A stretch of 64,000 nucleotides of DNA from Orbus sasakiae. Lineage in GTDB: Bacteria; Pseudomonadota; Gammaproteobacteria; Enterobacterales; Orbaceae. Of the stretch, positions 1 through 64,000 are shown one piece after another; the first letter of the stretch is position 1, and every line of letters starts with the position of its first letter. The notes below the pieces were generated by a model that saw nothing but the letters and a program-made list of their open reading frames with translations, was not told where the DNA came from and searched no databases. Made by a program: the position numbers and the translations under genes. The stretch spans positions 28,292 to 92,291 of the forward strand of contig NZ_BAABHY010000006.1 of NCBI RefSeq assembly GCF_039542345.1, written 5' to 3'.

Positions 1-1
1 T

Positions 2-361
2 GAGGAATTGAAGAAAGCGCTACAAAACAGTCGTGGACCTGGTAACTTTCGTAATCTACTAATGTATGCACCAAATGGTAAACCCGACGGATTAAAATTA
101 ATTCCAGTTGGCGAGGTAGCTGCCAAAGATAACTTTGCTGATATTAAATCCGTTAGCCAAGATGATATTTTAACGGCGCACCGAGTACCACCGTCATTGA
201 TGGGAATTACTCCTAAAAATACAGGTGGATTTGGCGATCCTGAAAAGGCATCAAAAGTATTTGCCCGTAACGAAATTAAACCACTTCAGGATAGATTTTT
301 ACAACTGAATGATTGGATGGGGGAGGAAATAGTAAGATTTAATTCTTATTCTCTTGAGTAA
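2..361 (+). CDS. Phage portal protein (P2 gpQ-like), C-terminal fragment; the gene starts upstream of the window
   Basis: Reading frame is open to the window edge. Contains the portal-family motif '...RVPPSLMGI...GGFGDPEKA'. Convergent with the gpA-side genes, as Q is in P2. Confidence 0.55.
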   Translation, partial: EELKKALQNSRGPGNFRNLLMYAPNGKPDGLKLIPVGEVAAKDNFADIKSVSQDDILTAHRVPPSLMGITPKNTGGFGDPEKASKVFARNEIKPLQDRFLQLNDWMGEEIVRFNSYSLE

Positions 362-380
362 ATAACCTAAAACGCTCTAT

Positions 381-406
381 AACGCCCATAATGGGCGTTT
401 TTTATT
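381..406 (+). terminator. Rho-independent terminator after the portal gene
   Basis: Hairpin aacgcccat/atgggcgtt followed by a T-run. Confidence 0.6.
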
Positions 407-669
407 ATCTATAGGGTTTATTGGAATTACTTAGATCGTTTAATTCTATTTAAATTTGATATGCCTGCATTGATTTTTTGATGCTATTTTTAAAGATTTA
501 CAGTGAAATTGCGCCGTTGAAACCCCACCCCACCCTCGCACTAAAAGTGTGTGAATTTGTGCAAAATTGCAAACCGCATAAAACAAGCCCTAGCAAAAGG
601 GCTTGAGCTGTTTTTGATCCTTTTTAGATCTTGCATTTTCGTGCAGTATAGCCGTGCAGTAAAAAAATT

Positions 670-846
670 TTAGCTATTTTCTTTTTTAGGTTTATCGATA
701 AGACACTCTTTTATTGGCTCCAGTAAATCTCGAATCCAAAATAGTGTTACATCCTTATCCCTTTCTGTTAGGTGTTCTGATTCAGTTACAACACGAATAA
801 GTAGCTCTGCTCGTTCAACTCTTTTTGCATTCTCTAATTCCTTCAT
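670..846 (-). CDS. Small hypothetical protein (58 aa), below the ORF-track threshold
   Basis: ATG preceded by GAGGTGA 7 nt upstream. Sits between the portal gene and the cargo cassette. Confidence 0.3.
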   Translation of the reverse strand: MKELENAKRVERAELLIRVVTESEHLTERDKDVTLFWIRDLLEPIKECLIDKPKKENS

Positions 847-1028
847 AGATAAATCACCTCAAAATTAATATTTAGTTTAACTTATCAAAAATAAGTAGTG
901 AGTTATCGCGCGATATAGAAATGCTAACGGATAAATACCTCAATTGCATTAGTTTAATCAATATCCATTTGTTTGATTAAATCGTTGATTTCTTAATTTA
1001 AAATTTGCTATTATAAAAAGTTTTGTTC

Positions 1029-1628
1029 TTAAAAATGCTCAACATGGGTGTTATATAATATTTTGGCAGATTGTTTTATAAGATAGTAGTATTCAACCGC
1101 CTCTTTCATTGTAGGTAGTAAACAATTTTTATCATGAGTTAGTTCATTTCTGCGGTTAGTAAGTGTAGAAATTATTTTAGAGTGATCTTCAGATATAAGA
1201 TGTTGCCAAGCTTGGAGCCTTTTTTTGTTATAAGGCCCTTCAAAAGTAATTAGAAATTCTTTATATATTTCAAACTGCTCTATTATTGCTAGTTTAGCAA
1301 TTACAGATTCAACTCTAGACCCGTCTTTGTTTCTTGGTGGAGACATAGGGGCAGTAACTCCACCATTTGCATTTTTGATAGGAGTATTTCCTATGACTAA
1401 ATTTGCAGCGACACTAAATTCTTTACTCATATTTAATATATATGGATATTCATGATTAATTTGTTCAGCATTTGCTGGAGCTGATAGACAAGGACCTTCT
1501 GTCCAGGCTAAATTATCCTTACCCAAAAATTTCCAATCTAGCATTTTTTCTGCTGAACGCGCATTATCGTAAACAAAACAAGCAGATAATAAGGCCTCTC
1601 CTGAATTTTTAATGTAATCCTCTATCAT
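1029..1628 (-). CDS. HEPN-motif protein (candidate RNase), second gene of the cargo cassette
   Basis: 199 aa with C-terminal 'RRNELTH' (R-x4-6-H, RN..H-type HEPN signature). Starts 9 bp after the upstream TM gene. Very AT-rich. Confidence 0.55.
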   Translation of the reverse strand: MIEDYIKNSGEALLSACFVYDNARSAEKMLDWKFLGKDNLAWTEGPCLSAPANAEQINHEYPYILNMSKEFSVAANLVIGNTPIKNANGGVTAPMSPPRNKDGSRVESVIAKLAIIEQFEIYKEFLITFEGPYNKKRLQAWQHLISEDHSKIISTLTNRRNELTHDKNCLLPTMKEAVEYYYLIKQSAKILYNTHVEHF

Positions 1629-1637
1629 TTTCTTAAC

Positions 1638-2780
1638 CTATTCATTATTTAATAATTCTTTTGGCAATTTATCATTTTCAACAAAAAACTTTAAGATAGG
1701 AAGTATATTGTTAATGTAATATGGGTTTTGATCAAATGCAGAAGAGGTATATTTAATATATAAAGATAATTTAAAATTTTCATTTAGATTTAATTTTAAA
1801 ATCTCGTTTTGAAAATTCTTGATTGTTAGATTTTCTTGTTCTAATTGAGTTAGGTAATCATTTTTTTTTGGTTCCTTTAAATTAGCTTTCAATTTATCTT
1901 CAAGATCATTTTTTTTATTTATATGCTGAAAATATGATGCAATTTTTATGAGTTGGATATCGTTTGTCATCATCATTGAAATTTGTTCTAAGTTTATATG
2001 TTCAAGAAATTTAAATTTATTTAAATATTTTCTATAGTCTTCAAATTTACTAATGGAGGATGGATTTCGTAATCCATTCATAGCAATTACATATAGTAAA
2101 TGTTCGGATATAAAAGAACGCAAAAGACCAGAATAATCATAAATACAACTAACATTGTTTTCATTATCATCAAGGTATTTTAAAAAACGATATAAAAATC
2201 TTAAATAAGCATTAATTGTATTATGTTTTCCTTCGGAAAAAATGCTCTCTAATGTTTTTTGTGTCCAGTTAAAATTGATAACGCCATCAGCTCTTCTAAT
2301 TCGAGATGTAGTTAATTCATTATAAATATTAGTAATATTTTCTGAAAAATCTTTTTGCAGGAAAAAAGCATTATGCTGTTCAAGCATTAATGTAAACATT
2401 CTATCAAAATCATTTTTTTCCGATTCTTTATCTTGTCTTTCTAGTTGTTTTTTTAGTTCTTTGTTTTGATTATGGTTTGTCCATAATAAAATGATTATTG
2501 TTATAAAAGTTAGAATTGGATTGAGAATACCACCTATGTAGTCCCCCATAGCTCCCCAATCTTCTTGGGTTGTCATAATATTATCTACTTTCTTAAAATA
2601 GTTTACATAATCAATTGCTATATTTAGTATCAATAAAAAACATATAACAATAAAAAAAATTGAAACAAGTCCAAACTCATATTTTTTATTAATCCAGATT
2701 CCAAACAAAGCAGTAATTGATACAACTACAACCAAGGAAATAGTAAAATTTAAATCACTCAATAAATTAAAAAACAACAT
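1638..2780 (-). CDS. Membrane protein (3 N-terminal TM helices plus a Lys/Glu/Asn-rich cytoplasmic domain), first gene of the cargo cassette
   Basis: 380 aa. Three hydrophobic helices in the first ~100 aa. No recognisable catalytic motif. Confidence 0.65.
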   Translation of the reverse strand: MLFFNLLSDLNFTISLVVVVSITALFGIWINKKYEFGLVSIFFIVICFLLILNIAIDYVNYFKKVDNIMTTQEDWGAMGDYIGGILNPILTFITIIILLWTNHNQNKELKKQLERQDKESEKNDFDRMFTLMLEQHNAFFLQKDFSENITNIYNELTTSRIRRADGVINFNWTQKTLESIFSEGKHNTINAYLRFLYRFLKYLDDNENNVSCIYDYSGLLRSFISEHLLYVIAMNGLRNPSSISKFEDYRKYLNKFKFLEHINLEQISMMMTNDIQLIKIASYFQHINKKNDLEDKLKANLKEPKKNDYLTQLEQENLTIKNFQNEILKLNLNENFKLSLYIKYTSSAFDQNPYYINNILPILKFFVENDKLPKELLNNE

Positions 2781-2800
2781 TCCAATACCTTATATTTGAG

Positions 2801-2829
2801 TTATAAAAAAGTAGCCCACACAGTGGGCT
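2801..2829 (-). terminator. Rho-independent terminator (minus strand) insulating the cargo cassette from the early operon
   Basis: On the minus strand: cagcccac-tgt-gtgggctg followed by TTTTTTAT. Confidence 0.5.
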
Positions 2830-2867
2830 GTTGGATTTTATATGGTTTTAGGTATTAAGTCACTTTG

Positions 2868-3068
2868 TTACTTAGCTTTTTTCATTACGCTGTATAGTAG
2901 ATCTGCAATGCAGCTTACTGCGATTATGAATTCGTTTTTATTTGTATGATCGGCACTTAATAGGAATCGGGCGAGTAGTTCGGCTTGTTCGAGTTTTGCG
3001 TAACTGTCTATGTTAATTTGAACTGTATCGTTAGAAGTTGCAATGTTTAAAATTGATTGGTTTTTCAT
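2868..3068 (-). CDS. Small phage hypothetical protein (66 aa from the internal ATG)
   Basis: ATG with an AAAAGGA RBS. The track ORF 2868..3158 probably carries an N-terminal over-extension. Confidence 0.4.
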   Translation of the reverse strand: MKNQSILNIATSNDTVQINIDSYAKLEQAELLARFLLSADHTNKNEFIIAVSCIADLLYSVMKKAK

Positions 3069-3311
3069 GACTAAATTCCTTTTGGGTTTAGATAATTTAA
3101 TCACCACCAGCACGCCAATACTGGGGGTGAACTGAACAAGGTTGGCGTACCGCCCCAAAAGATCACGGCGAGCCTTTCGGCTCCCTCATCCAGCCCACCA
3201 TAGAAAAGATGCAACTAGATTGTAAGCATAAAAATACCGCATTGAGCGGTTATGCTCTTTTGGGAATAATCCAAGACGCCAATCTTGACGTTAGATTTTG
3301 CTAACGTGCTT

Positions 3312-3491
3312 TTAATATATATCTGTTTGGTTTTTGTTGTCAACTTTTCCCTTAATTGCCTTTAAATGGTCAAGCGCTTTTTGTAGCTGATCCAGTGAAC
3401 AATTGCAGCTATATTGTAGTGAATTTAATTCGTTAATAATTTTTAAAATAGTTGCTGGTGGCGGTCTCGGTCTAAATCTTGGTATGGCCAT
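3312..3491 (-). CDS. Small hypothetical protein (59 aa) immediately downstream of gpA (orf91-like position)
   Basis: ATG 10 nt after the gpA stop, with a GGAGAG RBS. Cys-containing. Confidence 0.3.
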   Translation of the reverse strand: MAIPRFRPRPPPATILKIINELNSLQYSCNCSLDQLQKALDHLKAIKGKVDNKNQTDIY

Positions 3492-3503
3492 GTTGCTCTC
3501 CTT

Positions 3504-5672
3504 TTAAAATGAGAATTCAAAATCATCAAATGTACTGATTTTTAACGGTTTTTTAGTGCTATTTTGTCTGTTCTGTGGTGAATTACAGACGATAAGATGC
3601 ACTCCATTTAAAGTGTTATCTAATTTTAAGTATTGGTTTTGACTGATTTTTATACTTTCTCGTAAATAAAGTCGATTTACAGCCAGATCATCATCTGGAA
3701 TACCGATTATTTTTAGCTGTTTTTTTATTTCTTCTCGCTGATCGTCCGCATCATCTTTAAAATTCTGCGTACAGTTATTGACAGAACTCCAAGGCGTGCG
3801 TTCCGCACGATTTTTAAGGTCAAGAGCCTTGCTTGTTTGGCCTTTTTGGATAATCTTACATTTTATTAACCTGGTGCAAATGTATGACGTTAGCCCGACG
3901 ATAGGGGAAAACACACCATTGATTTTTTTGATTGGCTCTTCATATTGGTTGAGTTGCTCTTCATAAGATAGGCGAACGGCTAGATCTTTGCGTTTTACCA
4001 TAGGTCCACCTTGATGGATAGTGTAAGCAGCCCAATCGCCGATATCGGCAGAAGCAAGAACAGGATCGATCACGCTTTCATCTACTGTTTTATCTTTGAG
4101 CCGGCGCAACTCTCGCCAAACAGTAACAGGCGCACCGCCTATTTGTTGAAATTGTCTAATCTTCCATCTGCTTGCCCATGCGGTAACGGCTTTTGCCATA
4201 TTCTTTAAGTTTTGACCAGATTCATTATCGACCGCATCATCAAGTGCATAACCATCAATATTTTTAGATATATATTTTGCTATGTAACCTGTGGCACTCC
4301 CTTTTTCTTTCTCAATCATTTTGAATTCAAAACGGTTTTTAGCGGCTCCTTTTTCGTGACCATCTTCATCCATGGCGTAGATCCACATAATTTTAAATGC
4401 TTTGCTGATATCTTCGGGACGCATAAAAACAAGAATATGCCAATGAGGTGTTCCGTCGTGATGTGGTTCGGCAACTCGAAAACCAAAAACTTTGATATCT
4501 TCACGGGATAGTTTTGCTCGGATTCGTGACCACACTTTACATAAATAGGCTTGAGTATCTTGAGGCGTATTACCAATCCAATTTTCAACAAAGCCACCTC
4601 TTGAATAAACACTGTGATATTTAGATGGGGCGGTTAAAGTAATAAAAGCGCCACAATAGCCAAACTCTTCAGCAATATCTTCAAAACCACGCATACGATT
4701 CATTAACTCAACTCGGCGAATAGCTGGATTAGCAATGGATTTGTAAACTTGTAAATCAAGTGGGATCTGCTCGCCAGTTTCCTCATTTTCGATTGCCATT
4801 CGTTCAAGGTATTTACGATTTCGGCGTTTTTGTTCGTTGAATTCGTTGATACATGAACGGCTTGCGTATGGGCTGGCTTTAGCTTGAACTTGACCAACAG
4901 CAATGGCTAAATGTTCTTTTTGAGTATCACGGCGACGTTGCAATTTATTACGCCACCAATCTTCATTGGTGACTTTTGCCCATGCTTTTATGATGTTTTC
5001 ATTGGTGAGTTTGTCATTTTTATAATCAGCATAGTAGGGCGGTGTAACATTGATTCCGTTTAACTCTTTCAAAATGAGTGAGTAAATTTTGTGTTCGATT
5101 GAATTTTGGTTCACTTCATTAGCTGAAAGAGAAAACGAACTTTCATCCAGTTTTTGAGTGATTAAGTTATTAATATGGCGAGCAATATCGACACTTAATT
5201 TATTAATGCTTTCACGCTCGTATGTTGGCAACTTTTCAAACTCGGCACCAAATACGATAGTCAACGAACTTGGCTTATCTGCTTCATATTTTTGATTTAA
5301 AAGATCAAGTCGACCTTTGATATTTCCGCCTAAGGTTTTGCGTAAAAAAGTATTCGCAGCACGGCGACTTTTCGACTGAAATAAATCAATATATTTATTG
5401 GTAAAATAACTACTTAAATAGTTTGGCAAATTGCCAATATAGTTAGATCTAAAGGCATGATCTTCGTGGTCAATATTCCACAGTTTTATTTCATTATAGG
5501 AAATATCATCAGGAATTCTTTTAGCTACAATTGGCTTTGCTGTTGGCGTTCTATCCACTTTTTTATTTGGTAAGAATCGCCCAACATTTTCATAATAATC
5601 ACGCATAGCCACAAACAAGGAATATTTATCCTTGTTTGAGATTAATGGTAATTGTTGCGTGAATGAGACCAT
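3504..5672 (-). CDS. Phage replication initiation endonuclease, P2 gpA family (rolling-circle HUH nuclease)
   Basis: 722 aa. Contains 'HHDGTPHWHILVF', the HUH-type motif typical of the P2 A / phiX174 A superfamily. Size and position match P2 gene A. Confidence 0.85.
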   Translation of the reverse strand: MVSFTQQLPLISNKDKYSLFVAMRDYYENVGRFLPNKKVDRTPTAKPIVAKRIPDDISYNEIKLWNIDHEDHAFRSNYIGNLPNYLSSYFTNKYIDLFQSKSRRAANTFLRKTLGGNIKGRLDLLNQKYEADKPSSLTIVFGAEFEKLPTYERESINKLSVDIARHINNLITQKLDESSFSLSANEVNQNSIEHKIYSLILKELNGINVTPPYYADYKNDKLTNENIIKAWAKVTNEDWWRNKLQRRRDTQKEHLAIAVGQVQAKASPYASRSCINEFNEQKRRNRKYLERMAIENEETGEQIPLDLQVYKSIANPAIRRVELMNRMRGFEDIAEEFGYCGAFITLTAPSKYHSVYSRGGFVENWIGNTPQDTQAYLCKVWSRIRAKLSREDIKVFGFRVAEPHHDGTPHWHILVFMRPEDISKAFKIMWIYAMDEDGHEKGAAKNRFEFKMIEKEKGSATGYIAKYISKNIDGYALDDAVDNESGQNLKNMAKAVTAWASRWKIRQFQQIGGAPVTVWRELRRLKDKTVDESVIDPVLASADIGDWAAYTIHQGGPMVKRKDLAVRLSYEEQLNQYEEPIKKINGVFSPIVGLTSYICTRLIKCKIIQKGQTSKALDLKNRAERTPWSSVNNCTQNFKDDADDQREEIKKQLKIIGIPDDDLAVNRLYLRESIKISQNQYLKLDNTLNGVHLIVCNSPQNRQNSTKKPLKISTFDDFEFSF

Positions 5673-5684
5673 AGCTAATGAACC

Positions 5685-6509
5685 CTAAACCATATCTGGC
5701 GTTAATACGCCTATAATTTCTTTGGCTTGTTCTCGGTTGCCATTGGCGGCGACAGATCGCCGTGCTTGGATTGAATAAATTTTAAATTGTCGGAATAGGT
5801 AACGGGTATCTGATGTATCGTGATTAGAGATCACAGCACATGCGCCACGTTTTACAGCTTTATAAAGGTGGTAAGCTAATTGTTCCGTTTCGTTATAATC
5901 AAAAGTTGATGGTGTATACCCGTTAAAGCTAACGTCACCACCTAACGGCAAATAAGGGGGATCACAATAAATTACATCACCATTACTAGCGTAGTTAACG
6001 GTGTTTTTATAATCACAGCGAAGCAGTTCAATTGAAAAAGGAATTTGATTCAGCTTTTCTGAAAAAAGCATTAATTCATTAGTAGGATTGTATATATTTT
6101 TATGTTTACCCTCTGGAACATTAAATTGACCACTTTTATTGTATCGGCATACACCATTAAAGCAGTGGCGATTTAAATAGATAAATAATGCAGCTCGTTT
6201 ATTTGTTTGAGATGAGTTATTAAATAATTCCCTTGCTTCATAATAATTAGGGTTTTGACTAAAATAGAAATCAACAAGCGAGATTAATTTTTGTGGCTCT
6301 GCTTTTAACCGGTTATAAACATTGATCAAATCCTGATTAATGTCCGCTAAAAGATACTGTTTATAATTGGTATTGATAAAAACATTACCGCCACCAACAA
6401 AAGGTTCAATCAACCGTTCGCCTTTTGGTAAATACTGCAATAATTGAGGAATAACTCGGCCTTTTCCGCCCATCCATTTAAGGAAAGAGCGATTTGTTTT
6501 AGTTTGCAT
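5685..6509 (-). CDS. dam: DNA adenine methyltransferase, Dam ortholog (D12 class)
   Basis: 'FLKWMGGKGRV...EPFVGGGNVF...NRHCFNGVCRYN...CDPPY' aligns with E. coli Dam motifs by eye. Confidence 0.85.
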   Translation of the reverse strand: MQTKTNRSFLKWMGGKGRVIPQLLQYLPKGERLIEPFVGGGNVFINTNYKQYLLADINQDLINVYNRLKAEPQKLISLVDFYFSQNPNYYEARELFNNSSQTNKRAALFIYLNRHCFNGVCRYNKSGQFNVPEGKHKNIYNPTNELMLFSEKLNQIPFSIELLRCDYKNTVNYASNGDVIYCDPPYLPLGGDVSFNGYTPSTFDYNETEQLAYHLYKAVKRGACAVISNHDTSDTRYLFRQFKIYSIQARRSVAANGNREQAKEIIGVLTPDMV

Positions 6510-6525
6510 TGTGAACCCTTAAAAC

Positions 6526-7326
6526 TTAATAGTTACTATCTTTTATCCAAATACATTCCTTACGGATGATTTGGCCTTTTTGACCTGCTGCGCGTGCTGG
6601 TGAAGTTCTTTTTTGCCAGACAAATAAATAGTCGTTATATAAATCGCAATCGTATCCAGAAATAACCACGCTTCCGGACAGATTATTTGCTGAAATTAAT
6701 AATTGTTCGTGGTCGTCAATTGCCATTTCGTATTGATAAACATTGGTTGATGTTCTTGTTTCGCTCATGTAGGGCGGATCTAAATAGAACAAGGTTTTTG
6801 GTGAATCGTGTTTTTGTAATAGTTCCAATGCCGGAATATTTTCTATAATCACGCCAGTTAAGCGTTGGCAAATAAATGCTAAGTTGTTAGGTATTTTTGC
6901 CCATACTGTTGCATCAGTGGTTTTGCCTTTTCTTGTGCTACCCGAAAAGCCAGTACAACCTTTAATGCAACCAGTTGAAGAAAAAGACATAAATGACCTA
7001 ACTAACATTCGGCGAGCCTGTTCAACTTGCTGCGAACCTAAACTATTACCGGCATCAAAATACTCACTGCGGTGAAATGGTGTTAATGCAACTAAATCAA
7101 TTAGTTGCTTGGAAAGAATCGGATCCCTTAATACCTTAAATAAATTGACAACATCATTATTAAGATCGTTATAAACCTCATTACCCAATCTTGGTTTTTG
7201 AAGTAATACGCCAGCAGCACCGCCAAAGGCTTCAACATAAATTTCATGTTTAGGAAAATGGCTAATAATCCAAGGGGCTAACCTAAATTTACCGCCAAAA
7301 TATCTTAATAATGGATGTTTGATCAT
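6526..7326 (-). CDS. Second N6-adenine DNA methyltransferase (D12 class, divergent from Dam)
   Basis: 'RYFGGKFRLAPWI...EAFGGAAGV' (motif I) and 'DPPY' (motif IV). Confidence 0.75.
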   Translation of the reverse strand: MIKHPLLRYFGGKFRLAPWIISHFPKHEIYVEAFGGAAGVLLQKPRLGNEVYNDLNNDVVNLFKVLRDPILSKQLIDLVALTPFHRSEYFDAGNSLGSQQVEQARRMLVRSFMSFSSTGCIKGCTGFSGSTRKGKTTDATVWAKIPNNLAFICQRLTGVIIENIPALELLQKHDSPKTLFYLDPPYMSETRTSTNVYQYEMAIDDHEQLLISANNLSGSVVISGYDCDLYNDYLFVWQKRTSPARAAGQKGQIIRKECIWIKDSNY

Positions 7327-7529
7327 TTTGTTAATCTTTCCTTAATTTGCTGACAATCAACACACAACTTACAGCCTTGTAGGAGTTGGCGGCGTTTTTC
7401 GGGAATGGGGTCGCCACACTCGAGGCAGTTAATTGCCGATTCGCCTACAAATACGGTTTGCCGTTTAACTAAAATGTTATCGATTTCTTGTTGTGCTAAA
7501 TCATTGGCACGGTCGATTGTGTCTCGCAT
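7323..7529 (-). CDS. TraR/DksA-family C4 zinc-finger protein (phage)
   Basis: 'CLECGDPIPEKRR...CKLCVDCQ' C4 arrangement. 68 aa. 4-nt overlap with the upstream gene. Confidence 0.7.
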   Translation of the reverse strand: MRDTIDRANDLAQQEIDNILVKRQTVFVGESAINCLECGDPIPEKRRQLLQGCKLCVDCQQIKERLTK

Positions 7530-7762
7530 TAGGCATGCGCCTCGTGCTTTTCGTTTTGCATTTTTGTGGCTTCTTGCTCTAAAAGTTCGGCTGCTTCATG
7601 TGGCGATAAAAAATTGATGCGGATGTGACCTGCTAAACGTTCTAAACGAGCGGAAAATACATCACATAAACCTTGTTTTGTTTCTGTTTTGGCTTGATTT
7701 AATGCCATTAGTAATGCATCACCTTCAAACCCATTAAGCGAAGTCATTGGATTGTTCGACAT
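7529..7762 (-). CDS. Phage hypothetical protein
   Basis: ATGA overlap with the downstream gene. Lies in the early operon. Confidence 0.45.
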   Translation of the reverse strand: MSNNPMTSLNGFEGDALLMALNQAKTETKQGLCDVFSARLERLAGHIRINFLSPHEAAELLEQEATKMQNEKHEAHA

Positions 7763-8162
7763 GATTAGCTCCTTTTGCTATGTGAGCGACAAGATCCGCT
7801 CGTTGTTGTAACTGGCGATGTAAATCGCAATTCATTTTTTTTGCTTCAATATGTACTTTTTGGAAATCTTCTTTTTTGCAGTTAACAAACTGATTAACAA
7901 TGATTTGTAATCGTTTAATGCCAACCGACAATTTTTTGACATCACTATCACTTAACTGTGACCAACTGGATTGGTCTGTCTCTAAGCCGGATGCAATTAA
8001 TAAATAGCGTTTTTGATTAGGTGATAAACGTTCAAAAGCCAAACGGGCCAAACTGCGATCATTAACAATCAGTTCTCGACATGCCCGAATATGTTCAAGG
8101 TTATTCATTCTTTGGGCTTTGGCTTGCGGTGTTTCTTGAATAGCCATAAAAATCACCTTCAC
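7734..8162 (-). CDS. Phage early protein, unknown function (in the position of a P2 B-like gene)
   Basis: 142 aa. Lies in the early operon between the Cox-like gene and gpA. Confidence 0.5.
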   Translation of the reverse strand: MKVIFMAIQETPQAKAQRMNNLEHIRACRELIVNDRSLARLAFERLSPNQKRYLLIASGLETDQSSWSQLSDSDVKKLSVGIKRLQIIVNQFVNCKKEDFQKVHIEAKKMNCDLHRQLQQRADLVAHIAKGANHVEQSNDFA

Positions 8163-8172
8163 AAAATAATTA

Positions 8173-8307
8173 TTAACGTTGAGTTAACTTAACCGCTTTG
8201 CCGTTTGGTTTTTCGATCCAACCTTTGCGGTTATGGTTGTTGGTTTTGATAAAAATTAAAGCAGGCTTATCGGCTGCTTTTGGACTTAAATAGATTGCGT
8301 GGCTCAT
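8173..8307 (-). CDS. Small phage protein (44 aa), translationally coupled (ATGA) to the Cox-like gene
   Basis: AGGA RBS. Start overlaps the upstream stop. Occupies the P2 orf78-like position. Confidence 0.3.
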   Translation of the reverse strand: MSHAIYLSPKAADKPALIFIKTNNHNRKGWIEKPNGKAVKLTQR

Positions 8308-8549
8308 GATTTATCCTCGTCGAGTTTTAACTCTGGGTTAAATGCTTTTGCACCTTCCAAAGTTAAGGCTGTCATGTTGATAAGCGTTGTAGAACGGTCG
8401 TACTTACCAGTGATTTTCTTTTTACGAATAGGGAGCTTACCTTCGCTAATGTACTTTTTAACGGTGCGAGGATTCATGCCCGACACACGAGCAAACTCGT
8501 CAACCGTGACATAAGGTGATGAAATAGCTATTGATATTGTTGGCGTCAT
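8304..8549 (-). CDS. HTH DNA-binding regulator (Cox/Apl-like early-operon regulator)
   Basis: 81 aa. 'TVDEFARVSGMNPRTVKKYISEGKLP' is an HTH. First gene of the leftward early operon, divergent from the repressor. Confidence 0.55.
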   Translation of the reverse strand: MTPTISIAISSPYVTVDEFARVSGMNPRTVKKYISEGKLPIRKKKITGKYDRSTTLINMTALTLEGAKAFNPELKLDEDKS

Positions 8550-8669
8550 AGTGCATTATTCCTAGTTAGATGATTTTATATGTTCAAATAGGTAAAATCT
8601 AAATTCAAGTTAAATATATTCTAAATTGAATTTAGAGTCAACGCCTTTTTATTAACTTTAGGTTTGATT
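8550..8669. promoter_or_regulatory. Immunity-switch intergenic region with repeated half-sites (putative operators)
   Basis: Half-site ctaaatt occurs twice direct (8600, 8621) and once inverted (8629-8635), forming a perfect 7+7 palindrome ctaaattGaatttag. AT-rich divergent promoters. Confidence 0.4.
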
Positions 8670-9029
8670 ATGAAAATTAATTTTGAAAGTGGTGGTGCGG
8701 AAGTTATAGATAGAATTATTAAGGCCTATGGTTTTAGGACAAAATTGGAATACAGTAATTATTTAGGCACATCTTCGGCTAATATGTCTGCACGTTATAA
8801 AAAAGGTTTTTTCCCTTCAGACTTAGTTGTCCGATGTATGGCCGAAACGGGCGCAACATTGGAATGGCTTGTTACTGGTGAGGGCGAGTTTTCACCAAAC
8901 GAACCAACCCCAAAAGAAACCGTTCTATCGGATGAAACACTGGAAAAACTTGAACGATTAGTCACCCTAAAAGAAAAGGGCGCAATAACCGAACAAGAGT
9001 TTAATGATCTTAAAGCTAAGTTGATTTGA
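8670..9029 (+). CDS. CI-type phage repressor with a C-terminal SHOCT-like domain
   Basis: The N-terminus resembles the Phage_CI_repr HTH. C-terminal 'LEKLERLVTLKEKGAITEQEFNDLKAKL' is a SHOCT-like motif. An AGGT RBS precedes ATG 8670; the track ORF starts at an upstream TTG. Confidence 0.65.
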   Translation: MKINFESGGAEVIDRIIKAYGFRTKLEYSNYLGTSSANMSARYKKGFFPSDLVVRCMAETGATLEWLVTGEGEFSPNEPTPKETVLSDETLEKLERLVTLKEKGAITEQEFNDLKAKLI

Positions 9030-9075
9030 TTATTATTTAGATAAAAATTATGGCCTAATAAAAAATGGATAACTA

Positions 9076-10173
9076 ATGAAAAAATTCGTATTTAAGAAAG
9101 ATAAAAAGCATTGGCTGAGGATGGTCGAAAAACGTAATGATAGAAGAAAAGAGTCAAAAAATGATAAGCATTTAAGCACAATAGGAAGCAAATCACTTTA
9201 TGCTAATTCCAAAAAACGTGAAAAAGTTATTATGCCTAAAATTGTAGCACCCAGGATAATGTTGCTAAAAGTTAGTGAATATTACAATCAATTTATTAAT
9301 TTCATTAACGACTTTGAAAGACTATGTAAAAAAGCTAATGAGTTAAAATTTAGATTTGAATTAGACTTGAGCCATATAAAAGAGATGTATGGAGATGCTT
9401 GTGTATTATTCATTGCATCAGTTGACAGCATGTATCAACTATATCCAAATTTAAAAATCAAAATAAGGAAGCCAATAAAAGACATTACCTCTCGATATGA
9501 TCCTCATGCCGTCTTTTGTCACCTTGGTTTTTATAAATTATTTGGCCTAGAATACTCAGCTGATTGTTCAAGTGAGAATGTAGTATGTTGGAGGTATGTA
9601 ACTGGTGATTTAGCTGATGGGCAATTAACAGAACCTTTGATGAAAACATTAAATGATATGGGAATTAATACAAAGGAATTATATAGAAGCTGTATTGAAG
9701 GTATTGCTAATGCTGTTGAGCATGCATATATTCCACAGATTAAGTCTTCTCGTGATGTTAGAAATAAAAAATGGTGGATGTTATTAGCTAAATTGGATGG
9801 TAAATTACTATTATTTGTTTATGATCGTGGGCATGGAATTCCATCTACTTTGGAGTACACCCAAGATCAAAAAATTCTAAAGGAAATATGGAAAAAACTA
9901 AAACAACTAGTATCACCAACAAAGGATTGCTTATATATTAAGGCCTCAATGTTAGTAAAAGAAACTAGAACTGAATTAAATTATAGAGGTAAAGGAACAG
10001 GAGACATAAAATCATTTATAGACAAAACTGAAGGTAATCTTTTGAGAATATACTCAAGTAGAGGCACAATGATTTATAAAGGTGAATCTACGCCATCATT
10101 TTGCTATGATAACTCCATATCTATTAATGGTACTCTATTGCAGTGGAGTATCAAATTGCAGGATACTATATGA
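9076..10173 (+). CDS. GHKL (HATPase_c) domain protein, SpoIIAB/RsbW-like Ser-kinase/ATPase fold in the C-terminal half
   Basis: N-box 'EGIANAVEHAY', G1 box 'YDRGHGIP', G2 box 'GKGTGD'. N-terminal ~190 aa unassigned. Confidence 0.55.
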   Translation: MKKFVFKKDKKHWLRMVEKRNDRRKESKNDKHLSTIGSKSLYANSKKREKVIMPKIVAPRIMLLKVSEYYNQFINFINDFERLCKKANELKFRFELDLSHIKEMYGDACVLFIASVDSMYQLYPNLKIKIRKPIKDITSRYDPHAVFCHLGFYKLFGLEYSADCSSENVVCWRYVTGDLADGQLTEPLMKTLNDMGINTKELYRSCIEGIANAVEHAYIPQIKSSRDVRNKKWWMLLAKLDGKLLLFVYDRGHGIPSTLEYTQDQKILKEIWKKLKQLVSPTKDCLYIKASMLVKETRTELNYRGKGTGDIKSFIDKTEGNLLRIYSSRGTMIYKGESTPSFCYDNSISINGTLLQWSIKLQDTI

Positions 10174-10496
10174 AAACTATTTATGTTAGAGATTTTACTA
10201 AATACCCTGGAGCAAGACTTAGGAAATTAGGTCCGGGCAGTGGCGAAGAGTTTAGAGATGATTTTCTTATTCCACAACTGGATGGTAAAAATATTCAGAT
10301 CAATTTTGATGGAACTATTGGTTATGGTTCTTCTTTTCTTGAAGAAGCTTTTGGAGGCTTGATAAGAAAAGGAATTGATAAAGAAATTGTTTTGCACCTT
10401 GTTGATACAGCGATCTCGGATGAAGATCCATTATTGAAGAAAGAACTACTCATTTATGTAACGGAAGCTATCGCCGTTAACAAAAAAGGTAAATGA
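10170..10496 (+). CDS. STAS-like (DUF4325-like) small protein, candidate partner of the GHKL protein
   Basis: ATGA overlap with the upstream gene. 'ARLRKLGPGSGEEFR...INFDG..GYGSSFLEEAFGGLIRKG' resembles the DUF4325/STAS pattern. Confidence 0.45.
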   Translation: MKTIYVRDFTKYPGARLRKLGPGSGEEFRDDFLIPQLDGKNIQINFDGTIGYGSSFLEEAFGGLIRKGIDKEIVLHLVDTAISDEDPLLKKELLIYVTEAIAVNKKGK

Positions 10497-10497
10497 T

Positions 10498-10929
10498 ATG
10501 ACTACATCTGATTGGATTTCATTATGTTCATTGTTTATCGCGTTAATTGGAGTTCCTTTAGGATATTATTTAGGTTGCAGAAGTGCAAGACATGCAGCAT
10601 ATAATGACATGATTGATACTTTGGAAAGCATAACTCAGACAACATTTAATCTATTTTTAGAAATTTATACCAAACAGTCTGTAAATGATATTAAAGATTA
10701 CCATTTGATGATTGCTTATTATAAAAAGATACAAAGACATTGTTCCGAACTGAGAACAATGAAAAAAATCGCAATGCATAACAAAATAGACAATTTGTTG
10801 ATAGAAGTTAAACAAATAATGACAGATAAATTATTTCATGCAAATGAAGCAATAAAACAAAACTCACTTAGTGAGTTAATAGTGAAAATGGATGAACTGA
10901 ACGCTTTATACACAAAACGTTTTTATTAA
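10498..10929 (+). CDS. Small membrane-anchored protein (1 N-terminal TM), third gene of the moron
   Basis: Start 1 nt after the upstream stop. N-terminal hydrophobic helix 'ISLCSLFIALIGVPLGYYLG'. Confidence 0.5.
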   Translation: MTTSDWISLCSLFIALIGVPLGYYLGCRSARHAAYNDMIDTLESITQTTFNLFLEIYTKQSVNDIKDYHLMIAYYKKIQRHCSELRTMKKIAMHNKIDNLLIEVKQIMTDKLFHANEAIKQNSLSELIVKMDELNALYTKRFY

Positions 10930-10979
10930 TTAAATTATTTTTTGTTATTTTACCGTTATAGAGACCTTTTCTATTATTA

Positions 10980-11999
10980 ATGACAGTACGCAAACAAAAA
11001 TCAGGTAAATGGTTATTTGAAAAATACCTTGATGGTGGTCGTAGAGTTCGTAAGACTTTTGCAACCAAAGGCGAGGCATTAGCTTATGAAAATTATTTAG
11101 AAGAACAAACCAACGAAAGGCCTTGGTTAGGTGAAAAGATTGATCGCCGGCGTATTTCTGATTTAATTGATACTTGGTTTAATTCTCATGGTAAAGCGCT
11201 TGATAATGGTGAAAAGGTAAAGGGTATTTTAACTTTTATCTGTGAGTGTATTAATAATCCGTTAGTTGATGATTTTACTGCTAAAACATTTACCAATTAC
11301 CGTAAAAAAAGAATGTCTGGCGAATTTTTCCGGACAGAAAAAAAGAAAACTGTATCACTAAACACCTTAAATAAAGAGTTAATCTATTTTAGGGCTGTTT
11401 TTAATGAATTGAAACGCCTTGGCGAATGGGATAAACCAAACCCACTAGAGAACATCAAAGTCTTTAAACTTGATGAAACAGAGATGGCATGGCTAACCCA
11501 CGAGCAGATAGATCATCTCTTAAAGGAATGTGCTAATAGCCAGGCAGAACATCTTTTACTTAAAGTACAAATTGGATTGTCAACTGGTGCCCGATGGGGT
11601 GAAATCAACAACCTTACGGGCTTAAATGCTATTGATAATAAAATTACTTATGTAAAAACCAAAGGCCGTAAAAATAGAACAATTCCTATATCGAAACAGT
11701 TATTTGATCGAATACCAAAAACACAAGGTAAGCTGTTCCCAGATGGCGATAATATTAGTGCATTCCGAAAAGCTTTAAATCGATGTAATATCTCTTTACC
11801 TGATGGACAACTAACACACGTTCTAAGACATACATTTGCAGCCCATTTTATGATGAATGGTGGCAATATTCTTGTATTACAAAAAATACTCGGACACCAA
11901 GATATAAAAGTCACTATGAGATATGCTCACTTTGCTCCAGATCACTTTGAGCAAGCGATTGAGTTGAACCCTTTGAATAAACAAAATATTAGCAGGTAA
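10980..11999 (+). CDS. int: Tyrosine integrase, P2 Int family
   Basis: 'LSTGARWGEI', 'HVLRHTFAAHFMMNGGNILVLQKILGH...MRYAHF' align with P2 Int catalytic motifs (R..HxxR..Y). Confidence 0.9.
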   Translation: MTVRKQKSGKWLFEKYLDGGRRVRKTFATKGEALAYENYLEEQTNERPWLGEKIDRRRISDLIDTWFNSHGKALDNGEKVKGILTFICECINNPLVDDFTAKTFTNYRKKRMSGEFFRTEKKKTVSLNTLNKELIYFRAVFNELKRLGEWDKPNPLENIKVFKLDETEMAWLTHEQIDHLLKECANSQAEHLLLKVQIGLSTGARWGEINNLTGLNAIDNKITYVKTKGRKNRTIPISKQLFDRIPKTQGKLFPDGDNISAFRKALNRCNISLPDGQLTHVLRHTFAAHFMMNGGNILVLQKILGHQDIKVTMRYAHFAPDHFEQAIELNPLNKQNISR

Positions 12000-12003
12000 C
12001 ATT

Positions 12004-12714
12004 ATGGATAAAACTTATAATATTTATTGTGATGAATCATGTCATTTAGAACATGATAACCAAACGGCAATGGTATTAGGTTCGGTATGGTGTCCATTCT
12101 CGAAAAGAGAGGAAATATCTAAGCGAATTAGAGAGATAAAGCAAAGAAATAATATGTCACCTCATTTTGAAATTAAGTGGACAAAAGTTAGTGAAGGTAA
12201 TTTACGTTTATACATGGATATTATTGACTATTTTTTTGACGATGATGATTTGTATTTTAGGGGCTTAGTGGTTCCAAATAAAAATGTTCTAGACCATGAA
12301 AAATTTAATCAAACGCATGATGAATGGTATTACAAAATGTACTTTTTATTATTGAAAATGATATTTGAACCATGCAATAAATATAATGTATATATTGATA
12401 TTAAAGATACCACTGGCAATACTAAAGTTATAAAATTACATAATATATTATGTAATAGTGCTTATGATTATTCACATAATATTATTCAAAAAATTCAAAG
12501 AATTCACTCCCACGAGTCTGAACAGTTACAAATAGCAGATCTTATTATTGGTGCTTTATCTTATCTATTTAGAGGGCTTGCAGATAATAAAGCCAAAGTA
12601 AAAATAATTGAAAGGATAAAACAACGTACACAATTAAGTTTAACAAAAAACACATTACCTAAAGCAAAAAAATTTAATCTTCTAATATGGGATAAAAAAG
12701 AGGGAGATGAATAA
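12004..12714 (+). CDS. DUF3800-like protein (cargo gene between int and att)
   Basis: N-terminal 'YNIYCDESCHLEHDN' and a later 'EQLQIADLIIG' resemble DUF3800 conserved motifs (recalled from memory, unverified). Confidence 0.45.
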   Translation: MDKTYNIYCDESCHLEHDNQTAMVLGSVWCPFSKREEISKRIREIKQRNNMSPHFEIKWTKVSEGNLRLYMDIIDYFFDDDDLYFRGLVVPNKNVLDHEKFNQTHDEWYYKMYFLLLKMIFEPCNKYNVYIDIKDTTGNTKVIKLHNILCNSAYDYSHNIIQKIQRIHSHESEQLQIADLIIGALSYLFRGLADNKAKVKIIERIKQRTQLSLTKNTLPKAKKFNLLIWDKKEGDE

Positions 12715-13190
12715 TGTCTGAATGGTTACCGCCTATAATTCCTAATAATGGCTACAACGATTGGAATCATTACTTTAATGCAATATATAAAGTATTTGAG
12801 CAAGATTTTGTTATAGATAGACCAGTATATAATGGTGTCCGGTTAGGATTGAAAAATCACCCCGAATATAATGGAAAATCTGCCACATTTTGGCATCTTA
12901 TCTCTGAGGGGAGCATTGAAGAAGAGCGATTACCTTGCACTTATAGATGCGAACGAATTACGTATCCTAAACCAATTATTGATAATAGTAATGATGGATG
13001 TTTAAAAATATGGACAGAATTACGAAAAGGAGAAAATAGAATTCATATATGGTATGAAGATGAAAATTACCTTGTTGTATTAGCGGAACGCAAAAAAGGT
13101 TACATATTACCATGGACCGCTTTTTATATAAAAGAAGAACATAGCAAAATAAAATATAATCGGAGATGGATGCAGTATAAAGATAAGTAA
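12714..13190 (+). CDS. Hypothetical protein, translationally coupled partner of the DUF3800-like gene
   Basis: The start overlaps the upstream stop (TAATG). 158 aa, no motif recognised. Confidence 0.5.
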   Translation: MSEWLPPIIPNNGYNDWNHYFNAIYKVFEQDFVIDRPVYNGVRLGLKNHPEYNGKSATFWHLISEGSIEEERLPCTYRCERITYPKPIIDNSNDGCLKIWTELRKGENRIHIWYEDENYLVVLAERKKGYILPWTAFYIKEEHSKIKYNRRWMQYKDK

Positions 13191-13461
13191 TTTAGGCTGG
13201 CCTCGCCCTTATATTAGGACGGGACCGTATCTCCTTCAACACATGGTAGATGAGATGGCGTTATTATAACAATAATAATTGTGTAAAGTCTATAATTACA
13301 AACAAATATGTGACCTTTGTCATAAGTTCGGTAGGAAATCTGTTACCATAATGGCGGTAAAACGGCGGTTAAAAATCTTTTTATATGTTCTTTTGTGTGT
13401 TTATATGTTTTTTAACTAATTGATTTATTTGTAACTTATTGTTTTTATTGTATCGATTAAA

Positions 13462-13509
13462 GGATTGAAAATCCCCGTGTCCGTGGTTCGATTCCGCGTC
13501 CGGGCACCA
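13462..13509 (+). other. 3'-terminal 48 nt of tRNA-Phe(GAA) (anticodon stem to CCA): prophage att core, not a complete tRNA gene
   Basis: ggattGAAaatccccgtgtccgtggttcgattccgcgtccgggcacca matches the E. coli tRNA-Phe 3' half with compensatory T-stem changes. No 5' acceptor or D arm upstream. Confidence 0.75.
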
Positions 13510-13558
13510 ATCACCAAATTTTAAGACCTGCTTCCAGCAGGTTTTTTTATGCCTAAAG
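13487..13558 (+). repeat. Direct repeat copy 1 (tRNA-Phe 3' end plus ~48 bp downstream flank including terminator)
   Basis: ~72 bp, near-identical to 16419..16490. Confidence 0.75.
13527..13549 (+). terminator. Rho-independent terminator (native tRNA-Phe terminator carried in the repeat)
   Basis: cctgcttccagcagg followed by TTTTTTT. Confidence 0.6.
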
Positions 13559-13745
13559 CCTTTTGATGAAAGCCTTTCACCTTGTTTTACTACTCAACTC
13601 ACTTCAACAGATATTACCCCAAATCAAGTTCAAAAGTGGATACAAATGCGGGTACATTTGGTTCGATAATGGCGTGTATCCATAAATTAGTCTTAATTGC
13701 TTTGTTTGCAATGGTTAGCAGGATTTGCTAGTGAGAATATCAATT

Positions 13746-14885
13746 TTATCTGAATAAATTATCATACAAATTAGTTTTTTGAAGATTGTTATTTAACTCT
13801 TCAACTGAATTAATTATTTTATTTTTACAGGGATAATAAAATGAGCTATAAAATTGCCAAAAATTGATATCTGTATCACAAGTTTCCATATTCAGTATCA
13901 TGTCAAAATGGTGATTAATGTATTTTATTATCTCATTGAAAATGAAATCTGTAGTTTTATTGATATGCTCCCACTTTTTAGGTGGGGGAAGGTCTAGGAA
14001 GAATTTATCAGTTGTATCTATTATTTCTTTTATCACATCTTGTTGATCTTCCGTTATTAAAGCGTGGAACACAGTAATAGCTAATAGTTCAAAGAAACAA
14101 AAATACCGTTCAATATTTCCCCCTAAATTAATGTTTTCTTTATAGCTTTCTAATTTAGAATAAGAAGCACGATAATCGATAGATGTTGATATATTTTTTA
14201 TCAATAAATTATAAATAGGATAGTTATCAAACCTGTAACTTCCATATGAGGAAACCCGCTTTTCATAAATATTATCAATAATTTTATTTCCTATTTCCTC
14301 AATATAAGCAGAGGTCTTTTCTTTATATGTTTCTTTGAGATTATTATAAAAATTGATTCTTTCTGTTGAAGAAAATCGTTTTCGTAGAACTTCATCAATT
14401 TCAAAATTACTTTTTTTATCAGCTTTATTTTTTATGATATTGTTACTCATTTTGAATAATATTGCCGACGGTATTTTTAATATTTTATAGTCATGTTTTT
14501 CTAAAATCATATCTGTAGATGAAAACAATGGATTTAAAGATAAACAATATGATTTTGTATTTAAAATCCAGTAATCATGTTTAAAAAAACCACTATTGAT
14601 TAGTTTGTTTGTTACAACCTGTTTTTCTATTGAAAAATAAATTTCGGTTATATCGCTTAATTGTTCAATTTGCTCTAAGTAATCAGGATATTGCCTAAAT
14701 AGTGAATTTATCTCTTGCCACTCTTCTTTTTTTAGAAAATTGCTTAAGTGGAAACATTGATTGCTACAAAAGAATTTATTATTTGTTTTAAGCACTGCCC
14801 TGTTACAAAACTGACATTTTTTTTCGATGAAATCAGACGCTTTAACACGATTACGTTCCCAGTTTATATAATGAATCAAGCACAA
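13746..14885 (-). CDS. Hypothetical protein with an N-terminal Cys4 zinc-ribbon (orphan gene in the att-bounded islet)
   Basis: 379 aa. 'CQFCNRAV...CSNQCF'. Extremely AT-rich with Asn/Ile/Lys-rich codon usage. Confidence 0.55.
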   Translation of the reverse strand: MCLIHYINWERNRVKASDFIEKKCQFCNRAVLKTNNKFFCSNQCFHLSNFLKKEEWQEINSLFRQYPDYLEQIEQLSDITEIYFSIEKQVVTNKLINSGFFKHDYWILNTKSYCLSLNPLFSSTDMILEKHDYKILKIPSAILFKMSNNIIKNKADKKSNFEIDEVLRKRFSSTERINFYNNLKETYKEKTSAYIEEIGNKIIDNIYEKRVSSYGSYRFDNYPIYNLLIKNISTSIDYRASYSKLESYKENINLGGNIERYFCFFELLAITVFHALITEDQQDVIKEIIDTTDKFFLDLPPPKKWEHINKTTDFIFNEIIKYINHHFDMILNMETCDTDINFWQFYSSFYYPCKNKIINSVEELNNNLQKTNLYDNLFR

Positions 14886-14961
14886 CTTTTTTTGTTTAGC
14901 ATAAGGATGTGATCTGCTCTTAGTTTAGTGGAGACTTTTTAACAACAAAAAGGAGTCTCAT

Positions 14962-15255
14962 ATGAACAAAAAATACGATCCAAAATTTAAACAAGAAGCG
15001 GTTAATTTAGCACTAAATAACGAACAAACTTATCGACAAACAGCGAATGATTTAGGTATAAATTACAAAACATTTTGTAATTGGATATATCAAACGATGA
15101 ATAAACCTACCCATCAAGCGATAAAATCAAATAAAAAACCAGACTATCAAGAACTCGAGCGTCAAAATGAAGCGATGAAAAAAGAGCTTGAGCTACGCAA
15201 AAAGGAGATCGAAATTCTAAAAAAGGCCGCTCAGTACTTTGCAAGCCTGAAATAG
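14962..15255 (+). CDS. IS3-family transposase OrfA (HTH/leucine-zipper)
   Basis: 97 aa, typical IS3 OrfA. Slippery AAAAAAG lies near its 3' end. Confidence 0.8.
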   Translation: MNKKYDPKFKQEAVNLALNNEQTYRQTANDLGINYKTFCNWIYQTMNKPTHQAIKSNKKPDYQELERQNEAMKKELELRKKEIEILKKAAQYFASLK

Positions 15256-15302
15256 CAAGGTACGAATTTATTAAGAAGCAAAACGATTTATCTAAGCAAC
15301 GT

Positions 15303-16013
15303 TTGTTTCATCTATTTGACGTGTCGAGCAGTGGTTATTATGCCTATTTAAAACGGTCTCCGTCTCAGAGGATGTTGTTTAATGAGCAGCTTGACAAAAG
15401 AATTGCAGCACTATTTGAAGAGCATCGGTGTCTATACGGTTATAGACGTTTACATGTCGAACTTTTGGAGCAAGGCTATTATTTATCACGTGAACGAGTT
15501 CGTCGACGAATGAATAAACTTCACCTAAAGGCAAAACAACGCAAAAAGTATAAACAAACAACAGACAGTAACCACGACAAACCCGTTGCTGAAAATATTT
15601 TAGACAGGCATTTTTCAATGAATGCACCAAATCAAGCTTGGGTATGCGATATCACCTATATTAGAGTGAACGGGCAGTGGCTATACCTCGCTATTGTACT
15701 TGACCTCTACTCTCGTAAAATCATAGGCTGGGCGATGGATATACGCATGGAAAGCGCCCTCGTTTGTCAAGCCTTAACAATGGCTTTGCTTCATCGTGCT
15801 TATCCGAGTAAAGTGATTGTTCATAGTGATCGCGGCAGTCAGTATTGCTCAGAGGATTATCAAGCCATATTAACGGCTTATGGCTTAACGTGTAGTATGA
15901 GCCGCAAAGGTAACTGTTGGGATAATGCGGTGGCTGAAAGCTTTTTCCATACATTAAAAACAGAATGGATTTATCGACACAAACTAGAAAATATGGCAAA
16001 GCCAAGTCGATGA
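15303..16013 (+). CDS. IS3-family transposase OrfB (DDE core). The C-terminal ~30 codons continue in another frame to ~16110, so the 3' end looks frameshifted
   Basis: DDE-region motifs 'VHSDRGSQY...NCWDNAVAESFF'. The expected C-terminus '...YIEVYYNRVRKHSYLNYLSPVQFE' is encoded out of frame after 16013. Confidence 0.7.
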   Translation: MFHLFDVSSSGYYAYLKRSPSQRMLFNEQLDKRIAALFEEHRCLYGYRRLHVELLEQGYYLSRERVRRRMNKLHLKAKQRKKYKQTTDSNHDKPVAENILDRHFSMNAPNQAWVCDITYIRVNGQWLYLAIVLDLYSRKIIGWAMDIRMESALVCQALTMALLHRAYPSKVIVHSDRGSQYCSEDYQAILTAYGLTCSMSRKGNCWDNAVAESFFHTLKTEWIYRHKLENMAKPSR

Positions 16014-16418
16014 TCTTGTGGTATATTGAGGTTTACTATAACCGAGTAAGAAAGCATTCTTATTTAAACTATTTATCACCCGTTCAATTTGAAGAAAAGA
16101 GGATTTAATAGTTTCAAAATAACTCTCCACTTAAATGTGGGCAGATCAGTTGTAACTGCTACCTTAGATATTGACTCACTTCGAGCATTCCAAAGCCGAG
16201 CAAAACGCTGGCCTGAAGAAGGGGACAAGTTTAAACCAGTACCTGAAGGGTTCAAATTATCAAAAGACAGAAGAAAACTACCTCCTAAGTAAAATTATAG
16301 TAGAAATATCTTCACTGAACATAAATATAAAAGAAATAAAATTAAAGGATACAAACCCGGATACATCCTCTCACCTAAAATCCACCGACCCAATAACCCC
16401 AATGCTTTAGCCTATCTA

Positions 16419-16490
16419 TTCGATTCCGCGTCCGGGCACCAATTACCAAATTTTAAGACCTGCTTCTAGCAGGTTTTTTTATGTCTAAAA
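16419..16490 (+). repeat. Direct repeat copy 2 (last 23 nt of tRNA-Phe plus downstream flank)
   Basis: ttcgattccgcgtccgggcacca plus flank. Matches copy 1 with a few substitutions. Confidence 0.75.
16459..16481 (+). terminator. Rho-independent terminator (second copy)
   Basis: cctgcttctagcagg followed by a T-run. Confidence 0.5.
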
Positions 16491-16808
16491 CCCATTAAAA
16501 CCTACAAAAGCTTATGAAGAAAGGCTTTTCAGTAATATACTAAACTCTTGATTTATCGACTATTACTCATTTTGAACTCCACCGAAGTCAATCTACATTA
16601 CCCCACATCAACAAGCAAAAAGGGTAAAAAAGAGGGTAACACTCGGTTCAATTTAGGTTGTTACCCTTATGAAGAGTAAAAAGATAGATTATTTCTAGCA
16701 TAACGACATATTTTACAAAAAAGATCCTTCCAAAAATATTAAATAGCAATAATTCGTTGAAAAAAAATATCTTGTTTATATAATTTGGATTAATAATTTG
16801 ACAGTACC

Positions 16809-17552
16809 CTAGAATGTATAAGCCACACCCCCAAAAACAGAAGCGACAGTGCTGTGGGCGATCATTGGGCTGTTTGCTGCGTCGCTTGTGAGTTTGTCGA
16901 TTCGTACGCCGACGAATGCGTTAATATTTTCGGTGAACATATATTGTCCTGATAATTCAATATACGGTGTAATCGCGCTGTCCGCATCATGATAGGCGAG
17001 TTCTGAACGGGCTGATTCTTTGTGTGATACGCCGAAATAGTGGTTATTGTGACTGCTGTTTGTCCAATTTAAGCCAATTTTTGGCGTGATACTCCAGTTT
17101 TCGCCATAAATGGGATAGCTGTAGTTGGCATTGACAATCACACTGTTACTTTCGTTTAGTACATCGGCGCCGACTTTGGTCGCAAAATCTCCCCATTTAG
17201 TTGAAAGCGAATAACCGACTTCGGCAAGCAGCGTTGAATTGCGTTTTTTGAGTTGTTTTAGCTGCTCATCATCCGATTTTTTCGGATCAAACTGGAGGAC
17301 GAGGTAGTTGATTCCCAGGGTGACGGCTTGGTCATTATCGTTATAGGCATAAGCCCCTGCGGATAATCCATTGACATAAAAAAGACCATCATCATAATAA
17401 ACATAAGGAATTGCGTCATAAACAGCACCATAGCCTTTATAGGGCGAGTCAATTAAGCCGCCTGCGATGCCCAGCGAGACGTCACTTGCCGATGCAACCG
17501 ACGAAATAGTTAATGTAGAAAAGATGGATAATGTGGTAAGTACTTTTTTCAT
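16809..17552 (-). CDS. MipA/OmpV-family outer-membrane protein
   Basis: 247 aa, signal peptide, Tyr/Gly-rich beta-strand pattern, C-terminal 'AYTF'. Confidence 0.7.
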   Translation of the reverse strand: MKKVLTTLSIFSTLTISSVASASDVSLGIAGGLIDSPYKGYGAVYDAIPYVYYDDGLFYVNGLSAGAYAYNDNDQAVTLGINYLVLQFDPKKSDDEQLKQLKKRNSTLLAEVGYSLSTKWGDFATKVGADVLNESNSVIVNANYSYPIYGENWSITPKIGLNWTNSSHNNHYFGVSHKESARSELAYHDADSAITPYIELSGQYMFTENINAFVGVRIDKLTSDAANSPMIAHSTVASVFGGVAYTF

Positions 17553-17652
17553 GAGATTCCTTAATAAATTAAATAATGGAAATTCCTAAGTGGGCGTTAA
17601 CCCACTTAAAATCGTTATATATCCTAATGATTTAAGATTGAAAACTTAGGGA

Positions 17653-18003
17653 TTAAAAGCCAATGTGCAAATTTATGCATCGATTATTACGGCGATAATA
17701 CCCTGGTGTAACGCCGAACTGTTTTTTAAACGCCCTCGTTAATGATTGTTGGGATTCAAAATGATATTCCACCGCGATATTCACAATTGCTTTGTTGGTG
17801 TTTTTTAACTTCAATGCAATGGCAACCAGTCGCCGAAAACGGATATAAGTTCCGAGTGTTTGACCTAACATATTTTTAAACATCCGTTGTAAATGCCATT
17901 TTGAATAGCCTGCTTTTTTGGCAATATCATCAATTTGTAATGATCCGTCTAAATTGGATTCGATCCATTTGACAAGATCGAAAATAAAATTGATTTGATA
18001 CAT
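17653..18003 (-). CDS. MarA/SoxS/Rob-like small AraC-family transcriptional activator
   Basis: 116 aa with two HTH units ('IDDIAKKAGYSKWHLQRMFK', 'IVNIAVEYHFESQQSLTRAFKKQFGVTP'). Confidence 0.8.
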   Translation of the reverse strand: MYQINFIFDLVKWIESNLDGSLQIDDIAKKAGYSKWHLQRMFKNMLGQTLGTYIRFRRLVAIALKLKNTNKAIVNIAVEYHFESQQSLTRAFKKQFGVTPGYYRRNNRCINLHIGF

Positions 18004-18007
18004 ACTG

Positions 18008-21000
18008 TTACTCCTCCAAATTTTTCATAGCAAAACGGGGCTTACTTTTTTTCGGTTTAAAAAACGACAGTATCCAGACAAAAAAGATTGGTACAAAAAT
18101 AATACCGATGGTTGTTGCAGTTAACATTCCACCAATCACGCCTGTACCAATGGCTTTTTGACTTTCTGCGCCTTCGCCACTGGCAATCGCAAGTGGGATC
18201 ACACCTAAAATAAAGGCGAGCGAGGTCATGACAATCGGGCGAAAACGTAAGCACACGGCATTTAGTGCGGCGCGTTGTAACGACATGCCACCTTCCCATT
18301 GGGATTTGGCAAATTCGATAATTAAAATGGCGTTTTTGGTGGCGAGTCCAATAATGGTAATCAGCCCTACTTTAAAATAGACATCGTTTGGCATCATCAT
18401 TGCAAGCGTTGCTAGCACCGATCCTAATGCGCCAATCGGTACAATAAGCATAACGGTGGTTGGAATTAACCAGCTTTCGTACAACGCAACCAGTAATAAA
18501 AAGACCACAATAAATGAGAGAGCAAACAGCATCGGCGCTTGTGATCCTGATAATTTTTCCTGATACGAGAGCCCTGTCCACTCATAATCAATGCCTTTAG
18601 GTAACTTAGCTGCAAACTTTTCCATCTCTGCCATGGCTTGACCTGTGCTGTATCCCCAAAACGCATCACCCGAAATTCGAAAAGCGGGATAACCGTTATA
18701 GCGCGTTACCTGAACGGCACCCTTTTCCCAATGAGGTTTTGCAAATGAGGCAATGGGCACCAGTTCACCATATGTATTGGGGACTTGTAGTTTCAGTATG
18801 CTATCGGGCGTCATGCGATCTTTAGAGTCCGCCTGCACGATCACGCGCTGCATTCGCCCAACATTCGAAAAATCATTAATCATTGCCGATCCATAGCTAC
18901 TTGCCAGCGCAGTGTTAATCACATCAAACGTCACGCCTAATGACTCCGCTTTTTGGCGATCAATATCTAACCGCCACTGTGGTGCATCTTCGAGTCCTTC
19001 CATAATGGCATAAGCAATAACGGGGGATTGATTAGCGGCTTCAAGTAACTGATCGCGAGCCCGTGTTAACACTTGGCGACCGACACCGCCACGATCGATT
19101 AATCGAAGTGAAAAGCCACCAGAGTTACCTAATCCATCAATGGGTGGTGGTTCTATCGCTAAGGCGTTGCCATCATTGAGTTGTGATAGGCTTTCACTTA
19201 ACGCCATCACTTCATCAAATGCGCTTTGATCTGCTGCTCGTTTTTTCCAATCTTTTAAGACCACAAAACCCAGCGCGGCATTTTCACCATTGCCCGCAAA
19301 ACTGTAACCCATAATAAACGTGGTGGACTGCGTCGCTGGACGCGCAAGAATCGCATTATCAATGCTTTTAACTTGGGTGGTTGCACGTTGATAAGTTGCT
19401 GCGGGTGGTAACTGTACATTAACAATGTAATAGCCTTGATCTTCGATGGGTACAAAGGATTCAGGGAGCTGTTTGTAAACCATAGCAAGTCCTGCCACAA
19501 TCACCGCATAAATCACCATATAGCGCCCTGTTCGCTTAATTAAACGCGAGTTAAAATAGGTAAAGCGTTTGGTTAACAGATTAAAATAGCGATTAAACCA
19601 GCCGAAAAAGCCTCTCTTTTCGGCATGATGACCTTGTGGAATCGCTTTGAGCAAAGTGGCGCATAAGGCAGGCGTTAATGTTAACGCCAAAAAGCCAGAA
19701 AACAGAATAGAGATGGAGAGTGATAATGAGAACTGCTGATAGATCACGCCAACCGAACCACTCATAAAAGCTAACGGTAAAAAGACCGCCGATAAAACAA
19801 GCGTGATCCCAACGATCGCGCTAGAGACTTGCTGCATGGCTTTTATCGTCGCTTTTTTAGGTGATAGACCTTCGTGCGCCATAATCCGTTCAACATTTTC
19901 AACCACGACAATAGCGTCATCAACCAAGATCCCAATCGCTAGTACCATACCAAACATGGTCATCATATTGACCGAGAACCCCAGTAAACTCATTACCGAT
20001 AATGTGCCAAGCAGACAGACTGGCACGACAATGGTTGGGATCAAGGTATAACGAACATTTTGCAGAAATAAAAACATCACCAAAAAGACTAAGATCATCG
20101 CTTCGCCAAGCGTGTGAATCACTTTACCAATTGCAGCATCGACAAAAAGTGAGGTATCAAAAGGCACGCTATACTCAAGATCAGATGGGAAAGAGGCTGA
20201 CAACTCCTGTAACCGATTTTTAACCGCTTCGGCGGTTTGTAAGGCATTTGCGCCAGGTGCTAACTGCACAGCAACACCGACTGACGGTTTACCATTGCTC
20301 GTCATCTGAAAGTTATAGTCTTGTCGCCCAATTTCAATGCGCGCTACATCAGATAATGTCACAGTTGAGCCGTCCTGATTCGCCCGTAAAATAATACGAC
20401 CAAACTCTTCAGGTGTGTCTAAGGTGCCTTTCACCACAATGGCCGCAGTCAGCTCTTGATCAGTATTGTTCGGTTTGCTACCAAAGCTACCCGCGGGTAC
20501 TTGTGCGTTTTGTGTACTGATTGCTTGATTAATATCAGCAACTGACAGTCCATAACCAATTAATTTTTGTGGATCGACCCAAATTCGCATCGCCGCTTCA
20601 GAACCAAACATCTGCACACGACCTACACCCGTTATTCGCCGAATCTCATTGTTGATATTACGCGCAGCGTAATCGGCGAGTCCAACTACATCTTTTTTAC
20701 TGTTACTATCTTTATAAGTCAGGCTATAAATCATTAAAAAACCTGAATTAGTTTTTTCAACATTAATCCCCATCTGCCTTACGCTCTCTGGCAGACGTGA
20801 TTCGGCATTTTTAAGGCGATTTTGCACATCCACTTGTGCCATATCAGGATCGGTACCTGGTTTAAACGTGACAACCGTTTCGGCAGAACCTGCTGAGCTA
20901 CTGGATGAGTCAAAATAGAGCAGTCCACTGGCGCCGTTTAGCTCTTCCTCAATAATACTGGTGACCGCTTTATCCACGAGTATTGCCGACGCACCCGGAT

Positions 21001-21145
21001 AACTTGCCGAAATCGTGATTTGTGGAGGTGCTACATTCGGGTACTGTGACACTGCCAGCGAACGCATAGCAAGTAGTCCAAATAAAGCAATAAAGATGGC
21101 AATAACCCAAGCAAAGTTAGGGCGTTCAATAAAAAATCGAGACAT
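18008..21145 (-). CDS. RND multidrug efflux permease (AcrB/HAE1 family)
   Basis: 1045 aa, 12-TM RND architecture. The N-terminus aligns with AcrB. Confidence 0.9.
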   Translation of the reverse strand: MSRFFIERPNFAWVIAIFIALFGLLAMRSLAVSQYPNVAPPQITISASYPGASAILVDKAVTSIIEEELNGASGLLYFDSSSSSAGSAETVVTFKPGTDPDMAQVDVQNRLKNAESRLPESVRQMGINVEKTNSGFLMIYSLTYKDSNSKKDVVGLADYAARNINNEIRRITGVGRVQMFGSEAAMRIWVDPQKLIGYGLSVADINQAISTQNAQVPAGSFGSKPNNTDQELTAAIVVKGTLDTPEEFGRIILRANQDGSTVTLSDVARIEIGRQDYNFQMTSNGKPSVGVAVQLAPGANALQTAEAVKNRLQELSASFPSDLEYSVPFDTSLFVDAAIGKVIHTLGEAMILVFLVMFLFLQNVRYTLIPTIVVPVCLLGTLSVMSLLGFSVNMMTMFGMVLAIGILVDDAIVVVENVERIMAHEGLSPKKATIKAMQQVSSAIVGITLVLSAVFLPLAFMSGSVGVIYQQFSLSLSISILFSGFLALTLTPALCATLLKAIPQGHHAEKRGFFGWFNRYFNLLTKRFTYFNSRLIKRTGRYMVIYAVIVAGLAMVYKQLPESFVPIEDQGYYIVNVQLPPAATYQRATTQVKSIDNAILARPATQSTTFIMGYSFAGNGENAALGFVVLKDWKKRAADQSAFDEVMALSESLSQLNDGNALAIEPPPIDGLGNSGGFSLRLIDRGGVGRQVLTRARDQLLEAANQSPVIAYAIMEGLEDAPQWRLDIDRQKAESLGVTFDVINTALASSYGSAMINDFSNVGRMQRVIVQADSKDRMTPDSILKLQVPNTYGELVPIASFAKPHWEKGAVQVTRYNGYPAFRISGDAFWGYSTGQAMAEMEKFAAKLPKGIDYEWTGLSYQEKLSGSQAPMLFALSFIVVFLLLVALYESWLIPTTVMLIVPIGALGSVLATLAMMMPNDVYFKVGLITIIGLATKNAILIIEFAKSQWEGGMSLQRAALNAVCLRFRPIVMTSLAFILGVIPLAIASGEGAESQKAIGTGVIGGMLTATTIGIIFVPIFFVWILSFFKPKKSKPRFAMKNLEE

Positions 21146-21158
21146 AGTGATTTATACC

Positions 21159-22349
21159 TTAGTGCGTAGCGACGTAATCATGTTGGTTGATATCAAGCGG
21201 TTCGTTTGTTGAAGTAATATTTTTAATATCAATCTGACTGCCTATCGGTGCATAACCGCCAATAATCACGGTATCCCCCACACTTAAACCACTGACAATA
21301 TGCCAATTAGCGCCATACATACCGCCAGTGACAACTGTTTTTTTATCGATCACATGATTACGATCAACAATCAACACATCGGCTTGTCCGTCACTGTTAA
21401 TTTGTACGGCGCGTTGTGGAACTAAGATGGCATTTTGGTCAACAGCTTGTTCAAGATTAACCCTGACATACATGCCCGGTAATAACAGTCCATCGGCATT
21501 ATCTAATTGACCTCGCAGCAAGACTTGCCCTGTTGTTTGTTCAACCGTAATATCCGAAAACAGCACATGCCCTTGCTGTTTCTCGTCTATGCCATCAATA
21601 CTGACAGTGAGTGGGATCTTCTGCTCTTTTTCGATATGACCTTGCGTTAACTGATTACGTAGCTTCAATACATCAGCAACAGGCTGTTTAAAATCGACAT
21701 AAATAGGACTGATTTGTTGAATCACAGCCAGTTTAGTGGATTCATTTTGACCAACCAGTGCACCTTCGCTGACCTGCGCGCGTCCAATGCGACCCGATAT
21801 TGGTGCAGTCACCACTGAATAATCTAAATTAAGCTTAGCTATTTCAACATCAGCAAGCGCTGATTGGCGAGCCGCTTGTGCATTTTTAAATGATGCAAAT
21901 GCGCTGTCGTAAGCTTGCTTACTAACCGCATTGGTTTTAACGAGAGTTTGATAACGATTGATTAATGCTTGTGCCTCAACTAACGTGGCTTCAGCTCGAG
22001 CCAATTCACCTTGTGCACGTGATAGTGCGTATTGCAACGGCTTGGGATCGATATGAAAAAGTGCTTGCCCTGCTTGGACTTCAGCTCCCTCTTCAAAATC
22101 ACGACTCAGGATAATTCCCTCAACTCTTGCTCTTACCTCTGCAACGCGAAAAGGTTCAACTCTGCCCGGTAAAGTGCTGGTCATAATAAGTGGCTGAGGT
22201 TTCACCACAACAGTTTGTACATGTGGAGTCTGTTCCGTTTCCGTGTATAAATCGCTAGCATCTTGATTACAACCTGTAAGGACTGCTGCTGTGATAAAGG
22301 GAAGCACGATCCAAGACCATGATTTTAGGTATTTAAATGCTATTTTCAT
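21159..22349 (-). CDS. RND efflux periplasmic adaptor (AcrA/membrane-fusion-protein family) lipoprotein
   Basis: 396 aa. Lipobox 'LTGC'. Coiled-coil/lipoyl/beta-barrel pattern. Confidence 0.85.
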   Translation of the reverse strand: MKIAFKYLKSWSWIVLPFITAAVLTGCNQDASDLYTETEQTPHVQTVVVKPQPLIMTSTLPGRVEPFRVAEVRARVEGIILSRDFEEGAEVQAGQALFHIDPKPLQYALSRAQGELARAEATLVEAQALINRYQTLVKTNAVSKQAYDSAFASFKNAQAARQSALADVEIAKLNLDYSVVTAPISGRIGRAQVSEGALVGQNESTKLAVIQQISPIYVDFKQPVADVLKLRNQLTQGHIEKEQKIPLTVSIDGIDEKQQGHVLFSDITVEQTTGQVLLRGQLDNADGLLLPGMYVRVNLEQAVDQNAILVPQRAVQINSDGQADVLIVDRNHVIDKKTVVTGGMYGANWHIVSGLSVGDTVIIGGYAPIGSQIDIKNITSTNEPLDINQHDYVATH

Positions 22350-22409
22350 TTTGAGACCATTTGTTAGAAAGAAATTAATTTAGCGCGTATGATATACTTA
22401 AATACCACT

Positions 22410-22427
22410 TGAATCAATATCGATTCA
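22410..22427. promoter_or_regulatory. Imperfect palindrome TGAATC-N6-GATTCA in the acrA/tetR divergent region (candidate TetR operator)
   Basis: Seen in the intergenic sequence. Untested. Confidence 0.25.
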
Positions 22428-22535
22428 TTTAAATGTATTTAAATTCTAAAAAATCTTATTAACATTATTTAATGTTGATTAATACAATTCTGGTAGGCAT
22501 AATGTGAAAATGAACGCTATCGTTAGGGAATCGCA

Positions 22536-23099
22536 ATGACACAGACTAATTTTTCAGAAGATCAAAGTTTTCTTGCCTCGCTAGCCTTGGCTATGGTAGA
22601 AAAACCTCGTGCAAATTTAAATGAACTTGCTAATGCTATCGGTGTGAGTAAAGCTACATTATATCGTTTTTGTCGAACACGTAATGAACTTATTGAGCGG
22701 TTAACAAATTACAGTTCAAAAGTCTTAATCGAGACAATTGAAGACTCACTATCAGACGCAGATCCATCGATTGAAGCATTAAAACGATTAGCTGATAATT
22801 TACTTACTCACAGTGAATTCACTCTCTTTTTTATACACTATTGGCAGTCAGAGAATCCAGTTATCCAAGCGTTAGATCAACGTTGGACCACGACCTTAGA
22901 TAGCTTTTTCTTGCGAGGTCAACAAGCCGGACTCTTCCGTATTGATATTACCGCACCAGCACTAACAGAACTCTGGATATCGATTATCATTGGTTTTATT
23001 GATGCAGAGGGACGAGGACGAGTGGCTAGAGCTGGCTTATCTACATTAATTGTGACGGCTTTTTTACAAGGAACTGCCGTTGGGGTACTGTCAAATTAA
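22536..23099 (+). CDS. TetR-family transcriptional regulator (divergent from the efflux operon)
   Basis: N-terminal HTH 'LANAIGVSKATLYRFCRTRNEL'. 187 aa. Confidence 0.8.
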   Translation: MTQTNFSEDQSFLASLALAMVEKPRANLNELANAIGVSKATLYRFCRTRNELIERLTNYSSKVLIETIEDSLSDADPSIEALKRLADNLLTHSEFTLFFIHYWQSENPVIQALDQRWTTTLDSFFLRGQQAGLFRIDITAPALTELWISIIIGFIDAEGRGRVARAGLSTLIVTAFLQGTAVGVLSN

Positions 23100-23441
23100 C
23101 TTTTTAGCCTGAAACTAAATTTATCAGTTGATTTCTAATTCTAAATTTTAGACGTAACTTGGGTAATAATTTCCCATTCTTTAAATCGACGTTCAGCTAA
23201 AATACGAAAGGTTTTAGCTGTAAATAGATGCCTTGCACAATTAAAATGATGACACAGATATTCCCAAAGCACGATAAGAATAATTGAGCTTGTTTTAATT
23301 ATTTAAATTTACGCATTTTCTTCTCTCTAATCCGCGTTGGTTGATGTGAGATTTCAGCTCTGTTATTAGAGTTGTAACGGTATACTTTTCTTGTAGACAT
23401 TCTTAGCGGTATGATAAACCATCACCTAAGGAGATTATCCC

Positions 23442-23741
23442 ATGACAAGACAATTAAGTAGTGAATTTAAGCGAGAATGTGCAGAGCTCGTCCTCAATTA
23501 TAGTAATGCACATAAAGAGGCCGCAAAAACAATGGGTGTTAGCATTTCATCAATCCAGCGTTGGGTAACTCAATACAGAAAAGAGCGTCAAGGCATTACC
23601 CCTAAAAATAGTGCGTTAACACCTGAGCAAAAACGAATACAAGCACTAGAGAAACAAGTTAAACAATTACAAAGTGATAATCAGTTATTAAAAAAAGCTT
23701 CAGCCTTCTTCGCAATGGAAATGACAAGCGGCAACAAATAG
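23442..23741 (+). CDS. IS3-family transposase OrfA
   Basis: 99 aa HTH protein. The slippery site lies near its end. Confidence 0.8.
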   Translation: MTRQLSSEFKRECAELVLNYSNAHKEAAKTMGVSISSIQRWVTQYRKERQGITPKNSALTPEQKRIQALEKQVKQLQSDNQLLKKASAFFAMEMTSGNK

Positions 23742-23746
23742 CGTTA

Positions 23747-24586
23747 ATGTTGAAGAAGGCTGGAAATGAAACAGCTCAAATCTGTCGGTGTTTATTATTA
23801 TCGCCAAGTACTTTTTATTATCGAATCAAGCATCGTGCATTTAAATTAATCAATGCTAGACTTGAAATTGCCATGAAATCAATTCACAACGAAATGGATG
23901 GCATATACGGAAAAAGACGAATGTTAGTTGAACTGGTTAAAAGAGGGTTTAAGCTTGTTTTAGATAAGGTTAGACGCTTAATGAAGAAATTAGGCCTCGT
24001 TGCTAAAAGACCTAAACAACATTCTTATCCTCGTGGTGGTAAATCGTCGATATTGGCATCCAATCATTTAAATCGACAATTTAATCCAGCAACGATTAAC
24101 CGCTATTGGTCTGGTGATATTACTTATATTCGAACGAGACAAGGTTGGCTCTATCTGGCTGTTGTCATGGATTTATGCTCCAGACGTATCGTTGGATGGG
24201 CTTTTTCTGATAAGCCTAATAGTAACCTTACGGTTAAAGCATTAAATATGGCGATACAACGACGAAAAGGATTATGCCCTAATTTATTTCATTGCGATCA
24301 GGGCGTTCAATATCGTAGTGAACAGTTTCAGCAAATATTAACACACCATCAAATTACTTTTAGCATGAGTAGAGCCGGAAATTGTTTAGACAATGCCGTT
24401 ACCGAACGATTTTTTAGGTCATTAAAATCAGAGCGGATTAACTATCGAGATTATGTAACCAGAGAGCAAGCTATAGAGGATATTATTAATTACATCGAAC
24501 CCATTTATAATCAAAAACGAAGACATTATAAACTGGGATTTATTTCACCAGCAGAATTTGAACATAATTTACTAAAAACTGCCTAA
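23747..24586 (+). CDS. IS3-family transposase OrfB (DDE). Probably expressed as an OrfAB fusion by -1 frameshift
   Basis: 'WSGDITYIRT...DLCSRRIVGW...HCDQGVQYRS...NCLDNAVTERFF...YNQKRRHYKLGFISPAEFE'. Confidence 0.8.
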   Translation: MLKKAGNETAQICRCLLLSPSTFYYRIKHRAFKLINARLEIAMKSIHNEMDGIYGKRRMLVELVKRGFKLVLDKVRRLMKKLGLVAKRPKQHSYPRGGKSSILASNHLNRQFNPATINRYWSGDITYIRTRQGWLYLAVVMDLCSRRIVGWAFSDKPNSNLTVKALNMAIQRRKGLCPNLFHCDQGVQYRSEQFQQILTHHQITFSMSRAGNCLDNAVTERFFRSLKSERINYRDYVTREQAIEDIINYIEPIYNQKRRHYKLGFISPAEFEHNLLKTA

Positions 24587-24659
24587 GAGTGTCTCCAATT
24601 TTTCTTGACCGTTACAAGCAGAAGGAAACGCTCAATTTGTTTAAAAGGAGTCACAAAAC

Positions 24660-24869
24660 ATGCCTATAATTATTAATTTCGATGTGGTGCTAGCCAAACA
24701 CAACGTAAAATCAAAAGACTTATCGGCTGCGATAGGCATTACGGAGCAGAACCTATCATAACTTAAACAAGGAGACGTTAAAGGATTTAGGCTAGCAACC
24801 CTTGAGGCTATCTTCCAATACCTAGATTGTCAACCTAGAGATATTTTAGAGTATATAAATAAGGAATAA
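24660..24869 (+). pseudogene. Small HTH (XRE/YozG-like) regulator interrupted by an in-frame TAA after codon 33
   Basis: The two halves (MPIIINFDVVLAKHNVKSKDLSAAIGITEQNLS | LKQGDVKGFRLATLEAIFQYLDCQPRDILEY) are in the same frame. 'tca taa ctt' looks like a corrupted 'tca ata ctt'. Confidence 0.5.
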
Positions 24870-24883
24870 TCTATTCAAATGAA

Positions 24884-24917
24884 AAAAGACTCAATATCTT
24901 ATACAGAGTCTTTTTTG
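24884..24917 (+). terminator. Rho-independent terminator
   Basis: aaagactc...gagtcttt followed by a T-run. Confidence 0.5.
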
Positions 24918-25125
24918 TCGTTAAAGATCATTACTCTTTGATTACTAATAATTTGATGATTCGATATCCCAAACTAAATAAGAAACAGCTTCATCCATTT
25001 CATTCTTGCCAGCATAAACTGATAATCCACCAAGTTGAGGAATATCACTCAATTTAGTACGCTTTAGATTATTGCCACCAATAGAATCAATACTCCAAAC
25101 AATATCATACTAAGCGACAAAGAAA

Positions 25126-26355
25126 TTAATGAGCAATAATTTCTGAACCTGTATTGGCTTTTGCGAGTTCAATAAACAGTTGTTTATATTTTAATGTGAT
25201 CAACACAGTAATACATAAAGATACAAATGCAATAGCACCACCATAATAACCAACCCAATTAACTTTATCATCATAAGAATTAATAACTTGTTGCCCAATA
25301 AGCGCTCCAGCACCAATACCCACATTGACAATACCAGAGTAAATTGCCATCGCAATATCAGTCGCATCGGAAGCAAGCTCAAGAACTTTAATCTGCTGGC
25401 TTAACATCATACATGTATAGGCGATCCCCCAAAAGAAACAAAGTACAAAAAATAGAATGGAGCTTATTCGTGCAGAATATAGAGCTAATAACACCAACGT
25501 CATTAATGCAATGCTTATTGGTAATATTCCGAGCGGGTGTTTTGAGTTGATTTTCCCAAAAATAATACTACCAAAAATCCCTGAAAATCCAAAGAAAAGC
25601 AGTAGTATAGTAAACTCATTTTTTGTCATTCCGACTAAATCAGTCGAAAATTTCGCGATAAAAGTATAAGCAGTAAAACTACCTGCAACAGCCATAGCCG
25701 CGGAAATAAAAATACCGACTAAGGCGGCTCGTTTCATGATTACTGGTAAATTTTTAGCCGATCCGGTATTAATACTTGGCAATTTAGGTAATACTTTAAT
25801 TAAAATAAAAAGGATCAATAAAGCAAGAATACCAATAATTAAAAATGTGCTACGCCATCCAAACAACTCTCCAATAATACGTCCAATAGGGATACCTAAA
25901 ATCGCAGCTAATGATGTTCCTGTTGTAATAATAGCTAATGCTTGAGACTTTTTACCAGGTGGAGCAATGCGGATAGCAAGAGCTGAGGTTATTGACCAGA
26001 AAACAGCATGAGAACCAGCAACAATTATCCTACCAATCAACAATAAATTAAATAATGTTGCAAAATAACACATAACATGACCAATAATGAATAAGGCAAA
26101 TACTATAATAAGTAAACGTTTTCGCTCTGTATTGCTTAGTAATAAGATAAGAGGTAAACAGAGTGCCGCGACTACCCAAGCATAAACTGTAACCATGATA
26201 CCTGAATCTTGCTCATTCATATTAAATGAATTACTAATGTCAGGAAGTAAAGCAATAGGAACAAACTCTGTCGTATTAAAAATAAATGCGGCAAAGCCTA
26301 AGCTAATTACACCTATCCAAGCGTGATTACGTGAAGATATTTTTATATTAAACAT
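25126..26355 (-). CDS. MFS transporter (12 TM; sugar/drug efflux type)
   Basis: 409 aa with a hydrophobic 6+6 pattern. Confidence 0.8.
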   Translation of the reverse strand: MFNIKISSRNHAWIGVISLGFAAFIFNTTEFVPIALLPDISNSFNMNEQDSGIMVTVYAWVVAALCLPLILLLSNTERKRLLIIVFALFIIGHVMCYFATLFNLLLIGRIIVAGSHAVFWSITSALAIRIAPPGKKSQALAIITTGTSLAAILGIPIGRIIGELFGWRSTFLIIGILALLILFILIKVLPKLPSINTGSAKNLPVIMKRAALVGIFISAAMAVAGSFTAYTFIAKFSTDLVGMTKNEFTILLLFFGFSGIFGSIIFGKINSKHPLGILPISIALMTLVLLALYSARISSILFFVLCFFWGIAYTCMMLSQQIKVLELASDATDIAMAIYSGIVNVGIGAGALIGQQVINSYDDKVNWVGYYGGAIAFVSLCITVLITLKYKQLFIELAKANTGSEIIAH

Positions 26356-26855
26356 TTGAAAAAAAAAAATTAAAGGTGACGTATTATACCTCTTAATTTG
26401 CGAATAACGATATATCTAAATTTAATATATTATGTTTATTTTAATCACATCGTTAAGCTTTCAGCTAAAATACAAAAAGCTTTAGCTGAGCATTTAAGGT
26501 TAACAACATGATAAAATTGATTAAAGTTTAAGCAACTCAATTAAGGATACAAAAGTGGATATATTTTTGCAAATTAAAAGTAAGAAATCTAGTATTTATA
26601 AGGTTTTATTAGACTAAGTTCGATTCCACATCCGAGCACATTCCATACACCATCATACCCATCTCCCTTCATTAAATAAGTCAAAAAAATAAAATCGCTT
26701 GATATAAACAAAAGGCCAATTAAGCTTAAAAGTAAATTAAATGACGCAGATAGATTTTGATCGTTTTGAGCCGTATAATTGCACGAAAAATGGTAAACGA
26801 TACCATGTTGATGTGTGGTTAATTTAAAACGTTATAATTAATAATAAAAGGAATC

Positions 26856-27686
26856 ATGATGGGATTTTTTAATTCGCTTGCTTACGATATGATGGATAAC
26901 GACAAACTCCATTATAAAGAAAATGTCGTCCTAACTCACCAAACCAAATGGTTAGTCGCGCTCAGTTCAATACTGTCATCATTTAATGGTGATTACGTCA
27001 ATGCCTTAGAAACTGGAAAAAGTGATGGACATCTTACTGATTCACTACCGAGTATTTGGGGAATTGCCGATCGTGACAGTTTTATCGAACAAGCAACTTG
27101 GTTAACCCAAGAAGGGCAACGCAGTAAGTATCAGCCAAATTTAGAGCTCGTTAAATTACTGAATGAGTCTACTTTTGAAAAACCATTACCGATCATCGGT
27201 AAGCTCTTCTACACCATGAATATGGATGAACTGTTATTTACGTTTACCAATATCAAATTGTTCTTTACCCAAAAACCAAAACTTGATCAGTTGTCTGACG
27301 CGCTAGGGCTTAAACGTAAAACCAATAAAATTAATATGCTGTTACCGATTTATCAGGAATGGCTAGCAACAATACGCCGTAAAAAATTAGGTAATGTTAG
27401 CGCAATAGACAGTTTATTAGCCTGGGATGCCGTTCGCTTAGTTAATATCTGCCGTTGGTCATTGCAACTGGGCTATATTCGTGAAATTGAGTTTGTTGAG
27501 TATGCAAATCAATTAACCGAGGACGTTAAAAAGATGTACCAATCTTGGGATGAAGTCATCGTGGCTTATGCCATTGCTGGCTTTATTTGGAATAGTGATG
27601 AGGGTCGTGTGAAGAACATGGTTAGGACATTAAACATGCTTAAAAAAGATCCGCAGTCACTCATTAATCAAGTACCATTTAAATAA
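26856..27686 (+). CDS. Hypothetical protein
   Basis: 276 aa ORF with consistent codon usage. No motif recognised. Confidence 0.55.
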   Translation: MMGFFNSLAYDMMDNDKLHYKENVVLTHQTKWLVALSSILSSFNGDYVNALETGKSDGHLTDSLPSIWGIADRDSFIEQATWLTQEGQRSKYQPNLELVKLLNESTFEKPLPIIGKLFYTMNMDELLFTFTNIKLFFTQKPKLDQLSDALGLKRKTNKINMLLPIYQEWLATIRRKKLGNVSAIDSLLAWDAVRLVNICRWSLQLGYIREIEFVEYANQLTEDVKKMYQSWDEVIVAYAIAGFIWNSDEGRVKNMVRTLNMLKKDPQSLINQVPFK

Positions 27687-28074
27687 CGTGTTGTACGTGT
27701 CGCATTTTTCGATATCATTAAATTGATGAAGTCTATTTAAATCTTAAAAGGAGTTATTGATGGTCAACCTTGGCAGATTGATATGCAAAAACAGCAGATC
27801 ATTTTTGGTGATGATTTGTTTTTTCAATCCAAATATTGGGAACGTTTTCCGATGCTTCAAAAACTTAGCTTTGGGCTTAGGCAAGTGTTAACACACTATT
27901 TGCATGCTAAAGATTAGCACGTGACTTTTAATGACGGTTCGAAGCGAATCGCAGTAAAAGAAAAACATCAAATCACTGCTGAATCTGATCATTTATCGTA
28001 ATGAGTTAAACTCAATGGCTAGAGCACGTTACTCGTGCTAATTCAAAGTAAAATAGACAATATACGGTGATTAA

Positions 28075-37813: not shown

Positions 37814-38794
37814 ATGAAAAAATCATATAAATTAAATAATTCTATTTCACAATACCCTGTTTTATTTTGGGGATTATTTCTACCTTATATCATAAGTATA
37901 ATTATTCTTACTATGACCAAAAGAGAAATGAATATTTATCCTTTTATCATCTCTTTTGCTATTGTCTGTATTGGACTAATGATTTATTATCGAATTTTTG
38001 CCAGTGACAAACAAAAGCAATTAACAATAAAATGGCTTAAGCTTGTATTTCTACTATCAAAAAACAATAAAAAAAAAGTATTACACCGAATATTATTTTT
38101 ATCTGGTTGGGGAGCGACATTTGGCTCTTTAGCCTTTCTTTCATTCCTGTTTAGATTTCACTGGATCGTTAGTCTCATTCTATTTTTATTACAAATCATC
38201 ATATCTATAATCATATTAGGAAATTATATAGGTAATAAAAGAATTGCGAACATGGCAGTAAAAATTCAAAGTGGAGTTATTTTGGGGGCAGTCTATATAC
38301 TACTAGATTTCATTAGTCAAAATTTAGGACGTAGTTTTGTAACTGAATTTATATCAGTCCCTCCTGAACAAATTCCAACTATAACTCAGGGATTATACTG
38401 GTTTAGCTTTATTTTAATAGCAAGTATATTTTTGCAATTGATCGCGATATTTTGGACAGATCTAGCAAAGAATCGAAAACTTTCATATAAATTACCATTT
38501 ATCACTTACTTTCTTGTTTTCATGAGCATTGCATTACCAAGTCAATTAATCATTTTCAATGGAGTTAGTATTATTGAAACATCAGTTGTTAAAACATACA
38601 TTGCAGACACAATGATTTATTTTAAATGTAATAATAAAATTATAAAAAACGTTCCTAATACTAGTGCCCGATATTTAAAAGTCGATGAACAAGAATTTCG
38701 AGTATTTTATTTTGAAGAAGATAAAAGTTCTATTCAATTAACAACACTACTTTGTGATGGTTCAAATTATATTGAGGAAAATATTCATAAATAA
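37814..38794 (+). CDS. Hypothetical polytopic membrane protein (very AT-rich)
   Basis: 326 aa with ~7 hydrophobic segments. Ile/Leu/Phe-rich. Confidence 0.5.
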   Translation: MKKSYKLNNSISQYPVLFWGLFLPYIISIIILTMTKREMNIYPFIISFAIVCIGLMIYYRIFASDKQKQLTIKWLKLVFLLSKNNKKKVLHRILFLSGWGATFGSLAFLSFLFRFHWIVSLILFLLQIIISIIILGNYIGNKRIANMAVKIQSGVILGAVYILLDFISQNLGRSFVTEFISVPPEQIPTITQGLYWFSFILIASIFLQLIAIFWTDLAKNRKLSYKLPFITYFLVFMSIALPSQLIIFNGVSIIETSVVKTYIADTMIYFKCNNKIIKNVPNTSARYLKVDEQEFRVFYFEEDKSSIQLTTLLCDGSNYIEENIHK

Positions 38795-39199
38795 AAGAAT
38801 AATAAGCCTTCATTTTGTAATCATGAATGCTGAAAATATTAATGACTGATATTAAGTATTCATGATTACAATTTAAATGTATATTTCAATCCTAAATTGT
38901 ATCAAAAATAGCTTTATTATTTGTTTTTATTGAATTTTTCTATTAAGTACGGTATAATAAAAGCATCAAAAAGTGATTTGATAAATTCAGTAAAATGACC
39001 ATTAGAGGAGTTATAAAATATGAAAAATAAAATAGAAAAAGCGAGAAAATTTTTAAATTTAAACTTGGTTAACCATTGCTTTAGCTTAGTGTTGATAAGT
39101 TCAACCACTAAGCTAAAGCAATGGTATTAAGTGTACCATATTTTGAGGGAAAAATCAACTAAACACTGTAAATTAAATCAGTATTATCGATAGTCTCAA

Positions 39200-39892
39200 T
39201 CACATTTGTTCTATTCGCTTTCTAACTTTTTTCTCTGGTATTTCCATTATTTTTGCGATACTTTCTATGGAAACTCCTTTATCTAGCAATACTTGAATCA
39301 TTGTTTGTTCAAGTTTCTCGCGTCGTTCTTTTTCAACTTTGGCTTTATCTTGAGCTGTTTTAGTCTTATCCTTTTCAATCGCCAACTTCTCTTTGGCGAT
39401 TTTCTTTTCTTCTTTGCGGATTTTTTCGATCACTTGGTAAGTGGGCACGTATTTTAGGCTTTGCTCGAGTTCGTCCATCAGGTTGATCGCACGAAAACTG
39501 ACATAGTGTTCTGGGGTGATAATCAGGTGGTCGACGAGTTCGATATTTAAAATGCGGCCGACTTGGATTAGGCGATCGGTGATGTCTTTGTCGGCAGGCG
39601 ATGGGGTGAGCGATCCGCCTGGGTGGTTGTGCACTAATATGACGCGTGAGGCGTTTTTCATCACGGCAACGCGAAATACATTCATTGGCTCAACATCGAC
39701 CGAGCGGTACGAACCTAGCGCAATCAGTTCAATGTACAAGATGTAACCGCCCTGGTTCATACCTATGATCCAAAGATGTTCCTTTTCTTGGTCGATTTTG
39801 TTTTCACGCAGTAACACGCGTTGCATAATGCTATACACATCTTGCATGCCTTCAATATTGCGTTTGTCATGCTTAGTCAGTTTAATATCCAT
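39200..39892 (-). CDS. RadC-like JAB/MPN domain protein with a Lys/Glu-rich coiled-coil C-terminal extension
   Basis: JAMM motif 'HNHPGGSLTPSPADKDIT'. AAGGTGA RBS before ATG 39892. C-terminal 'KIRKEEKKIAKEKLAIEKDKTKTAQDKAKVEKERREKLEQ'. Confidence 0.7.
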   Translation of the reverse strand: MDIKLTKHDKRNIEGMQDVYSIMQRVLLRENKIDQEKEHLWIIGMNQGGYILYIELIALGSYRSVDVEPMNVFRVAVMKNASRVILVHNHPGGSLTPSPADKDITDRLIQVGRILNIELVDHLIITPEHYVSFRAINLMDELEQSLKYVPTYQVIEKIRKEEKKIAKEKLAIEKDKTKTAQDKAKVEKERREKLEQTMIQVLLDKGVSIESIAKIMEIPEKKVRKRIEQM

Positions 39893-40258
39893 CGTATCAC
39901 CTTGTAACATCACCCGAAAATACTATAGCATATTCCGCCAGTGCTTGGCAGTAGTTAATGAAACCGATAATGCTAGACGCGTCGCAACATCGTTTATTTT
40001 ATCTCTTCTGTTTTGCAAATTTTATCAGTGAACGCTACCCATTTAAATCAAACTCTGCGCCGATATTGAACATCAAAGTACCGTATTTTATCTTTTCATA
40101 GTCTGCTTTGCATGGTTTGCTTAGCTACATCAAGTTCCAGCAAATTCTGCTGTGATGCATAAACCATTTTATGTTGAATTAGATTCTGATTTATAATAAA
40201 AGAGTTAAATTTTAGTCTATTTGGTTGTTTGGTATATTTAATCAATAGGGGATGTGTT

Positions 40259-40483
40259 ATGAAGCATAAAACCGGTATTTTTGCCATTGGATTATTTGTT
40301 GTTTTAGGTGTGCTGTGGCTTTTTTTGAATGGGTCAAGTCAACATATGGAAAAATCAAACCAATTTAGTTTGAGTGAAATAAAATATGATGATTCCACTT
40401 ACCGCTATGTTAAAGAAAAGTGTGATAGCGGCTTTTTTGAATATAATAGTGAAAATTGTATTAATCTTAGACAAGCAAGATAG
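40259..40483 (+). CDS. Small exported/membrane protein (74 aa)
   Basis: AGGGGA RBS. N-terminal hydrophobic segment. Confidence 0.35.
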   Translation: MKHKTGIFAIGLFVVLGVLWLFLNGSSQHMEKSNQFSLSEIKYDDSTYRYVKEKCDSGFFEYNSENCINLRQAR

Positions 40484-40614
40484 CGGCTTGATTGCAGGTA
40501 GCCTTTACTTAAAAGGTATCTTAACTCGATTGATGATGAGGATAAATCATGAGTATGATGTTTTCTAAACGACGTAACGATGTCAATATTGGTCATAAAG
40601 TGCATGTTGGTAAA

Positions 40615-41004
40615 ATGAAAATGATGGTACTAGCTAGTGTCATGGGCTTGCTCGTGGGGTGTGTTAGTGAAGCGGGTTATCAACGAAAATTAGACCGTTC
40701 TGTTGGCATGACTAAGCAAGAGTTGATTAGTGAATGGGGCGAGCCGTTAACCGTATTTGAACATGATGAATTAATAATTAAAGGTAAAGTTGTTCGAAAA
40801 GCAGAGACGGTCATTTCTTTTTATAAGGTTATGTTTGTTGATAATCCAGGAAAAGTGACGGTTAATCAAATTAATGATAATACGATAACCTATGACATCA
40901 AACCACAAACTAAAACAAAGTATTCATGTTCAACAAAATTTTGGCTTGAAAAAGATCGTGTGGTTAGCTACAAACATGAAGGCAATAATTGTGTTGCTTA
41001 CTAG
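40615..41004 (+). CDS. Putative lipoprotein
   Basis: Signal peptide 'MKMMVLASVMGLLVGC' (lipobox). Confidence 0.5.
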   Translation: MKMMVLASVMGLLVGCVSEAGYQRKLDRSVGMTKQELISEWGEPLTVFEHDELIIKGKVVRKAETVISFYKVMFVDNPGKVTVNQINDNTITYDIKPQTKTKYSCSTKFWLEKDRVVSYKHEGNNCVAY

Positions 41005-41007
41005 TGA

Positions 41008-41577
41008 TTATCCCCTTCGCCAGATTGTCACATCACTTGATGTGGCAATGGCAATAAATTCGCCATGCCATGAAAACCCAAAGCAACGCACATCGTCAGA
41101 AAAAATACGATAACAGTCCGTTTGGTGACGTTCACTGAAAATAGATTTACCCGCTGGGCAAAAGTAAATATCATTCACAGGCCAATGTAAAGAGACTAAC
41201 TCAAGGCTTTCGCCATATTGATTACACGTCGGTAATCCCCCACCGTGCAAACCCGCAATCAAAAGTGTTTCATCTGCGATGGGGCCAATTCCCTGGCAAG
41301 TTAAGTTGATAGGATTATACCAATCACCATCTTCTTCATAATCACGCGCTACTTTTTCACCATTGATACAGTTGATTAGACTACGTCCACTACTTGAAAT
41401 AATTAATAATTGATGATTCACTTTAGAAAAACCGATTTCCAGCAAACCGCCAACAGCAAGGGTTGTCACTGTCTTCCAGCCGAGTGGCTGATCTTTATTT
41501 GCTATTTTATTTAATAACGTTGCTAAACGCTGACGATTGTCACTGTGTATTTTAGCCAGTTCCATGATTAATCTCAT
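41008..41577 (-). CDS. Hypothetical protein
   Basis: 189 aa ORF. No motif recognised. Confidence 0.5.
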   Translation of the reverse strand: MRLIMELAKIHSDNRQRLATLLNKIANKDQPLGWKTVTTLAVGGLLEIGFSKVNHQLLIISSSGRSLINCINGEKVARDYEEDGDWYNPINLTCQGIGPIADETLLIAGLHGGGLPTCNQYGESLELVSLHWPVNDIYFCPAGKSIFSERHQTDCYRIFSDDVRCFGFSWHGEFIAIATSSDVTIWRRG

Positions 41578-41953
41578 CTTAGGTGTAAAATAAAAACCAT
41601 AGCCAAAAAATTAACATCAATATGATAAGGTTAATGTCGAGATTTTATTTTTTGGCTTATCTCGAACTATAATCCTAACATTAACACGATAAAAAAACGA
41701 TTATTGAGAATGGAAAAGAGAATAAAACAAAATATCCCCTAAAATGAATCTCATAAAATATGAGATGAATGAATTCAATAAGAGTATACCGTTAGAAAAA
41801 GTTTATAGCATAGGGCTATAGAACGATAAAGGATATGTAAAATCAAATAATTATAAATTTTTTAAATTAAGAAAAATTAATAATTACTTAATGTTTTTTT
41901 GATTAAATAACACCTATCAAAACGAGACGTTAATTTAAGACAAGGAACTTATT

Positions 41954-42346
41954 ATGAAAAAACTGATCCCTTTATTTTTAATTACAACCTTAGGTTTTAC
42001 AGGTAGTGCCTTCGCTGAAGGCTTTAATAATGGCATCAATCAACCTGTAAACAGCGGTTTTACTGGCGGTGTTCAAAATATTACGGCCGCTGCACAAGCT
42101 AAACAAATGCATGACGATTCATGGGTGACTTTACAAGGTAATATTGTTCAGCGTTTGGGTGATAAAATGTATCTGTTTAGAGATAGTAGCGGTGATATCA
42201 ATGTTAAAATTAAAGATAAATTATGGCAAGGCCGCTCGATAACGCCAAATGATACGATCCAAATAACGGGTGAAGTTGATACTCATCGATACAAACCAAC
42301 TGATATCGAAGTTAAAAACCTTCAAGTCATTTCAGTTGCAAAATAA
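41954..42346 (+). CDS. YgiW/YdeI (BOF) family periplasmic OB-fold stress protein
   Basis: Signal peptide plus 'VTLQGNIVQRLGDKMYLFRDSSGDINVKI...ITGEVD'. Confidence 0.75.
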   Translation: MKKLIPLFLITTLGFTGSAFAEGFNNGINQPVNSGFTGGVQNITAAAQAKQMHDDSWVTLQGNIVQRLGDKMYLFRDSSGDINVKIKDKLWQGRSITPNDTIQITGEVDTHRYKPTDIEVKNLQVISVAK

Positions 42347-42435
42347 TTTGTGTGATCTATCGGGATCGTTTGAATATCGCGATTCCTAAATCGCATGAGT
42401 ATCTTTAATTTGCCCTTTATCTCCTATCTTTTCCT

Positions 42436-42702
42436 ATGCGCTTAGATGAATGCAAAAAAGCAGCAATAGCGTTAACGAATGAACATCCTCAAAAAGACAA
42501 ACACCATCCGTGTGAATATTGTGAGGCGTTAGAATTTTGTGAATGTTTCAAGGGCTGTGACGTTTCAAAAGCATTACCTTGCGACTGTGACTGTGATTTT
42601 AGTATCAGAAGTAAGTCTAAAAAACGCAATATGTTCTCTTTTTCGCCCTTTTTTATATTCATATGGTTATATAAAAGGCTGCGAATTAAACAGCGTCAAT
42701 AA
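42436..42702 (+). CDS. Small Cys-rich protein (possible metal-binding), uncertain
   Basis: 'CEYCEALEFCECFKGCD...CDCDCDF'. Confidence 0.3.
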   Translation: MRLDECKKAAIALTNEHPQKDKHHPCEYCEALEFCECFKGCDVSKALPCDCDCDFSIRSKSKKRNMFSFSPFFIFIWLYKRLRIKQRQ

Positions 42703-42978
42703 TGGTCATTATGCCTAGCTTGTTGACCATTTATACGAGGTATAGCCACGATTTGATAACAAAAATAGTATAAAAAATGATTTACAATATTTAAATATAC
42801 CCCTATCATGCGTGCCACTATTAACTGCAAAGGAGAATTTATTATGATTTGTTTACATCACCTTTGCAGGCTAATTGCAGAATAATTTGATATCTCATCC
42901 TTTCAATTTTCGATTCAATTCGCTTTTCTGATTTAGCCTGCCAATCTAAAAACATTTTTATTTTTAATTATTCAATTA

Positions 42979-44079
42979 ATGGATTGGTATATGGACAATT
43001 CTATACAGATGTTGTCAGAGAAGGTTTCTTTGGTGGCATCAAAAAACACCTGGATCGATGGGCTTGCCATCGAACAGTTATTCACGACTGCAAATTTGCC
43101 GGATATGGTAAAAGTGGTCGGTATGCCCGATTTACATCCGGGGCAAGGTTACCCAATTGGAGCGGCTTATTTTTCCGCTGATTTAATTTATCCGTCTTTA
43201 ATTGGCAGCGATATTGGTTGTGGTATGGCTTTATGGCAAACCGAGATCCCACTGGCCAAATTAAGTATTGATAAGTTAGAGCGCCGCATTGGTAATATTG
43301 ATCAGCCAATAACGCGCGGGAAATACAATTTGGGTACAATTGGGGGCGGTAATCATTTTGCTGAGTTACAAAAAGTCAGTGAAATCTATGATCACGATTT
43401 GTTTGCACAATACCAACTGAGTAACAAAAATCTGTTTTTATTGGTGCATTCCGGTTCTCGCGGGCTGGGGCATGCGATTTTACAGCAACATGTTGCCAAG
43501 TTTGGCGAAAAGGGGCTAGCGCAAGCCAGTCCGGAAGCACAAACGTATCTAGAGAAGCATAACAATGCATTGGATTTTGCTCATTATAATCGGCAAACGG
43601 TGGCGGAGCGATTATTTGATAATCTCAATACCACCGGCCGTGAGATTTTAAATGTGCATCATAACTTTTTAGAACGAGTGAATGATGAGGGGCAGCAAGG
43701 TTGGTTACATCGCAAAGGTGCGTCACCGGCGACAGCCGGATTAGTGATTATCCCCGGTTCACGCGGTGATTATAGCTATTTGGTTAACCCGATCGCCAAT
43801 GCCGATTTGTTATCTTCGCTTGCCCATGGCGCGGGCCGCAAGTGGCGACGCGCCGATTGCAAAGCAAAATTGGAAAATCGTTACTCGACTGATCAAATGC
43901 TGCGCACTAAGCTCGGTGGTCGCATCATTTGTGAGGATCGTGATCTGGTTTATGAGGAAGCGCCACAAGCTTATAAATCGATCGACAGTGTGATTGAATC
44001 GATGCAGCAAGCGGGTTTAATCCAAATCGTTGCACAATTAACGCCGGTACTGACCTATAAAACGCAAGGAGGTGACTAA
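42979..44079 (+). CDS. RtcB-family RNA ligase paralog paired with PrfH (RtcB2)
   Basis: 'MPDLHPGQGYPIGAAYF...GSDIGCGM...GGGNHFAE...HSGSRGLG...HNF' are RtcB catalytic motifs. The stop overlaps the prfH start. Confidence 0.8.
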   Translation: MDWYMDNSIQMLSEKVSLVASKNTWIDGLAIEQLFTTANLPDMVKVVGMPDLHPGQGYPIGAAYFSADLIYPSLIGSDIGCGMALWQTEIPLAKLSIDKLERRIGNIDQPITRGKYNLGTIGGGNHFAELQKVSEIYDHDLFAQYQLSNKNLFLLVHSGSRGLGHAILQQHVAKFGEKGLAQASPEAQTYLEKHNNALDFAHYNRQTVAERLFDNLNTTGREILNVHHNFLERVNDEGQQGWLHRKGASPATAGLVIIPGSRGDYSYLVNPIANADLLSSLAHGAGRKWRRADCKAKLENRYSTDQMLRTKLGGRIICEDRDLVYEEAPQAYKSIDSVIESMQQAGLIQIVAQLTPVLTYKTQGGD

Positions 44080-44702
44080 TGTTACTCTTTCAGTTTTCTG
44101 CGGCGAAAGGCCCAGATGAGTGTTGTTTAGCAGTAGCAAAAGCACTGAAACGATTTTTACAAGACGCGATAAAGTACAGCCTTGAAGTGGACATCTTAGC
44201 GTCGCAATCCGGCGATAAGCAAGATACGCTGCATTCTGTGCTGCTTTCGATTAAGGGTGAACATACTGAGTTATTAACTAACCGCTGGCAAGGTTCGATT
44301 CAATGGGTGTGCCAAAGCCCTTATCGACCGAGCCATAAACGTAAAAACTGGTATATTGGTGCGATGTGCTTACCGGATTTACAACCGATAGGTGAGAGTG
44401 AAATTCAGTTTACCACCACAAAATCATCGGGAGCCGGTGGACAGCATGTTAATAAAACCGAGTCAGCAGTTAGGGCTACGCATATGGCAACAGGGATTTC
44501 AGTTAAAGTGCAATCACAGCGTAGCCAGCATGCCAATAAACGATTGGCGGCAATATTGTTGGCGCATAAGTTAGCTGACTTGAATGACAACCACTATCAG
44601 CAACATAAAGCGGCAAGGCACCAATTTCATCAGCAGATTGAGCGAGGAAGCGCTAAGTTAGTATTTTATGGCGATCAGTTTGTTGAAAAAGAGTGCCAAT
44701 GA
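44079..44702 (+). CDS. prfH: Peptide chain release factor H (class I RF homolog with GGQ)
   Basis: 'SSGAGGQHVNKTESAVRATH'. 207 aa. Coupled to the RtcB paralog. Confidence 0.8.
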   Translation: MLLFQFSAAKGPDECCLAVAKALKRFLQDAIKYSLEVDILASQSGDKQDTLHSVLLSIKGEHTELLTNRWQGSIQWVCQSPYRPSHKRKNWYIGAMCLPDLQPIGESEIQFTTTKSSGAGGQHVNKTESAVRATHMATGISVKVQSQRSQHANKRLAAILLAHKLADLNDNHYQQHKAARHQFHQQIERGSAKLVFYGDQFVEKECQ

Positions 44703-44720
44703 GTAAATCGTCATTATTCG

Positions 44721-44752
44721 CAGCACAAGTATTATCTTGTGCTGTTTATGTT
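44721..44752 (+). terminator. Putative rho-independent terminator after prfH
   Basis: agcacaag...cttgtgct followed by gTTTaTgTT. Confidence 0.4.
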
Positions 44753-44865
44753 ATTAAGTCATAAACATAATCCAACGTTTGCGTTTCACTCCCCTATATC
44801 GTACATATCCGCTAATTATCCATTGCAATCATCAAATAATCATGACGTTTGTTTTCTAAGTCGGG

Positions 44866-45873
44866 CTACCAACTGCGTTTGATCTGTAAGCCAATCACAA
44901 AAATTCCGCCGATACCTGCGGTGATGACGCCAATCGGTAACTCTTGATTTTCAATCACCGTTCGGCTAATGATATCGCCGATACATAACAGTAGTGCACC
45001 AAATAGGGCCGATAACGGGATTAATAAACGGTGTTTGACACCGACAAAAAAGCGGGCAACATGGGGGACTAATAATCCCACAAAGCCAATCACGCCGGTA
45101 ATTGAAACCAAACAGGATGTTGCTAATGCACAACAAAGGAACGTCTCAATCCTTAATCTTGCAACATGAATACCTAATGAGATTGCGGTCTGCTCTCCAG
45201 CAAGGAGTCCATCGAGCCATTGCCAGCGTTTGATCACAAAACCACTTAATAAACCAAAACTCATCAGTGGAATAAGTAAATTATCCCATCGAGCAAGGCC
45301 AAGTCCGCCCAGTGACCAAAATATAACGGAGCTCGCTGCTCGCTGATCGCCTGAAAAAATAAAATAGCTGGTTAATGCACTAAAAAGAAATGATACAGAT
45401 AGGCCACACACGATTAGGTGTTCAGAACGGTGTGATTTGCTCATATAAAACAGCATTAAAACCACTATCGCAGATAAAATACCCCCACTGAACGCCGCGA
45501 GTGGTAAGGTGAATTCACCAAAATGGTTTCCAAAACGGGTGATCACAAAAACAGCACCGGCAGATGCGCCAGAAGAGAGGCCAAACAAGAAAGGATCGGC
45601 AAGTTCATTTTTGGTTGTTGTTTGCAGTAAGGTACCAACGATAGCTAGGCTTGCCCCGCAAAGTAGGGCGAGTAGCGCGCGAGGGATGCGTAAGTCGATA
45701 ATAATGATTTTAAGCATTTCAGGGATCGGTTTAGAGGTAAACCCCAAGGCGGATAACACTTGATCATAAGTGATTAACACATTGCCTTGCATGATCCCCC
45801 AAAACATTAATCCTAACAGCAACAAAACTAACGCGATAAAAAATAGCATAAAACGGCGTATTGAGTGGCGCAT
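44866..45873 (-). CDS. Iron-siderophore/cobalamin ABC transporter permease (FecCD family)
   Basis: 335 aa with ~9 TM segments. FecCD-like conserved glycine-rich segments. Confidence 0.85.
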   Translation of the reverse strand: MRHSIRRFMLFFIALVLLLLGLMFWGIMQGNVLITYDQVLSALGFTSKPIPEMLKIIIIDLRIPRALLALLCGASLAIVGTLLQTTTKNELADPFLFGLSSGASAGAVFVITRFGNHFGEFTLPLAAFSGGILSAIVVLMLFYMSKSHRSEHLIVCGLSVSFLFSALTSYFIFSGDQRAASSVIFWSLGGLGLARWDNLLIPLMSFGLLSGFVIKRWQWLDGLLAGEQTAISLGIHVARLRIETFLCCALATSCLVSITGVIGFVGLLVPHVARFFVGVKHRLLIPLSALFGALLLCIGDIISRTVIENQELPIGVITAGIGGIFVIGLQIKRSW

Positions 45874-45876
45874 GCT

Positions 45877-46827
45877 TTAGTCCTTTAAATATAAAGCATT
45901 GGCGAGTTTTTCAATCGCTTTTATATTTGCTGGACCCGGTGTTAATTCTGCATATTGAAGTTTTAGATATCGATGATTCCTCACTGCGGGGGTTAATTTC
46001 ATTAAAGGGTGTGATTCAAGAAAAGCCTGTAAATGGTTGGCACTTAAACCGTCTTGATAATCCAACAAAATAATAAAATCAGGTTCAGCCATCGAGACTG
46101 ATTCCCATGTGGTGGTTGTCCAACTGGCCTCAAGTGAGTCCATAATATTTCGGGCACCGGCGGCTTCAATTATGGCTGTCGGCATAGCATATTTACCGCT
46201 GGTAAACGGTTTATCTTCCCCTGAATCATAGACAAATACCTTTATTTTATCGGATGGATTGGCTGATTGAGGCAACACAGAGAGTTGGTTTTTCCATTCA
46301 TTCACAAGTGTTAAGGCTTCGTGTTCTTTATTGAATATTTTACCGAGCGTGACCATGTCGTGATAGAGTAAACCCATACTGGCTTTATTGGTGTTGTGAT
46401 TCACTACTGCGCAGCTTTCACTTAAAACTAAGGTTGGTATTCCATATTGCCGTAATTTGCTCGGTGTCACCTCACCACCAACGGTCATGCCATAATTCCA
46501 GCCAGCAAAGAAAAAATCCGGATTGGCGCTGAGTATGGTTTCTAATGATGGGTATTTGGGTGCAAGTTCGGGAATGTTGCCCATTTTTTGTTGAAATTCA
46601 GGCGTCATTTTATACCAACCACTTATCCCAGTCAGTCCAACAATACGATCTTGCAGATTTAAGGCAAACGCCATTTCAGCCATATTGATATCATGAATAA
46701 TGGCTCTTTGTGGCGGGTGTTCAAAATAGAGCGGTTGGCCGCAGTTCTCGACGGTTATAGGCGACCCAGCGCTGTAGTGAGAAAAAAAGAGTAAAAGGCT
46801 AAATATAAATAGGCTTGTTTTTTTCAT
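45877..46827 (-). CDS. ABC transporter periplasmic substrate-binding protein (iron-siderophore type)
   Basis: Signal peptide. 316 aa. Lies in an operon between the permease and ATPase genes. Confidence 0.8.
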   Translation of the reverse strand: MKKTSLFIFSLLLFFSHYSAGSPITVENCGQPLYFEHPPQRAIIHDINMAEMAFALNLQDRIVGLTGISGWYKMTPEFQQKMGNIPELAPKYPSLETILSANPDFFFAGWNYGMTVGGEVTPSKLRQYGIPTLVLSESCAVVNHNTNKASMGLLYHDMVTLGKIFNKEHEALTLVNEWKNQLSVLPQSANPSDKIKVFVYDSGEDKPFTSGKYAMPTAIIEAAGARNIMDSLEASWTTTTWESVSMAEPDFIILLDYQDGLSANHLQAFLESHPLMKLTPAVRNHRYLKLQYAELTPGPANIKAIEKLANALYLKD

Positions 46828-46844
46828 GTGGCATTTACCTTACG

Positions 46845-47630
46845 TTATATCTGGATTGGTGTGTCAAAAATCTTCATTGCTTTACCTGTTTTGGGATGGG
46901 CTACCGAGTAGCATTCCAGTCCGAACAGCGGGAATATTATTTCACTTTGTAGTACCTTATCAGGGCTATCGAAAATGATTTGATGACCTTCATTCAACAT
47001 GAGCACTTTATTGGCAAAGGACGCGGCAAGTTGTAAATCATGTAAAACCGCAATGATCGTGGTATCTTGTTTTTTTACTAAGGATAACAGTTCGCTACGT
47101 GCCAGTGGGTCAAGGTGATTCGTCGGTTCATCTAATAATAAAAGATGCGGTTTTTGTGATAAAGCCCGCGCTAATGCGGCGCGTTGCCTTTGCCCTCCCG
47201 AGAGTTTTTCTAAGGGGACATGTTTAATTTTACTTAACCCTAAATCTTGAATCGATTGCGTGATGATATGTTTGTCTTTGCTATTTACGACATGTGGCAA
47301 TAATCCTAAAGCAACATATTCTTCTAATGTTAAACGTAAATCGGGGACATCAATTTGTGACAGTAAAGCAATTTGCTTAGCTCGCTCTTTGGCCGGTATG
47401 GATTCAATCGGATTTTGTTTAAAATAGATTCGGCCTTGAGTATGTTTTAACTCCCGAATGATGGTACGTAATAGTGTCGATTTGCCACAACCATTAGGGC
47501 CGATTATCGCAATGCGATCGCCATCATTGACCGTAAAGTTAATGTTATTCAGCAATTTGATGTTCTTATTATTAAGATATACGCCCTCAAAGCTTAATAC
47601 AGTTTGTTTTCTTTCCATGGTGATCATCAT
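46845..47630 (-). CDS. ABC transporter ATP-binding protein (FepC/FecE-like); start codon uncertain
   Basis: Walker A 'GPNGCGKST', signature 'LSGGQRQR', Walker B 'LLLLDEPT'. Confidence 0.85.
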   Translation of the reverse strand: MMITMERKQTVLSFEGVYLNNKNIKLLNNINFTVNDGDRIAIIGPNGCGKSTLLRTIIRELKHTQGRIYFKQNPIESIPAKERAKQIALLSQIDVPDLRLTLEEYVALGLLPHVVNSKDKHIITQSIQDLGLSKIKHVPLEKLSGGQRQRAALARALSQKPHLLLLDEPTNHLDPLARSELLSLVKKQDTTIIAVLHDLQLAASFANKVLMLNEGHQIIFDSPDKVLQSEIIFPLFGLECYSVAHPKTGKAMKIFDTPIQI

Positions 47631-47808
47631 TGCTGAATTAATGTTATGTTATAACGTAACATTGTTTAATGGGAGGGTCAATACAAAGGCAAAAAAGAGC
47701 GAAAATTAGCCCGGTTGATTCCGTGCAGCATTGCTTGCTTTTGCAGTATCGTTAAACGGCTAACCGATACTGCAAATGCGTACTATTTGTGACGTTAGAT
47801 GAGATGAG

Positions 47809-48942
47809 CTAATGAGTGAGCTCACGCAGTAACATAAAGGCTTGTGGGGTCTGTTCTTCACTGGTGATGAAAGCGCGTAGCTGCTTAAGTGGATCAAATC
47901 CTTTCGCCACCATTCCATCCGGGTTTAACGTAATTTGCCATTGGAGATCATGACGATGCGTTTCCCCTGCTAAAAACAGCGGTAGGTCGGGGGTTTTTAC
48001 TTTAACTAACATTGCTGGTAGTGTTAAGGTTTCTGTCGCACCCAATACATTTTTAGCCAAAACAATCGCACCAAGTTGGATCGGTTGTAAAAATGATTGC
48101 ACCTTACCCATCACTTCAGCACAATCACCTAAGGCATAGATATTGGCATCTGTAGTTTGTAATTGCGGATTAACCTCTATGCCACGATGGGTCGATAATC
48201 CAGCCGCTTTTGCCAAGGAAATATTGGGTTTTAGGCCTATGGCTGAAATGACGGCATCAACATCCGTCACCCAACCATTACGCAGTGTGGCTTTTAACCC
48301 TGTCACGGTTTTTTGCAGGTCGAGTAATTCATTATTCAGTGCTAGCTCGATCCCGATTTGGCTGAATTTTTCAGATAAGCGGCTGCTGAGCTCGGCTGGC
48401 ATCAACAGTGACAAAATGTGGTGGGCACGATCGACTAATATCACGTGTTTTCCTGAACGTTGCAAATCCATGGCTAATTCACTACCGATTAAGCCTGCCC
48501 CAAGCACCATAACGCGTTTGGCGGACTGCAATGTTTCTTGATGGCGTTGATACTCCTCTTGGCTATTGAGCGTTATCATTAAATCGTTTTCCGGTATAAC
48601 GGGAATCATGGGGGTTGCACCAGTGGCAATCACTAATTTTTGGTATCCGATAGACTGTTTGTCACAAATAAGCTGCTTCGTTTGGCGATCTATCGCCATC
48701 ACGTGAGTATTGGCGTAGACGTGTACGTCATGCTCTTGGGCAAATTGGGCAACAGTTTGCCGAGTTAAATCTTCAGCGCGTTGTTTTAAGCTAAAAACAT
48801 GGCTTAAATCAGGCTTATTGTATTCAGCGCAGCTATCTGCAGCGACTAATGTTATCGGCACTGCTTTATCGAGTCGACGCAGGCTTTTAACCAGTTGGCG
48901 GGCCGCGAAGCCAGATCCAATGATGACAATATGATTTTCCAT
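47809..48942 (-). CDS. norW: NADH:flavorubredoxin reductase NorW
   Basis: 'IVIIGSGFAARQLVKSLRRLD...LVAADS..EYNKPDLSHV...' aligns with E. coli NorW. True start at the internal ATG (377 aa); the track ORF is over-extended. Confidence 0.9.
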   Translation of the reverse strand: MENHIVIIGSGFAARQLVKSLRRLDKAVPITLVAADSCAEYNKPDLSHVFSLKQRAEDLTRQTVAQFAQEHDVHVYANTHVMAIDRQTKQLICDKQSIGYQKLVIATGATPMIPVIPENDLMITLNSQEEYQRHQETLQSAKRVMVLGAGLIGSELAMDLQRSGKHVILVDRAHHILSLLMPAELSSRLSEKFSQIGIELALNNELLDLQKTVTGLKATLRNGWVTDVDAVISAIGLKPNISLAKAAGLSTHRGIEVNPQLQTTDANIYALGDCAEVMGKVQSFLQPIQLGAIVLAKNVLGATETLTLPAMLVKVKTPDLPLFLAGETHRHDLQWQITLNPDGMVAKGFDPLKQLRAFITSEEQTPQAFMLLRELTH

Positions 48943-48952
48943 GTGTCCTCCA

Positions 48953-50377
48953 TTACATTGGGTCAAAGACTGATTTACCCAATGCACATCCCGGGCAAAG
49001 AAATGAATCAGGCACATCTGACCATGCCGTACCCGGCGCAACATTTTGTAATGGTTCACCCAGTGCCGGATCATAAACCCATTGGCAAACATTACAGATC
49101 ATCGATTGACTTTGGGTCTCTGTTGCGCCTGTTGTCGGTTTGTCATTGATTGTTACCGGTATGGTTGGTGTGGTTAATGGGTGCAGTGCCCATTCGCGTG
49201 CAATTTTGCGGCCATGTTCGCGGCAGTCTGCTAACGCGTCACCGTCAGGGCGCCACTTTGCTTTAAGGGAAAGTGAAATATCAAATCCGGCATCCATTAA
49301 ACGCGTTTGGATACGATCGACTGCTCCACCCGTCCAACCAAAGCTACCAAAAGCAGAGGCTCTTTTATTACGAAAACGCAGCCCAGTCAGTTCTTCCAGC
49401 ATTCCAGCAATTTTTGGCATCATCACATTATTCATGGTAGATGAGCCGACAAGTACCCCTTTTGAACGAAATATCTGTGTTAAGATTTCATTTTTATCAT
49501 GACGTGAAATATTGTAAATCTTGACCGCCACCGCCGGGTCAGTATCGTGAATCCCTTGTGCTATAGCATCAGCCATCATTCGCGTGTTGGATGACATGCT
49601 ATCGTAAAAGATAGTAATGCGGTCTTCTTGGTAATCATTTGCCCATTCTAGATATTTCTCAACGATTTGGGTTGGGTTATCTCGCCATACAATGCCATGT
49701 GATGTGGCAATCATTGAGACCGGTAAGTTAAAACCGAGAATTTCATTAATCTTTGGTGTAACCAAACGACTAAATGGCGTTAAAATATTGGCATAATAGC
49801 GAATACATTGTTCATAAAGCTCAGTTTGATCCACTTCGTCATTAAACAGGTGTTCATCGCAGTAGTGTTGCCCAAAAGCATCATTACTAAATAGTACGGC
49901 ATCTTGTGTCATATAGGTCATCATGCTATCGGGCCAGTGTAACATTGGCGTTTCGACAAAAATAAGCTGTTTACCGTTGCCAATATCTAACGTATCGCCG
50001 GTTTTGACGGTGATAAAATGCCACTCAGGATGGTGATGATGGCCATTGATTGAATCAATCGCGTTTGCGGTACAGTAAATAGGGGTATTAGGGATACGAG
50101 CCATTAATTCACTTAATGCTCCCGCATGATCTTCCTCAGCATGATTGATAATGATGTAATCAATCGTGTTAAGGTCAATCTCTTGTTCTAAATTCACAAT
50201 AAAGTCTCGACTGAATTTTTTGTCTACAGTATCAATCAGGACATTTTTTGCTTCACGAATCAGATAGCTGTTATAGCTACTTCCTTGCAGGGTTTTATAT
50301 TCTGTACCATGAAAATCGCGAACTTCCCAATCGCGTTGTCCTACCCAACGAATATTATTTTTAACATGAATTGCCAT
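48953..50377 (-). CDS. norV: Anaerobic nitric oxide reductase flavorubredoxin NorV
   Basis: Near-identical to E. coli NorV along its length ('[34 protein letters not shown]', rubredoxin '[10 protein letters not shown]...CPGC'). Confidence 0.95.
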
Positions 50378-50421
50378 TGTTGTTCCCTCAATTGAAATAA
50401 AATGATAACGTTAATGTGTTA

Positions 50422-50438
50422 TAGCAAACACCATGCCA
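50422..50438 (-). promoter_or_regulatory. Sigma54 promoter of norVW (TGGCATG-N4-TTGCT on the minus strand)
   Basis: Seen as tatagcaaacaccatgcca on the plus strand. Confidence 0.6.
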
Positions 50439-50480
50439 ATACTTAATGCTTTGATTTTAAATAAAATAAAAAATAATATT

Positions 50481-50536
50481 GTCATTTTGACAATGTGCTA
50501 TAATTGTCAAAATGACTAACAGTGTGTCGAAATGAC
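50481..50536. promoter_or_regulatory. Three NorR binding sites (GT-N7-AC) in the norR-norV intergenic region
   Basis: GTcattttgAC (50481), GTcaaaatgAC (50506), GTcgaaatgAC (50526). Confidence 0.65.
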
Positions 50537-50541
50537 AATAT

Positions 50542-52095
50542 ATGAAACTTTCAATCCAATCCTTGGCCAACATTGCTATTGAGTTACAACATGGCGTATC
50601 AGGGCGTGACCGCTTTCAACGTTTAATCAGTAGTGTTAGGCAGCTATTACAGTGTGATGCTTCAGCTTTACTGCGTTATGAAAATCAACAATTTCGTCCA
50701 TTGGCGATCGATGGTTTGTCACCCGATGTGTTAGGACGACGATTCGCATTATCATCTCACCCACGATTAGAGGCGATTGCGCGGGCTGGCAATGTCGTGC
50801 GTTTTCCTGCAGACAGCCTGTTACCCGATCCCTATGATGGGTTAATTCCCGGTCATGATGAACTTAAAGTGCATGCTTGTATTGGACTACCGCTGTTTGC
50901 TGATCAAGAGTTGATTGGGGCATTGACATTCGATAGCCTGAATCCGGCCCAGTTTGATGTGTTTAGCGATGAAGAGTTACGTTTAATTGGTGCCTTAGCA
51001 TCATCAGCATTGAATACAGCATTGTTAGTGTCAATGTTAGAGAAAGACGCGTTACCAACCTATGATCGCATTGTGCCAAGAAAACGCAGTGTGTCACGTG
51101 CTAACGAAGAGATGGTCGGACTTTCCGCATCAATAAAACAGCTTCAACATGAAATTGACGTGGTTGCCAGCTCAGACCTTAATGTGCTTATCACCGGTGA
51201 AACGGGCGTCGGTAAAGAGTTAGTTGCCAATGCGATACACCAATTATCACCTCGCGCAGACAAGCCAATGGTATATTTAAACTGCGCCGCATTACCCGAA
51301 AGTGTTGCTGAAAGTGAACTGTTTGGCCATGTAAAAGGGGCCTTCACCGGGGCCATACATAATCGAACCGGTAAGTTTGAGATGGCAGATAACGGCACGC
51401 TATTTTTAGATGAGATAGGCGAGCTGTCATTAATTCTGCAAGCAAAGTTATTACGGGTGATTCAATATGGTGATTTACAACGTGTCGGCGAAGACAGTAC
51501 CAAACGTGTTAATGTCCGAATTTTAGCCGCGACAAATCGTGATTTAAAGCAAGCAACGGTTGAGGGGCATTTCCGAATTGATTTATTTCATCGTTTAAGT
51601 GTGTTTCCGTTACATGTGCCGGCTTTAAGGGAAAGAAAAGGGGACATTATTTTGCTTGCTGGTTTTTTTGTGGAACAGATAAAAAATAAACTTAACGTGT
51701 CTCAGATAAGTCTTCCTACTGAAACGCTCACACTGCTTGAAACCTATTCTTGGCCTGGTAATGTCCGTGAAATGAAACATGCTATTGAAAGGGCTGCGGT
51801 GTTGGCGCGTGCGGCACAAAATCAAAATGAACTTATCTTGTATCATTATTTATTTCATTTACCGTTATCAGATGTTGCATCACACATTGAGCCTGAAAAT
51901 CGCCATAAAGTTGGGACTGTTGGCGTCGCTAATTCATCTTCATGTAATCTACGCCAAGCTACCGAGCACCTGCAACGGCAAATGATTCGCAAAGCCCTTG
52001 ATGAAAATAAGATGAATTGGTCAGCAAGTGCACGGACTTTAGATCTTGATGTCGGCAATTTACATCGGTTAGCAAAGCGCTTAGGGCTGAAATGA
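50542..52095 (+). CDS. norR: Sigma54-dependent NO-responsive activator NorR (GAF plus AAA+ plus HTH)
   Basis: 517 aa. 'GETGVGKE', 'GAFTGA' motifs. Divergent from norVW. Confidence 0.9.
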
Positions 52096-52205
52096 TTTAA
52101 TAAATGGTCTATTGAGGGTGCCTTGATAACCGTCACCAAGCATGACTGTTATCACCGGTCTTGGCCTTTTTAGCGCGTCTTAGTAAAGGCGTCACTTGTG
52201 ATTTA

Positions 52206-53006
52206 TTATGACGTATTTTTACGCATATTCACTGCACTTGCATTGTGACGATAGTAATCAGGTGTAACGCCTGCAATCTGTTTGAACATCGTGATAAAGG
52301 CCGATACGGAGCTATAGCCAACATCAAAAGCAATATTTTGCACTGTTTTGCCTTGTTCAAGTAATGACACGCTATATAAAAATCGTAAACGCTGACGCCA
52401 TTGACTAAATGATAAGCCCAATTCGGTTTGACAGCGGCGTGCTAGGGTACGTTCTGTGGTGTAAACCTTGTCAGCCCATTGGGCAAGGGTTGAATTATCC
52501 GCTGGGTTGCGTTCAAGGGCTTTTAAAATCGGTGCTAAGTACTTATCTTGACTGCTTGGCAAATAAGTGTGTTGCCATGGTTCACTCAATAGCTGATCAA
52601 TCAGCACCTGACAAAGTCGTAAGTCCTCAGGTGATTGTGGAACTTTTAATTTTCGATTAAAAAATGAATCAATAATCGCATGACTAATCGCACTTAAACT
52701 CAGTAAACACGCTTGCTGTGGCATCATTTGGCACTGGTTAATATTAATTGAGCGAAACCAAGTGGGTTTATGGTTATGGCTCGAGTGAGCAATATTGGGG
52801 GGGATCCATAAAGCAAACCCAGAAGGGGTTAAAAAACGTTGCTGAGCCACATCAAGGACAAAAATGCCCGATTTGACGCAAATAATTTGCCCCCAAGGGT
52901 GGCTGTGTGGCAAATATTCCGTATTCGCATTGACCGCTTCACTACGGAAAAACAGCAAACTTTCAGGGTAAGCTTCTAATGATGCATGGCGGAGTTCTTG
53001 AGGCAT
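52206..53006 (-). CDS. AraC-family transcriptional regulator (cupin plus HTH)
   Basis: The C-terminus carries two AraC-type HTH units. Confidence 0.8.
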   Translation of the reverse strand: MPQELRHASLEAYPESLLFFRSEAVNANTEYLPHSHPWGQIICVKSGIFVLDVAQQRFLTPSGFALWIPPNIAHSSHNHKPTWFRSININQCQMMPQQACLLSLSAISHAIIDSFFNRKLKVPQSPEDLRLCQVLIDQLLSEPWQHTYLPSSQDKYLAPILKALERNPADNSTLAQWADKVYTTERTLARRCQTELGLSFSQWRQRLRFLYSVSLLEQGKTVQNIAFDVGYSSVSAFITMFKQIAGVTPDYYRHNASAVNMRKNTS

Positions 53007-53132
53007 TGTCGGGACTTTCGTTAAGTAAGATTGTCTGATTATAGTACATTTTGTCTGATTTTAGTGATATATATTAAATGAGACAGGCTATACTAGCGAT
53101 AATTTATTTTTGCTATGGGTTCGAGACACAGT

Positions 53133-54038
53133 ATGGCGTATTTATATCCGTTAATCGCAGTCATTATTTGGGCAGGCAATGCCGTTGTCAATAAGTTGTC
53201 AGCAGGTGCAATCGATCCTGCGGTGATTTCTTTGTACCGTTGGTTGCTGGCCCTGTTATTGCTAACGCCATTTGTTTTAAAAGGGGTTATTGCTAATCGT
53301 CAGCAAATTTACCCTTATTTAGCCAAATTGGCGTTGTTGGGATTACTTGGCATGGCACTGTATCAAAGTTTGGCTTATTACGCCGCTTACAGTATCAGTG
53401 CATTGACCATCGGCATTTTTATTTCAGTTATTCCCCTTTTAACGATTTTGTTGAGTCTTTTTATTTTACGGGTACCGCCTACATTAGGGGTGTTAATTGG
53501 TAGCCTATTATCGTTTATGGGGTTGGTATGGCTTATCAGTGGTGGCCACCCAATTAAATTACTTGAAATTGGTGTGGGTCAAGGTGAGCTGATGATGTTT
53601 ACCGCTGCGCTCTCTTATGCATTATACGGTGTTCTGACGAAAAAATGGGTCATGCCGATTCCTAGTTGGCAGGCCATTTATGTGCAAATTACGTTTGGGT
53701 GTTTAATTCTTTTACCTGGTTTTTTAATGGCCGATGATATTAGCTTAAATTCACATAATATTTGGTTGGTTCTTTATGCTGGTATTCCTGCTTCGGTGAT
53801 AGCGCCCATCGTCTGGGTATTAGGGGTTTTAAAGCTCGGCGCAAATAAAGCATCACTTTTTTTAAATTTATCGCCCGTATTTACGGCAGTGATTTCAATA
53901 TTACTGCTCAATGAACAGTTATGCAGTTACCACATTATTGGTGGTGGCGTGTCGTTATTTGGGGTGATTTTAGCGCAAAATTTAAAATACCCATTGGGCC
54001 GAAAACGTGCAGTGATTGCCGATGTTCAGCCTAAATAG
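53133..54038 (+). CDS. DMT-superfamily (EamA) transporter
   Basis: 10-TM pattern with two EamA repeats. Confidence 0.75.
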   Translation: MAYLYPLIAVIIWAGNAVVNKLSAGAIDPAVISLYRWLLALLLLTPFVLKGVIANRQQIYPYLAKLALLGLLGMALYQSLAYYAAYSISALTIGIFISVIPLLTILLSLFILRVPPTLGVLIGSLLSFMGLVWLISGGHPIKLLEIGVGQGELMMFTAALSYALYGVLTKKWVMPIPSWQAIYVQITFGCLILLPGFLMADDISLNSHNIWLVLYAGIPASVIAPIVWVLGVLKLGANKASLFLNLSPVFTAVISILLLNEQLCSYHIIGGGVSLFGVILAQNLKYPLGRKRAVIADVQPK

Positions 54039-54070
54039 GCTCGTGTCATTAAGTCTAACAGTATGACACA

Positions 54071-54970
54071 TTAAGTAGAATACCGTTTTAAACTATCAAT
54101 CACCACACGCAGTGCAGATGACACATTGCGATGTGGGTAGTAGAGGTGTAAGGCGGGTAAAGGCGGAATTTTTTCCTGAAAAATGGCAATAAGCTGATCA
54201 CGTTCAAGTTCATGGGTAATCAAGTCAATCGGTAAATAGCCAATGCCTAAGCCCAATTTTACTGCTGTCAACGTTGGGTAATCATCATTAAATATCCATT
54301 GCCCCTGAGGTTTAATCTTTATGATGGTATCGTTATCATTAAAATGCCATTGGAATATTTGGCCATTGGTCAGCCGATAACAAATGCATTGATGCTGGGT
54401 CAACTCACTGATATTAGTGGGGATGCCATACCTGTCAAAATAGCTTGCTGATGCAACGACGGCCATTTTCATGGGGTCACTAATTGGTATGGCCACCATA
54501 CCGTCAGCCACATCACTACCAAAACGAATGCCAGCATCAAACCCATCATGAATAATATCGACAAAACGGTTTTCGCTGATGAGTTCTAACTGAATATCGG
54601 GATATTGCAGTTTGAAATGGGCGAGTTTAGGTAGCAGTAAGGTTTCAATCACTTGTAAGCCGCAGTTAATTTTGACGGAACCAGACGGGGAATTTCGATG
54701 GTGTTCAAGTAATGTCAATTCATTATCAAGCTTGCTAAAACTGATTTGTACAGTACGCAACAGCTGTTCCCCAGCTTGTGTTAGCGCCACTTTGCGAGTG
54801 GTTCGATTAAAAAGTTGGATGCCCAGTTGCCGCTCTAATGCATGAATTTTTTTGCTTAATGCAGGGGAGGAGATACCGATTTTTTGGGACGCTTTATTAA
54901 AACTCTTTTCGAGTGCAACTTGTAAAAAGGCATATAAGTCATTGTAATTGGTATTTTTAAACATGGTCAA
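54071..54970 (-). CDS. LysR-family transcriptional regulator
   Basis: N-terminal HTH 'ASQKIGISSPALSKKIHALERQLGIQLFNRTTRKVALT'. Confidence 0.85.
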   Translation of the reverse strand: MTMFKNTNYNDLYAFLQVALEKSFNKASQKIGISSPALSKKIHALERQLGIQLFNRTTRKVALTQAGEQLLRTVQISFSKLDNELTLLEHHRNSPSGSVKINCGLQVIETLLLPKLAHFKLQYPDIQLELISENRFVDIIHDGFDAGIRFGSDVADGMVAIPISDPMKMAVVASASYFDRYGIPTNISELTQHQCICYRLTNGQIFQWHFNDNDTIIKIKPQGQWIFNDDYPTLTAVKLGLGIGYLPIDLITHELERDQLIAIFQEKIPPLPALHLYYPHRNVSSALRVVIDSLKRYST

Positions 54971-55146
54971 ACCTCACTAATAAGAGCGCCTAAATATGAT
55001 ATCTGTCCAGTTAATCGAAAAAACGGAGTAATATCATTATTAACTTGTAGTTAATAGTAAATGAACCTTTCACTATCTTATCATCCAATTGTTAACCTAT
55101 ATAATGTTTTATCTCAGTCTGGCAATCAATAGAATTTAACAAAGGC

Positions 55147-56241
55147 ATGACAATGAAATTAAAAACCCTGACCTATGCGTTATTACTCAGTTCAACTTTA
55201 TTTGGAGCAACAACTATGGCAAATGAGCGATCGGCAACCGTCATTCAAATTCCAGCACAAACAATTCAATTAGAACAATCATGGGACAAAATTTTTCCAC
55301 AAAGTGATAACGTCGAGCACCGTAAGGTCACCTTTAAAAATCGTTATGGCATCACATTAGTGGGTGATTTGTATATGCCCAAAGGAGCACAAGGTAAATT
55401 ATCTGCCATCGCTGTAAGTGGTCCATTTGGTGCAGTAAAAGAGCAATCATCAGGTTTGTATGCACAAACGTTAGCTGAACGTGGTTTTGTGACACTGGCT
55501 TTTGATCCGTCTTTTACAGGGGAAAGTAGTGGTTTACCGCGTAATCAAGCTTCATCTGATATTAATACGGAAGATTTTAGCGCGGCAGTCGATTTTTTAG
55601 GTTCACTCGATAACGTTGATCGTGACAAAATTGGTATTTTAGGCGTGTGTGGTTGGGGCGGGATGGCGTTAAATGCCGCGGCGATTGATACTCGCATTAA
55701 AGCGGTTGCCACAAGCGTAATGTATGACATGAGCCGTGTTGTTTCAAAAGGCTATAATGACAGTATGACGAAAGACGAGCGCGTTGCAATGAAACAAGCC
55801 TTAAACCAAGCGCGTTGGGATGACATGAAAAATGATTATGCCACTTTGAGTCCACGTAATAATTTGACCTCGGATCACATTACGGCTGATACACCAAAAT
55901 TTATTGCTGATTATTCTCAATTTTATACCACTAAACGAGGCTTTCACCCGCGAGCGGCTAATTCAAATCCGAACGGTTCTTGGGTGGTGACGATGCCGCT
56001 TTCATTTGCGAATATGCCATTATTAAGTTATGCCAATGAAATCACAGCACCAACGTTGATTGTCGCAGGTGAAGTGGCACACTCTCGTTATTTTTCAGAA
56101 GATGCCTTTAAGGCGGTTGGTAGCAAAAATAAACAACTGCTTATTGTACCGAATGCGAGTCACACTGACTTGTATGACAATACAACGCATAAAATCCCAT
56201 TTGATCAGTTTACGCAATTTTTTAAAACTCACTTACAATAA
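55147..56241 (+). CDS. Secreted alpha/beta-hydrolase (dienelactone hydrolase-like)
   Basis: Signal peptide. Nucleophile elbow 'GVCGWGG'. Confidence 0.65.
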   Translation: MTMKLKTLTYALLLSSTLFGATTMANERSATVIQIPAQTIQLEQSWDKIFPQSDNVEHRKVTFKNRYGITLVGDLYMPKGAQGKLSAIAVSGPFGAVKEQSSGLYAQTLAERGFVTLAFDPSFTGESSGLPRNQASSDINTEDFSAAVDFLGSLDNVDRDKIGILGVCGWGGMALNAAAIDTRIKAVATSVMYDMSRVVSKGYNDSMTKDERVAMKQALNQARWDDMKNDYATLSPRNNLTSDHITADTPKFIADYSQFYTTKRGFHPRAANSNPNGSWVVTMPLSFANMPLLSYANEITAPTLIVAGEVAHSRYFSEDAFKAVGSKNKQLLIVPNASHTDLYDNTTHKIPFDQFTQFFKTHLQ

Positions 56242-56668
56242 ATAAGTCATATCTCACGTGATGAGGCTCGTTTGGGCTTCATCACATTATGATAAGAGCC
56301 CCATCTCAATACTTTTTCTATCGTGGCTAGGCTATCTCTCCGCTTTGCTGACGGGATAATTAGCGCTTTCCCCCATTTTTAATGATAGGCAATTTGCACA
56401 TAAATGGTGATATTTTACTCATTTTGCACCATCGAGGTTCATTCAATTGTGCATCATTGAACCATCATGTATCATATCGATTATTAAAAATTTTATATGC
56501 TTTATAAATCAGATAATTAAATTTTTTTTAAGTTAAAGCCTAAATTGGCACTATTATTGCAATAATTCTTATTATCAAAAATTATCAGCAATGATTACCA
56601 AAATTAGGTAATAACGTGATATAAGAAAGAACTGATGTTTTTTTATAACTCAATTTTGGGAACGAATT

Positions 56669-58036
56669 ATGCAGTATGATCGTATTATTAAAAATGGTGT
56701 TGTTATTTTAGAATCGGGCGATGTTCAGACTGATATTGCTATCAAAAACGGCAAAATTGCCGCGATTGGACCGAACCTTAATGGTGCAAATGAAATCATC
56801 GATGCTAAGGGCTATATTGTCAGCCCTGGTATGGTTGATGTGCATGTTCATATTTCTGAACCAGGCGGTATTCGCGCTGAATGGGAAGGTTATAAAACCG
56901 GTACGAGTGCCTGTGCTAAAGGTGGTGTGACCACGTTTGTTGAAATGCCACTTAACCAATTACCGGCAACAACAAGTGGCGAAACAATTCGTCAAAAGTA
57001 TGCAGCCGGTGAAGGTAAATTACATGTCGATGTGGCATCGTTCGGTGGGCTGGTACCCTATAACTTAACCAGTGGTGCCATTGAAGAGCAAGCCAAAGAA
57101 GGTGTCACCGCATTTAAATGTTTCATGGGAACCTGCGGCGATCCAACATTGGATGGTGACTTCGCGAATGTGAACGATTATGCTTTATGGGAAGGGATGC
57201 GTCAAATTGCCAAAACAGGCAAATTACTGGCGATTCATGCCGAAAATGCACCCATTACCGATATGCTAGGTAAACTGGCTAAAGAACGTGGTGAAACCAA
57301 AGTTTCCCAATATGTGGCAACGCGTCCTGTATTTACAGAAGTTGAAGCCATTCGCCGCGCTATCTTTTTTGCTAAGCTCACCGGATGCCGTATTCATATT
57401 TGCCATGTCGCGTGTCCAGAAGGGGTTGAAGAAGTCATCAAAGCGCGTAATGAAGGCGTTGATGTCACCTGTGAAACGTGTATTCATTATCTGTATTTTA
57501 CCACGGATGAATTAGATGCAATCGGCCCATTAGCGAAATGTTCTCCGCCGATTCGTGATAAAAGTGCACAAGATGGTTTATGGAAATACTTATTCTCCGG
57601 TCATGTGATTACGGCGGTTTCTGACCATTCGCCTTGTACGTTTGACTTAAAAGATAAACCCAATGCATTTGACGCATGGGGCGGGATTGCCGGTGTACAA
57701 AATAATGTGGATATCTTTTTTGATGAAGCGGTTCAAAAACGCGGAATGTCATTAAAAATGTTTGCAGATATTATTGCTAAAAATCCTGCTGAACGTTTTA
57801 ATTTACCAACAAAAGGGTCTATTACGGTTGGTAAAGACGCTGATCTAATTTTCATTAAACCACATTCACATTATGTCTTAAAGACAGACGATCTTGAATA
57901 TCGAAATAAATTTAGTGCGTATGTTGGGCGTGATATTGGCGCGCAGGTTGTACGGACTTTTTTACGTGGCGAAACGGTGTATAGCTTAGAAAGCGGTGTT
58001 GTTCAATCACCGATAGGTCAGTTTATTCGTCGCTAA
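56669..58036 (+). CDS. allB: Allantoinase (cyclic amidohydrolase)
   Basis: 'GMVDVHVHISEPG', 'EMPLNQLPAT', 'SRPVFTEVEAIRR', 'CHV..PEGVEEV', 'LAKCSPPIRD', 'SDHSPC', 'FDEAVQKRGMSL' match E. coli AllB. Confidence 0.8.
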   Translation: MQYDRIIKNGVVILESGDVQTDIAIKNGKIAAIGPNLNGANEIIDAKGYIVSPGMVDVHVHISEPGGIRAEWEGYKTGTSACAKGGVTTFVEMPLNQLPATTSGETIRQKYAAGEGKLHVDVASFGGLVPYNLTSGAIEEQAKEGVTAFKCFMGTCGDPTLDGDFANVNDYALWEGMRQIAKTGKLLAIHAENAPITDMLGKLAKERGETKVSQYVATRPVFTEVEAIRRAIFFAKLTGCRIHICHVACPEGVEEVIKARNEGVDVTCETCIHYLYFTTDELDAIGPLAKCSPPIRDKSAQDGLWKYLFSGHVITAVSDHSPCTFDLKDKPNAFDAWGGIAGVQNNVDIFFDEAVQKRGMSLKMFADIIAKNPAERFNLPTKGSITVGKDADLIFIKPHSHYVLKTDDLEYRNKFSAYVGRDIGAQVVRTFLRGETVYSLESGVVQSPIGQFIRR

Positions 58037-58160
58037 ATAGGCGGTTATGCCAAGCATTTTGCAGTAGGAGCGTTAAGCAAATCATCTATTGTTTAACACT
58101 GCTTAATGCTTGAATCACGCATATCCGCTTTCATCATTTGTTTAATTTAGGAAAAGAGTT

Positions 58161-59555
58161 ATGACAAATAACAATAATACTAGCCGTGCTCAAGTTGAGA
58201 CGTTAAAAATCGATGAATCGTTAGTCCCAAAGACGCAAGCACAGCGGACGGTGAGTCCCATTGCTTACGCGTTTATGTGGATTGGTGATGGGGTCAATCT
58301 TGGTAATATGACGTTAGGTGCCAGTTTAGTGGTTGCCGGACTTGCTACGATGAATATCATCCAAACGTTTGTGGCGGCAATTATTGCGATTTTAATTATC
58401 TCTATCGTCTTTACGTTAAATGATCGCTTAGGCTATCGAACCGGTATTCCTTATGTTGTTCAATTAAGAATGTCATTTGGTATTAAAGGGTCCGTTATTT
58501 CATCCTTATTGCGAGGCATCCCCGGTATCGTTTGGTATGGTTTTCAAAGCTGGATCGGTGGTACGGCATTAAATGAAATCATTAAAGTCTTATCGGGTGG
58601 TGCATTTGATAATATTTTTGTCTGTTTCGTGATTTTACAATTTGTACAAATTGCGCTTTCACTTTATGGTTTCCATGCGGTTAAGTGGGTTGAAATTCTG
58701 ATCTCAATTGTCATTTTATTGGCACTGATTTACGTATTTGCGATTTTATTAATGAACCATAAAGAAGTCATTGCCCAAAAATGGGTACGCACTGAAGGCA
58801 CATGGGGCCTACCATTCTTTGGATTTATTATGATATTTTTAGGTAACTATGCCGCGATTTTCTTAAGTGCAGCGGATTATTCACGTGAACTTAAATCAGG
58901 CATCAGCAATCGTAAAAGAGGACTGCTTTATTTTGTGCCGATTGTTATTGCTTACGGTTTCGTTCTGACTATTGGTGCCATGTTAGCGTCTGCAACCGGT
59001 AATTCAAATCCTGTAAAAGCGTTTGCGATCGTGGTTGAGAATGACTATATCACGGTTGCCGTATCGGCATTTATCGTATTAGGCGCAATTGCGGTGAACA
59101 TGGTTGCAAACATTATTCCGCCAGCTTATGTGATAACGTTATTAACCAAAGTCAAATATAAGCCCGCTGTCACCATCACTGGGTTATTAGCCATCGCCTC
59201 TTTCCCTTGGGTGTTAGTGCAAGACTCATCAGCTAAAGGATTGGGTTTATTTATTCTCATCTATTCTGCTTTTTTAGGGCCGATTGTTGCCATTTTATTA
59301 GTCGAATATTACATTTTGCGTAAACAGATAGTGGATGTAATGGAGTTATATAATGAAAAAGGACAGTTTACTGGTTTTAATAAAGCCGCCATTATTGCCA
59401 TGCTAATTGGTGCGGGCGCCGCATTTTGTGAAGTGAGCTTATCTTGGGTTATTGGCTTTTTTGTGGGTGGCATTAGCTACCTGATTTTAACGAAATATGC
59501 TTTTAAAGATTCGCCTTTCCGTAAAGGCACGATATTTGATACCAAGTCAAAATAG
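58161..59555 (+). CDS. NCS1-family nucleobase/allantoin:cation symporter
   Basis: 464 aa, 12 TM. Adjacent to the allantoinase gene. Confidence 0.75.
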   Translation: MTNNNNTSRAQVETLKIDESLVPKTQAQRTVSPIAYAFMWIGDGVNLGNMTLGASLVVAGLATMNIIQTFVAAIIAILIISIVFTLNDRLGYRTGIPYVVQLRMSFGIKGSVISSLLRGIPGIVWYGFQSWIGGTALNEIIKVLSGGAFDNIFVCFVILQFVQIALSLYGFHAVKWVEILISIVILLALIYVFAILLMNHKEVIAQKWVRTEGTWGLPFFGFIMIFLGNYAAIFLSAADYSRELKSGISNRKRGLLYFVPIVIAYGFVLTIGAMLASATGNSNPVKAFAIVVENDYITVAVSAFIVLGAIAVNMVANIIPPAYVITLLTKVKYKPAVTITGLLAIASFPWVLVQDSSAKGLGLFILIYSAFLGPIVAILLVEYYILRKQIVDVMELYNEKGQFTGFNKAAIIAMLIGAGAAFCEVSLSWVIGFFVGGISYLILTKYAFKDSPFRKGTIFDTKSK

Positions 59556-59678
59556 TTTTAATTGACTGCTATAAATCAATTTTATTGAAACAGAGTACCT
59601 ATTTAGCGTCATTAATGGGTACTCATTCACTAAGATTACTATGATTAATCTATTATTTGTTTAAGATTGAGAATATAA

Positions 59679-64000: not shown

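Follow-up and report, generated by a model that had tools for sequence, protein, structure and literature searches.

Adjacent genes for an AbiC/AbiP-like membrane protein and a putative HEPN ribonuclease in the gpA-portal interval of an Orbus sasakiae P2-like prophage: probably two separate single-gene defence modules

In phage P2, the exclusion genes tin and old sit in the interval between gpA and the portal gene. The gpA-gpQ interval has been described as the main defence hotspot in P2-like phages (PMC9122126, PMC13586616). Among the described systems closest to the genes analyzed here, the AbiC/P group combines one or more transmembrane (TM) helices with a helical extramembrane domain of undefined biochemistry; less capsid protein is made in the presence of AbiC, and AbiP is an RNA-binding protein (2026 review, PMC13064643). 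Ribo L-PSP-HEPN is a family with the Rx4-6H motif and a distant relative of AbiD/AbiF; its founders carry an endoRNase L-PSP fusion or belong to a ParB operon (2013 HEPN survey, PMC3710099). Esos, in turn, is a single-gene HEPN-only anti-phage cassette from the chromosomal integron of Vibrio cholerae (bioRxiv 10.1101/2024.07.02.601686). In a search of the literature on putAbiC/PF16872 and RiboL-PSP, the HEPN survey of 2013 and the Abi review of 2026 were the only relevant papers.

Prophage context and organization of the gene pair

The left end of the window, i.e. of the whole stretch of 64,000 nucleotides analyzed from the insect-gut bacterium Orbus sasakiae, is occupied by the early arm of a prophage that is P2-like and follows the gene order of P2. 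The features of this region were as follows (window positions and strand):

8..361, plus strand: 3' part of a gpQ-like portal gene, bounding the hotspot on the right (PF04860, below threshold for the fragment)
1029..1628, minus strand: gene for the 199-aa HEPN-like protein (ORF)
1134..1154, minus strand: RRNELTH, R-x4-H motif of the HEPN catalytic type, residues 159-165 of the 199-aa protein (sequence)
1638..2780, minus strand: gene for the 380-aa AbiC/AbiP-family membrane protein (ORF)
1983..2228, minus strand: putAbiC Pfam domain, residues 185-266 of the 380-aa protein (PF16872)
2475..2765, minus strand: TM region, residues ~6-102 of the 380-aa protein (hydropathy)
2803..2829, minus strand: G+C-rich hairpin AGCCCAC-TGT-GTGGGCT followed by a T-run, intrinsic-terminator-like (sequence)
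2835..2863, minus strand: promoter-like site GTGACT-17-TAAAAT, directly upstream of the hairpin
3504..5672, minus strand: gpA replication gene, left boundary of the hotspot (PF05840, E 4e-106)
8304..8549, minus strand: Cox-like HTH gene
8664..9029: CI-type repressor gene, to the right
10980..11999: integrase gene, to the right

Read leftward, the early genes of the minus strand comprised the Cox-like HTH gene, a TraR-type zinc-finger gene, two genes for D12-class adenine methyltransferases and gpA, followed on the same strand by two small ORFs, the genes for the 380-aa and 199-aa proteins and a 58-aa ORF. The remaining early-region genes (two Dam methylases, TraR-like, Cox-like, CI and integrase) fit a P2-like prophage. 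At the DNA level the portal fragment was 91% identical to its counterpart in a sister prophage (L007), where the full gene is called Phage_portal, and its 3' end was convergent with both cargo genes, as in P2. The pair is therefore flanked by gpA and the portal gene, in a slot whose content varies among related prophages, as befits hotspot cargo. These flanks, together with the published surveys, agree with the preliminary description of this DNA, which had placed the genes in the tin/old defence hotspot of P2.

The two ORFs were intact, on the same strand and separated by a 9 nt spacer, the tight linkage that had been described. They differed in base composition: the G+C content of the 380-aa gene was 0.240 and that of the 199-aa gene 0.330 (neighbouring phage genes, 0.35-0.39; window, 0.379), so that the extreme AT-richness formerly attributed to both holds for the former and not for the latter. 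The gap between the two genes (9 points) was as large as their gap to the surroundings, suggesting separate acquisition histories.

Upstream of the pair, where the early operon ends, the hairpin (stem 2829..2813, then ACTTTTTTAT, minus strand) and its T-run lay 22 nt ahead of the start codon of the 380-aa gene, and the rho-independent terminator of the preliminary description was confirmed as a terminator-like sequence; sites of this kind numbered 9 in positions 300..3600, against 1.6 expected from shuffles. The sister prophage has a weaker version of the hairpin and retains the promoter-like site as GTGACT...TAGAAT. Judged by its sequence, this site is possibly an own promoter of the cargo genes. 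No terminator was found between the 380-aa and 199-aa genes, and, given the 9 nt spacer, the common strand and the one shared hairpin, they are almost certainly co-transcribed in this prophage; a local functional interplay of their products is possible.

Family assignment of the two proteins

The 380-aa protein matched PF16872 (putAbiC, "putative phage abortive infection protein") over residues 185-266 with 32.9 bits (gathering score 22), a match also precomputed for an identical database protein (P0096). It also matched phrog_8999 (E 3e-20), and an exhaustive phmmer search against 1.84 billion cluster representatives yielded 2143 matches at E<=1e-3, most of which spanned residues ~40-268, a stretch that takes in the putAbiC domain as well as the last two TM helices. 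The protein itself had no match at E<=1 to the PADLOC models, including AbiC (PDLC02343) and AbiP (PDLC02351). Among its 46 aligned relatives, 9 matched the PADLOC AbiP model (best 1.2e-9) and 3 the AbiC model (best 2.7e-7), the link to lactococcal AbiC/AbiP thus appearing as transitive only, through relatives.

By hydropathy, three N-terminal hydrophobic segments were recognized (residues 6-32, 32-63 and 80-102). The three TM helices originally noted are in this sense present; however, the wider family has two, and the first segment (residues 1-30) showed low pLDDT and was shared only with the closest homologue. The last TM helix opens with a family-wide motif, W-G-x-x-G-D-Y-I-G-G-I-L-N-P, in which G79, G83 and G84 were invariant in 46 sequences and G76, D80, L86, N87 and P88 were at least 90% conserved. 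The AF2 model (pLDDT 81.8) was all-helical, with the TM helices running into a 70-residue helix, and it displayed the AbiC/P architecture of N-terminal TM helices followed by a helical soluble domain. A fold search with the protein gave no informative match, a profile search of the family against PDB sequences detected no relative, and tblastn against phage and plasmid collections returned no match, probably owing to low-complexity filtering and divergence. A Pfam match to HEPN_Swt1 (E 0.018) fell in the K/E-rich stalk and was judged spurious. On the strength of its sequence matches, the 380-aa protein is a divergent member of the large AbiC/AbiP-like family, a named single-gene abortive-infection kind; the earlier view that it has no recognizable motif was incorrect, and that of a "membrane sensor" of unrecognizable type is not supported.

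In the 199-aa protein, the RRNELTH motif closes the third core helix, 34 residues from the C-terminus. R159, N161, L163 and H165 were invariant in 40 homologues (33-65% identity), and R160 and E162 were at least 90% conserved, so that a chance occurrence of R-x4-H can be dismissed. About 95 homologues were retrieved at E<=1e-3. The AF2 model (pLDDT 94.9, pTM 0.89) predicted core helices at residues 2-29, 106-127, 147-165 and 174-198, consistent with the four-helix up-down bundle of the HEPN superfamily, and a conserved insert of ~75 residues (30-105) between the first two. Foldseek gave no significant match for this model in the PDB (best E 0.66), the top-ranked entries being HEPN proteins, and a profile search of the family against PDB sequences recovered no relative.

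The score of the 199-aa protein against HEPN_RiboL-PSP (PF18735) was 17.7 bits, below the gathering score of 28.4, and 20 of 40 relatives matched this family at E<=0.01 (best 5.7e-8). Scans of the protein with PADLOC, PHROGs and NCBIfam, as well as tblastn against the phage collection, gave no match; PADLOC produced only scattered marginal matches on the 40 relatives. Based on the conservation of the motif, the AF2 model and the family match of its relatives, the 199-aa protein is concluded to be a credible HEPN protein and a predicted RNase, on a divergent branch near RiboL-PSP-HEPN. The HEPN signature pointed out in the preliminary description is borne out by these three lines of evidence, including the modelling that it had proposed as a check. 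The family is unnamed and lies outside PADLOC coverage, with about 100 known members from Gammaproteobacteria, Alphaproteobacteria and some Bacteroidota and Kiritimatiellae MAGs; its mobile settings include hotspots of P2-like and lambda-like prophages, integron cassettes and plasmids.

Separability of the two genes and alternative readings

The sister prophage showed ~90% DNA identity to the window in gpA and in the portal-side flank. In the same slot, between the same small ORFs, it carries an AbiC homologue (57% identical) and no HEPN gene. The alignment between both prophages broke inside the 3' end of the AbiC-like gene and resumed 12 nt past the stop codon of the HEPN gene. After its own AbiC stop codon, the sister prophage retains the 10-mer GGTTAAGAAA, which in the window stands ahead of the ATG of the HEPN gene; the latter thus behaves as a clean ORF-sized indel. 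Conversely, two Gilliamella P2-like prophages (L001 and L038, 87% identical to each other) carry, in this slot too, a 64%-identical HEPN gene adjoining the portal gene, preceded by a gene for a DUF4875 signal-peptide protein in place of AbiC, and their DNA similarity to the window was restricted to the HEPN ORF.

Other homologues of the HEPN gene were found in diverse settings. On chromosome 2 of Vibrio aestuarianus, one lies inside an array of ~20 attC-type repeats, as the sole ORF of a ~735 bp integron cassette bounded by such repeats; another follows the tail-fibre genes of a lambda-like prophage, a third is solitary on an Acinetobacter plasmid between two toxin-antitoxin (TA) pairs, and a further one belongs to a TA-rich array. 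In Acinetobacter pittii and Psychrobacter the homologues occupy conserved chromosomal sites, the gene being solitary in the A. pittii chromosome as well as elsewhere, and several loci of the family lie among ordinary metabolic genes, outside obvious defence islands, which weakens guilt by association.

When an AbiC-family profile was run against all ORFs of 30 HEPN-bearing loci, an AbiC neighbour was detected in none of them (0/30), and an all-against-all comparison of the HEPN neighbours within 2.5 kb revealed no recurrent family. The HEPN family was absent from all four AbiC-family contexts inspected (the sister prophage and three other loci, the latter with unrelated neighbours). In Shewanella, an AbiC homologue and a HEPN_RiboL-PSP gene were considered as a possible pair; they lie 3.4 kb apart, the HEPN gene was undetected by the profile of the 199-aa family, and the case was classified as co-residence in an island.

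Across genomes, therefore, the two genes did not co-occur as an obligate pair, and the occurrence of the AbiC homologue alone in the hotspot of the sister prophage supports, on genomic evidence only, a single-gene status as in AbiC/AbiP. The two-gene cassette formerly proposed is not upheld by these data, and the survey of related prophages suggested along with it returned AbiC alone or DUF4875 plus HEPN in the slot, not the same pair. The statement that the pairing corresponds to no named system remains valid for the 199-aa half, whose family is unnamed, and fails for the 380-aa half, which falls in AbiC/AbiP.

Taking together the hotspot position, the family assignments, the separability of the genes and their G+C difference, the favoured reading (probability of about 0.6) is that the hotspot holds two independent single-gene defence morons, separately acquired and merely adjacent. 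An alternative is that both genes form one two-component abortive-infection system, in which the membrane protein would sense infection or act as an effector and would control, or cooperate with, the HEPN RNase. The 9-nt spacer, the common strand, the single hairpin and promoter-like site for both genes and the continuity between them without a terminator are compatible with such a system, as is the fact that both proteins are of abortive-infection-associated kinds. It is nevertheless unlikely, since the AbiC-HEPN pairing was found in this genome only, with the sister prophage keeping AbiC alone, the HEPN gene was solitary or behind unrelated genes in the 30 other loci (including the one-gene integron cassette), AbiC-family genes elsewhere had no HEPN partner, and the G+C contents of both genes are unlike; moreover, lactococcal AbiC and AbiP each consist of a single gene (PMC13064643).

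Just as improbable is that the AbiC-like gene is the only defence gene and the HEPN protein has no anti-phage role, being a selfish element of the addiction or toxin-like type, or an accessory gene of RNA metabolism that hitch-hikes on mobile elements. The homologues placed between type II TA pairs on the plasmid and in the TA-rich array, those beside housekeeping genes at conserved positions in A. pittii and Psychrobacter, and the lack of a PADLOC match for the 199-aa protein would be accounted for; however, no cognate antitoxin gene accompanies the HEPN gene, the integron cassette fits one ORF only, three different prophage types harbour the family at positions dedicated to defence or moron genes, and single-gene HEPN defence has been repeatedly validated, e.g. 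for SadR (PMC13590631) and Esos (bioRxiv 10.1101/2024.07.02.601686). Less probable still is that the HEPN domain binds RNA or nucleotides without being catalytic, as in the HEPN families that are binding-only (PMC3710099), or that the genes are silent cargo behind the terminator, a view favoured by the position of the hairpin and T-run 22 nt before the first start codon, which leaves no room for a promoter downstream of the hairpin. The invariance of the full R-N-x3-H motif across the family argues for catalysis, at least as predicted from sequence, and silence of the genes is disfavoured by the intact ORFs and by the sister prophage, which has kept an AbiC homologue (57% protein identity) and, upstream of it, the promoter-like element.

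Proposed mode of action and comparison with known systems

The data above establish the families, the fold, the conserved motif, the slot and the separability of the genes; under the favoured reading of two independent modules, we infer RNase activity, defence phenotype, trigger and regulation as follows. By analogy with lactococcal AbiC/AbiP, the N-terminal helices of the 380-aa protein would fix it in the inner membrane, and its helical cytoplasmic domain would disturb a late step of the infecting phage, which might be capsid protein synthesis, as for AbiC, or the early-to-late transcript switch through RNA binding, as for AbiP. The 199-aa protein would dimerize, bringing together two R-N-x3-H motifs. 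As the HEPN gene has no antitoxin gene as a companion, it is probably the conserved insert of 75 residues that would keep the protein inactive in uninfected cells; upon infection it would cut RNA (tRNA, mRNA or rRNA), leading to growth arrest of the infected cell. We tentatively propose, at slightly less than even odds, that the 199-aa family constitutes a self-contained single-gene HEPN anti-phage system, in which the insert would serve as a built-in phage sensor or autoinhibitor, no antitoxin would be needed and the ORF-sized gene would move as a module.

If the reading of two independent modules is right, the locus would represent a clear natural case in which single-gene defence modules are mixed with ORF precision in the gpA-Q hotspot of P2, three related insect-gut prophages displaying three states (only AbiC, AbiC with HEPN, and DUF4875 with HEPN). 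It would also point to a compact, antitoxin-less HEPN family outside PADLOC, small enough for an integron cassette, and as a minimal candidate for HEPN defence this family raises the question of how the nuclease stays silent.

With regard to described systems, the locus reveals no new kind: the family of the AbiC-like gene, in which it is an ordinary member, is known though mechanistically obscure, and the new part is the unnamed 199-aa HEPN family, the novelty of which is modest. The pair resembles tin and old of P2 in being prophage-borne, putative exclusion genes stacked in the slot from gpA to cos/portal; yet no sequence relationship to them exists, and Old is an ABC-ATPase/TOPRIM protein, a kind not represented here. 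The 380-aa protein shares with lactococcal AbiC/AbiP the N-terminal TM helix or helices, the all-helical extramembrane domain, the single-gene format and the location on a mobile element. It differs in being very divergent, with PADLOC AbiC/AbiP matches coming from relatives only, in an additional hydrophobic segment at the N-terminus and an extension of ~110 residues at the C-terminus (the latter present in few homologues), and in its location in a Gram-negative P2-like prophage rather than on a lactococcal plasmid.

The 199-aa family has in common with RiboL-PSP-HEPN (PF18735; Anantharaman et al. 2013) the four-helix core and an R-N-x3-H motif near the C-terminus. In contrast to that family, the 199-aa protein is single-domain, without the endoRNase L-PSP fusion, no locus has a ParB neighbour, a ~75-residue insert separates core helices 1 and 2, and the canonical Shewanella member was undetected by the 199-aa family profile; by sequence it would be a divergent sister group of RiboL-PSP-HEPN, not a clear member. 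The best structural neighbours of its model were HepT/MntA proteins (HEPN-MNT, type VII TA; 5yep_B, 7ae2_A and 8xdj_A), in which the motif also lies ~35 residues from the C-terminus; the 199-aa protein is, however, ~60 residues longer, with the large insert, and no MNT nucleotidyltransferase antitoxin was found beside the genes of its family, the ~735 bp cassette holding the HEPN ORF only.

AbiJ/SadR (Abi_C, PF14355) are single-protein HEPN RNases that act in defence without a separate antitoxin, as predicted for the 199-aa protein, which nonetheless has no PF14355 match and belongs to another HEPN family; AbiJ/SadR, moreover, carry distinct N-terminal sensor domains. Esos, in turn, is a small protein whose HEPN-like domain is the sole recognizable feature, a likeness by description that may involve an unrelated HEPN lineage, and a homologue of the 199-aa protein is likewise encoded, as the only gene, by a cassette of an integron array in Vibrio. 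In its logic, and by analogy, the 199-aa protein would therefore resemble AbiD/F, AbiJ/SadR and Esos, all of them cases of single-gene HEPN defence.

Promoter-like site, hairpin and variable genes around the hotspot

The features considered on the early arm of the P2-like prophage, and in the slot of its sister prophage (L007), were the following.

Window 584..605, after the 58-aa ORF: bidirectional terminator-like hairpin
Window 670..846, minus strand: 58-aa ORF (phrog_8554, E 4e-6)
Window 2803..2863, minus strand: promoter-like site and terminator-like hairpin
Window 5685..6509 and 6526..7326, minus strand: two tandem D12-class adenine methyltransferases of the early operon
L007 4220-5441, directly after gpA: 191-aa protein-kinase-like gene (PF07714/PF00069) and 74-aa ORF

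The promoter-like site preceding the cargo genes was conserved in L007, and transcripts arising from it would begin approximately where the terminator-like hairpin starts. Given this predicted start, the hairpin could act as a terminator against read-through from the early operon, as an attenuator, or as a 5' stabilising stem-loop of the cargo mRNA.

When the ground directly after gpA was compared (window 3710..3348), the kinase-like gene and the 74-aa ORF of L007 were absent from the Orbus prophage, where only a 59-aa ORF followed gpA, indicating that the hotspot comprises at least two independently variable sub-slots. Within the early operon, a PAPS-reductase-family gene and one methyltransferase occupied the equivalent position in L007 (386-2243), whereas the window carries two D12-class methyltransferases. 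The 58-aa ORF, which separates the cargo genes from the portal gene and lies close to the expected cos position, was kept in L007 at 91% DNA identity.

Neighbours of HEPN homologues in other loci

L002 6720-7676, minus strand: 318-aa gene of a lambda-like prophage, convergent with its HEPN homologue
L006 4124-5320: DUF3644 protein, integron cassette
L006 7738-8529: HEPN_Cthe2314 protein, integron cassette
L001 2023-2580 and L038 4407-4970: DUF4875 protein gene with signal peptide, upstream of the HEPN homologue

The 318-aa protein had no match in Pfam and contains another R-N-x3-H motif (ARNERAHG); with its gene, the moron region of that prophage may hold two genes of HEPN type. On chromosome 2 of Vibrio aestuarianus (L006), both listed cassettes lie near that of the HEPN homologue, placing several HEPN-type cassettes in one array. 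In the Gilliamella prophages L001 and L038, the DUF4875 gene and the HEPN homologue were retained together across approximately 13% DNA divergence.

Genes beside the integrase

Window 9076..10173, plus strand: 365-aa ORF (G+C 0.31)
Window 10498..10929, plus strand: 143-aa ORF (G+C 0.28)
Window 12004..12714, plus strand: DUF3800 protein gene (E 3.5e-14, G+C 0.27)

The DUF3800 gene directly follows the integrase and may be cargo carried at the prophage's integrase-att end. The 365-aa and 143-aa ORFs, both AT-rich and without a match in Pfam, are flanked by the CI repressor and the integrase, and this interval is likely a second site at which the prophage carries cargo or morons. A published survey (NAR 2026) mentions minor hotspots that lie between integrase and primase.

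Follow-up and report, generated by a model that had tools for sequence, protein, structure and literature searches.

Gene organization of the locus

The window, the whole stretch of DNA that was analyzed, comprises 64,000 nucleotides of the Orbus sasakiae genome. Within a P2-like prophage in this window we identified three tightly coupled forward-strand genes, here designated K, S and T, located between the C repressor gene and the integrase gene int (Table 1). A preliminary description of this DNA had reported three translationally coupled genes in this interval, linked by an ATGA overlap and then a 1-nt gap, and the coordinates are confirmed on the forward strand. The stop codon of K and the start codon of S share the ATGA at 10170–10173, and one base lies between the stop codon of S and the start codon of T. 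The C repressor gene is directly upstream on the same strand. It likely starts at the ATG at 8670; in the open reading frame listing the start is the TTG at 8664.

Neither the C-K junction nor the T-int junction has a terminator-like site on the forward strand. Since the trio follows phage repressor genes and lacks such sites at both junctions, expression in the lysogen fits this arrangement, and the earlier suggestion to that effect, made from the strand shared with C and int, remains plausible. The integrase has 431 relatives in IMG/VR, and positions 8600–12000 of the window had no megablast match in the phage collection. Strong matches to PDC-M04 genes neighboring the trio were obtained in a search of PADLOC-DB.

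Table 1. Positions of the K-S-T genes, their domains and the flanking phage genes in the window
Feature	Position	Strand	Details
C repressor, P2-type (Phage_CI_repr HTH and SHOCT tail)	8670–9029	+	PF07022 E 4.2e-20; PF09851 E 7.4e-06
Gene K, STAS-GHKL serine-kinase-like; presumed sensor and kinase	9076–10173	+	365 aa
K residues 1–52, basic N-terminal helix	9076–9231	+	net charge +13; AF2 helix at residues 6–33
K residues ~55–175, STAS-like alpha/beta domain	9238–9600	+	
K residues ~195–362, GHKL ATP-binding/kinase domain	9658–10161	+	N, G1, G2 and G3 boxes
Gene S, DUF4325/STAS-like; presumed kinase substrate and antitoxin	10170–10496	+	108 aa from ATG; PF14213 E 1.8e-13
S Ser55 codon, G-S-S-F motif, predicted phospho-acceptor	10332–10334	+	invariant in 81 sequences; translation checked
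Gene T, presumed membrane effector or toxin	10498–10929	+	143 aa; phrog_34946 (unknown function) E 1.6e-32
T residues ~6–25, transmembrane helix	10513–10572	+	
P2-type tyrosine integrase, downstream edge of the C-int cargo slot	10980–11999	+	PF24624 E 5.7e-33; PF00589 E 5.1e-22

Features of the encoded proteins

The K protein consists of a basic N-terminal helix, a STAS-like domain and a GHKL domain. The first two of these refine the N-terminal domain of about 190 residues that was initially left unassigned. The N-terminal extension is retained from M1 across homologues, R23 is near-invariant, and across the family the first 50 residues carry a median charge of +13; the helix is possibly a nucleic-acid-binding extension. 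In the STAS-like domain, Ala108 appears to occupy the position of the phospho-serine in substrate STAS domains. The GHKL domain contains an N box (E208/N212/H216), a G1 box (D250-x-G252-x-G254), a G2 box (R304-G-K-G307) and a G3 box (G352-T353), all of which are invariant among 14 homologues. The motifs EGIANAVEHAY, DRGHGIP and GKGTG, on which K had originally been described as a SpoIIAB/RsbW-type GHKL protein, likewise fall on invariant columns of these homologues, and in a structure comparison RsbW and SpoIIAB are the best matches to K.

By its Bergerat-fold N, G1 and G2 boxes, K belongs to the anti-sigma serine-kinase branch of the GHKL superfamily (SpoIIAB/RsbW, HATPase_c_2). The HMM searches proposed in the preliminary description were informative for S, which matched DUF4325; the single K sequence had no match in Pfam, NCBIfam or PADLOC, and only chance matches, such as alpha-Rep and RAD50, among PDB sequences. 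Because K alone matched no family model, its assignment to GHKL is based on the motifs, the structure comparison and a homologue that carries PF13581. A profile of 14 sequences gave weak GHKL matches in the PDB (E 0.16–0.9), which are not significant alone and are consistent with this assignment. A BFVD structure search with K added hardly anything other than HATPase and DUF4325 proteins of phages. The three genes are real: full-length homologues of K share 27–54% identity, and the family comprises 714 clusters (50% identity) at E <= 1e-30.

[quoted passage not shown] The expectation that it would be of STAS/DUF4325 type is borne out by a match to PF14213 of 50.4 bits, above the gathering score of 23, which spans profile positions 1–61 of 64. 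In an alignment of 81 sequences the residues P13, R16, G25, G53, S55, F56, E59 and F61 are invariant. Judged from the alignment, Ser55 would lie at the N-terminus of helix 2, where the Ser/Thr phospho-acceptors of SpoIIAA, CapS and VapS are found, and it is the predicted target of phosphorylation by K. Its alignment partners are S48 of VapS, S54 of CapS and the GSSF motif of the STAS protein 3t6o.

T has the single transmembrane helix that had been claimed for the 143-residue third gene product, as confirmed by hydropathy. The helix is N-terminal and is followed by basic residues. Members of the T family are roughly 140–170 residues long, and 72 of 82 have exactly one hydrophobic segment. The C-terminal part is all-helical in an AF2 model of low confidence (pLDDT 53, from an alignment of 18 sequences). 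A search with the single sequence returned only T itself, and a profile search retrieved 18 proteins that mostly form a distant Pseudomonas-type subgroup. T had no match in Pfam, NCBIfam or PADLOC, PIN domain included, and its profile found helical-bundle matches in the PDB, none of which are significant. In none of these four collections did T show homology to a toxin, a pore or a holin.

The closest characterized relatives of these proteins are found in two systems. VapKSC, which consists of the kinase VapK, the STAS antitoxin VapS and the PIN toxin VapC, protects E. coli against phage Bas42 through an ssDNA-linked kinase that frees the toxin from VapS (Chambers et al., EMBO J 2026, PMC13373217). 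CapK-CapS is a DNA-damage-responsive transcription switch. Both kinases contact ssDNA, which activates them, through an aromatic residue (CapK W68, VapK F54) and a basic groove, and neither regulates a sigma factor; both act in kinase-substrate release switches (PMC13373217). Profile alignment (hhalign) of K with VapK gave a probability of 93.3 and E 2.6e-7 over 242 columns that cover both domains at about 15% identity, and with CapK a probability of 95.3 and E 2.2e-8 over 251 columns. The corresponding reversed-sequence controls gave E 0.37 and 0.58. On these alignments K is significantly, though remotely, homologous to CapK and VapK and collinear with them over the STAS and GHKL core. No conserved K residue can be mapped to the ssDNA-contacting aromatic: the column of VapK F54 holds Glu103 of K, the nearby Tyr105 is kept only in close relatives, and W68 of CapK is not covered by the alignment.

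VapS itself matches DUF4325 (E 2.7e-17), which places VapS and S in one Pfam family. The direct profile alignment of S with VapS is weak (E 0.006, probability 6%), and that with CapS does not outperform its reversed control. When the single S sequence and the 81-sequence profile were compared with the PDB, the VapS and CapS chains were not found and the only match was a weak one to the STAS protein 3t6o (E 0.13).

Distribution and genomic context

About 100 loci, in many Proteobacteria, one Flavobacteriales genome and Campylobacterota, contain the K-S-T trio. S lies directly 3' of K in 105 of 107 loci, and a T homologue lies directly 3' of S in 100 of them; the loci without an adjacent T homologue are at contig ends or encode divergent T-like small transmembrane proteins. 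The gene junctions are overlapping or nearly touching across loci. The co-occurrence check suggested in the preliminary description therefore shows that the three genes travel as one unit. The family is mostly phage-borne, and none of the three proteins had a match in PADLOC-DB v2 at E <= 1.

About half of the loci are positioned directly after a phage repressor gene. Among 80 upstream neighbors, matches were found to Peptidase_S24 (29), HTH_3 (22) and Phage_CI_repr (11), counts that may overlap, and many of the 80 had no repressor-type match. In lambdoid phages the trio directly follows CI and thus occupies the position of rexAB. In Marinobacter phage AS1 and Francisella phage KIRK it is also directly after the repressor.

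Examination of 79 related P2-like loci supports the earlier view of these genes as variable cargo and not core genes of the phage family. The trio is present in one of the 79 loci and absent from the other 78, and C abuts int in 27. The C-int gap ranges in size from 0 to 3.8 kb, and where filled it contains known or candidate defense genes: PDC-S20/KAP NTPase, bSEFIR, PifA-like, HEC-01A, AriA/GajA-like ATPases, AbiLi and PIN_8 genes. The C-int slot is a defense hotspot, and K-S-T, which is rare in sister phages and recurs as the same trio in unrelated backbones (lambdoid, AS1, KIRK), is a prophage moron within it. In P2 the integrase-primase interval has been described as a minor defense hotspot (PMC13586616). 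A 226-aa gene that follows int in Gilliamella was also considered as a relative of PDC-M04A and found not to be related.

Proposed function and comparison with known systems

Based on the coupled genes, the conserved kinase and acceptor residues, the relationship of K to CapK and VapK and of S to the VapS family, the constant company of the three genes and their genomic context, we propose with moderate confidence that K-S-T is a prophage-carried, lysogen-expressed defense cassette that acts by abortive infection or superinfection exclusion, probably as a kinase-gated toxin-antitoxin switch similar to VapKSC. In the resting lysogen the three genes would be co-transcribed with the repressor and translationally coupled, and S, presumably by binding T, would keep this small inner-membrane protein inactive. 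A cue from phage infection or DNA damage, possibly ssDNA by analogy with CapK and VapK, would turn on K. Active K would then phosphorylate Ser55 of S, and phospho-S would release T. Free T, a putative toxin, would damage or depolarize the membrane and thereby halt either the cell under infection or the invading phage. Both the nature of the trigger and phage defense as the outcome are presumed here. Several results weigh against this model: T resembles no toxin, pore or holin in the collections searched and its structure model is poor, the profile alignments of S with VapS and CapS are weak, the ssDNA-contacting aromatic of CapK and VapK has no conserved equivalent in K, and none of the three proteins matches a PADLOC model.

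It is also conceivable, if unlikely, that T is a constitutive inner-membrane superinfection-exclusion protein that blocks phage DNA entry in the manner of Sie/Imm without killing, and that K and S tune its activity or stability. In the classical Sie arrangement, small membrane proteins are encoded beside the repressor gene and expressed in lysogens. T is similarly linked to repressors, and a single N-terminal transmembrane helix followed by basic residues would suit such a role. However, a simple Sie protein would have no need of an obligatory kinase or STAS partner, whereas K, S and T are found together at practically every locus, and VapKSC, the only characterized relative, acts through toxin release.

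We consider it quite improbable that the trio regulates the prophage life cycle, with K sensing DNA damage (ssDNA) and modulating lysis-lysogeny, induction or lysis timing through S, and with T as an anchor in the membrane or a timing factor resembling holins. In this capacity, to which we assign the same low likelihood, K-S-T could supply a damage input to P2-type repressors that are not SOS-inducible. The P2-type C repressor indeed has no S24 autocleavage domain, the trio adjoins a repressor gene at roughly half of its loci, an arrangement seen in P2-like as well as lambdoid phages, and the related CapK-CapS switch responds to DNA damage. However, S has no DNA-binding domain, unlike the STAS-wHTH protein CapS, and the trio is likewise found beside self-cleaving repressors of the S24 type, for which no extra damage input is needed. 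The many upstream neighbors without a repressor-type match also argue against a regulatory role, as does the absence of the trio from nearly all sister phages, whose slot takes defense genes.

A classical partner switch acting on a sigma factor or other host transcription in lysogenic conversion, in which K would be the anti-sigma factor and S would antagonize it, would agree with the solved structures closest to K, the anti-sigma factors RsbW and SpoIIAB, and with the fold class of S. We rejected it as very improbable, since the trio has no linked sigma factor gene in the window or in the roughly 100 related loci, where the constant third partner is a small transmembrane protein. In addition, SpoIIAB and RsbW are missing the STAS domain and the basic helix of K, while CapK and VapK, which are also extended, are not sigma regulators. 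The term partner-switch-like used in the preliminary description is fair for the K-S pair; it does not extend to a sigma factor, and the relatives of the system are kinase-substrate release switches.

We advance a broader version of the defense hypothesis more tentatively. In it, K-S-T would be a widely distributed, phage-encoded equivalent of RexAB in function, expressed from the immunity operon of temperate phages (P2-like, lambdoid and others) in several bacterial phyla. It would act as a phosphorylation-gated switch, with a STAS-GHKL kinase that senses nucleic acid and sets free a single-pass, membrane-depolarizing effector of a new class. If true, serine phosphorylation of a STAS antitoxin would be a general, effector-swappable trigger for prophage-encoded abortive infection. 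The kinase-STAS trigger pair was linked to phage defense only in 2026, and its two known outputs are CapS, which represses transcription, and the PIN toxin VapC. With K-S-T, a small membrane protein from an uncharacterized family would join these as the third output, and the kinase-STAS trigger would prove to be a portable module that temperate phages place in their immunity operons. If T is a membrane toxin, it would represent a new effector class and family and another Rex-like exclusion strategy. The family is large, carries no annotation in any database searched, and is present in the cultured phages AS1 and KIRK, which makes it directly testable.

Among known systems, the SpoIIAB-SpoIIAA and RsbW-RsbV pairs resemble K-S-T in the kinase domain, to which they provide the best structural matches, and in a STAS-fold substrate that carries a serine where helix 2 begins. 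However, K is more than twice as long and has its own STAS domain, and the presumed output is a membrane protein and not a sigma factor. In a classical partner switch the output protein is bound by the kinase and not by the STAS protein; therefore K could, as an alternative to S, be the direct partner of T.

The resemblance to RexA-RexB of phage lambda is an analogy of function and position only, as the trio in lambdoid phages is directly downstream of CI on the same strand. RexAB combines a cytoplasmic sensor component with a membrane protein, as K-S-T also does. However, there is no sequence or fold relationship, RexAB has no kinase or STAS component, and RexB is polytopic whereas T has one transmembrane helix.

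CapK shares with K the STAS-GHKL core and an extension preceding the STAS domain, and CapS contains a D/G-S-S-F phospho-acceptor motif like that of S. However, the extension of CapK is an HTH rather than a single basic helix, and CapS is a STAS-wHTH transcriptional repressor. Moreover, CapKS precedes an immune operon that is distinct from it (CBASS, Bub and others), whereas the only downstream partner of K and S is T.

The preliminary description could not match these genes to a named system, and our literature searches on DUF4325, STAS and GHKL proteins in defense, VapKSC, and anti-sigma antagonists with superinfection exclusion likewise recovered no kinase-STAS-transmembrane system. The closest systems are now VapKSC and CapKS (2026, PMC13373217), of which K-S-T is an undescribed effector variant. 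Like VapKSC, it has the operon order of kinase, small DUF4325/STAS protein (~110 aa with a short C-terminal helix) and effector, and genomic context links both to phage defense. However, the third gene of VapKSC encodes a PIN nuclease instead of a single-TM helical protein of unknown family, VapK (302 aa) is without the additional basic N-terminal helix of about 50 residues, and K-S-T is mostly phage-borne and follows repressor genes. With T in place of a PIN toxin, K-S-T is outside VapKSC in the strict sense and is an architectural relative only, probably an unnamed membrane-effector relative of that system.

The C–int gap as a cargo slot

From position 1 to ~13,200 the window carries one end of a P2-like prophage, the end with the early and immunity genes; the opposite end falls outside the window. 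The early operon runs leftward, and the C repressor, three ORFs and the integrase (int) form a rightward run. The three ORFs encode a STAS-GHKL serine-kinase-like protein (K), a DUF4325/STAS-like protein (S) and a small single-TM protein (T). They lie where a preliminary description made from the sequence alone had placed them and are coupled as it reported, with the K stop and S start overlapping in ATGA and T starting one base beyond the S stop (a 1-nt gap). That description also proposed expression in the lysogen from the shared strand of C, K-S-T and int, and neither the C–K nor the T–int interval contains a terminator-like hairpin on the plus strand. The G+C content of the K-S-T stretch (0.26–0.36) is slightly lower than that of the adjacent early genes. 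The DPPY motifs of two adjacent early ORFs are typical of N6-adenine/N4-cytosine DNA methyltransferases, and a Gilliamella relative has one MethyltransfD12 gene where the window has these two.

Features of the prophage end and of the related Gilliamella prophage L001 (L001 positions are those of that locus)
Feature	Position	Strand	Remarks
Putative gpA-position gene	3504-5672	-	722 aa; position matches gpA replication gene of Gilliamella relative
DPPY ORF, first of adjacent pair	5685-6509	-	early operon
DPPY ORF, second of adjacent pair	6526-7326	-	early operon
C repressor	8670-9029	+	Phage_CI_repr, E 4.2e-20
K	9076-10173	+	365 aa
S	10170-10496	+	108 aa
T	10498-10929	+	143 aa
Tyrosine integrase (int)	10980-11999	+	
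PDC-M04A	12004-12714	+	DUF3800 protein; PADLOC, E 1.4e-95
PDC-M04B	12714-13190	+	PADLOC, E 2.6e-62
379-aa ORF	13746-14885	-	just past PDC-M04; very AT-rich stretch (G+C 0.23-0.30)
Gilliamella WYL+BRCT gene	L001 6200-7444		414 aa; weak matches, E about 1e-4
Gilliamella ORF	L001 7530-7943		137 aa

We compared 79 IMG/VR loci whose integrase is 54–68% identical to that of the window. In every one of them a C-type repressor precedes int on the same strand, and the distance from C to int is at most 25 nt in 27 loci, 240–443 nt in 15 and 1.0–3.8 kb in 37. Insertions in this gap include PDC-S20/KAP-NTPase, bSEFIR, PifA-like and HEC-01A genes as well as AriA/GajA/OLD-like ATPases, AbiLi, PIN_8 and Schlafen-like proteins, and because these are of defence type we consider the C–int gap a defence hotspot. 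K-S-T occurs in a single one of the 79 loci (L122, a Gilliamella phage). In line with the preliminary description, the trio is thus variable cargo and not part of the phage core.

The two-gene candidate defence system PDC-M04 begins 4 nt past the int stop. A minor 'integrase-att' hotspot has been reported for P2-like phages, and the PDC-M04 site corresponds to it. With PDC-M04 in this slot and K-S-T in the C–int gap, both cargo slots are occupied in the window, and this end of the prophage bears two adjacent cargo modules. The 379-aa ORF beyond may represent additional cargo or the junction of prophage and chromosome.

Distribution of the K-S-T cassette

The K alignment was used for pattern-plus-tblastn scans (72 IMG/VR loci and 27 GTDB species-genome loci), and HMMs seeded with the window, Gilliamella and lambdoid copies and refined by iteration were applied to 107 loci. 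The preliminary description treated the three genes as one module, and this holds well beyond the window. S lies directly behind K in 105 of the 107 loci and a T homologue directly behind S in 100, mostly with overlapping junctions or gaps of less than 10 nt. Four loci without a T homologue are contig ends (L025, L035, L066, L099); the most distant exceptions (L094, L105, L106) have a third-position ORF of 121–167 aa with an N-terminal hydrophobic helix. The hosts include Orbaceae (Orbus, Gilliamella), Pasteurellaceae (Haemophilus, Aggregatibacter, Gallibacterium, Volucribacter), Pseudoalteromonas, Pseudomonas, Enterovibrio, Lysobacterales, Betaproteobacteria (Massilia, Methylotenera, Rhodocyclaceae), Acetobacteraceae, Flavobacteriales and Campylobacterota. 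K-S-T forms a mobile unit.

The cassette is frequently associated with phage repressors. In P2-like prophages of Gilliamella, C is followed by the WYL+BRCT protein, the 137-aa ORF, K-S-T and int. WYL proteins are known to regulate defence operons in response to ssDNA, and on this basis these extra genes could provide a second regulatory layer. In lambdoid phages the trio lies directly behind CI (HTH_3 + Peptidase_S24) and opposite cro; this slot behind CI is occupied by rexAB in lambda. Marinobacter phage AS1 encodes Cro, a CI-like protein, K, S and T in that order, all annotated as hypothetical, and the gene table of Francisella phage KIRK lists CI followed by proteins of 293 aa (hypothetical), 112 aa (DUF4325) and 125 aa (TM) (PMC7924643). 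Among 80 genes immediately 5' of K, domain counts, which may overlap, are 29 for Peptidase_S24, 22 for HTH_3, 11 for Phage_CI_repr and 6 for Phage_CI_C, placing roughly half of the cassettes right behind a phage repressor.

Domain composition of K, S and T

Profile searches recovered the family predicted for S (PF14213, DUF4325, 'STAS-like'; E 1.8e-13). K, which is 100% identical to hypothetical protein GCM10023211_21670, gave as a single query no match in Pfam, NCBIfam or PADLOC, and its sole model match is PHROG 3364 (function unknown; E 5.8e-49). Its alignment with 14 homologues (27–54% identity, alignable from Met1 to the C-terminus) has invariant residues in the N box (E208, N212, H216), G1 box (D250, G252, G254), G2 box (R304-G305-K306-G307) and G3 (G352-T353). 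These columns reproduce the GHKL boxes, in agreement with the earlier assignment from the first three, and PF13581 (HATPase_c_2) is found on one distant homologue. The N-terminal region of ~190 aa noted previously is present but need no longer be called unassigned, as it comprises a basic helix (residues 1–52; net charge +13, also the family median) and a STAS-like domain (~55–175). An anti-sigma type GHKL kinase domain follows (~195–362). In an exhaustive profile search the family numbered 3268 representatives with E <= 1e-3, of which 714 reached E <= 1e-30; most are 340–390 aa long and match over their full length.

A frameshift or stop divides K into two ORFs in three related loci (L025 5998-7048, L067 5743-6910, L088 371-1510); S is intact in all three, as is T where the contig permits. 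A split K could be tolerable if K activates a toxin–antitoxin pair, and sequencing error is equally possible.

The alignment of 81 S proteins is invariant at P13, R16, G25, G53, S55, F56, E59 and F61, with the core motif G-Y-G-S-S-F-L-E-E-x-F-G-G. The top PDB sequence match of the S profile, a weak one (E 0.13), is the GSSF segment of the STAS protein 3t6o.

The sole model match of T is PHROG 34946, of unknown function; searches of Pfam, NCBIfam and PADLOC gave no match and the PDB nothing significant. A hydrophobic helix at residues ~6–25 is followed by basic residues, and 72 of 82 family members likewise have exactly one hydrophobic segment, near the N-terminus, consistent with the single TM helix first described. 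The family is poorly conserved (mean column identity 18%). An exception is Thr109 (window 10822-10824), which is conserved at 94% and belongs to an L-[R/K]-x3-T-D motif; it might be a phospho-site, lie at an interface or have another role. A low-confidence AlphaFold2 model (pLDDT only 53) consists of the TM helix and four more helices.

Proposed function and relation to kinase-STAS systems

An anti-phage function expressed in the lysogen, by abortive infection or exclusion, is suggested by the repressor-proximal, same-strand, terminator-free site, by the location in a defence hotspot and by the occurrence on temperate phage backbones that are unrelated. The cassette could instead regulate the phage life cycle, T could be a plain Sie protein regulated by K and S, or the trio could be a sigma-factor partner switch. 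However, each of these fits less well with the strict co-occurrence of K, S and T and with the hotspot context. Both the observation and the interpretation of the preliminary description, a candidate lysogenic-conversion or defence module, are supported.

Two characterized systems resemble the cassette (Chambers et al., EMBO J 2026, PMC13373217). CapK (HTH-STAS-GHKL), activated by ssDNA, phosphorylates Ser54 of CapS (STAS-wHTH), and immune operons are de-repressed. VapKSC, which protects E. coli against phage Bas42, consists of VapK (STAS-GHKL), the antitoxin VapS (a STAS domain with a short C-terminal helix) and the PIN toxin VapC. Using sequences from the supplementary files of that study, we aligned K (86 sequences) by hhalign with VapK (probability 93.3, E 2.6e-7, 242 columns) and CapK (probability 95.3, E 2.2e-8, 251 columns); reversed-sequence controls gave E 0.37 and 0.58. 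Both matches are collinear across the STAS and GHKL domains. The near-invariant A108 in the STAS-like domain of K aligns with VapK A59 and probably occupies the site of the phospho-serine in substrate STAS domains, in which case this internal domain is not itself a substrate. VapS, too, matches DUF4325 (E 2.7e-17) and so shares its Pfam family with S. Ser55 of S falls on VapS Ser48 in a weak profile alignment (E 0.006) and on CapS Ser54 in a non-significant one.

From its homology and architecture, K would be a serine kinase that responds to a signal, with S as the substrate. If the cassette works as VapKSC does, S in its unphosphorylated form would interact with T and hold it inactive, phosphorylation at Ser55 would set T free, and the freed, putatively toxic T would act at the inner membrane. 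In sequence alignments no conserved K residue mapped to the ssDNA-contacting aromatic of CapK and VapK, so ssDNA is only a presumed trigger for K.

The cassette is unnamed in Pfam, NCBIfam, PADLOC v2 and PHROG annotations and in the literature searched. The third gene of VapKSC encodes a PIN toxin, whereas T has no PIN match; without this defining feature K-S-T is not a member of VapKSC. It appears instead to represent a previously undescribed version of the kinase-STAS trigger, in which the output is new and lies at the membrane. K-S-T makes up a large family that is carried by phages and open to direct testing, and it would extend a kinase-STAS mechanism that is only months old, with effector swapping already a familiar theme.

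Follow-up and report, generated by a model that had tools for sequence, protein, structure and literature searches.

The rlfA/rlfB genes of phage P1, their counterpart rapAB in P7, and the predicted defence family PDC-M04 are the closest described relatives of the gene pair considered here. In P1, the two genes directly follow the lytic replicon repL/oriL, have a C1 operator upstream, and are annotated as 'possibly associated with lytic replication'; PHROG and RefSeq label RlfB a 'replication protein'. This P1 replication label for rlfAB is based on gene position only. The genes are non-essential, CRISPRi knock-down of rlfA or rlfB causes no fitness effect on plaquing, and rlfAB is replaced in some P1-like plasmids. 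Payne et al. chose the pair as cassette CAS_00034, listed with the figure 679, and assigned it to PDC-M04 on the basis of its embedding in BREX, DISARM, or type I restriction-modification (RM) systems; the PDC systems comprise 145 untested computational candidates (10.1101/2024.01.29.577857). In the literature, no full-text mention of PDC-M04 and no later experimental paper on it were found, no family member has been shown to protect against phage, and the texts found on DUF3800 (PF12686), the domain of the first gene, are confined to domain-level remarks.

DUF3800 proteins are described as RNase H2-like, with a DE and a QxxD motif (PMC7736814; PMC10910872), both motifs being defined in PMC7736814. 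They are found among type VII retron effectors and, as TPR-DUF3800 proteins, next to Cas12a2/Cas12a3, i.e. in immune settings that rely on RNA-DNA hybrids or RNA-guided nucleases (PMC7736814; PMC10910872). The interval between integrase gene and attachment site (int-att) is a minor defence hotspot of P2-like prophages, which holds 3% of their defence systems (PMC13586616); the sequence-only reading that drew attention to the present locus had regarded this interval as a classic accessory position, in agreement with that documentation.

The window, a stretch of 64,000 nucleotides from Orbus sasakiae, harbors gene A (12004-12714, + strand, 236 aa) and gene B (12714-13190, + strand, 158 aa). They are connected by a TAATG junction on the + strand (12712-12716), read from the sequence, in which the TAA stop of A (12712-12714) and the ATG of B (12714-12716) have one base in common; the earlier claim of two genes overlapping in this manner proved exact to the nucleotide. 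The overlap implies that A and B are probably translationally coupled, and P1 rlfA/rlfB show the same one-base stop/start overlap. Residues 1-232 of A align with profile positions 1-229 of 232 of the PDC-M04A model PDLC04353 (1.4e-95), and residues 1-157 of B with positions 1-158 of 162 of the PDC-M04B model PDLC04357 (2.6e-62). The gene order is likewise that of PDC-M04, A then B, adjacent on the + strand, as in the cassette order FAM_00014>>FAM_00043. BLASTP relates A to P1 RlfA (3e-92, 50% identity over 230 aa) and B to P1 RlfB (1e-31, 38% identity over 143 aa). The pair is almost certainly a member of the RlfA/RlfB family, comprising P1 rlfAB, P7 rapAB, and PDC-M04. Searches yielded 7155 homologues for A (E<=0.001; other DUF3800 proteins are perhaps among them) and 1649 cluster representatives for B. 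Chance open reading frames are ruled out by the hundreds to thousands of homologues of each gene and by the constant adjacency of A and B. The AT-richness relative to int that had been pointed out is clear for A (27.1% GC versus 35.2% in int) and weak for B (32.3%).

Immediately upstream lies the gene for a P2-type tyrosine integrase (int, 10980-11999, + strand; Pfam Int_N 5.7e-33, Phage_integrase 5.1e-22) that resembles the integrases of Peduovirus-type phages; 4 nt separate the int stop codon from the ATG of A, which is encoded on the same strand. A co-oriented + strand run extends from 8664 to 13190 with gaps of at most 51 nt. It begins with a CI-type repressor gene (8664-9029, + strand; Pfam Phage_CI_repr 4.2e-20), followed by three cargo genes, int, A, and B; CI is situated upstream of int in 80/80 related prophages as well. 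The run from CI to B is presumed to be the lysogenic operon, and A and B are counted into it because of the 4-nt spacing between int and A, their co-orientation, and the lack of a predicted terminator-like site between int and A. On the + strand, the scan detected one terminator-like match, which falls within gene B. Taken as a whole, the promoter/terminator scan was uninformative, returning fewer promoter-like sites than shuffled sequence.

Downstream of B follows a non-coding stretch (13191-13461) with no ORF that has homologues, presumably the attP arm; tandem GGCGGT(A/T)AAA repeats at 13353-13373 may be integrase arm sites. The segment 13185-13374 has a counterpart of 82% identity in a Gilliamella remnant locus (L102), standing there separately and in inverted orientation, which places this stretch outside the A-B module. 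The att core (13462-13509, + strand) consists of the 3' terminal 48 nt of tRNA-Phe(GAA), from the anticodon stem to CCA, and matches the annotated tRNA-Phe in 5426/5426 E. coli genomes. It forms the integrase-proximal end of the prophage, 271 nt beyond A-B, so that the pair indeed sits between int and a tRNA-Phe att core, as had been proposed. The core is real, with the qualification that it is a 3' fragment only and that a second, shorter copy exists: ARAGORN found no intact tRNA-Phe in the window, and 23 nt of the tRNA-Phe 3' end recur with the same 50-nt terminator flank at 16419-16492 (+ strand), a 95% direct repeat of 13487-13560. This second copy marks a tandem island at about 13560-16418. 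The hairpin with T-run at 13526-13549 (+ strand), the original tRNA gene terminator, is kept in the second copy and in L102. Scans with Rfam (the window at gathering thresholds, 10800-13800 permissively) gave only chance-level matches and no DUF3800-associated RNA motif or other structured RNA near the pair.

Copies of the pair in Gilliamella are 85-89% identical, and the one in Gilliamella sp. Occ4-3 (85%) is found at the same tRNA-Phe site, within what remains of a decayed prophage. In a comparison of int-att intervals, either gene was found in 0/80 prophages with related integrases (54-68% identity); the pair is accessory cargo and not backbone, in line with the sequence-only reading, and it matched no excisionase or regulator profile. 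These comparisons also bear on a part in integration or excision, as an excisionase, a recombination directionality factor, or a regulatory factor, for which the location of the pair, 4 nt downstream of int and 271 nt short of the att core, is the only argument. By Pfam, A and B are devoid of HTH, Xis, and Cox-type domains, a Cox-like HTH gene (HTH_17) is already present besides the pair at 8304-8549, the pair is missing from all 80 prophages with related integrases, and members of many phyla carry the pair at non-phage loci. Such a role is highly improbable and is effectively refuted by the comparisons; an excisionase or regulator was rejected for lack of a suitable domain and of conservation in the lineage.

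The A-B pair is spread over many bacterial phyla, and lineages of the Candidate Phyla Radiation are among them. B is located directly downstream of A in 80/80 genomic loci found with A, and A directly upstream of B in 19/20 viral loci found with B; the spacing varies between -17 and +17 nt in 97 loci, 80 of which overlap. A is more conserved, i.e. slower-evolving, than B in 99/99 loci, and its conservation across the family is unusually high (median 52% identity). Judged by gene order and co-occurrence, A-B is an obligate, strictly two-gene, co-inherited, and horizontally mobile module. One B homologue (L094), encoded on high-GC DNA with no A upstream, looks N-terminally divergent or degraded.

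The assignment of the first gene to DUF3800, suggested earlier from two motifs, was borne out by Pfam: A matches PF12686 with 54.2 bits (cutoff 21; E=3.5e-14) over profile positions 1-148 of 149, and the quoted motifs YNIYCDESCH and EQLQIADLI correspond to residues 5-14 and 173-181. Both the DE motif (D10-E11) and the QxxD motif (Q176-x-x-D179) are present in A. Across 36 homologues, D10, E11, and D179 never vary, and the conservation of Q176 amounts to at least 90%; a central Asp (D132 or D135) is invariant too. In the predicted model, A adopts a type-2 RNase H (RNase HII/H2A)-like fold, with the invariant D10, E11, D132/D135, and D179 on the expected secondary-structure elements. By sequence position and fold, D10, E11, D132 or D135, and D179, plus Q176, are candidate catalytic residues, the Asp and Glu side chains providing the carboxylates. 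At the level of sequence families, A gave no RNase HII match in Pfam or NCBIfam, the latter having no match for A at all, and a PDB sequence search with the family profiles of A and B returned nothing meaningful; membership of A in the sequence families of type 2 RNases H (RNase HII/H2A/HIII) was rejected on these grounds.

For the second gene, the absence of a recognisable motif had been noted. This holds for Pfam and NCBIfam, in which B finds no family, but not for other collections, since B matches PADLOC PDC-M04B, PHROG 16230, and P1 RlfB. It is predicted to be an alpha+beta protein, and its conserved polar residues are H61, R72, R78, R81, T135, and D31; the His is invariant and several Arg are near-invariant. 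Foldseek against the PDB gave no match with E<=0.001. The Foldseek probability versus RelE-type toxins was at most 0.33 and not significant, and the profile of B aligned to E. coli RelE by hhalign with a probability of 0.1. The likeness is too weak for B to count as a demonstrated RNase toxin of the RelE/ParE/colicin D (BECR) type. A weak resemblance of B to the colicin D tRNase fold was observed.

The properties of the two proteins are pertinent to an addiction or toxin-antitoxin-like role, in which one protein would be toxic and the other would neutralise it, so that loss of the pair kills the cell and prophages, P1 plasmids, and RM operons are stabilised; the toxin would be nuclease A or an RNase-like B. 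The strict two-gene architecture with its translational coupling is in accordance with such a role, as are the carriage of the pair on the P1 plasmid-prophage and its persistence in a decayed prophage that has lost int. The His/Arg/Thr/Tyr set of B resembles the active sites of metal-independent RNases, and the slower evolution of A fits a pattern often seen in toxins when they are compared with antitoxins. On the other hand, no DNA-binding antitoxin domain (HTH, RHH, AbrB) was detected in A or B with Pfam and NCBIfam, both proteins exceed the usual size of type II components, and the structural likeness of B to RelE is not significant; the unchanged plaquing of P1 upon rlfA/rlfB knock-down also counts against it, in an assay that does not address addiction. 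An addiction function is considered unlikely. Toxin-antitoxin and defence functions are not mutually exclusive.

A further possibility is that the pair serves phage replication, with A processing RNA primers or R-loops at the phage origin and B acting as a cofactor. The location of the P1 genes directly after repL/oriL and their annotation point in this direction, as does the name given to RlfB in PHROG and RefSeq; the predicted RNase H fold of A would suit primer or R-loop processing, and in P1vir transcriptomes rlfA/B track other replication/processing genes, rlfB being boosted early together with repL. Against this stand the purely positional nature of the P1 label and the dispensability of the P1 genes, which are replaced in some P1-like elements. 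Most of the 80 genome-assembly loci have no phage genes beside the pair, and several lie inside RM operons. In the prophage studied here, the replication gene gpA (3504-5672) lies about 6 kb from the pair and is encoded by the other strand, the pair belongs to the repressor/integrase operon, and 0/80 related prophages need it. We regard a replication role as improbable.

The neighbourhood of the family members points to defence in part of the cases. In raw counts with no background set, the immediate upstream neighbour is a type I specificity subunit in 11/71 loci and the immediate downstream neighbour a type I restriction subunit in 8/75 loci; type III and IIG enzymes, Mrr, GmrSD, and AbiEi were also seen. 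In about 10-15% of the loci the pair is flanked by hsdS and hsdR of a type I restriction system, and loci L020 and L069 exemplify the explicit order hsdS-A-B-hsdR on the same strand. No defence gene could be recognised directly beside the pair in around 80% of the genomic loci. In the EcoprrI operon, it is PrrC that lies between hsdS and hsdR. The common slot suggests, by analogy, a PrrC-like 'backup to restriction' logic for A-B; that A-B might cleave tRNA is speculation. The copy described here has no RM partner and must consequently be able to act alone.

The same neighbourhood argues against a counter-defence factor, i.e. a nuclease that would destroy retron msDNA, guide RNA/DNA hybrids, or signalling molecules of the host. 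Carriage by phages and prophages, the C1 operator beside the P1 copy, which fits early lytic expression, and the ties of DUF3800 to RNA-DNA hybrid systems (type VII retrons, Cas12a2/a3 loci) are compatible with that function. Same-strand embedding between hsdS and hsdR, however, is a signature of host defence modules and not of anti-defence, and the pair in Orbus is part of a presumed lysogenic operon instead of an early lytic one. Counter-defence is very improbable.

The explanation we favour, though only by a little over its negation, is that A-B represents a mobile accessory RlfAB module in the int-att hotspot of a P2-like prophage at tRNA-Phe that acts in defence. A defence or exclusion role as such is judged slightly more probable than its absence; the specific nuclease mechanism outlined in the following is doubtful. 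A and B would form one complex, in which A may be a nuclease that depends on metal and attacks RNA/DNA hybrids or related nucleic-acid structures. B may bind nucleic acid and target or gate A, or it could be a second RNase. Owing to co-transcription with repressor and integrase, lysogens would contain the pair. It would counter phages or other mobile DNA entering the cell, either by degradation of the invader's replication intermediates or by abortive infection. In P1, the position beside the lytic replicon with the C1 operator upstream suggests expression in the lytic phase rather than in the lysogen. The P1 arrangement is a point against the reading as a lysogen-expressed defence.

In a bolder version, which we consider decidedly unlikely, RlfAB/PDC-M04 would be a widespread two-enzyme abortive-infection system, with an RNase HII-like A gated by a new-fold, His/Arg-dependent RNA-binding or RNA-cleaving B. 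B would then sense an infection-specific RNA/DNA hybrid or the loss of restriction, and the module would operate alone in prophages and P1, or, in type I RM operons, serve as a backup in the manner of PrrC. Should this be true, a function would be assigned to P1 rlfAB about twenty years after their naming, and a new RNase H-based immune mechanism would have been found. Since rlfAB is dispensable and P1 a standard laboratory phage, the function of the whole family is directly testable.

Among known systems, PrrC and RloC are comparable to the A-B family in that a part of the latter fills the slot between hsdS and hsdR; PrrC is almost exclusively embedded in type I RM systems (10.1101/2024.01.29.577857). 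A-B differs from both in lacking homology and an ABC ATPase domain, and it gave no such PADLOC match. The type VII retron effectors and the TPR-DUF3800 proteins next to Cas12a2/Cas12a3 share with A the Pfam domain and the predicted RNase H-like fold, whereas a reverse transcriptase, an ncRNA, a TPR domain, or a CRISPR locus is missing here; the DUF3800 clade of the retrons is without the Q of QxxD (PMC7736814), while A possesses Q176. The resemblance to PDC-M04 comprises end-to-end model matches, the same A-then-B order, and an embedding in type I RM systems that was reproduced in our own sample of loci, although the Orbus copy resides in a prophage int-att hotspot and not in an RM, BREX, or DISARM system. 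P1 rlfA/rlfB differ in context: there, the pair comes after the lytic replicon and has a C1 operator upstream, a location not found here, where it follows int at the prophage end, in a repressor operon and in a P2-like instead of a P1-like phage. Both proteins are nevertheless homologous to those of P1 over their full length (234/154 aa in P1, 236/158 aa here), are encoded in the same order, and represent non-essential, variable cargo of a temperate phage in either case. The locus itself is ordinary, a new copy of a catalogued candidate family in a known prophage hotspot and not a new kind of system; what it adds is the link that unites bee-gut-type prophage cargo, P1 rlfA/rlfB, and PDC-M04 as one module.

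Two adjacent genes on the forward strand, A (12004-12714, 236 aa) and B (12714-13190, 158 aa), follow the tyrosine integrase gene int and almost certainly belong to the RlfAB/PDC-M04 family. The feature is real and was correctly described by the sequence-only reading: its ORF coordinates match exactly, the TAATG overlap is borne out, with the A stop codon (TAA, 12712-12714) and the B start codon (ATG, 12714-16) having one base in common, and the quoted motifs are found in A (YNIYCDESCH, residues 5-14; EQLQIADLI, residues 173-181). The proposed AT-richness relative to int (35.2% GC) is clear for A (27.1%) and marginal for B (32.3%). The suspected DUF3800 domain of A is matched in Pfam over essentially the entire profile (E=3.5e-14). 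B, described as lacking any recognisable motif, indeed has no match in Pfam or NCBIfam, but it does have one in PADLOC-DB, where A and B are full-length matches to PDC-M04A (1.4e-95) and PDC-M04B (2.6e-62), respectively. PDC systems are 145 candidates put forward for their embedding in BREX, DISARM, or type I RM loci, and PDC-M04 corresponds to cassette CAS_00034, with a table figure of 679 (Payne et al., bioRxiv 10.1101/2024.01.29.577857). Independently of PADLOC, tblastn reveals homology of B to RlfB of phage P1 and its P7 counterpart RapB; in BLASTP, A is 50% identical to P1 RlfA (E=3e-92) and B 38% identical to P1 RlfB (E=1e-31).

The early region of a P2-like prophage occupies the left side of the window, with genes for the gpA replication protein (3504-5672, -), two adjacent D12-class (Dam-like) adenine methyltransferases (5685-7326, -), a Cox-like HTH protein (8304-8549, -), and a CI-type repressor (8664-9029, +). 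The product of int (10980-11999, +; Int_N and Phage_integrase domains) resembles P2-type (Peduovirus) integrases. From CI onward all genes lie on the forward strand with tiny gaps (CI, a 365-aa protein, a DUF4325 protein, a 143-aa protein, int, A, B). Only 4 nt separate the int stop codon from the ATG of A, and no terminator-like site is predicted between them, the sole forward-strand match in the scanned stretch lying inside B. Each of the 80 related prophages retrieved has CI upstream of int, and the order repressor to int, read toward att, is the P2 arrangement. We infer that A-B is transcribed in the lysogen together with repressor and integrase. Elsewhere in the prophage, a C4 antisense RNA, a P1/P7-type immunity RNA, is adjoined by an isrK-like RNA (3120-3307, -; 67.8 and 58.4 bits), and downstream of gpA, where P2 has its classic tin/old defence hotspot, a 380-aa putAbiC-domain protein (E=1e-7) and a 199-aa protein are encoded (1029-2780, -). 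Farther along the window, three tandem repeat units of ~340-357 nt (36684-37668; 71-89% identical), without an Rfam match, each carry a terminator-like hairpin, and two share a conserved ORF of 38-39 aa (MLRRPRxSNxxLRLPVPLRV...).

Downstream of B, the 3'-terminal 48 nt of a tRNA-Phe gene, from anticodon stem to CCA (13462-13509), match annotated tRNA-Phe genes in all E. coli genomes searched and are followed by a hairpin terminator. Since ARAGORN detects no intact tRNA-Phe in the window, this is the 3' end of the tRNA gene, displaced at the prophage junction on the integrase side; the supposed tRNA-Phe att core stands in its position, but consists of this 3' fragment. The 271 nt from B to the att core are non-coding, contain tandem GGCGGT(A/T)AAA repeats, and are read as a putative attP arm, so that the pair would be an insert separating int from an intact arm. 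A second, shorter tRNA-Phe 3' copy (16419-16492), in which 23 nt of tRNA and the 50-nt flank recur at 95% identity, forms with 13487-13560 a repeat pair bracketing a small tandem island (13560-16492), which comprises a very AT-rich 379-aa ORF of no family (13746-14885, -) and an IS3-type orfA/orfB transposase (14962-16108).

That the pair is accessory cargo, as proposed, is supported by its absence from relatives: among 80 prophage loci from IMG/VR whose integrases are 54-68% identical to that of the window, none has A or B in the flanks, which were covered for up to 6 kb on each side of the integrase gene. An excision factor is effectively refuted. The closest copies of A-B reside on Gilliamella contigs without an integrase (A protein 89%, nucleotide 85% identity), where nucleotide homology starts 64 nt inside the int 3' end and ceases where B ends. 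In Gilliamella sp. Occ4-3 (LZHR01000098, 3442-8508), the last 64 nt of int and A-B are accompanied by an inverted att-arm segment and the tRNA-Phe 3' flank, which marks the locus as what is left of a decayed prophage, in the same chromosomal position, that kept the pair after loss of int. A TacA/GNAT-toxin pair adjoins this remnant. The resemblance also points to Gilliamella or a close relative as the origin of the window. The position is also in line with a cargo role: according to a survey of P2-like prophages from 2026, 3% of P2 defence systems fall into the int-att interval, a minor hotspot, and 8% into another one, the int-primase interval (PMC13586616). To the latter corresponds a second cargo slot in the presumed A-B operon, located between CI and int (9076-10929, +), which encodes the 365-aa protein (PHROG 3364, no Pfam), the DUF4325/STAS-like protein (117 aa), and the 143-aa protein, all three without PADLOC matches; the gap between CI and int ranges from 0 to ~3.8 kb in the 80 related prophages, of which only one (L121) has the trio.

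A-like proteins form 7155 clusters at E<=0.001, which may include other DUF3800 proteins. Members 45-67% identical to A occur across many groups, including Gammaproteobacteria, Deltaproteobacteria, Nitrospirota, Chloroflexi, Firmicutes, Bacteroides, Verrucomicrobia, Planctomycetes, Spirochaetes, Actinobacteria, and CPR lineages. The B family comprises 1649 representatives at 50% clustering, and among the matches listed nearly all are standalone proteins of 155-180 aa. A and B behave as an obligate pair: a B homologue lies directly downstream of A on the same strand in 80/80 genome loci retrieved with A (split in two of them), and A directly upstream of B in 19 of 20 viral contigs retrieved with B. 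The distance from A stop to B start ranges from -17 to +17 nt in 97 loci, with overlap in 80. A is more conserved than B in 99/99 loci (median identity 52% vs 34%). Among those found, a single B homologue (L094, IMG/VR 3300006349_000039, 601-1035), situated in high-GC DNA, has no detectable A upstream; its match to the B family lacks the family's N-terminal 27 residues.

Among 36 homologues of A, residues D10, E11, D132, D135, and D179 never vary, and Q176 is conserved in at least 90%. D10-E11 lie on the first strand, D132/D135 after a central strand, and Q176xxD179 in a late helix, the pattern expected of a type-2 RNase H active site. This layout fits the DE/QxxD signature of DUF3800 (PMC7736814) and agrees with published remarks on its RNase H-like nature (PMC7736814; PMC10910872); at the sequence level, searches show A to be no member of the RNase HII family. 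Conserved polar residues of B in 136 diverse family members (H61 100%, R78 98%, R72 91%, T135 91%, R81 88%) suggest a putative phosphate-/nucleic-acid-binding or catalytic site. Tentatively, A would be the conserved enzyme of the module, an RNase HII-like nuclease, which the fast-evolving and strictly coupled B would target or gate. RelE/HigB/colicin D-type toxins recur among weak matches of B, a likeness that is a lead only, and comparison of the B profile with RelE was negative. An addiction or toxin-antitoxin-like module is rather improbable.

In a sizeable minority of loci the pair stands in a restriction context, given here as raw counts: a type I specificity subunit is located immediately upstream in 11/71 loci and a type I restriction subunit immediately downstream in 8/75. 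Further immediate neighbours are type III and IIG enzymes, Mrr, GmrSD, AbiEi, and other PDC candidates. Two loci (L020, L069) show explicit hsdS-A-B-hsdR operons, in which the pair fills the slot of PrrC in the EcoprrI operon. An anti-defence factor is a very unlikely reading. A mobile defence or exclusion module is the best-supported functional reading of A-B, and such a role is somewhat favoured. The overall sequence-only interpretation is upheld and sharpened to an RlfAB/PDC-M04 module in a P2 hotspot.

A caveat to the defence reading is the setting of the P1 copy, beside the lytic replicon and downstream of a C1 operator. P1 rlfAB is annotated as 'possibly associated with lytic replication' owing to its position beside repL, and the 'replication protein' label of PHROG 16230 and the RefSeq record derives from this positional annotation. 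Both genes are non-essential in a genome-wide CRISPRi screen (PMC10695390), and some P1-like plasmids have lost them or carry a replacement (PMC6906374); a replication accessory is unlikely. In P1 (NC_005856, 4123-5456), the predicted rlfA promoter is not covered by the C1 operator Orlf, which is located ~100 nt farther upstream, so that by the annotation rlfAB may be either silent or expressed in P1 lysogens. The locus itself is ordinary, but its family is widespread and unusually conserved, and through the P1 homologues readily amenable to experiment. A-B is an additional member of a catalogued candidate family in a documented P2 hotspot, with the same gene order and one-base overlap as P1 rlfA/rlfB.

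What the first reader, a model, noticed from the sequence alone, without database searches (positions are those of the whole stretch)
13462..16490. Duplicated tRNA-Phe 3'-end att cores delimit a 2.9-kb degenerate islet (orphan Zn-ribbon gene plus IS3) next to the P2-like prophage
The prophage right end is a 48-nt tRNA-Phe 3' fragment. A second 23-nt copy lies 2.9 kb downstream. Both are followed by the same ~48-bp flank, including the native tRNA terminator. Between them sits only an AT-rich 379-aa gene with an N-terminal Cys4 ribbon and an IS3 element whose right end abuts a 3' gene remnant (16130..16292, '...LRAFQSRAKRWPEEGDKFKPVPEGFKL'). This suggests serial integration or decay of a second element at the same tRNA, or IS-mediated rearrangement. 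The intact tRNA-Phe gene should lie at the far (left) prophage end outside the window.
Basis: seen in the sequence. Interest (0 to 1): 0.5.

Follow-up and report, generated by a model that had tools for sequence, protein, structure and literature searches.

The report
Stacked mobile-element scars at tRNA-Phe
Two leftover pieces of a tRNA-Phe gene mark where a P2-like prophage and an older, now gutted, genomic island inserted one after the other in Orbus sasakiae; this is an ordinary, well-known kind of integration hotspot.

Summary
A 74-nt direct repeat (13487-13560 and 16419-16492, 95% identical) starts at the first base of the tRNA-Phe T-loop. Copy 1 is part of a 48-nt tRNA-Phe 3' fragment, and no complete tRNA gene is present at either copy. 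The host is Orbus sasakiae.

The two fragments fit two integrase classes.
- The 48-nt fragment (anticodon stem to CCA) is the integrase-proximal att of a P2-like prophage. Related integrases carry tRNA-Cys or tRNA-Met fragments in the same geometry.
- The 23-nt core is the same 23 bp that flanks E. coli GI-pheV (P4-like integrase) islands.

A profile built only from E. coli tRNA-Phe-to-intP4 spacers hits the 64-kb window twice, directly after each repeat copy. The shared flank therefore looks island-borne, not native.

The islet has no integrase. It holds:
- a 5'-truncated orphan ORF;
- a defective IS3 with no target duplication;
- the last 47 codons of a UG5 reverse-transcriptase-nitrilase defence gene, cut exactly at the IS end.

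A third, older island scar right of copy 2 is possible. The phenomenon is known and interest is low.

The parts
1..13461 (.). Right-hand (early/integration) part of a P2-like prophage. It contains the portal C-terminus (8-361), a HEPN-like/AbiC-like pair (1029-2780), gpA replication protein (3504-5672, -), two Dam-type methyltransferases, a repressor-like gene (8664-9029) and the integrase. It extends left beyond the window.
   Evidence: Pfam Phage_GPA E=4e-106 and MethyltransfD12. PHROG portal and repressor matches. Nearest phages are P2-like at 45-56% aa identity.
10980..11999 (+). Tyrosine integrase of the P2-like prophage.
   Evidence: Pfam Int_N E=6e-33 and Phage_integrase E=5e-22. 431 relatives found in IMG/VR, mostly at the ends of ~30-kb contigs.
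12004..13190 (+). Two cargo genes between int and att: the candidate defence pair PDC-M04A (DUF3800) and PDC-M04B.
   Evidence: PADLOC E=1e-95 and E=3e-62.
13191..13461 (.). AT-rich non-coding phage arm next to the att core. It contains two TTTATATGTTYTTT repeats 20 nt apart. Calling these integrase or IHF sites is inference only.
   Evidence: Repeat family D5 and the sequence itself.
13462..13509 (+). 48-nt tRNA-Phe 3' fragment (anticodon stem to CCA). It is the att core at the prophage's integrase-proximal junction.
   Evidence: 46 of 48 identical to E. coli tRNA-Phe with a compensatory 50:64 change. Annotated as tRNA-Phe in E. coli. No full tRNA. Related phages show the same geometry.
13487..13560 (+). 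Repeat copy 1: 23 tRNA bases (T-loop to CCA) plus a 51-nt flank with a terminator hairpin (13523-13545 plus T-run).
13565..13668 (+). Arm 1: homologue of the spacer between tRNA-Phe and the P4-like integrase gene of E. coli pheV/pheU islands. The integrase gene that should follow at about 13710 is absent.
   Evidence: nhmmer E=1.7e-5, profile positions 54-158, collinear with the distance from CCA. No integrase remnant by tblastn.
13746..14909 (-). Orphan AT-rich ORF (379 aa from a TTG start) with a CxxC-x12-CxxxC motif. The frame stays open up to the IS3 end and has no ATG, so it is probably 5'-truncated.
   Evidence: Translation. Only a self-hit among 5.8 billion proteins. No Pfam, PADLOC or PHROG hit. 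GC 0.26.
14910..16148 (+). Defective IS3-family element with 25-bp imperfect inverted repeats, orfA (14962-15255), an A6G slippery site and orfB. orfB is broken by a frameshift near 15995. The flanks are ATG and GTT, so there is no target-site duplication.
   Evidence: Pfam HTH_Tnp_1 and rve. Inverted repeats. Frames and flanks.
16149..16292 (+). Last 47 codons plus stop of a UG5 reverse-transcriptase-nitrilase (DRT) defence gene. It starts at the first base after the IS3.
   Evidence: PADLOC RT_UG5-nitrilase positions 864-901 of 907, E=1.2e-10. tblastn of ~1075-aa relatives matches only their residues 1029-1075. Those relatives score E<1e-235 as RT_UG5-nitrilase.
16293..16418 (.). 126-bp spacer between the defence-gene stop and repeat copy 2. 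Reading it as the distal arm of the decayed island is inference.
   Evidence: Sequence. No similarity to the tRNA 5' part.
16419..16492 (+). Repeat copy 2: the 23-nt tRNA-Phe 3' end (16419-16441), which is the distal direct repeat of the islet, plus a 51-nt flank with a terminator hairpin (16455-16477).
   Evidence: The same 23 bp form the GI-pheV attR (PMC11537424).
16550..16668 (+). Arm 2: a second homologue of the tRNA-Phe-to-intP4 spacer, again with no integrase after it. It may be the scar of an older island.
   Evidence: nhmmer E=6.1e-7, profile positions 54-173. No integrase remnant.

Best explanation
The region is a tRNA-Phe integration hotspot in Orbus sasakiae that has been used several times by tyrosine-recombinase elements of two classes. 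Each class crosses over at a different place in the same tRNA gene.

An island of the E. coli GI-pheV type (P4-like integrase, core = last 23 nt of the tRNA starting at the T-loop) inserted first. It brought its own copy of the tRNA 3' end, a terminator and the integrase-upstream arm. It pushed the previous 3' end downstream, and that displaced piece is copy 2.

This island carried a UG5 reverse-transcriptase-nitrilase defence gene near its far end. IS3-associated deletion later removed about 96% of that gene. The island integrase was also lost, at an unidentified step. A 2.9-kb immobile stump remains.

A P2-like phage then inserted in the anticodon loop of the restored tRNA. That displaced a 48-nt fragment, which contains copy 1, to the phage's integrase-proximal end.

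Because copy 2 is itself followed by an island-type arm, a still older island of the same family had probably occupied the site before.

Shown here: the repeats, the tRNA identity, the arm homology, the identity and truncation of the remnant, the defects of the IS, and the absence of an island integrase.

Inferred: the order of events, the deletion mechanism, and the existence of an intact tRNA-Phe at the left prophage end.
For: Repeat and tRNA identity.

Phage class: integrases 54-68% identical have tRNA-Cys or tRNA-Met 3' fragments that begin at the anticodon stem, 0.1-2.5 kb downstream of int on the same strand, with no full tRNA.

Island class:
- The GI-pheV attR is the last 23 bp of tRNA-Phe, and intP4 lies next to the tRNA (PMC11537424).
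- In Klebsiella, the attB of P4-like group I.a integrases starts in the T-loop, while group II attB runs from the anticodon loop to CCA (10.1101/2020.11.02.365908).

Arm homology: a profile of four E. coli tRNA-Phe-to-intP4 spacers contains no tRNA bases. It hits the window only at 13565-13668 (E=1.7e-5) and 16550-16668 (E=6e-7). The next best hit has E=1.3. In E. coli the arm occurs with intP4 or its remnant (L099, L098) and not at a pheV without intP4 (L097).

Remnant. Full-length ~1070-aa genes are common, and about a dozen of 80 loci have a tRNA or tmRNA gene or fragment within 0.7-4 kb downstream. L087 has the same tail 450 bp before a tRNA 3' fragment.

IS defects and missing target duplication.

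L096 shows the same stacked architecture in an E. coli-type contig.
Against: No strain comparison is possible. O. sasakiae has one genome on record, the nearest MipA homologues are 55% identical, and their loci are not syntenic.

The left prophage junction with the intact tRNA lies outside the window.

No integrase, excisionase or other backbone gene of the putative island survives. Its class therefore rests on the 23-nt boundary and on about 100 nt of arm homology at modest scores (19-24 bits).

The 51-nt flank is 92% identical between copies, but the arms are only about 60-65% identical, and copy 2 has an extra ~53 nt. This unevenness is not explained.

No third repeat bounds the proposed older island within the window.
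Confidence: 0.75

Rival explanations
1. Same elements, opposite order. The P2-like phage integrated first, and the island later inserted into the displaced 48-nt fragment at the prophage's right junction. That fragment still contains the T-loop core.
For: The 48-nt fragment contains the full 23-nt core. The final structure would be identical.
Against: P4-like integrases normally use the intact gene. An island arriving after the phage would be expected at the restored tRNA on the left side of the prophage. Nothing here tests this directly.
Confidence: 0.12
2. There was only one island, and the flank after copy 2 (terminator plus arm-like block) is native chromosome. The incoming island's attP region simply shared long homology with the host locus.
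For: The 74-nt block is 95% identical. The E. coli pheV terminator shows loose resemblance, TTAAGA..stem..T-run. No third repeat or integrase lies to the right.
Against: The block after copy 2 is the better of the two matches to the E. coli intP4-upstream spacer (E=6e-7). In E. coli that spacer accompanies intP4 or its remnant and is absent from a pheV locus without intP4. Intergenic DNA would not be expected to stay conserved between Orbaceae and Enterobacteriaceae unless it travels with a mobile element.
Confidence: 0.1
3. The repeat arose without site-specific recombination. Either a local segmental or IS-mediated duplication copied the tRNA 3' end and its downstream region, or copy 2 is the stump of a second tandem tRNA-Phe gene.
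For: An IS3 with no target duplication lies between the copies. Similarity extends well beyond the tRNA.
Against: Copy 2 begins exactly at the first T-loop base, the canonical 23-bp GI-pheV boundary (PMC11537424). The IS is not adjacent to either copy. Foreign cargo (the defence-gene tail) abuts copy 2 through a 126-bp spacer. The second IS3-family element in the window is unrelated, so IS-IS recombination between them is unlikely.
Confidence: 0.05

Closest known systems
E. coli GI-pheV / pheU islands with P4-like integrase (intP4)
   Same: The distal direct repeat is the last 23 bp of tRNA-Phe. The tRNA is followed by an island-borne terminator and a ~200-bp spacer whose homologue follows both copies here. 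Decay to integrase-less stumps with IS elements is also seen at K-12-type pheU: arm, integrase fragment and IS1 (L098).
   Different: No integrase or any backbone gene survives here. The stump is 2.9 kb, against 10-110 kb. The host is an insect-gut Orbaceae. The repeat extends 51 nt beyond the tRNA at 92% identity. The cargo was a DRT defence gene rather than virulence genes.
P2-like (Peduoviridae) prophages that integrate in tRNA genes at the anticodon loop, such as relatives of Salmonella phage BIS20 and Cronobacter phage ESSI-2
   Same: gpA, portal, repressor and integrase are arranged as in P2, and the att core lies downstream of int. Related integrases carry anticodon-stem-to-CCA fragments of tRNA-Cys or tRNA-Met.
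   Different: The target is tRNA-Phe. No relative with this target was found in IMG/VR. A 1.2-kb PDC-M04 cargo pair sits between int and att. Only 45-68% aa identity to anything on record.
Tandem arrays of islands and prophages at one tDNA, as mapped by Islander-type analyses
   Same: The restored tRNA sits at one end and displaced 3' fragments stack downstream, each marking one integration (PMC4383910 abstract). L096 shows the same phage-type fragment followed by an intP4 island.
   Different: Nothing in kind. Here most of the second element has been deleted.
UG5 reverse-transcriptase-nitrilase defence genes (DRT; DRT11 was characterised in Sinorhizobium, PMC13436386)
   Same: The 47-aa tail matches the extreme C-terminus of this family.
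   Different: Only about 4% of the gene is present. There is no RT or nitrilase domain, so it is a pseudogene fragment and not a system.

Membership tests
GI-pheV-type genomic island (P4-like integrase, tRNA-Phe) | Distal direct repeat equal to the last ~23 bp of tRNA-Phe | tested here: met
   16419-16441 is TTCGATTCCGCGTCCGGGCACCA, identical to 13487-13509. It has the same extent as the E. coli attR.
GI-pheV-type genomic island (P4-like integrase, tRNA-Phe) | Island-borne terminator and integrase-upstream spacer directly after the tRNA 3' end | tested here: met
   nhmmer profile of E. coli spacers hits 13565-13668 at E=1.7e-5, collinear with the distance from CCA.
GI-pheV-type genomic island (P4-like integrase, tRNA-Phe) | P4-like tyrosine integrase gene next to the tRNA | tested here: not met
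   tblastn of an E. coli intP4 against the window gives nothing better than E~1 and nothing near either copy. The islet is therefore at most a remnant, not a functional member.
GI-pheV-type genomic island (P4-like integrase, tRNA-Phe) | Absent from the same locus in related strains (empty site) | not testable with these tools
   Only one O. sasakiae genome is on record, other Orbus loci are not syntenic, and the genome scans were exhausted.
P2-like prophage integrated in a tRNA gene | P2-type early genes (gpA, repressor, integrase) and a portal | tested here: met
P2-like prophage integrated in a tRNA gene | att core (tRNA 3' fragment from the anticodon stem) downstream of int | tested here: met
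   13462-13509. The same arrangement occurs in 20 related loci with tRNA-Cys or tRNA-Met fragments.
P2-like prophage integrated in a tRNA gene | Second junction with an intact tRNA-Phe and a complete late-gene set | not testable with these tools
   It lies left of the window. The window starts inside the portal gene.
IS3 family insertion sequence | orfA (HTH) and orfB (DDE rve) with an A6G frameshift site and terminal inverted repeats TG...CA | tested here: met
IS3 family insertion sequence | Intact transposase and a 3-4-bp target-site duplication | tested here: not met
   orfB changes frame near 15995, and the flanks are ATG and GTT.
UG5 RT-nitrilase (DRT) defence gene | Reverse-transcriptase domain fused to a nitrilase domain, ~1000-1100 aa | tested here: not met
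   Only residues 1029-1075 of ~1075 have a counterpart, at 16149-16289. No other part occurs anywhere in the 64 kb.

The most novel reading that the evidence does not exclude
The AT-rich 379-aa orphan with the Cys4 motif has no relative among 5.8 billion proteins. It might not be junk. It could be a new island cargo gene, for example a defence or toxin gene that once worked beside the UG5 RT-nitrilase. Alternatively, the recurrent survival of the RT-nitrilase 3' tail next to other defence genes could mean the tail region serves as a recombination boundary for swapping defence cargo.
Probability: 0.06. Interest if true: 0.4.

Novelty: new member of a known kind. Interest (0 to 1): 0.18.

Why it matters
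It matters mainly for annotation. It sets the right boundary of the P2-like prophage at 13509. It shows that the 2.9-kb stretch beyond is a dead island remnant rather than phage or core DNA. It also identifies a small annotated-looking ORF as the tail of a lost anti-phage gene.

It is a compact example of two integrase classes using different sub-sites of one tRNA gene. It extends GI-pheV-type island scars from Enterobacteriaceae to the insect-gut family Orbaceae. No new mechanism is implied.

Tried and rejected
- Strain or species comparison. The search for related loci with MipA found nothing. With AcrB it found only relatives of at most 71% identity in unrelated genera. Exact-protein look-ups of window genes were not on record. 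MipA loci of O. wheelerorum and O. hercynius are not syntenic and have no tRNA-Phe.
- Exact search for the tRNA-end-plus-flank pattern gave 0 hits in viral and in metagenome contigs.
- A 15-mer from the arm gave only chance hits in viral contigs. None lay near a tRNA fragment.
- The 48-nt core in viral contigs found one E. coli-type contig, not a P2-like relative.
- My first loci pattern had the wrong spacing and was redone.
- AlphaFold2 of the orphan ORF gave pLDDT 33.6, which is unusable, so no fold search was run.
- Rejected: a complete tRNA at 13462.
- Rejected: an integrase remnant after either copy.
- Rejected: recombination between the two IS3-family elements of the window. They are unrelated apart from family-level similarity.
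- Rejected: the remnant as an independent small gene. It is the C-terminus of ~1075-aa proteins.
Full report
**Source and setting.** The window comes from Orbus sasakiae (Orbaceae). The MipA gene at 16809-17552 is 100% identical to an NCBI O. sasakiae protein on a 271,580-bp contig. The next relatives, in O. wheelerorum and O. hercynius, are only 54-55% identical.

The left 13.5 kb is the early/integration end of a P2-like prophage.
- Portal C-terminus at 8-361.
- A HEPN-like/AbiC-like pair at 1029-2780.
- gpA at 3504-5672 (Pfam Phage_GPA, E=4e-106).
- Two Dam-type methyltransferases.
- A repressor-like gene at 8664-9029.
- A tyrosine integrase at 10980-11999.

The closest deposited phages are P2-like phages of Salmonella, Cronobacter and Yersinia, at 45-56% amino-acid identity.

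**Checking the observation.** The repeat finder reports a 74-nt direct repeat at 13487-13560 and 16419-16492, 95% identical.
- The four differences are transitions at 13512, 13535, 13552 and 13558. All lie outside the 23 tRNA bases.
- The 23-mer and the flank motif each occur exactly twice in 64 kb, with 0 expected from shuffles.
- 13462-13509 matches positions 29-76 of E. coli tRNA-Phe at 46 of 48. The two changes form a compensatory T-stem pair, 50:64.
- blastn places the stretch on annotated tRNA-Phe genes in all 5426 E. coli genomes.

- ARAGORN finds no tRNA at either copy.
- Rfam finds nothing in 12000-18000 at E<=1.
- The 28 nt upstream of 13462 match the tRNA 5' half at chance level, 8 of 28.

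Both flanks fold into the same 10-bp hairpin followed by a T-run, -12.1 kcal/mol each. The one coordinate correction is that the gene remnant begins at 16149, because 16124-16148 is the IS3 right inverted repeat.

**The prophage junction.** I fetched 80 IMG/VR loci whose integrases are 54-68% identical to the window's. None contains a complete tRNA.

Twenty of them carry a tRNA 3' fragment downstream of int, on the same strand. It runs from the anticodon stem to CCA and lies about 0.1 to 2.5 kb beyond the integrase gene. The fragments derive from tRNA-Cys(GCA) or tRNA-Met(CAU).

This is the geometry seen here: int ends at 11999, 1.2 kb of cargo follows, then a 270-bp AT-rich arm, then the 48-nt fragment. 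It also fits published surveys. [quoted passage not shown]

So 13462-13509 is the phage's integrase-proximal att junction. DNA to its right was bacterial at the time of integration, unless the islet arrived later.

**The second core and the shared flank.** Copy 2 begins exactly at the first T-loop base and retains 23 tRNA bases. The same 23 bp (TTCGATTCCGAGTCCGGGCACCA in E. coli) are the attR of GI-pheV islands. Those islands carry a P4-like integrase gene directly downstream of the tRNA (PMC11537424). In Klebsiella, the attB of P4-like group I.a integrases, including those that target phe, starts in the T-loop.

An E. coli-type viral contig (L096) happened to match the 48-nt core. In it, the sequence after the tRNA fragment resembled the sequence after both window copies.

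To test this without bias, I built a profile from four E. coli spacers. Each is the 195-197 bp between the CCA end of tRNA-Phe and the intP4 start codon, taken from L096, L099, L384 and L385. No tRNA bases are included. I scanned the whole window on both strands.
- Only two hits are significant: 16550-16668 (E=6.1e-7) and 13565-13668 (E=1.7e-5).
- Both lie on the + strand, directly after a repeat copy.
- The next best hit has E=1.3.
- For copy 1 the hit is collinear with the distance from CCA. For copy 2 there is an extra ~53 nt.

In E. coli this spacer accompanies intP4 (L099) or its wreck (L098: arm, integrase fragment and IS1 at pheU). It is absent at a pheV locus without intP4 (L097).

I therefore read the shared flank, terminator included, as the left end that such islands bring with them. 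I do not read it as the native terminator.

No integrase remnant follows either arm.

**Content of the islet (13561-16418).**

1. The ORF at 13746-14885 (- strand) has GC 0.26 and carries CQFC-x12-CSNQC.
   - Its frame stays open up to the IS3 end at 14909, and its only start candidate is TTG. It is probably 5'-truncated.
   - It has no relative other than itself among 5.8 billion proteins.
   - It has no Pfam, PADLOC or PHROG match.
   - A single-sequence AlphaFold2 model was unusable, with pLDDT 33.6.

2. An IS3-family element spans 14910-16148.
   - It has 25-bp imperfect inverted repeats, orfA, an A6G slippery site and orfB.
   - The C-terminal part of orfB is in another frame from about 15995.
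   - The flanking triplets are ATG and GTT, so there is no target duplication.

3. The "3' gene remnant" at 16149-16292 matches the last positions (864-901 of 907) of the PADLOC model RT_UG5-nitrilase at E=1.2e-10.
   - A profile of nine short metagenomic homologues finds 273 proteins. Most are ~1000-1100 aa and match at their extreme C-terminus.
   - Three of these score E<1e-235 as RT_UG5-nitrilase.
   - tblastn of the three against the window matches only their last 47 residues, at 16149-16289. No other part occurs elsewhere.

So about 1028 codons of a defence-associated reverse transcriptase gene are gone, and the break coincides with the IS3 end. The left IS flank is unrelated DNA and there is no target duplication. 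An IS-associated deletion, rather than a simple insertion, is the economical reading. This step is inferred.

UG5 RT-nitrilases are experimentally supported anti-phage genes (PMC13436386).

In 80 metagenome loci the gene is usually full length, about 1070 aa. About a dozen loci have a tRNA or tmRNA gene, or a tRNA 3' fragment, 0.7-4 kb downstream. In L087 a decayed tail lies 450 bp before a tRNA 3' fragment. This position near a tDNA island boundary matches the window.

**Model.** Serial site-specific integration occurred at one tRNA-Phe gene, by two integrase classes.

- A GI-pheV-like island with a T-loop core inserted first. It restored the tRNA with its own 3' end, terminator and arm (copy 1 and arm 1). 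It displaced the earlier 3' end, which is copy 2.
- Copy 2 is itself followed by an island-type arm (arm 2). This suggests the site had already been used by a still older relative. No third repeat exists in the window, so that element, if real, has lost its far end or extends beyond 64 kb.
- The P2-like phage then inserted in the anticodon loop and left the 48-nt fragment at its integrase side.
- IS3-associated deletion removed about 96% of the defence gene. The island integrase is also gone, though by what event is not known. The result is an immobile stump.

The reverse order, with the island inserting into the displaced fragment, gives the same structure and cannot be excluded.

Two things are unexplained. 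The 51-nt flank is 92% identical between copies while the arms are only about 60-65% identical. Copy 2 also carries an extra ~53 nt.

**What could not be done.** No empty-site comparison was possible, because only one O. sasakiae genome exists. MipA-based and AcrB-based genome scans gave nothing useful, and other Orbus MipA loci are not syntenic. The left prophage junction is outside the window. Exact-pattern scans for the flank found nothing in viral or metagenome contigs.

**Verdict.** It is an ordinary tDNA hotspot containing a prophage and a decayed island.

The refinements are:
- the assignment to two integrase classes;
- the island-borne, not native, nature of the shared flank;
- the identification of the remnant as a UG5 RT-nitrilase tail;
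- a likely third scar right of copy 2.

Novelty: a new member of a known kind. Interest is low.

Noticed in passing
window 12004-13190: The two genes between the P2-like integrase and its att core are the PADLOC candidate defence pair PDC-M04A (DUF3800) and PDC-M04B (E=1e-95 and E=3e-62). Several related phages also have 1-2.5 kb between int and the tRNA fragment. The int-att interval may therefore be a cargo hotspot in this phage group.
   Followed up: partly
window 1029-2780 (- strand): A 199-aa protein with a weak HEPN match and a 380-aa membrane protein with a putative AbiC domain lie between gpA and the portal gene. This is the position of tin/old in P2, so they are probably phage-borne exclusion or defence cargo.
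   Followed up: no
window 5685-7326 (- strand): Two adjacent D12-class (Dam-type) adenine methyltransferase genes lie in the prophage early region.
   Followed up: no
window 16809-24586: The block MipA, AraC-type regulator, AcrB/AcrA-like efflux pump and TetR-like regulator lies between the defective IS3 and a second, unrelated IS3-family element (23442-24586). The pump genes have GC 0.445, against 0.38 for the window. Their best genome matches are only 71% identical, in Achromobacter and Thauera. They were probably acquired horizontally and may be cargo of the older island.
   Followed up: partly
window 30849-30923: The only complete tRNA in the window, tRNA-Leu(CAG), sits between divergent rtcR (28917-30587, -) and an SPFH-domain gene plus rtcB (31211-34069, +). 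Rtc loci elsewhere contain tRNA-like RNAs. Whether this one is an ordinary tRNA gene was not examined.
   Followed up: no
L087 10001-10189; L090 8227-8379; L180 1109-1270; L181 65-307: Short orphan ORFs in metagenomes are decayed 3' tails of UG5 RT-nitrilase genes, truncated at different points. They often lie right after other defence genes (type I R-M, SIR2 plus HerA-like DUF87, PIN). This suggests repeated replacement of this gene in defence islands with the tail left behind.
   Followed up: partly
L091 1540-1560 (also L092-L095): In eight contigs from several samples the RT-nitrilase gene is split 47 codons before its end by one extra G in a G8 run. This could be a real slippage-prone tract or a homopolymer sequencing error.
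   Followed up: no
L096 1240-1520 (- strand): An E. coli-type IMG/VR contig shows the same stacked architecture as the window. A 50-nt tRNA-Phe fragment starting at the anticodon stem ends one element (ParA-like gene). The intP4 terminator, arm and integrase of a GI-pheV-type island follow immediately.
   Followed up: partly
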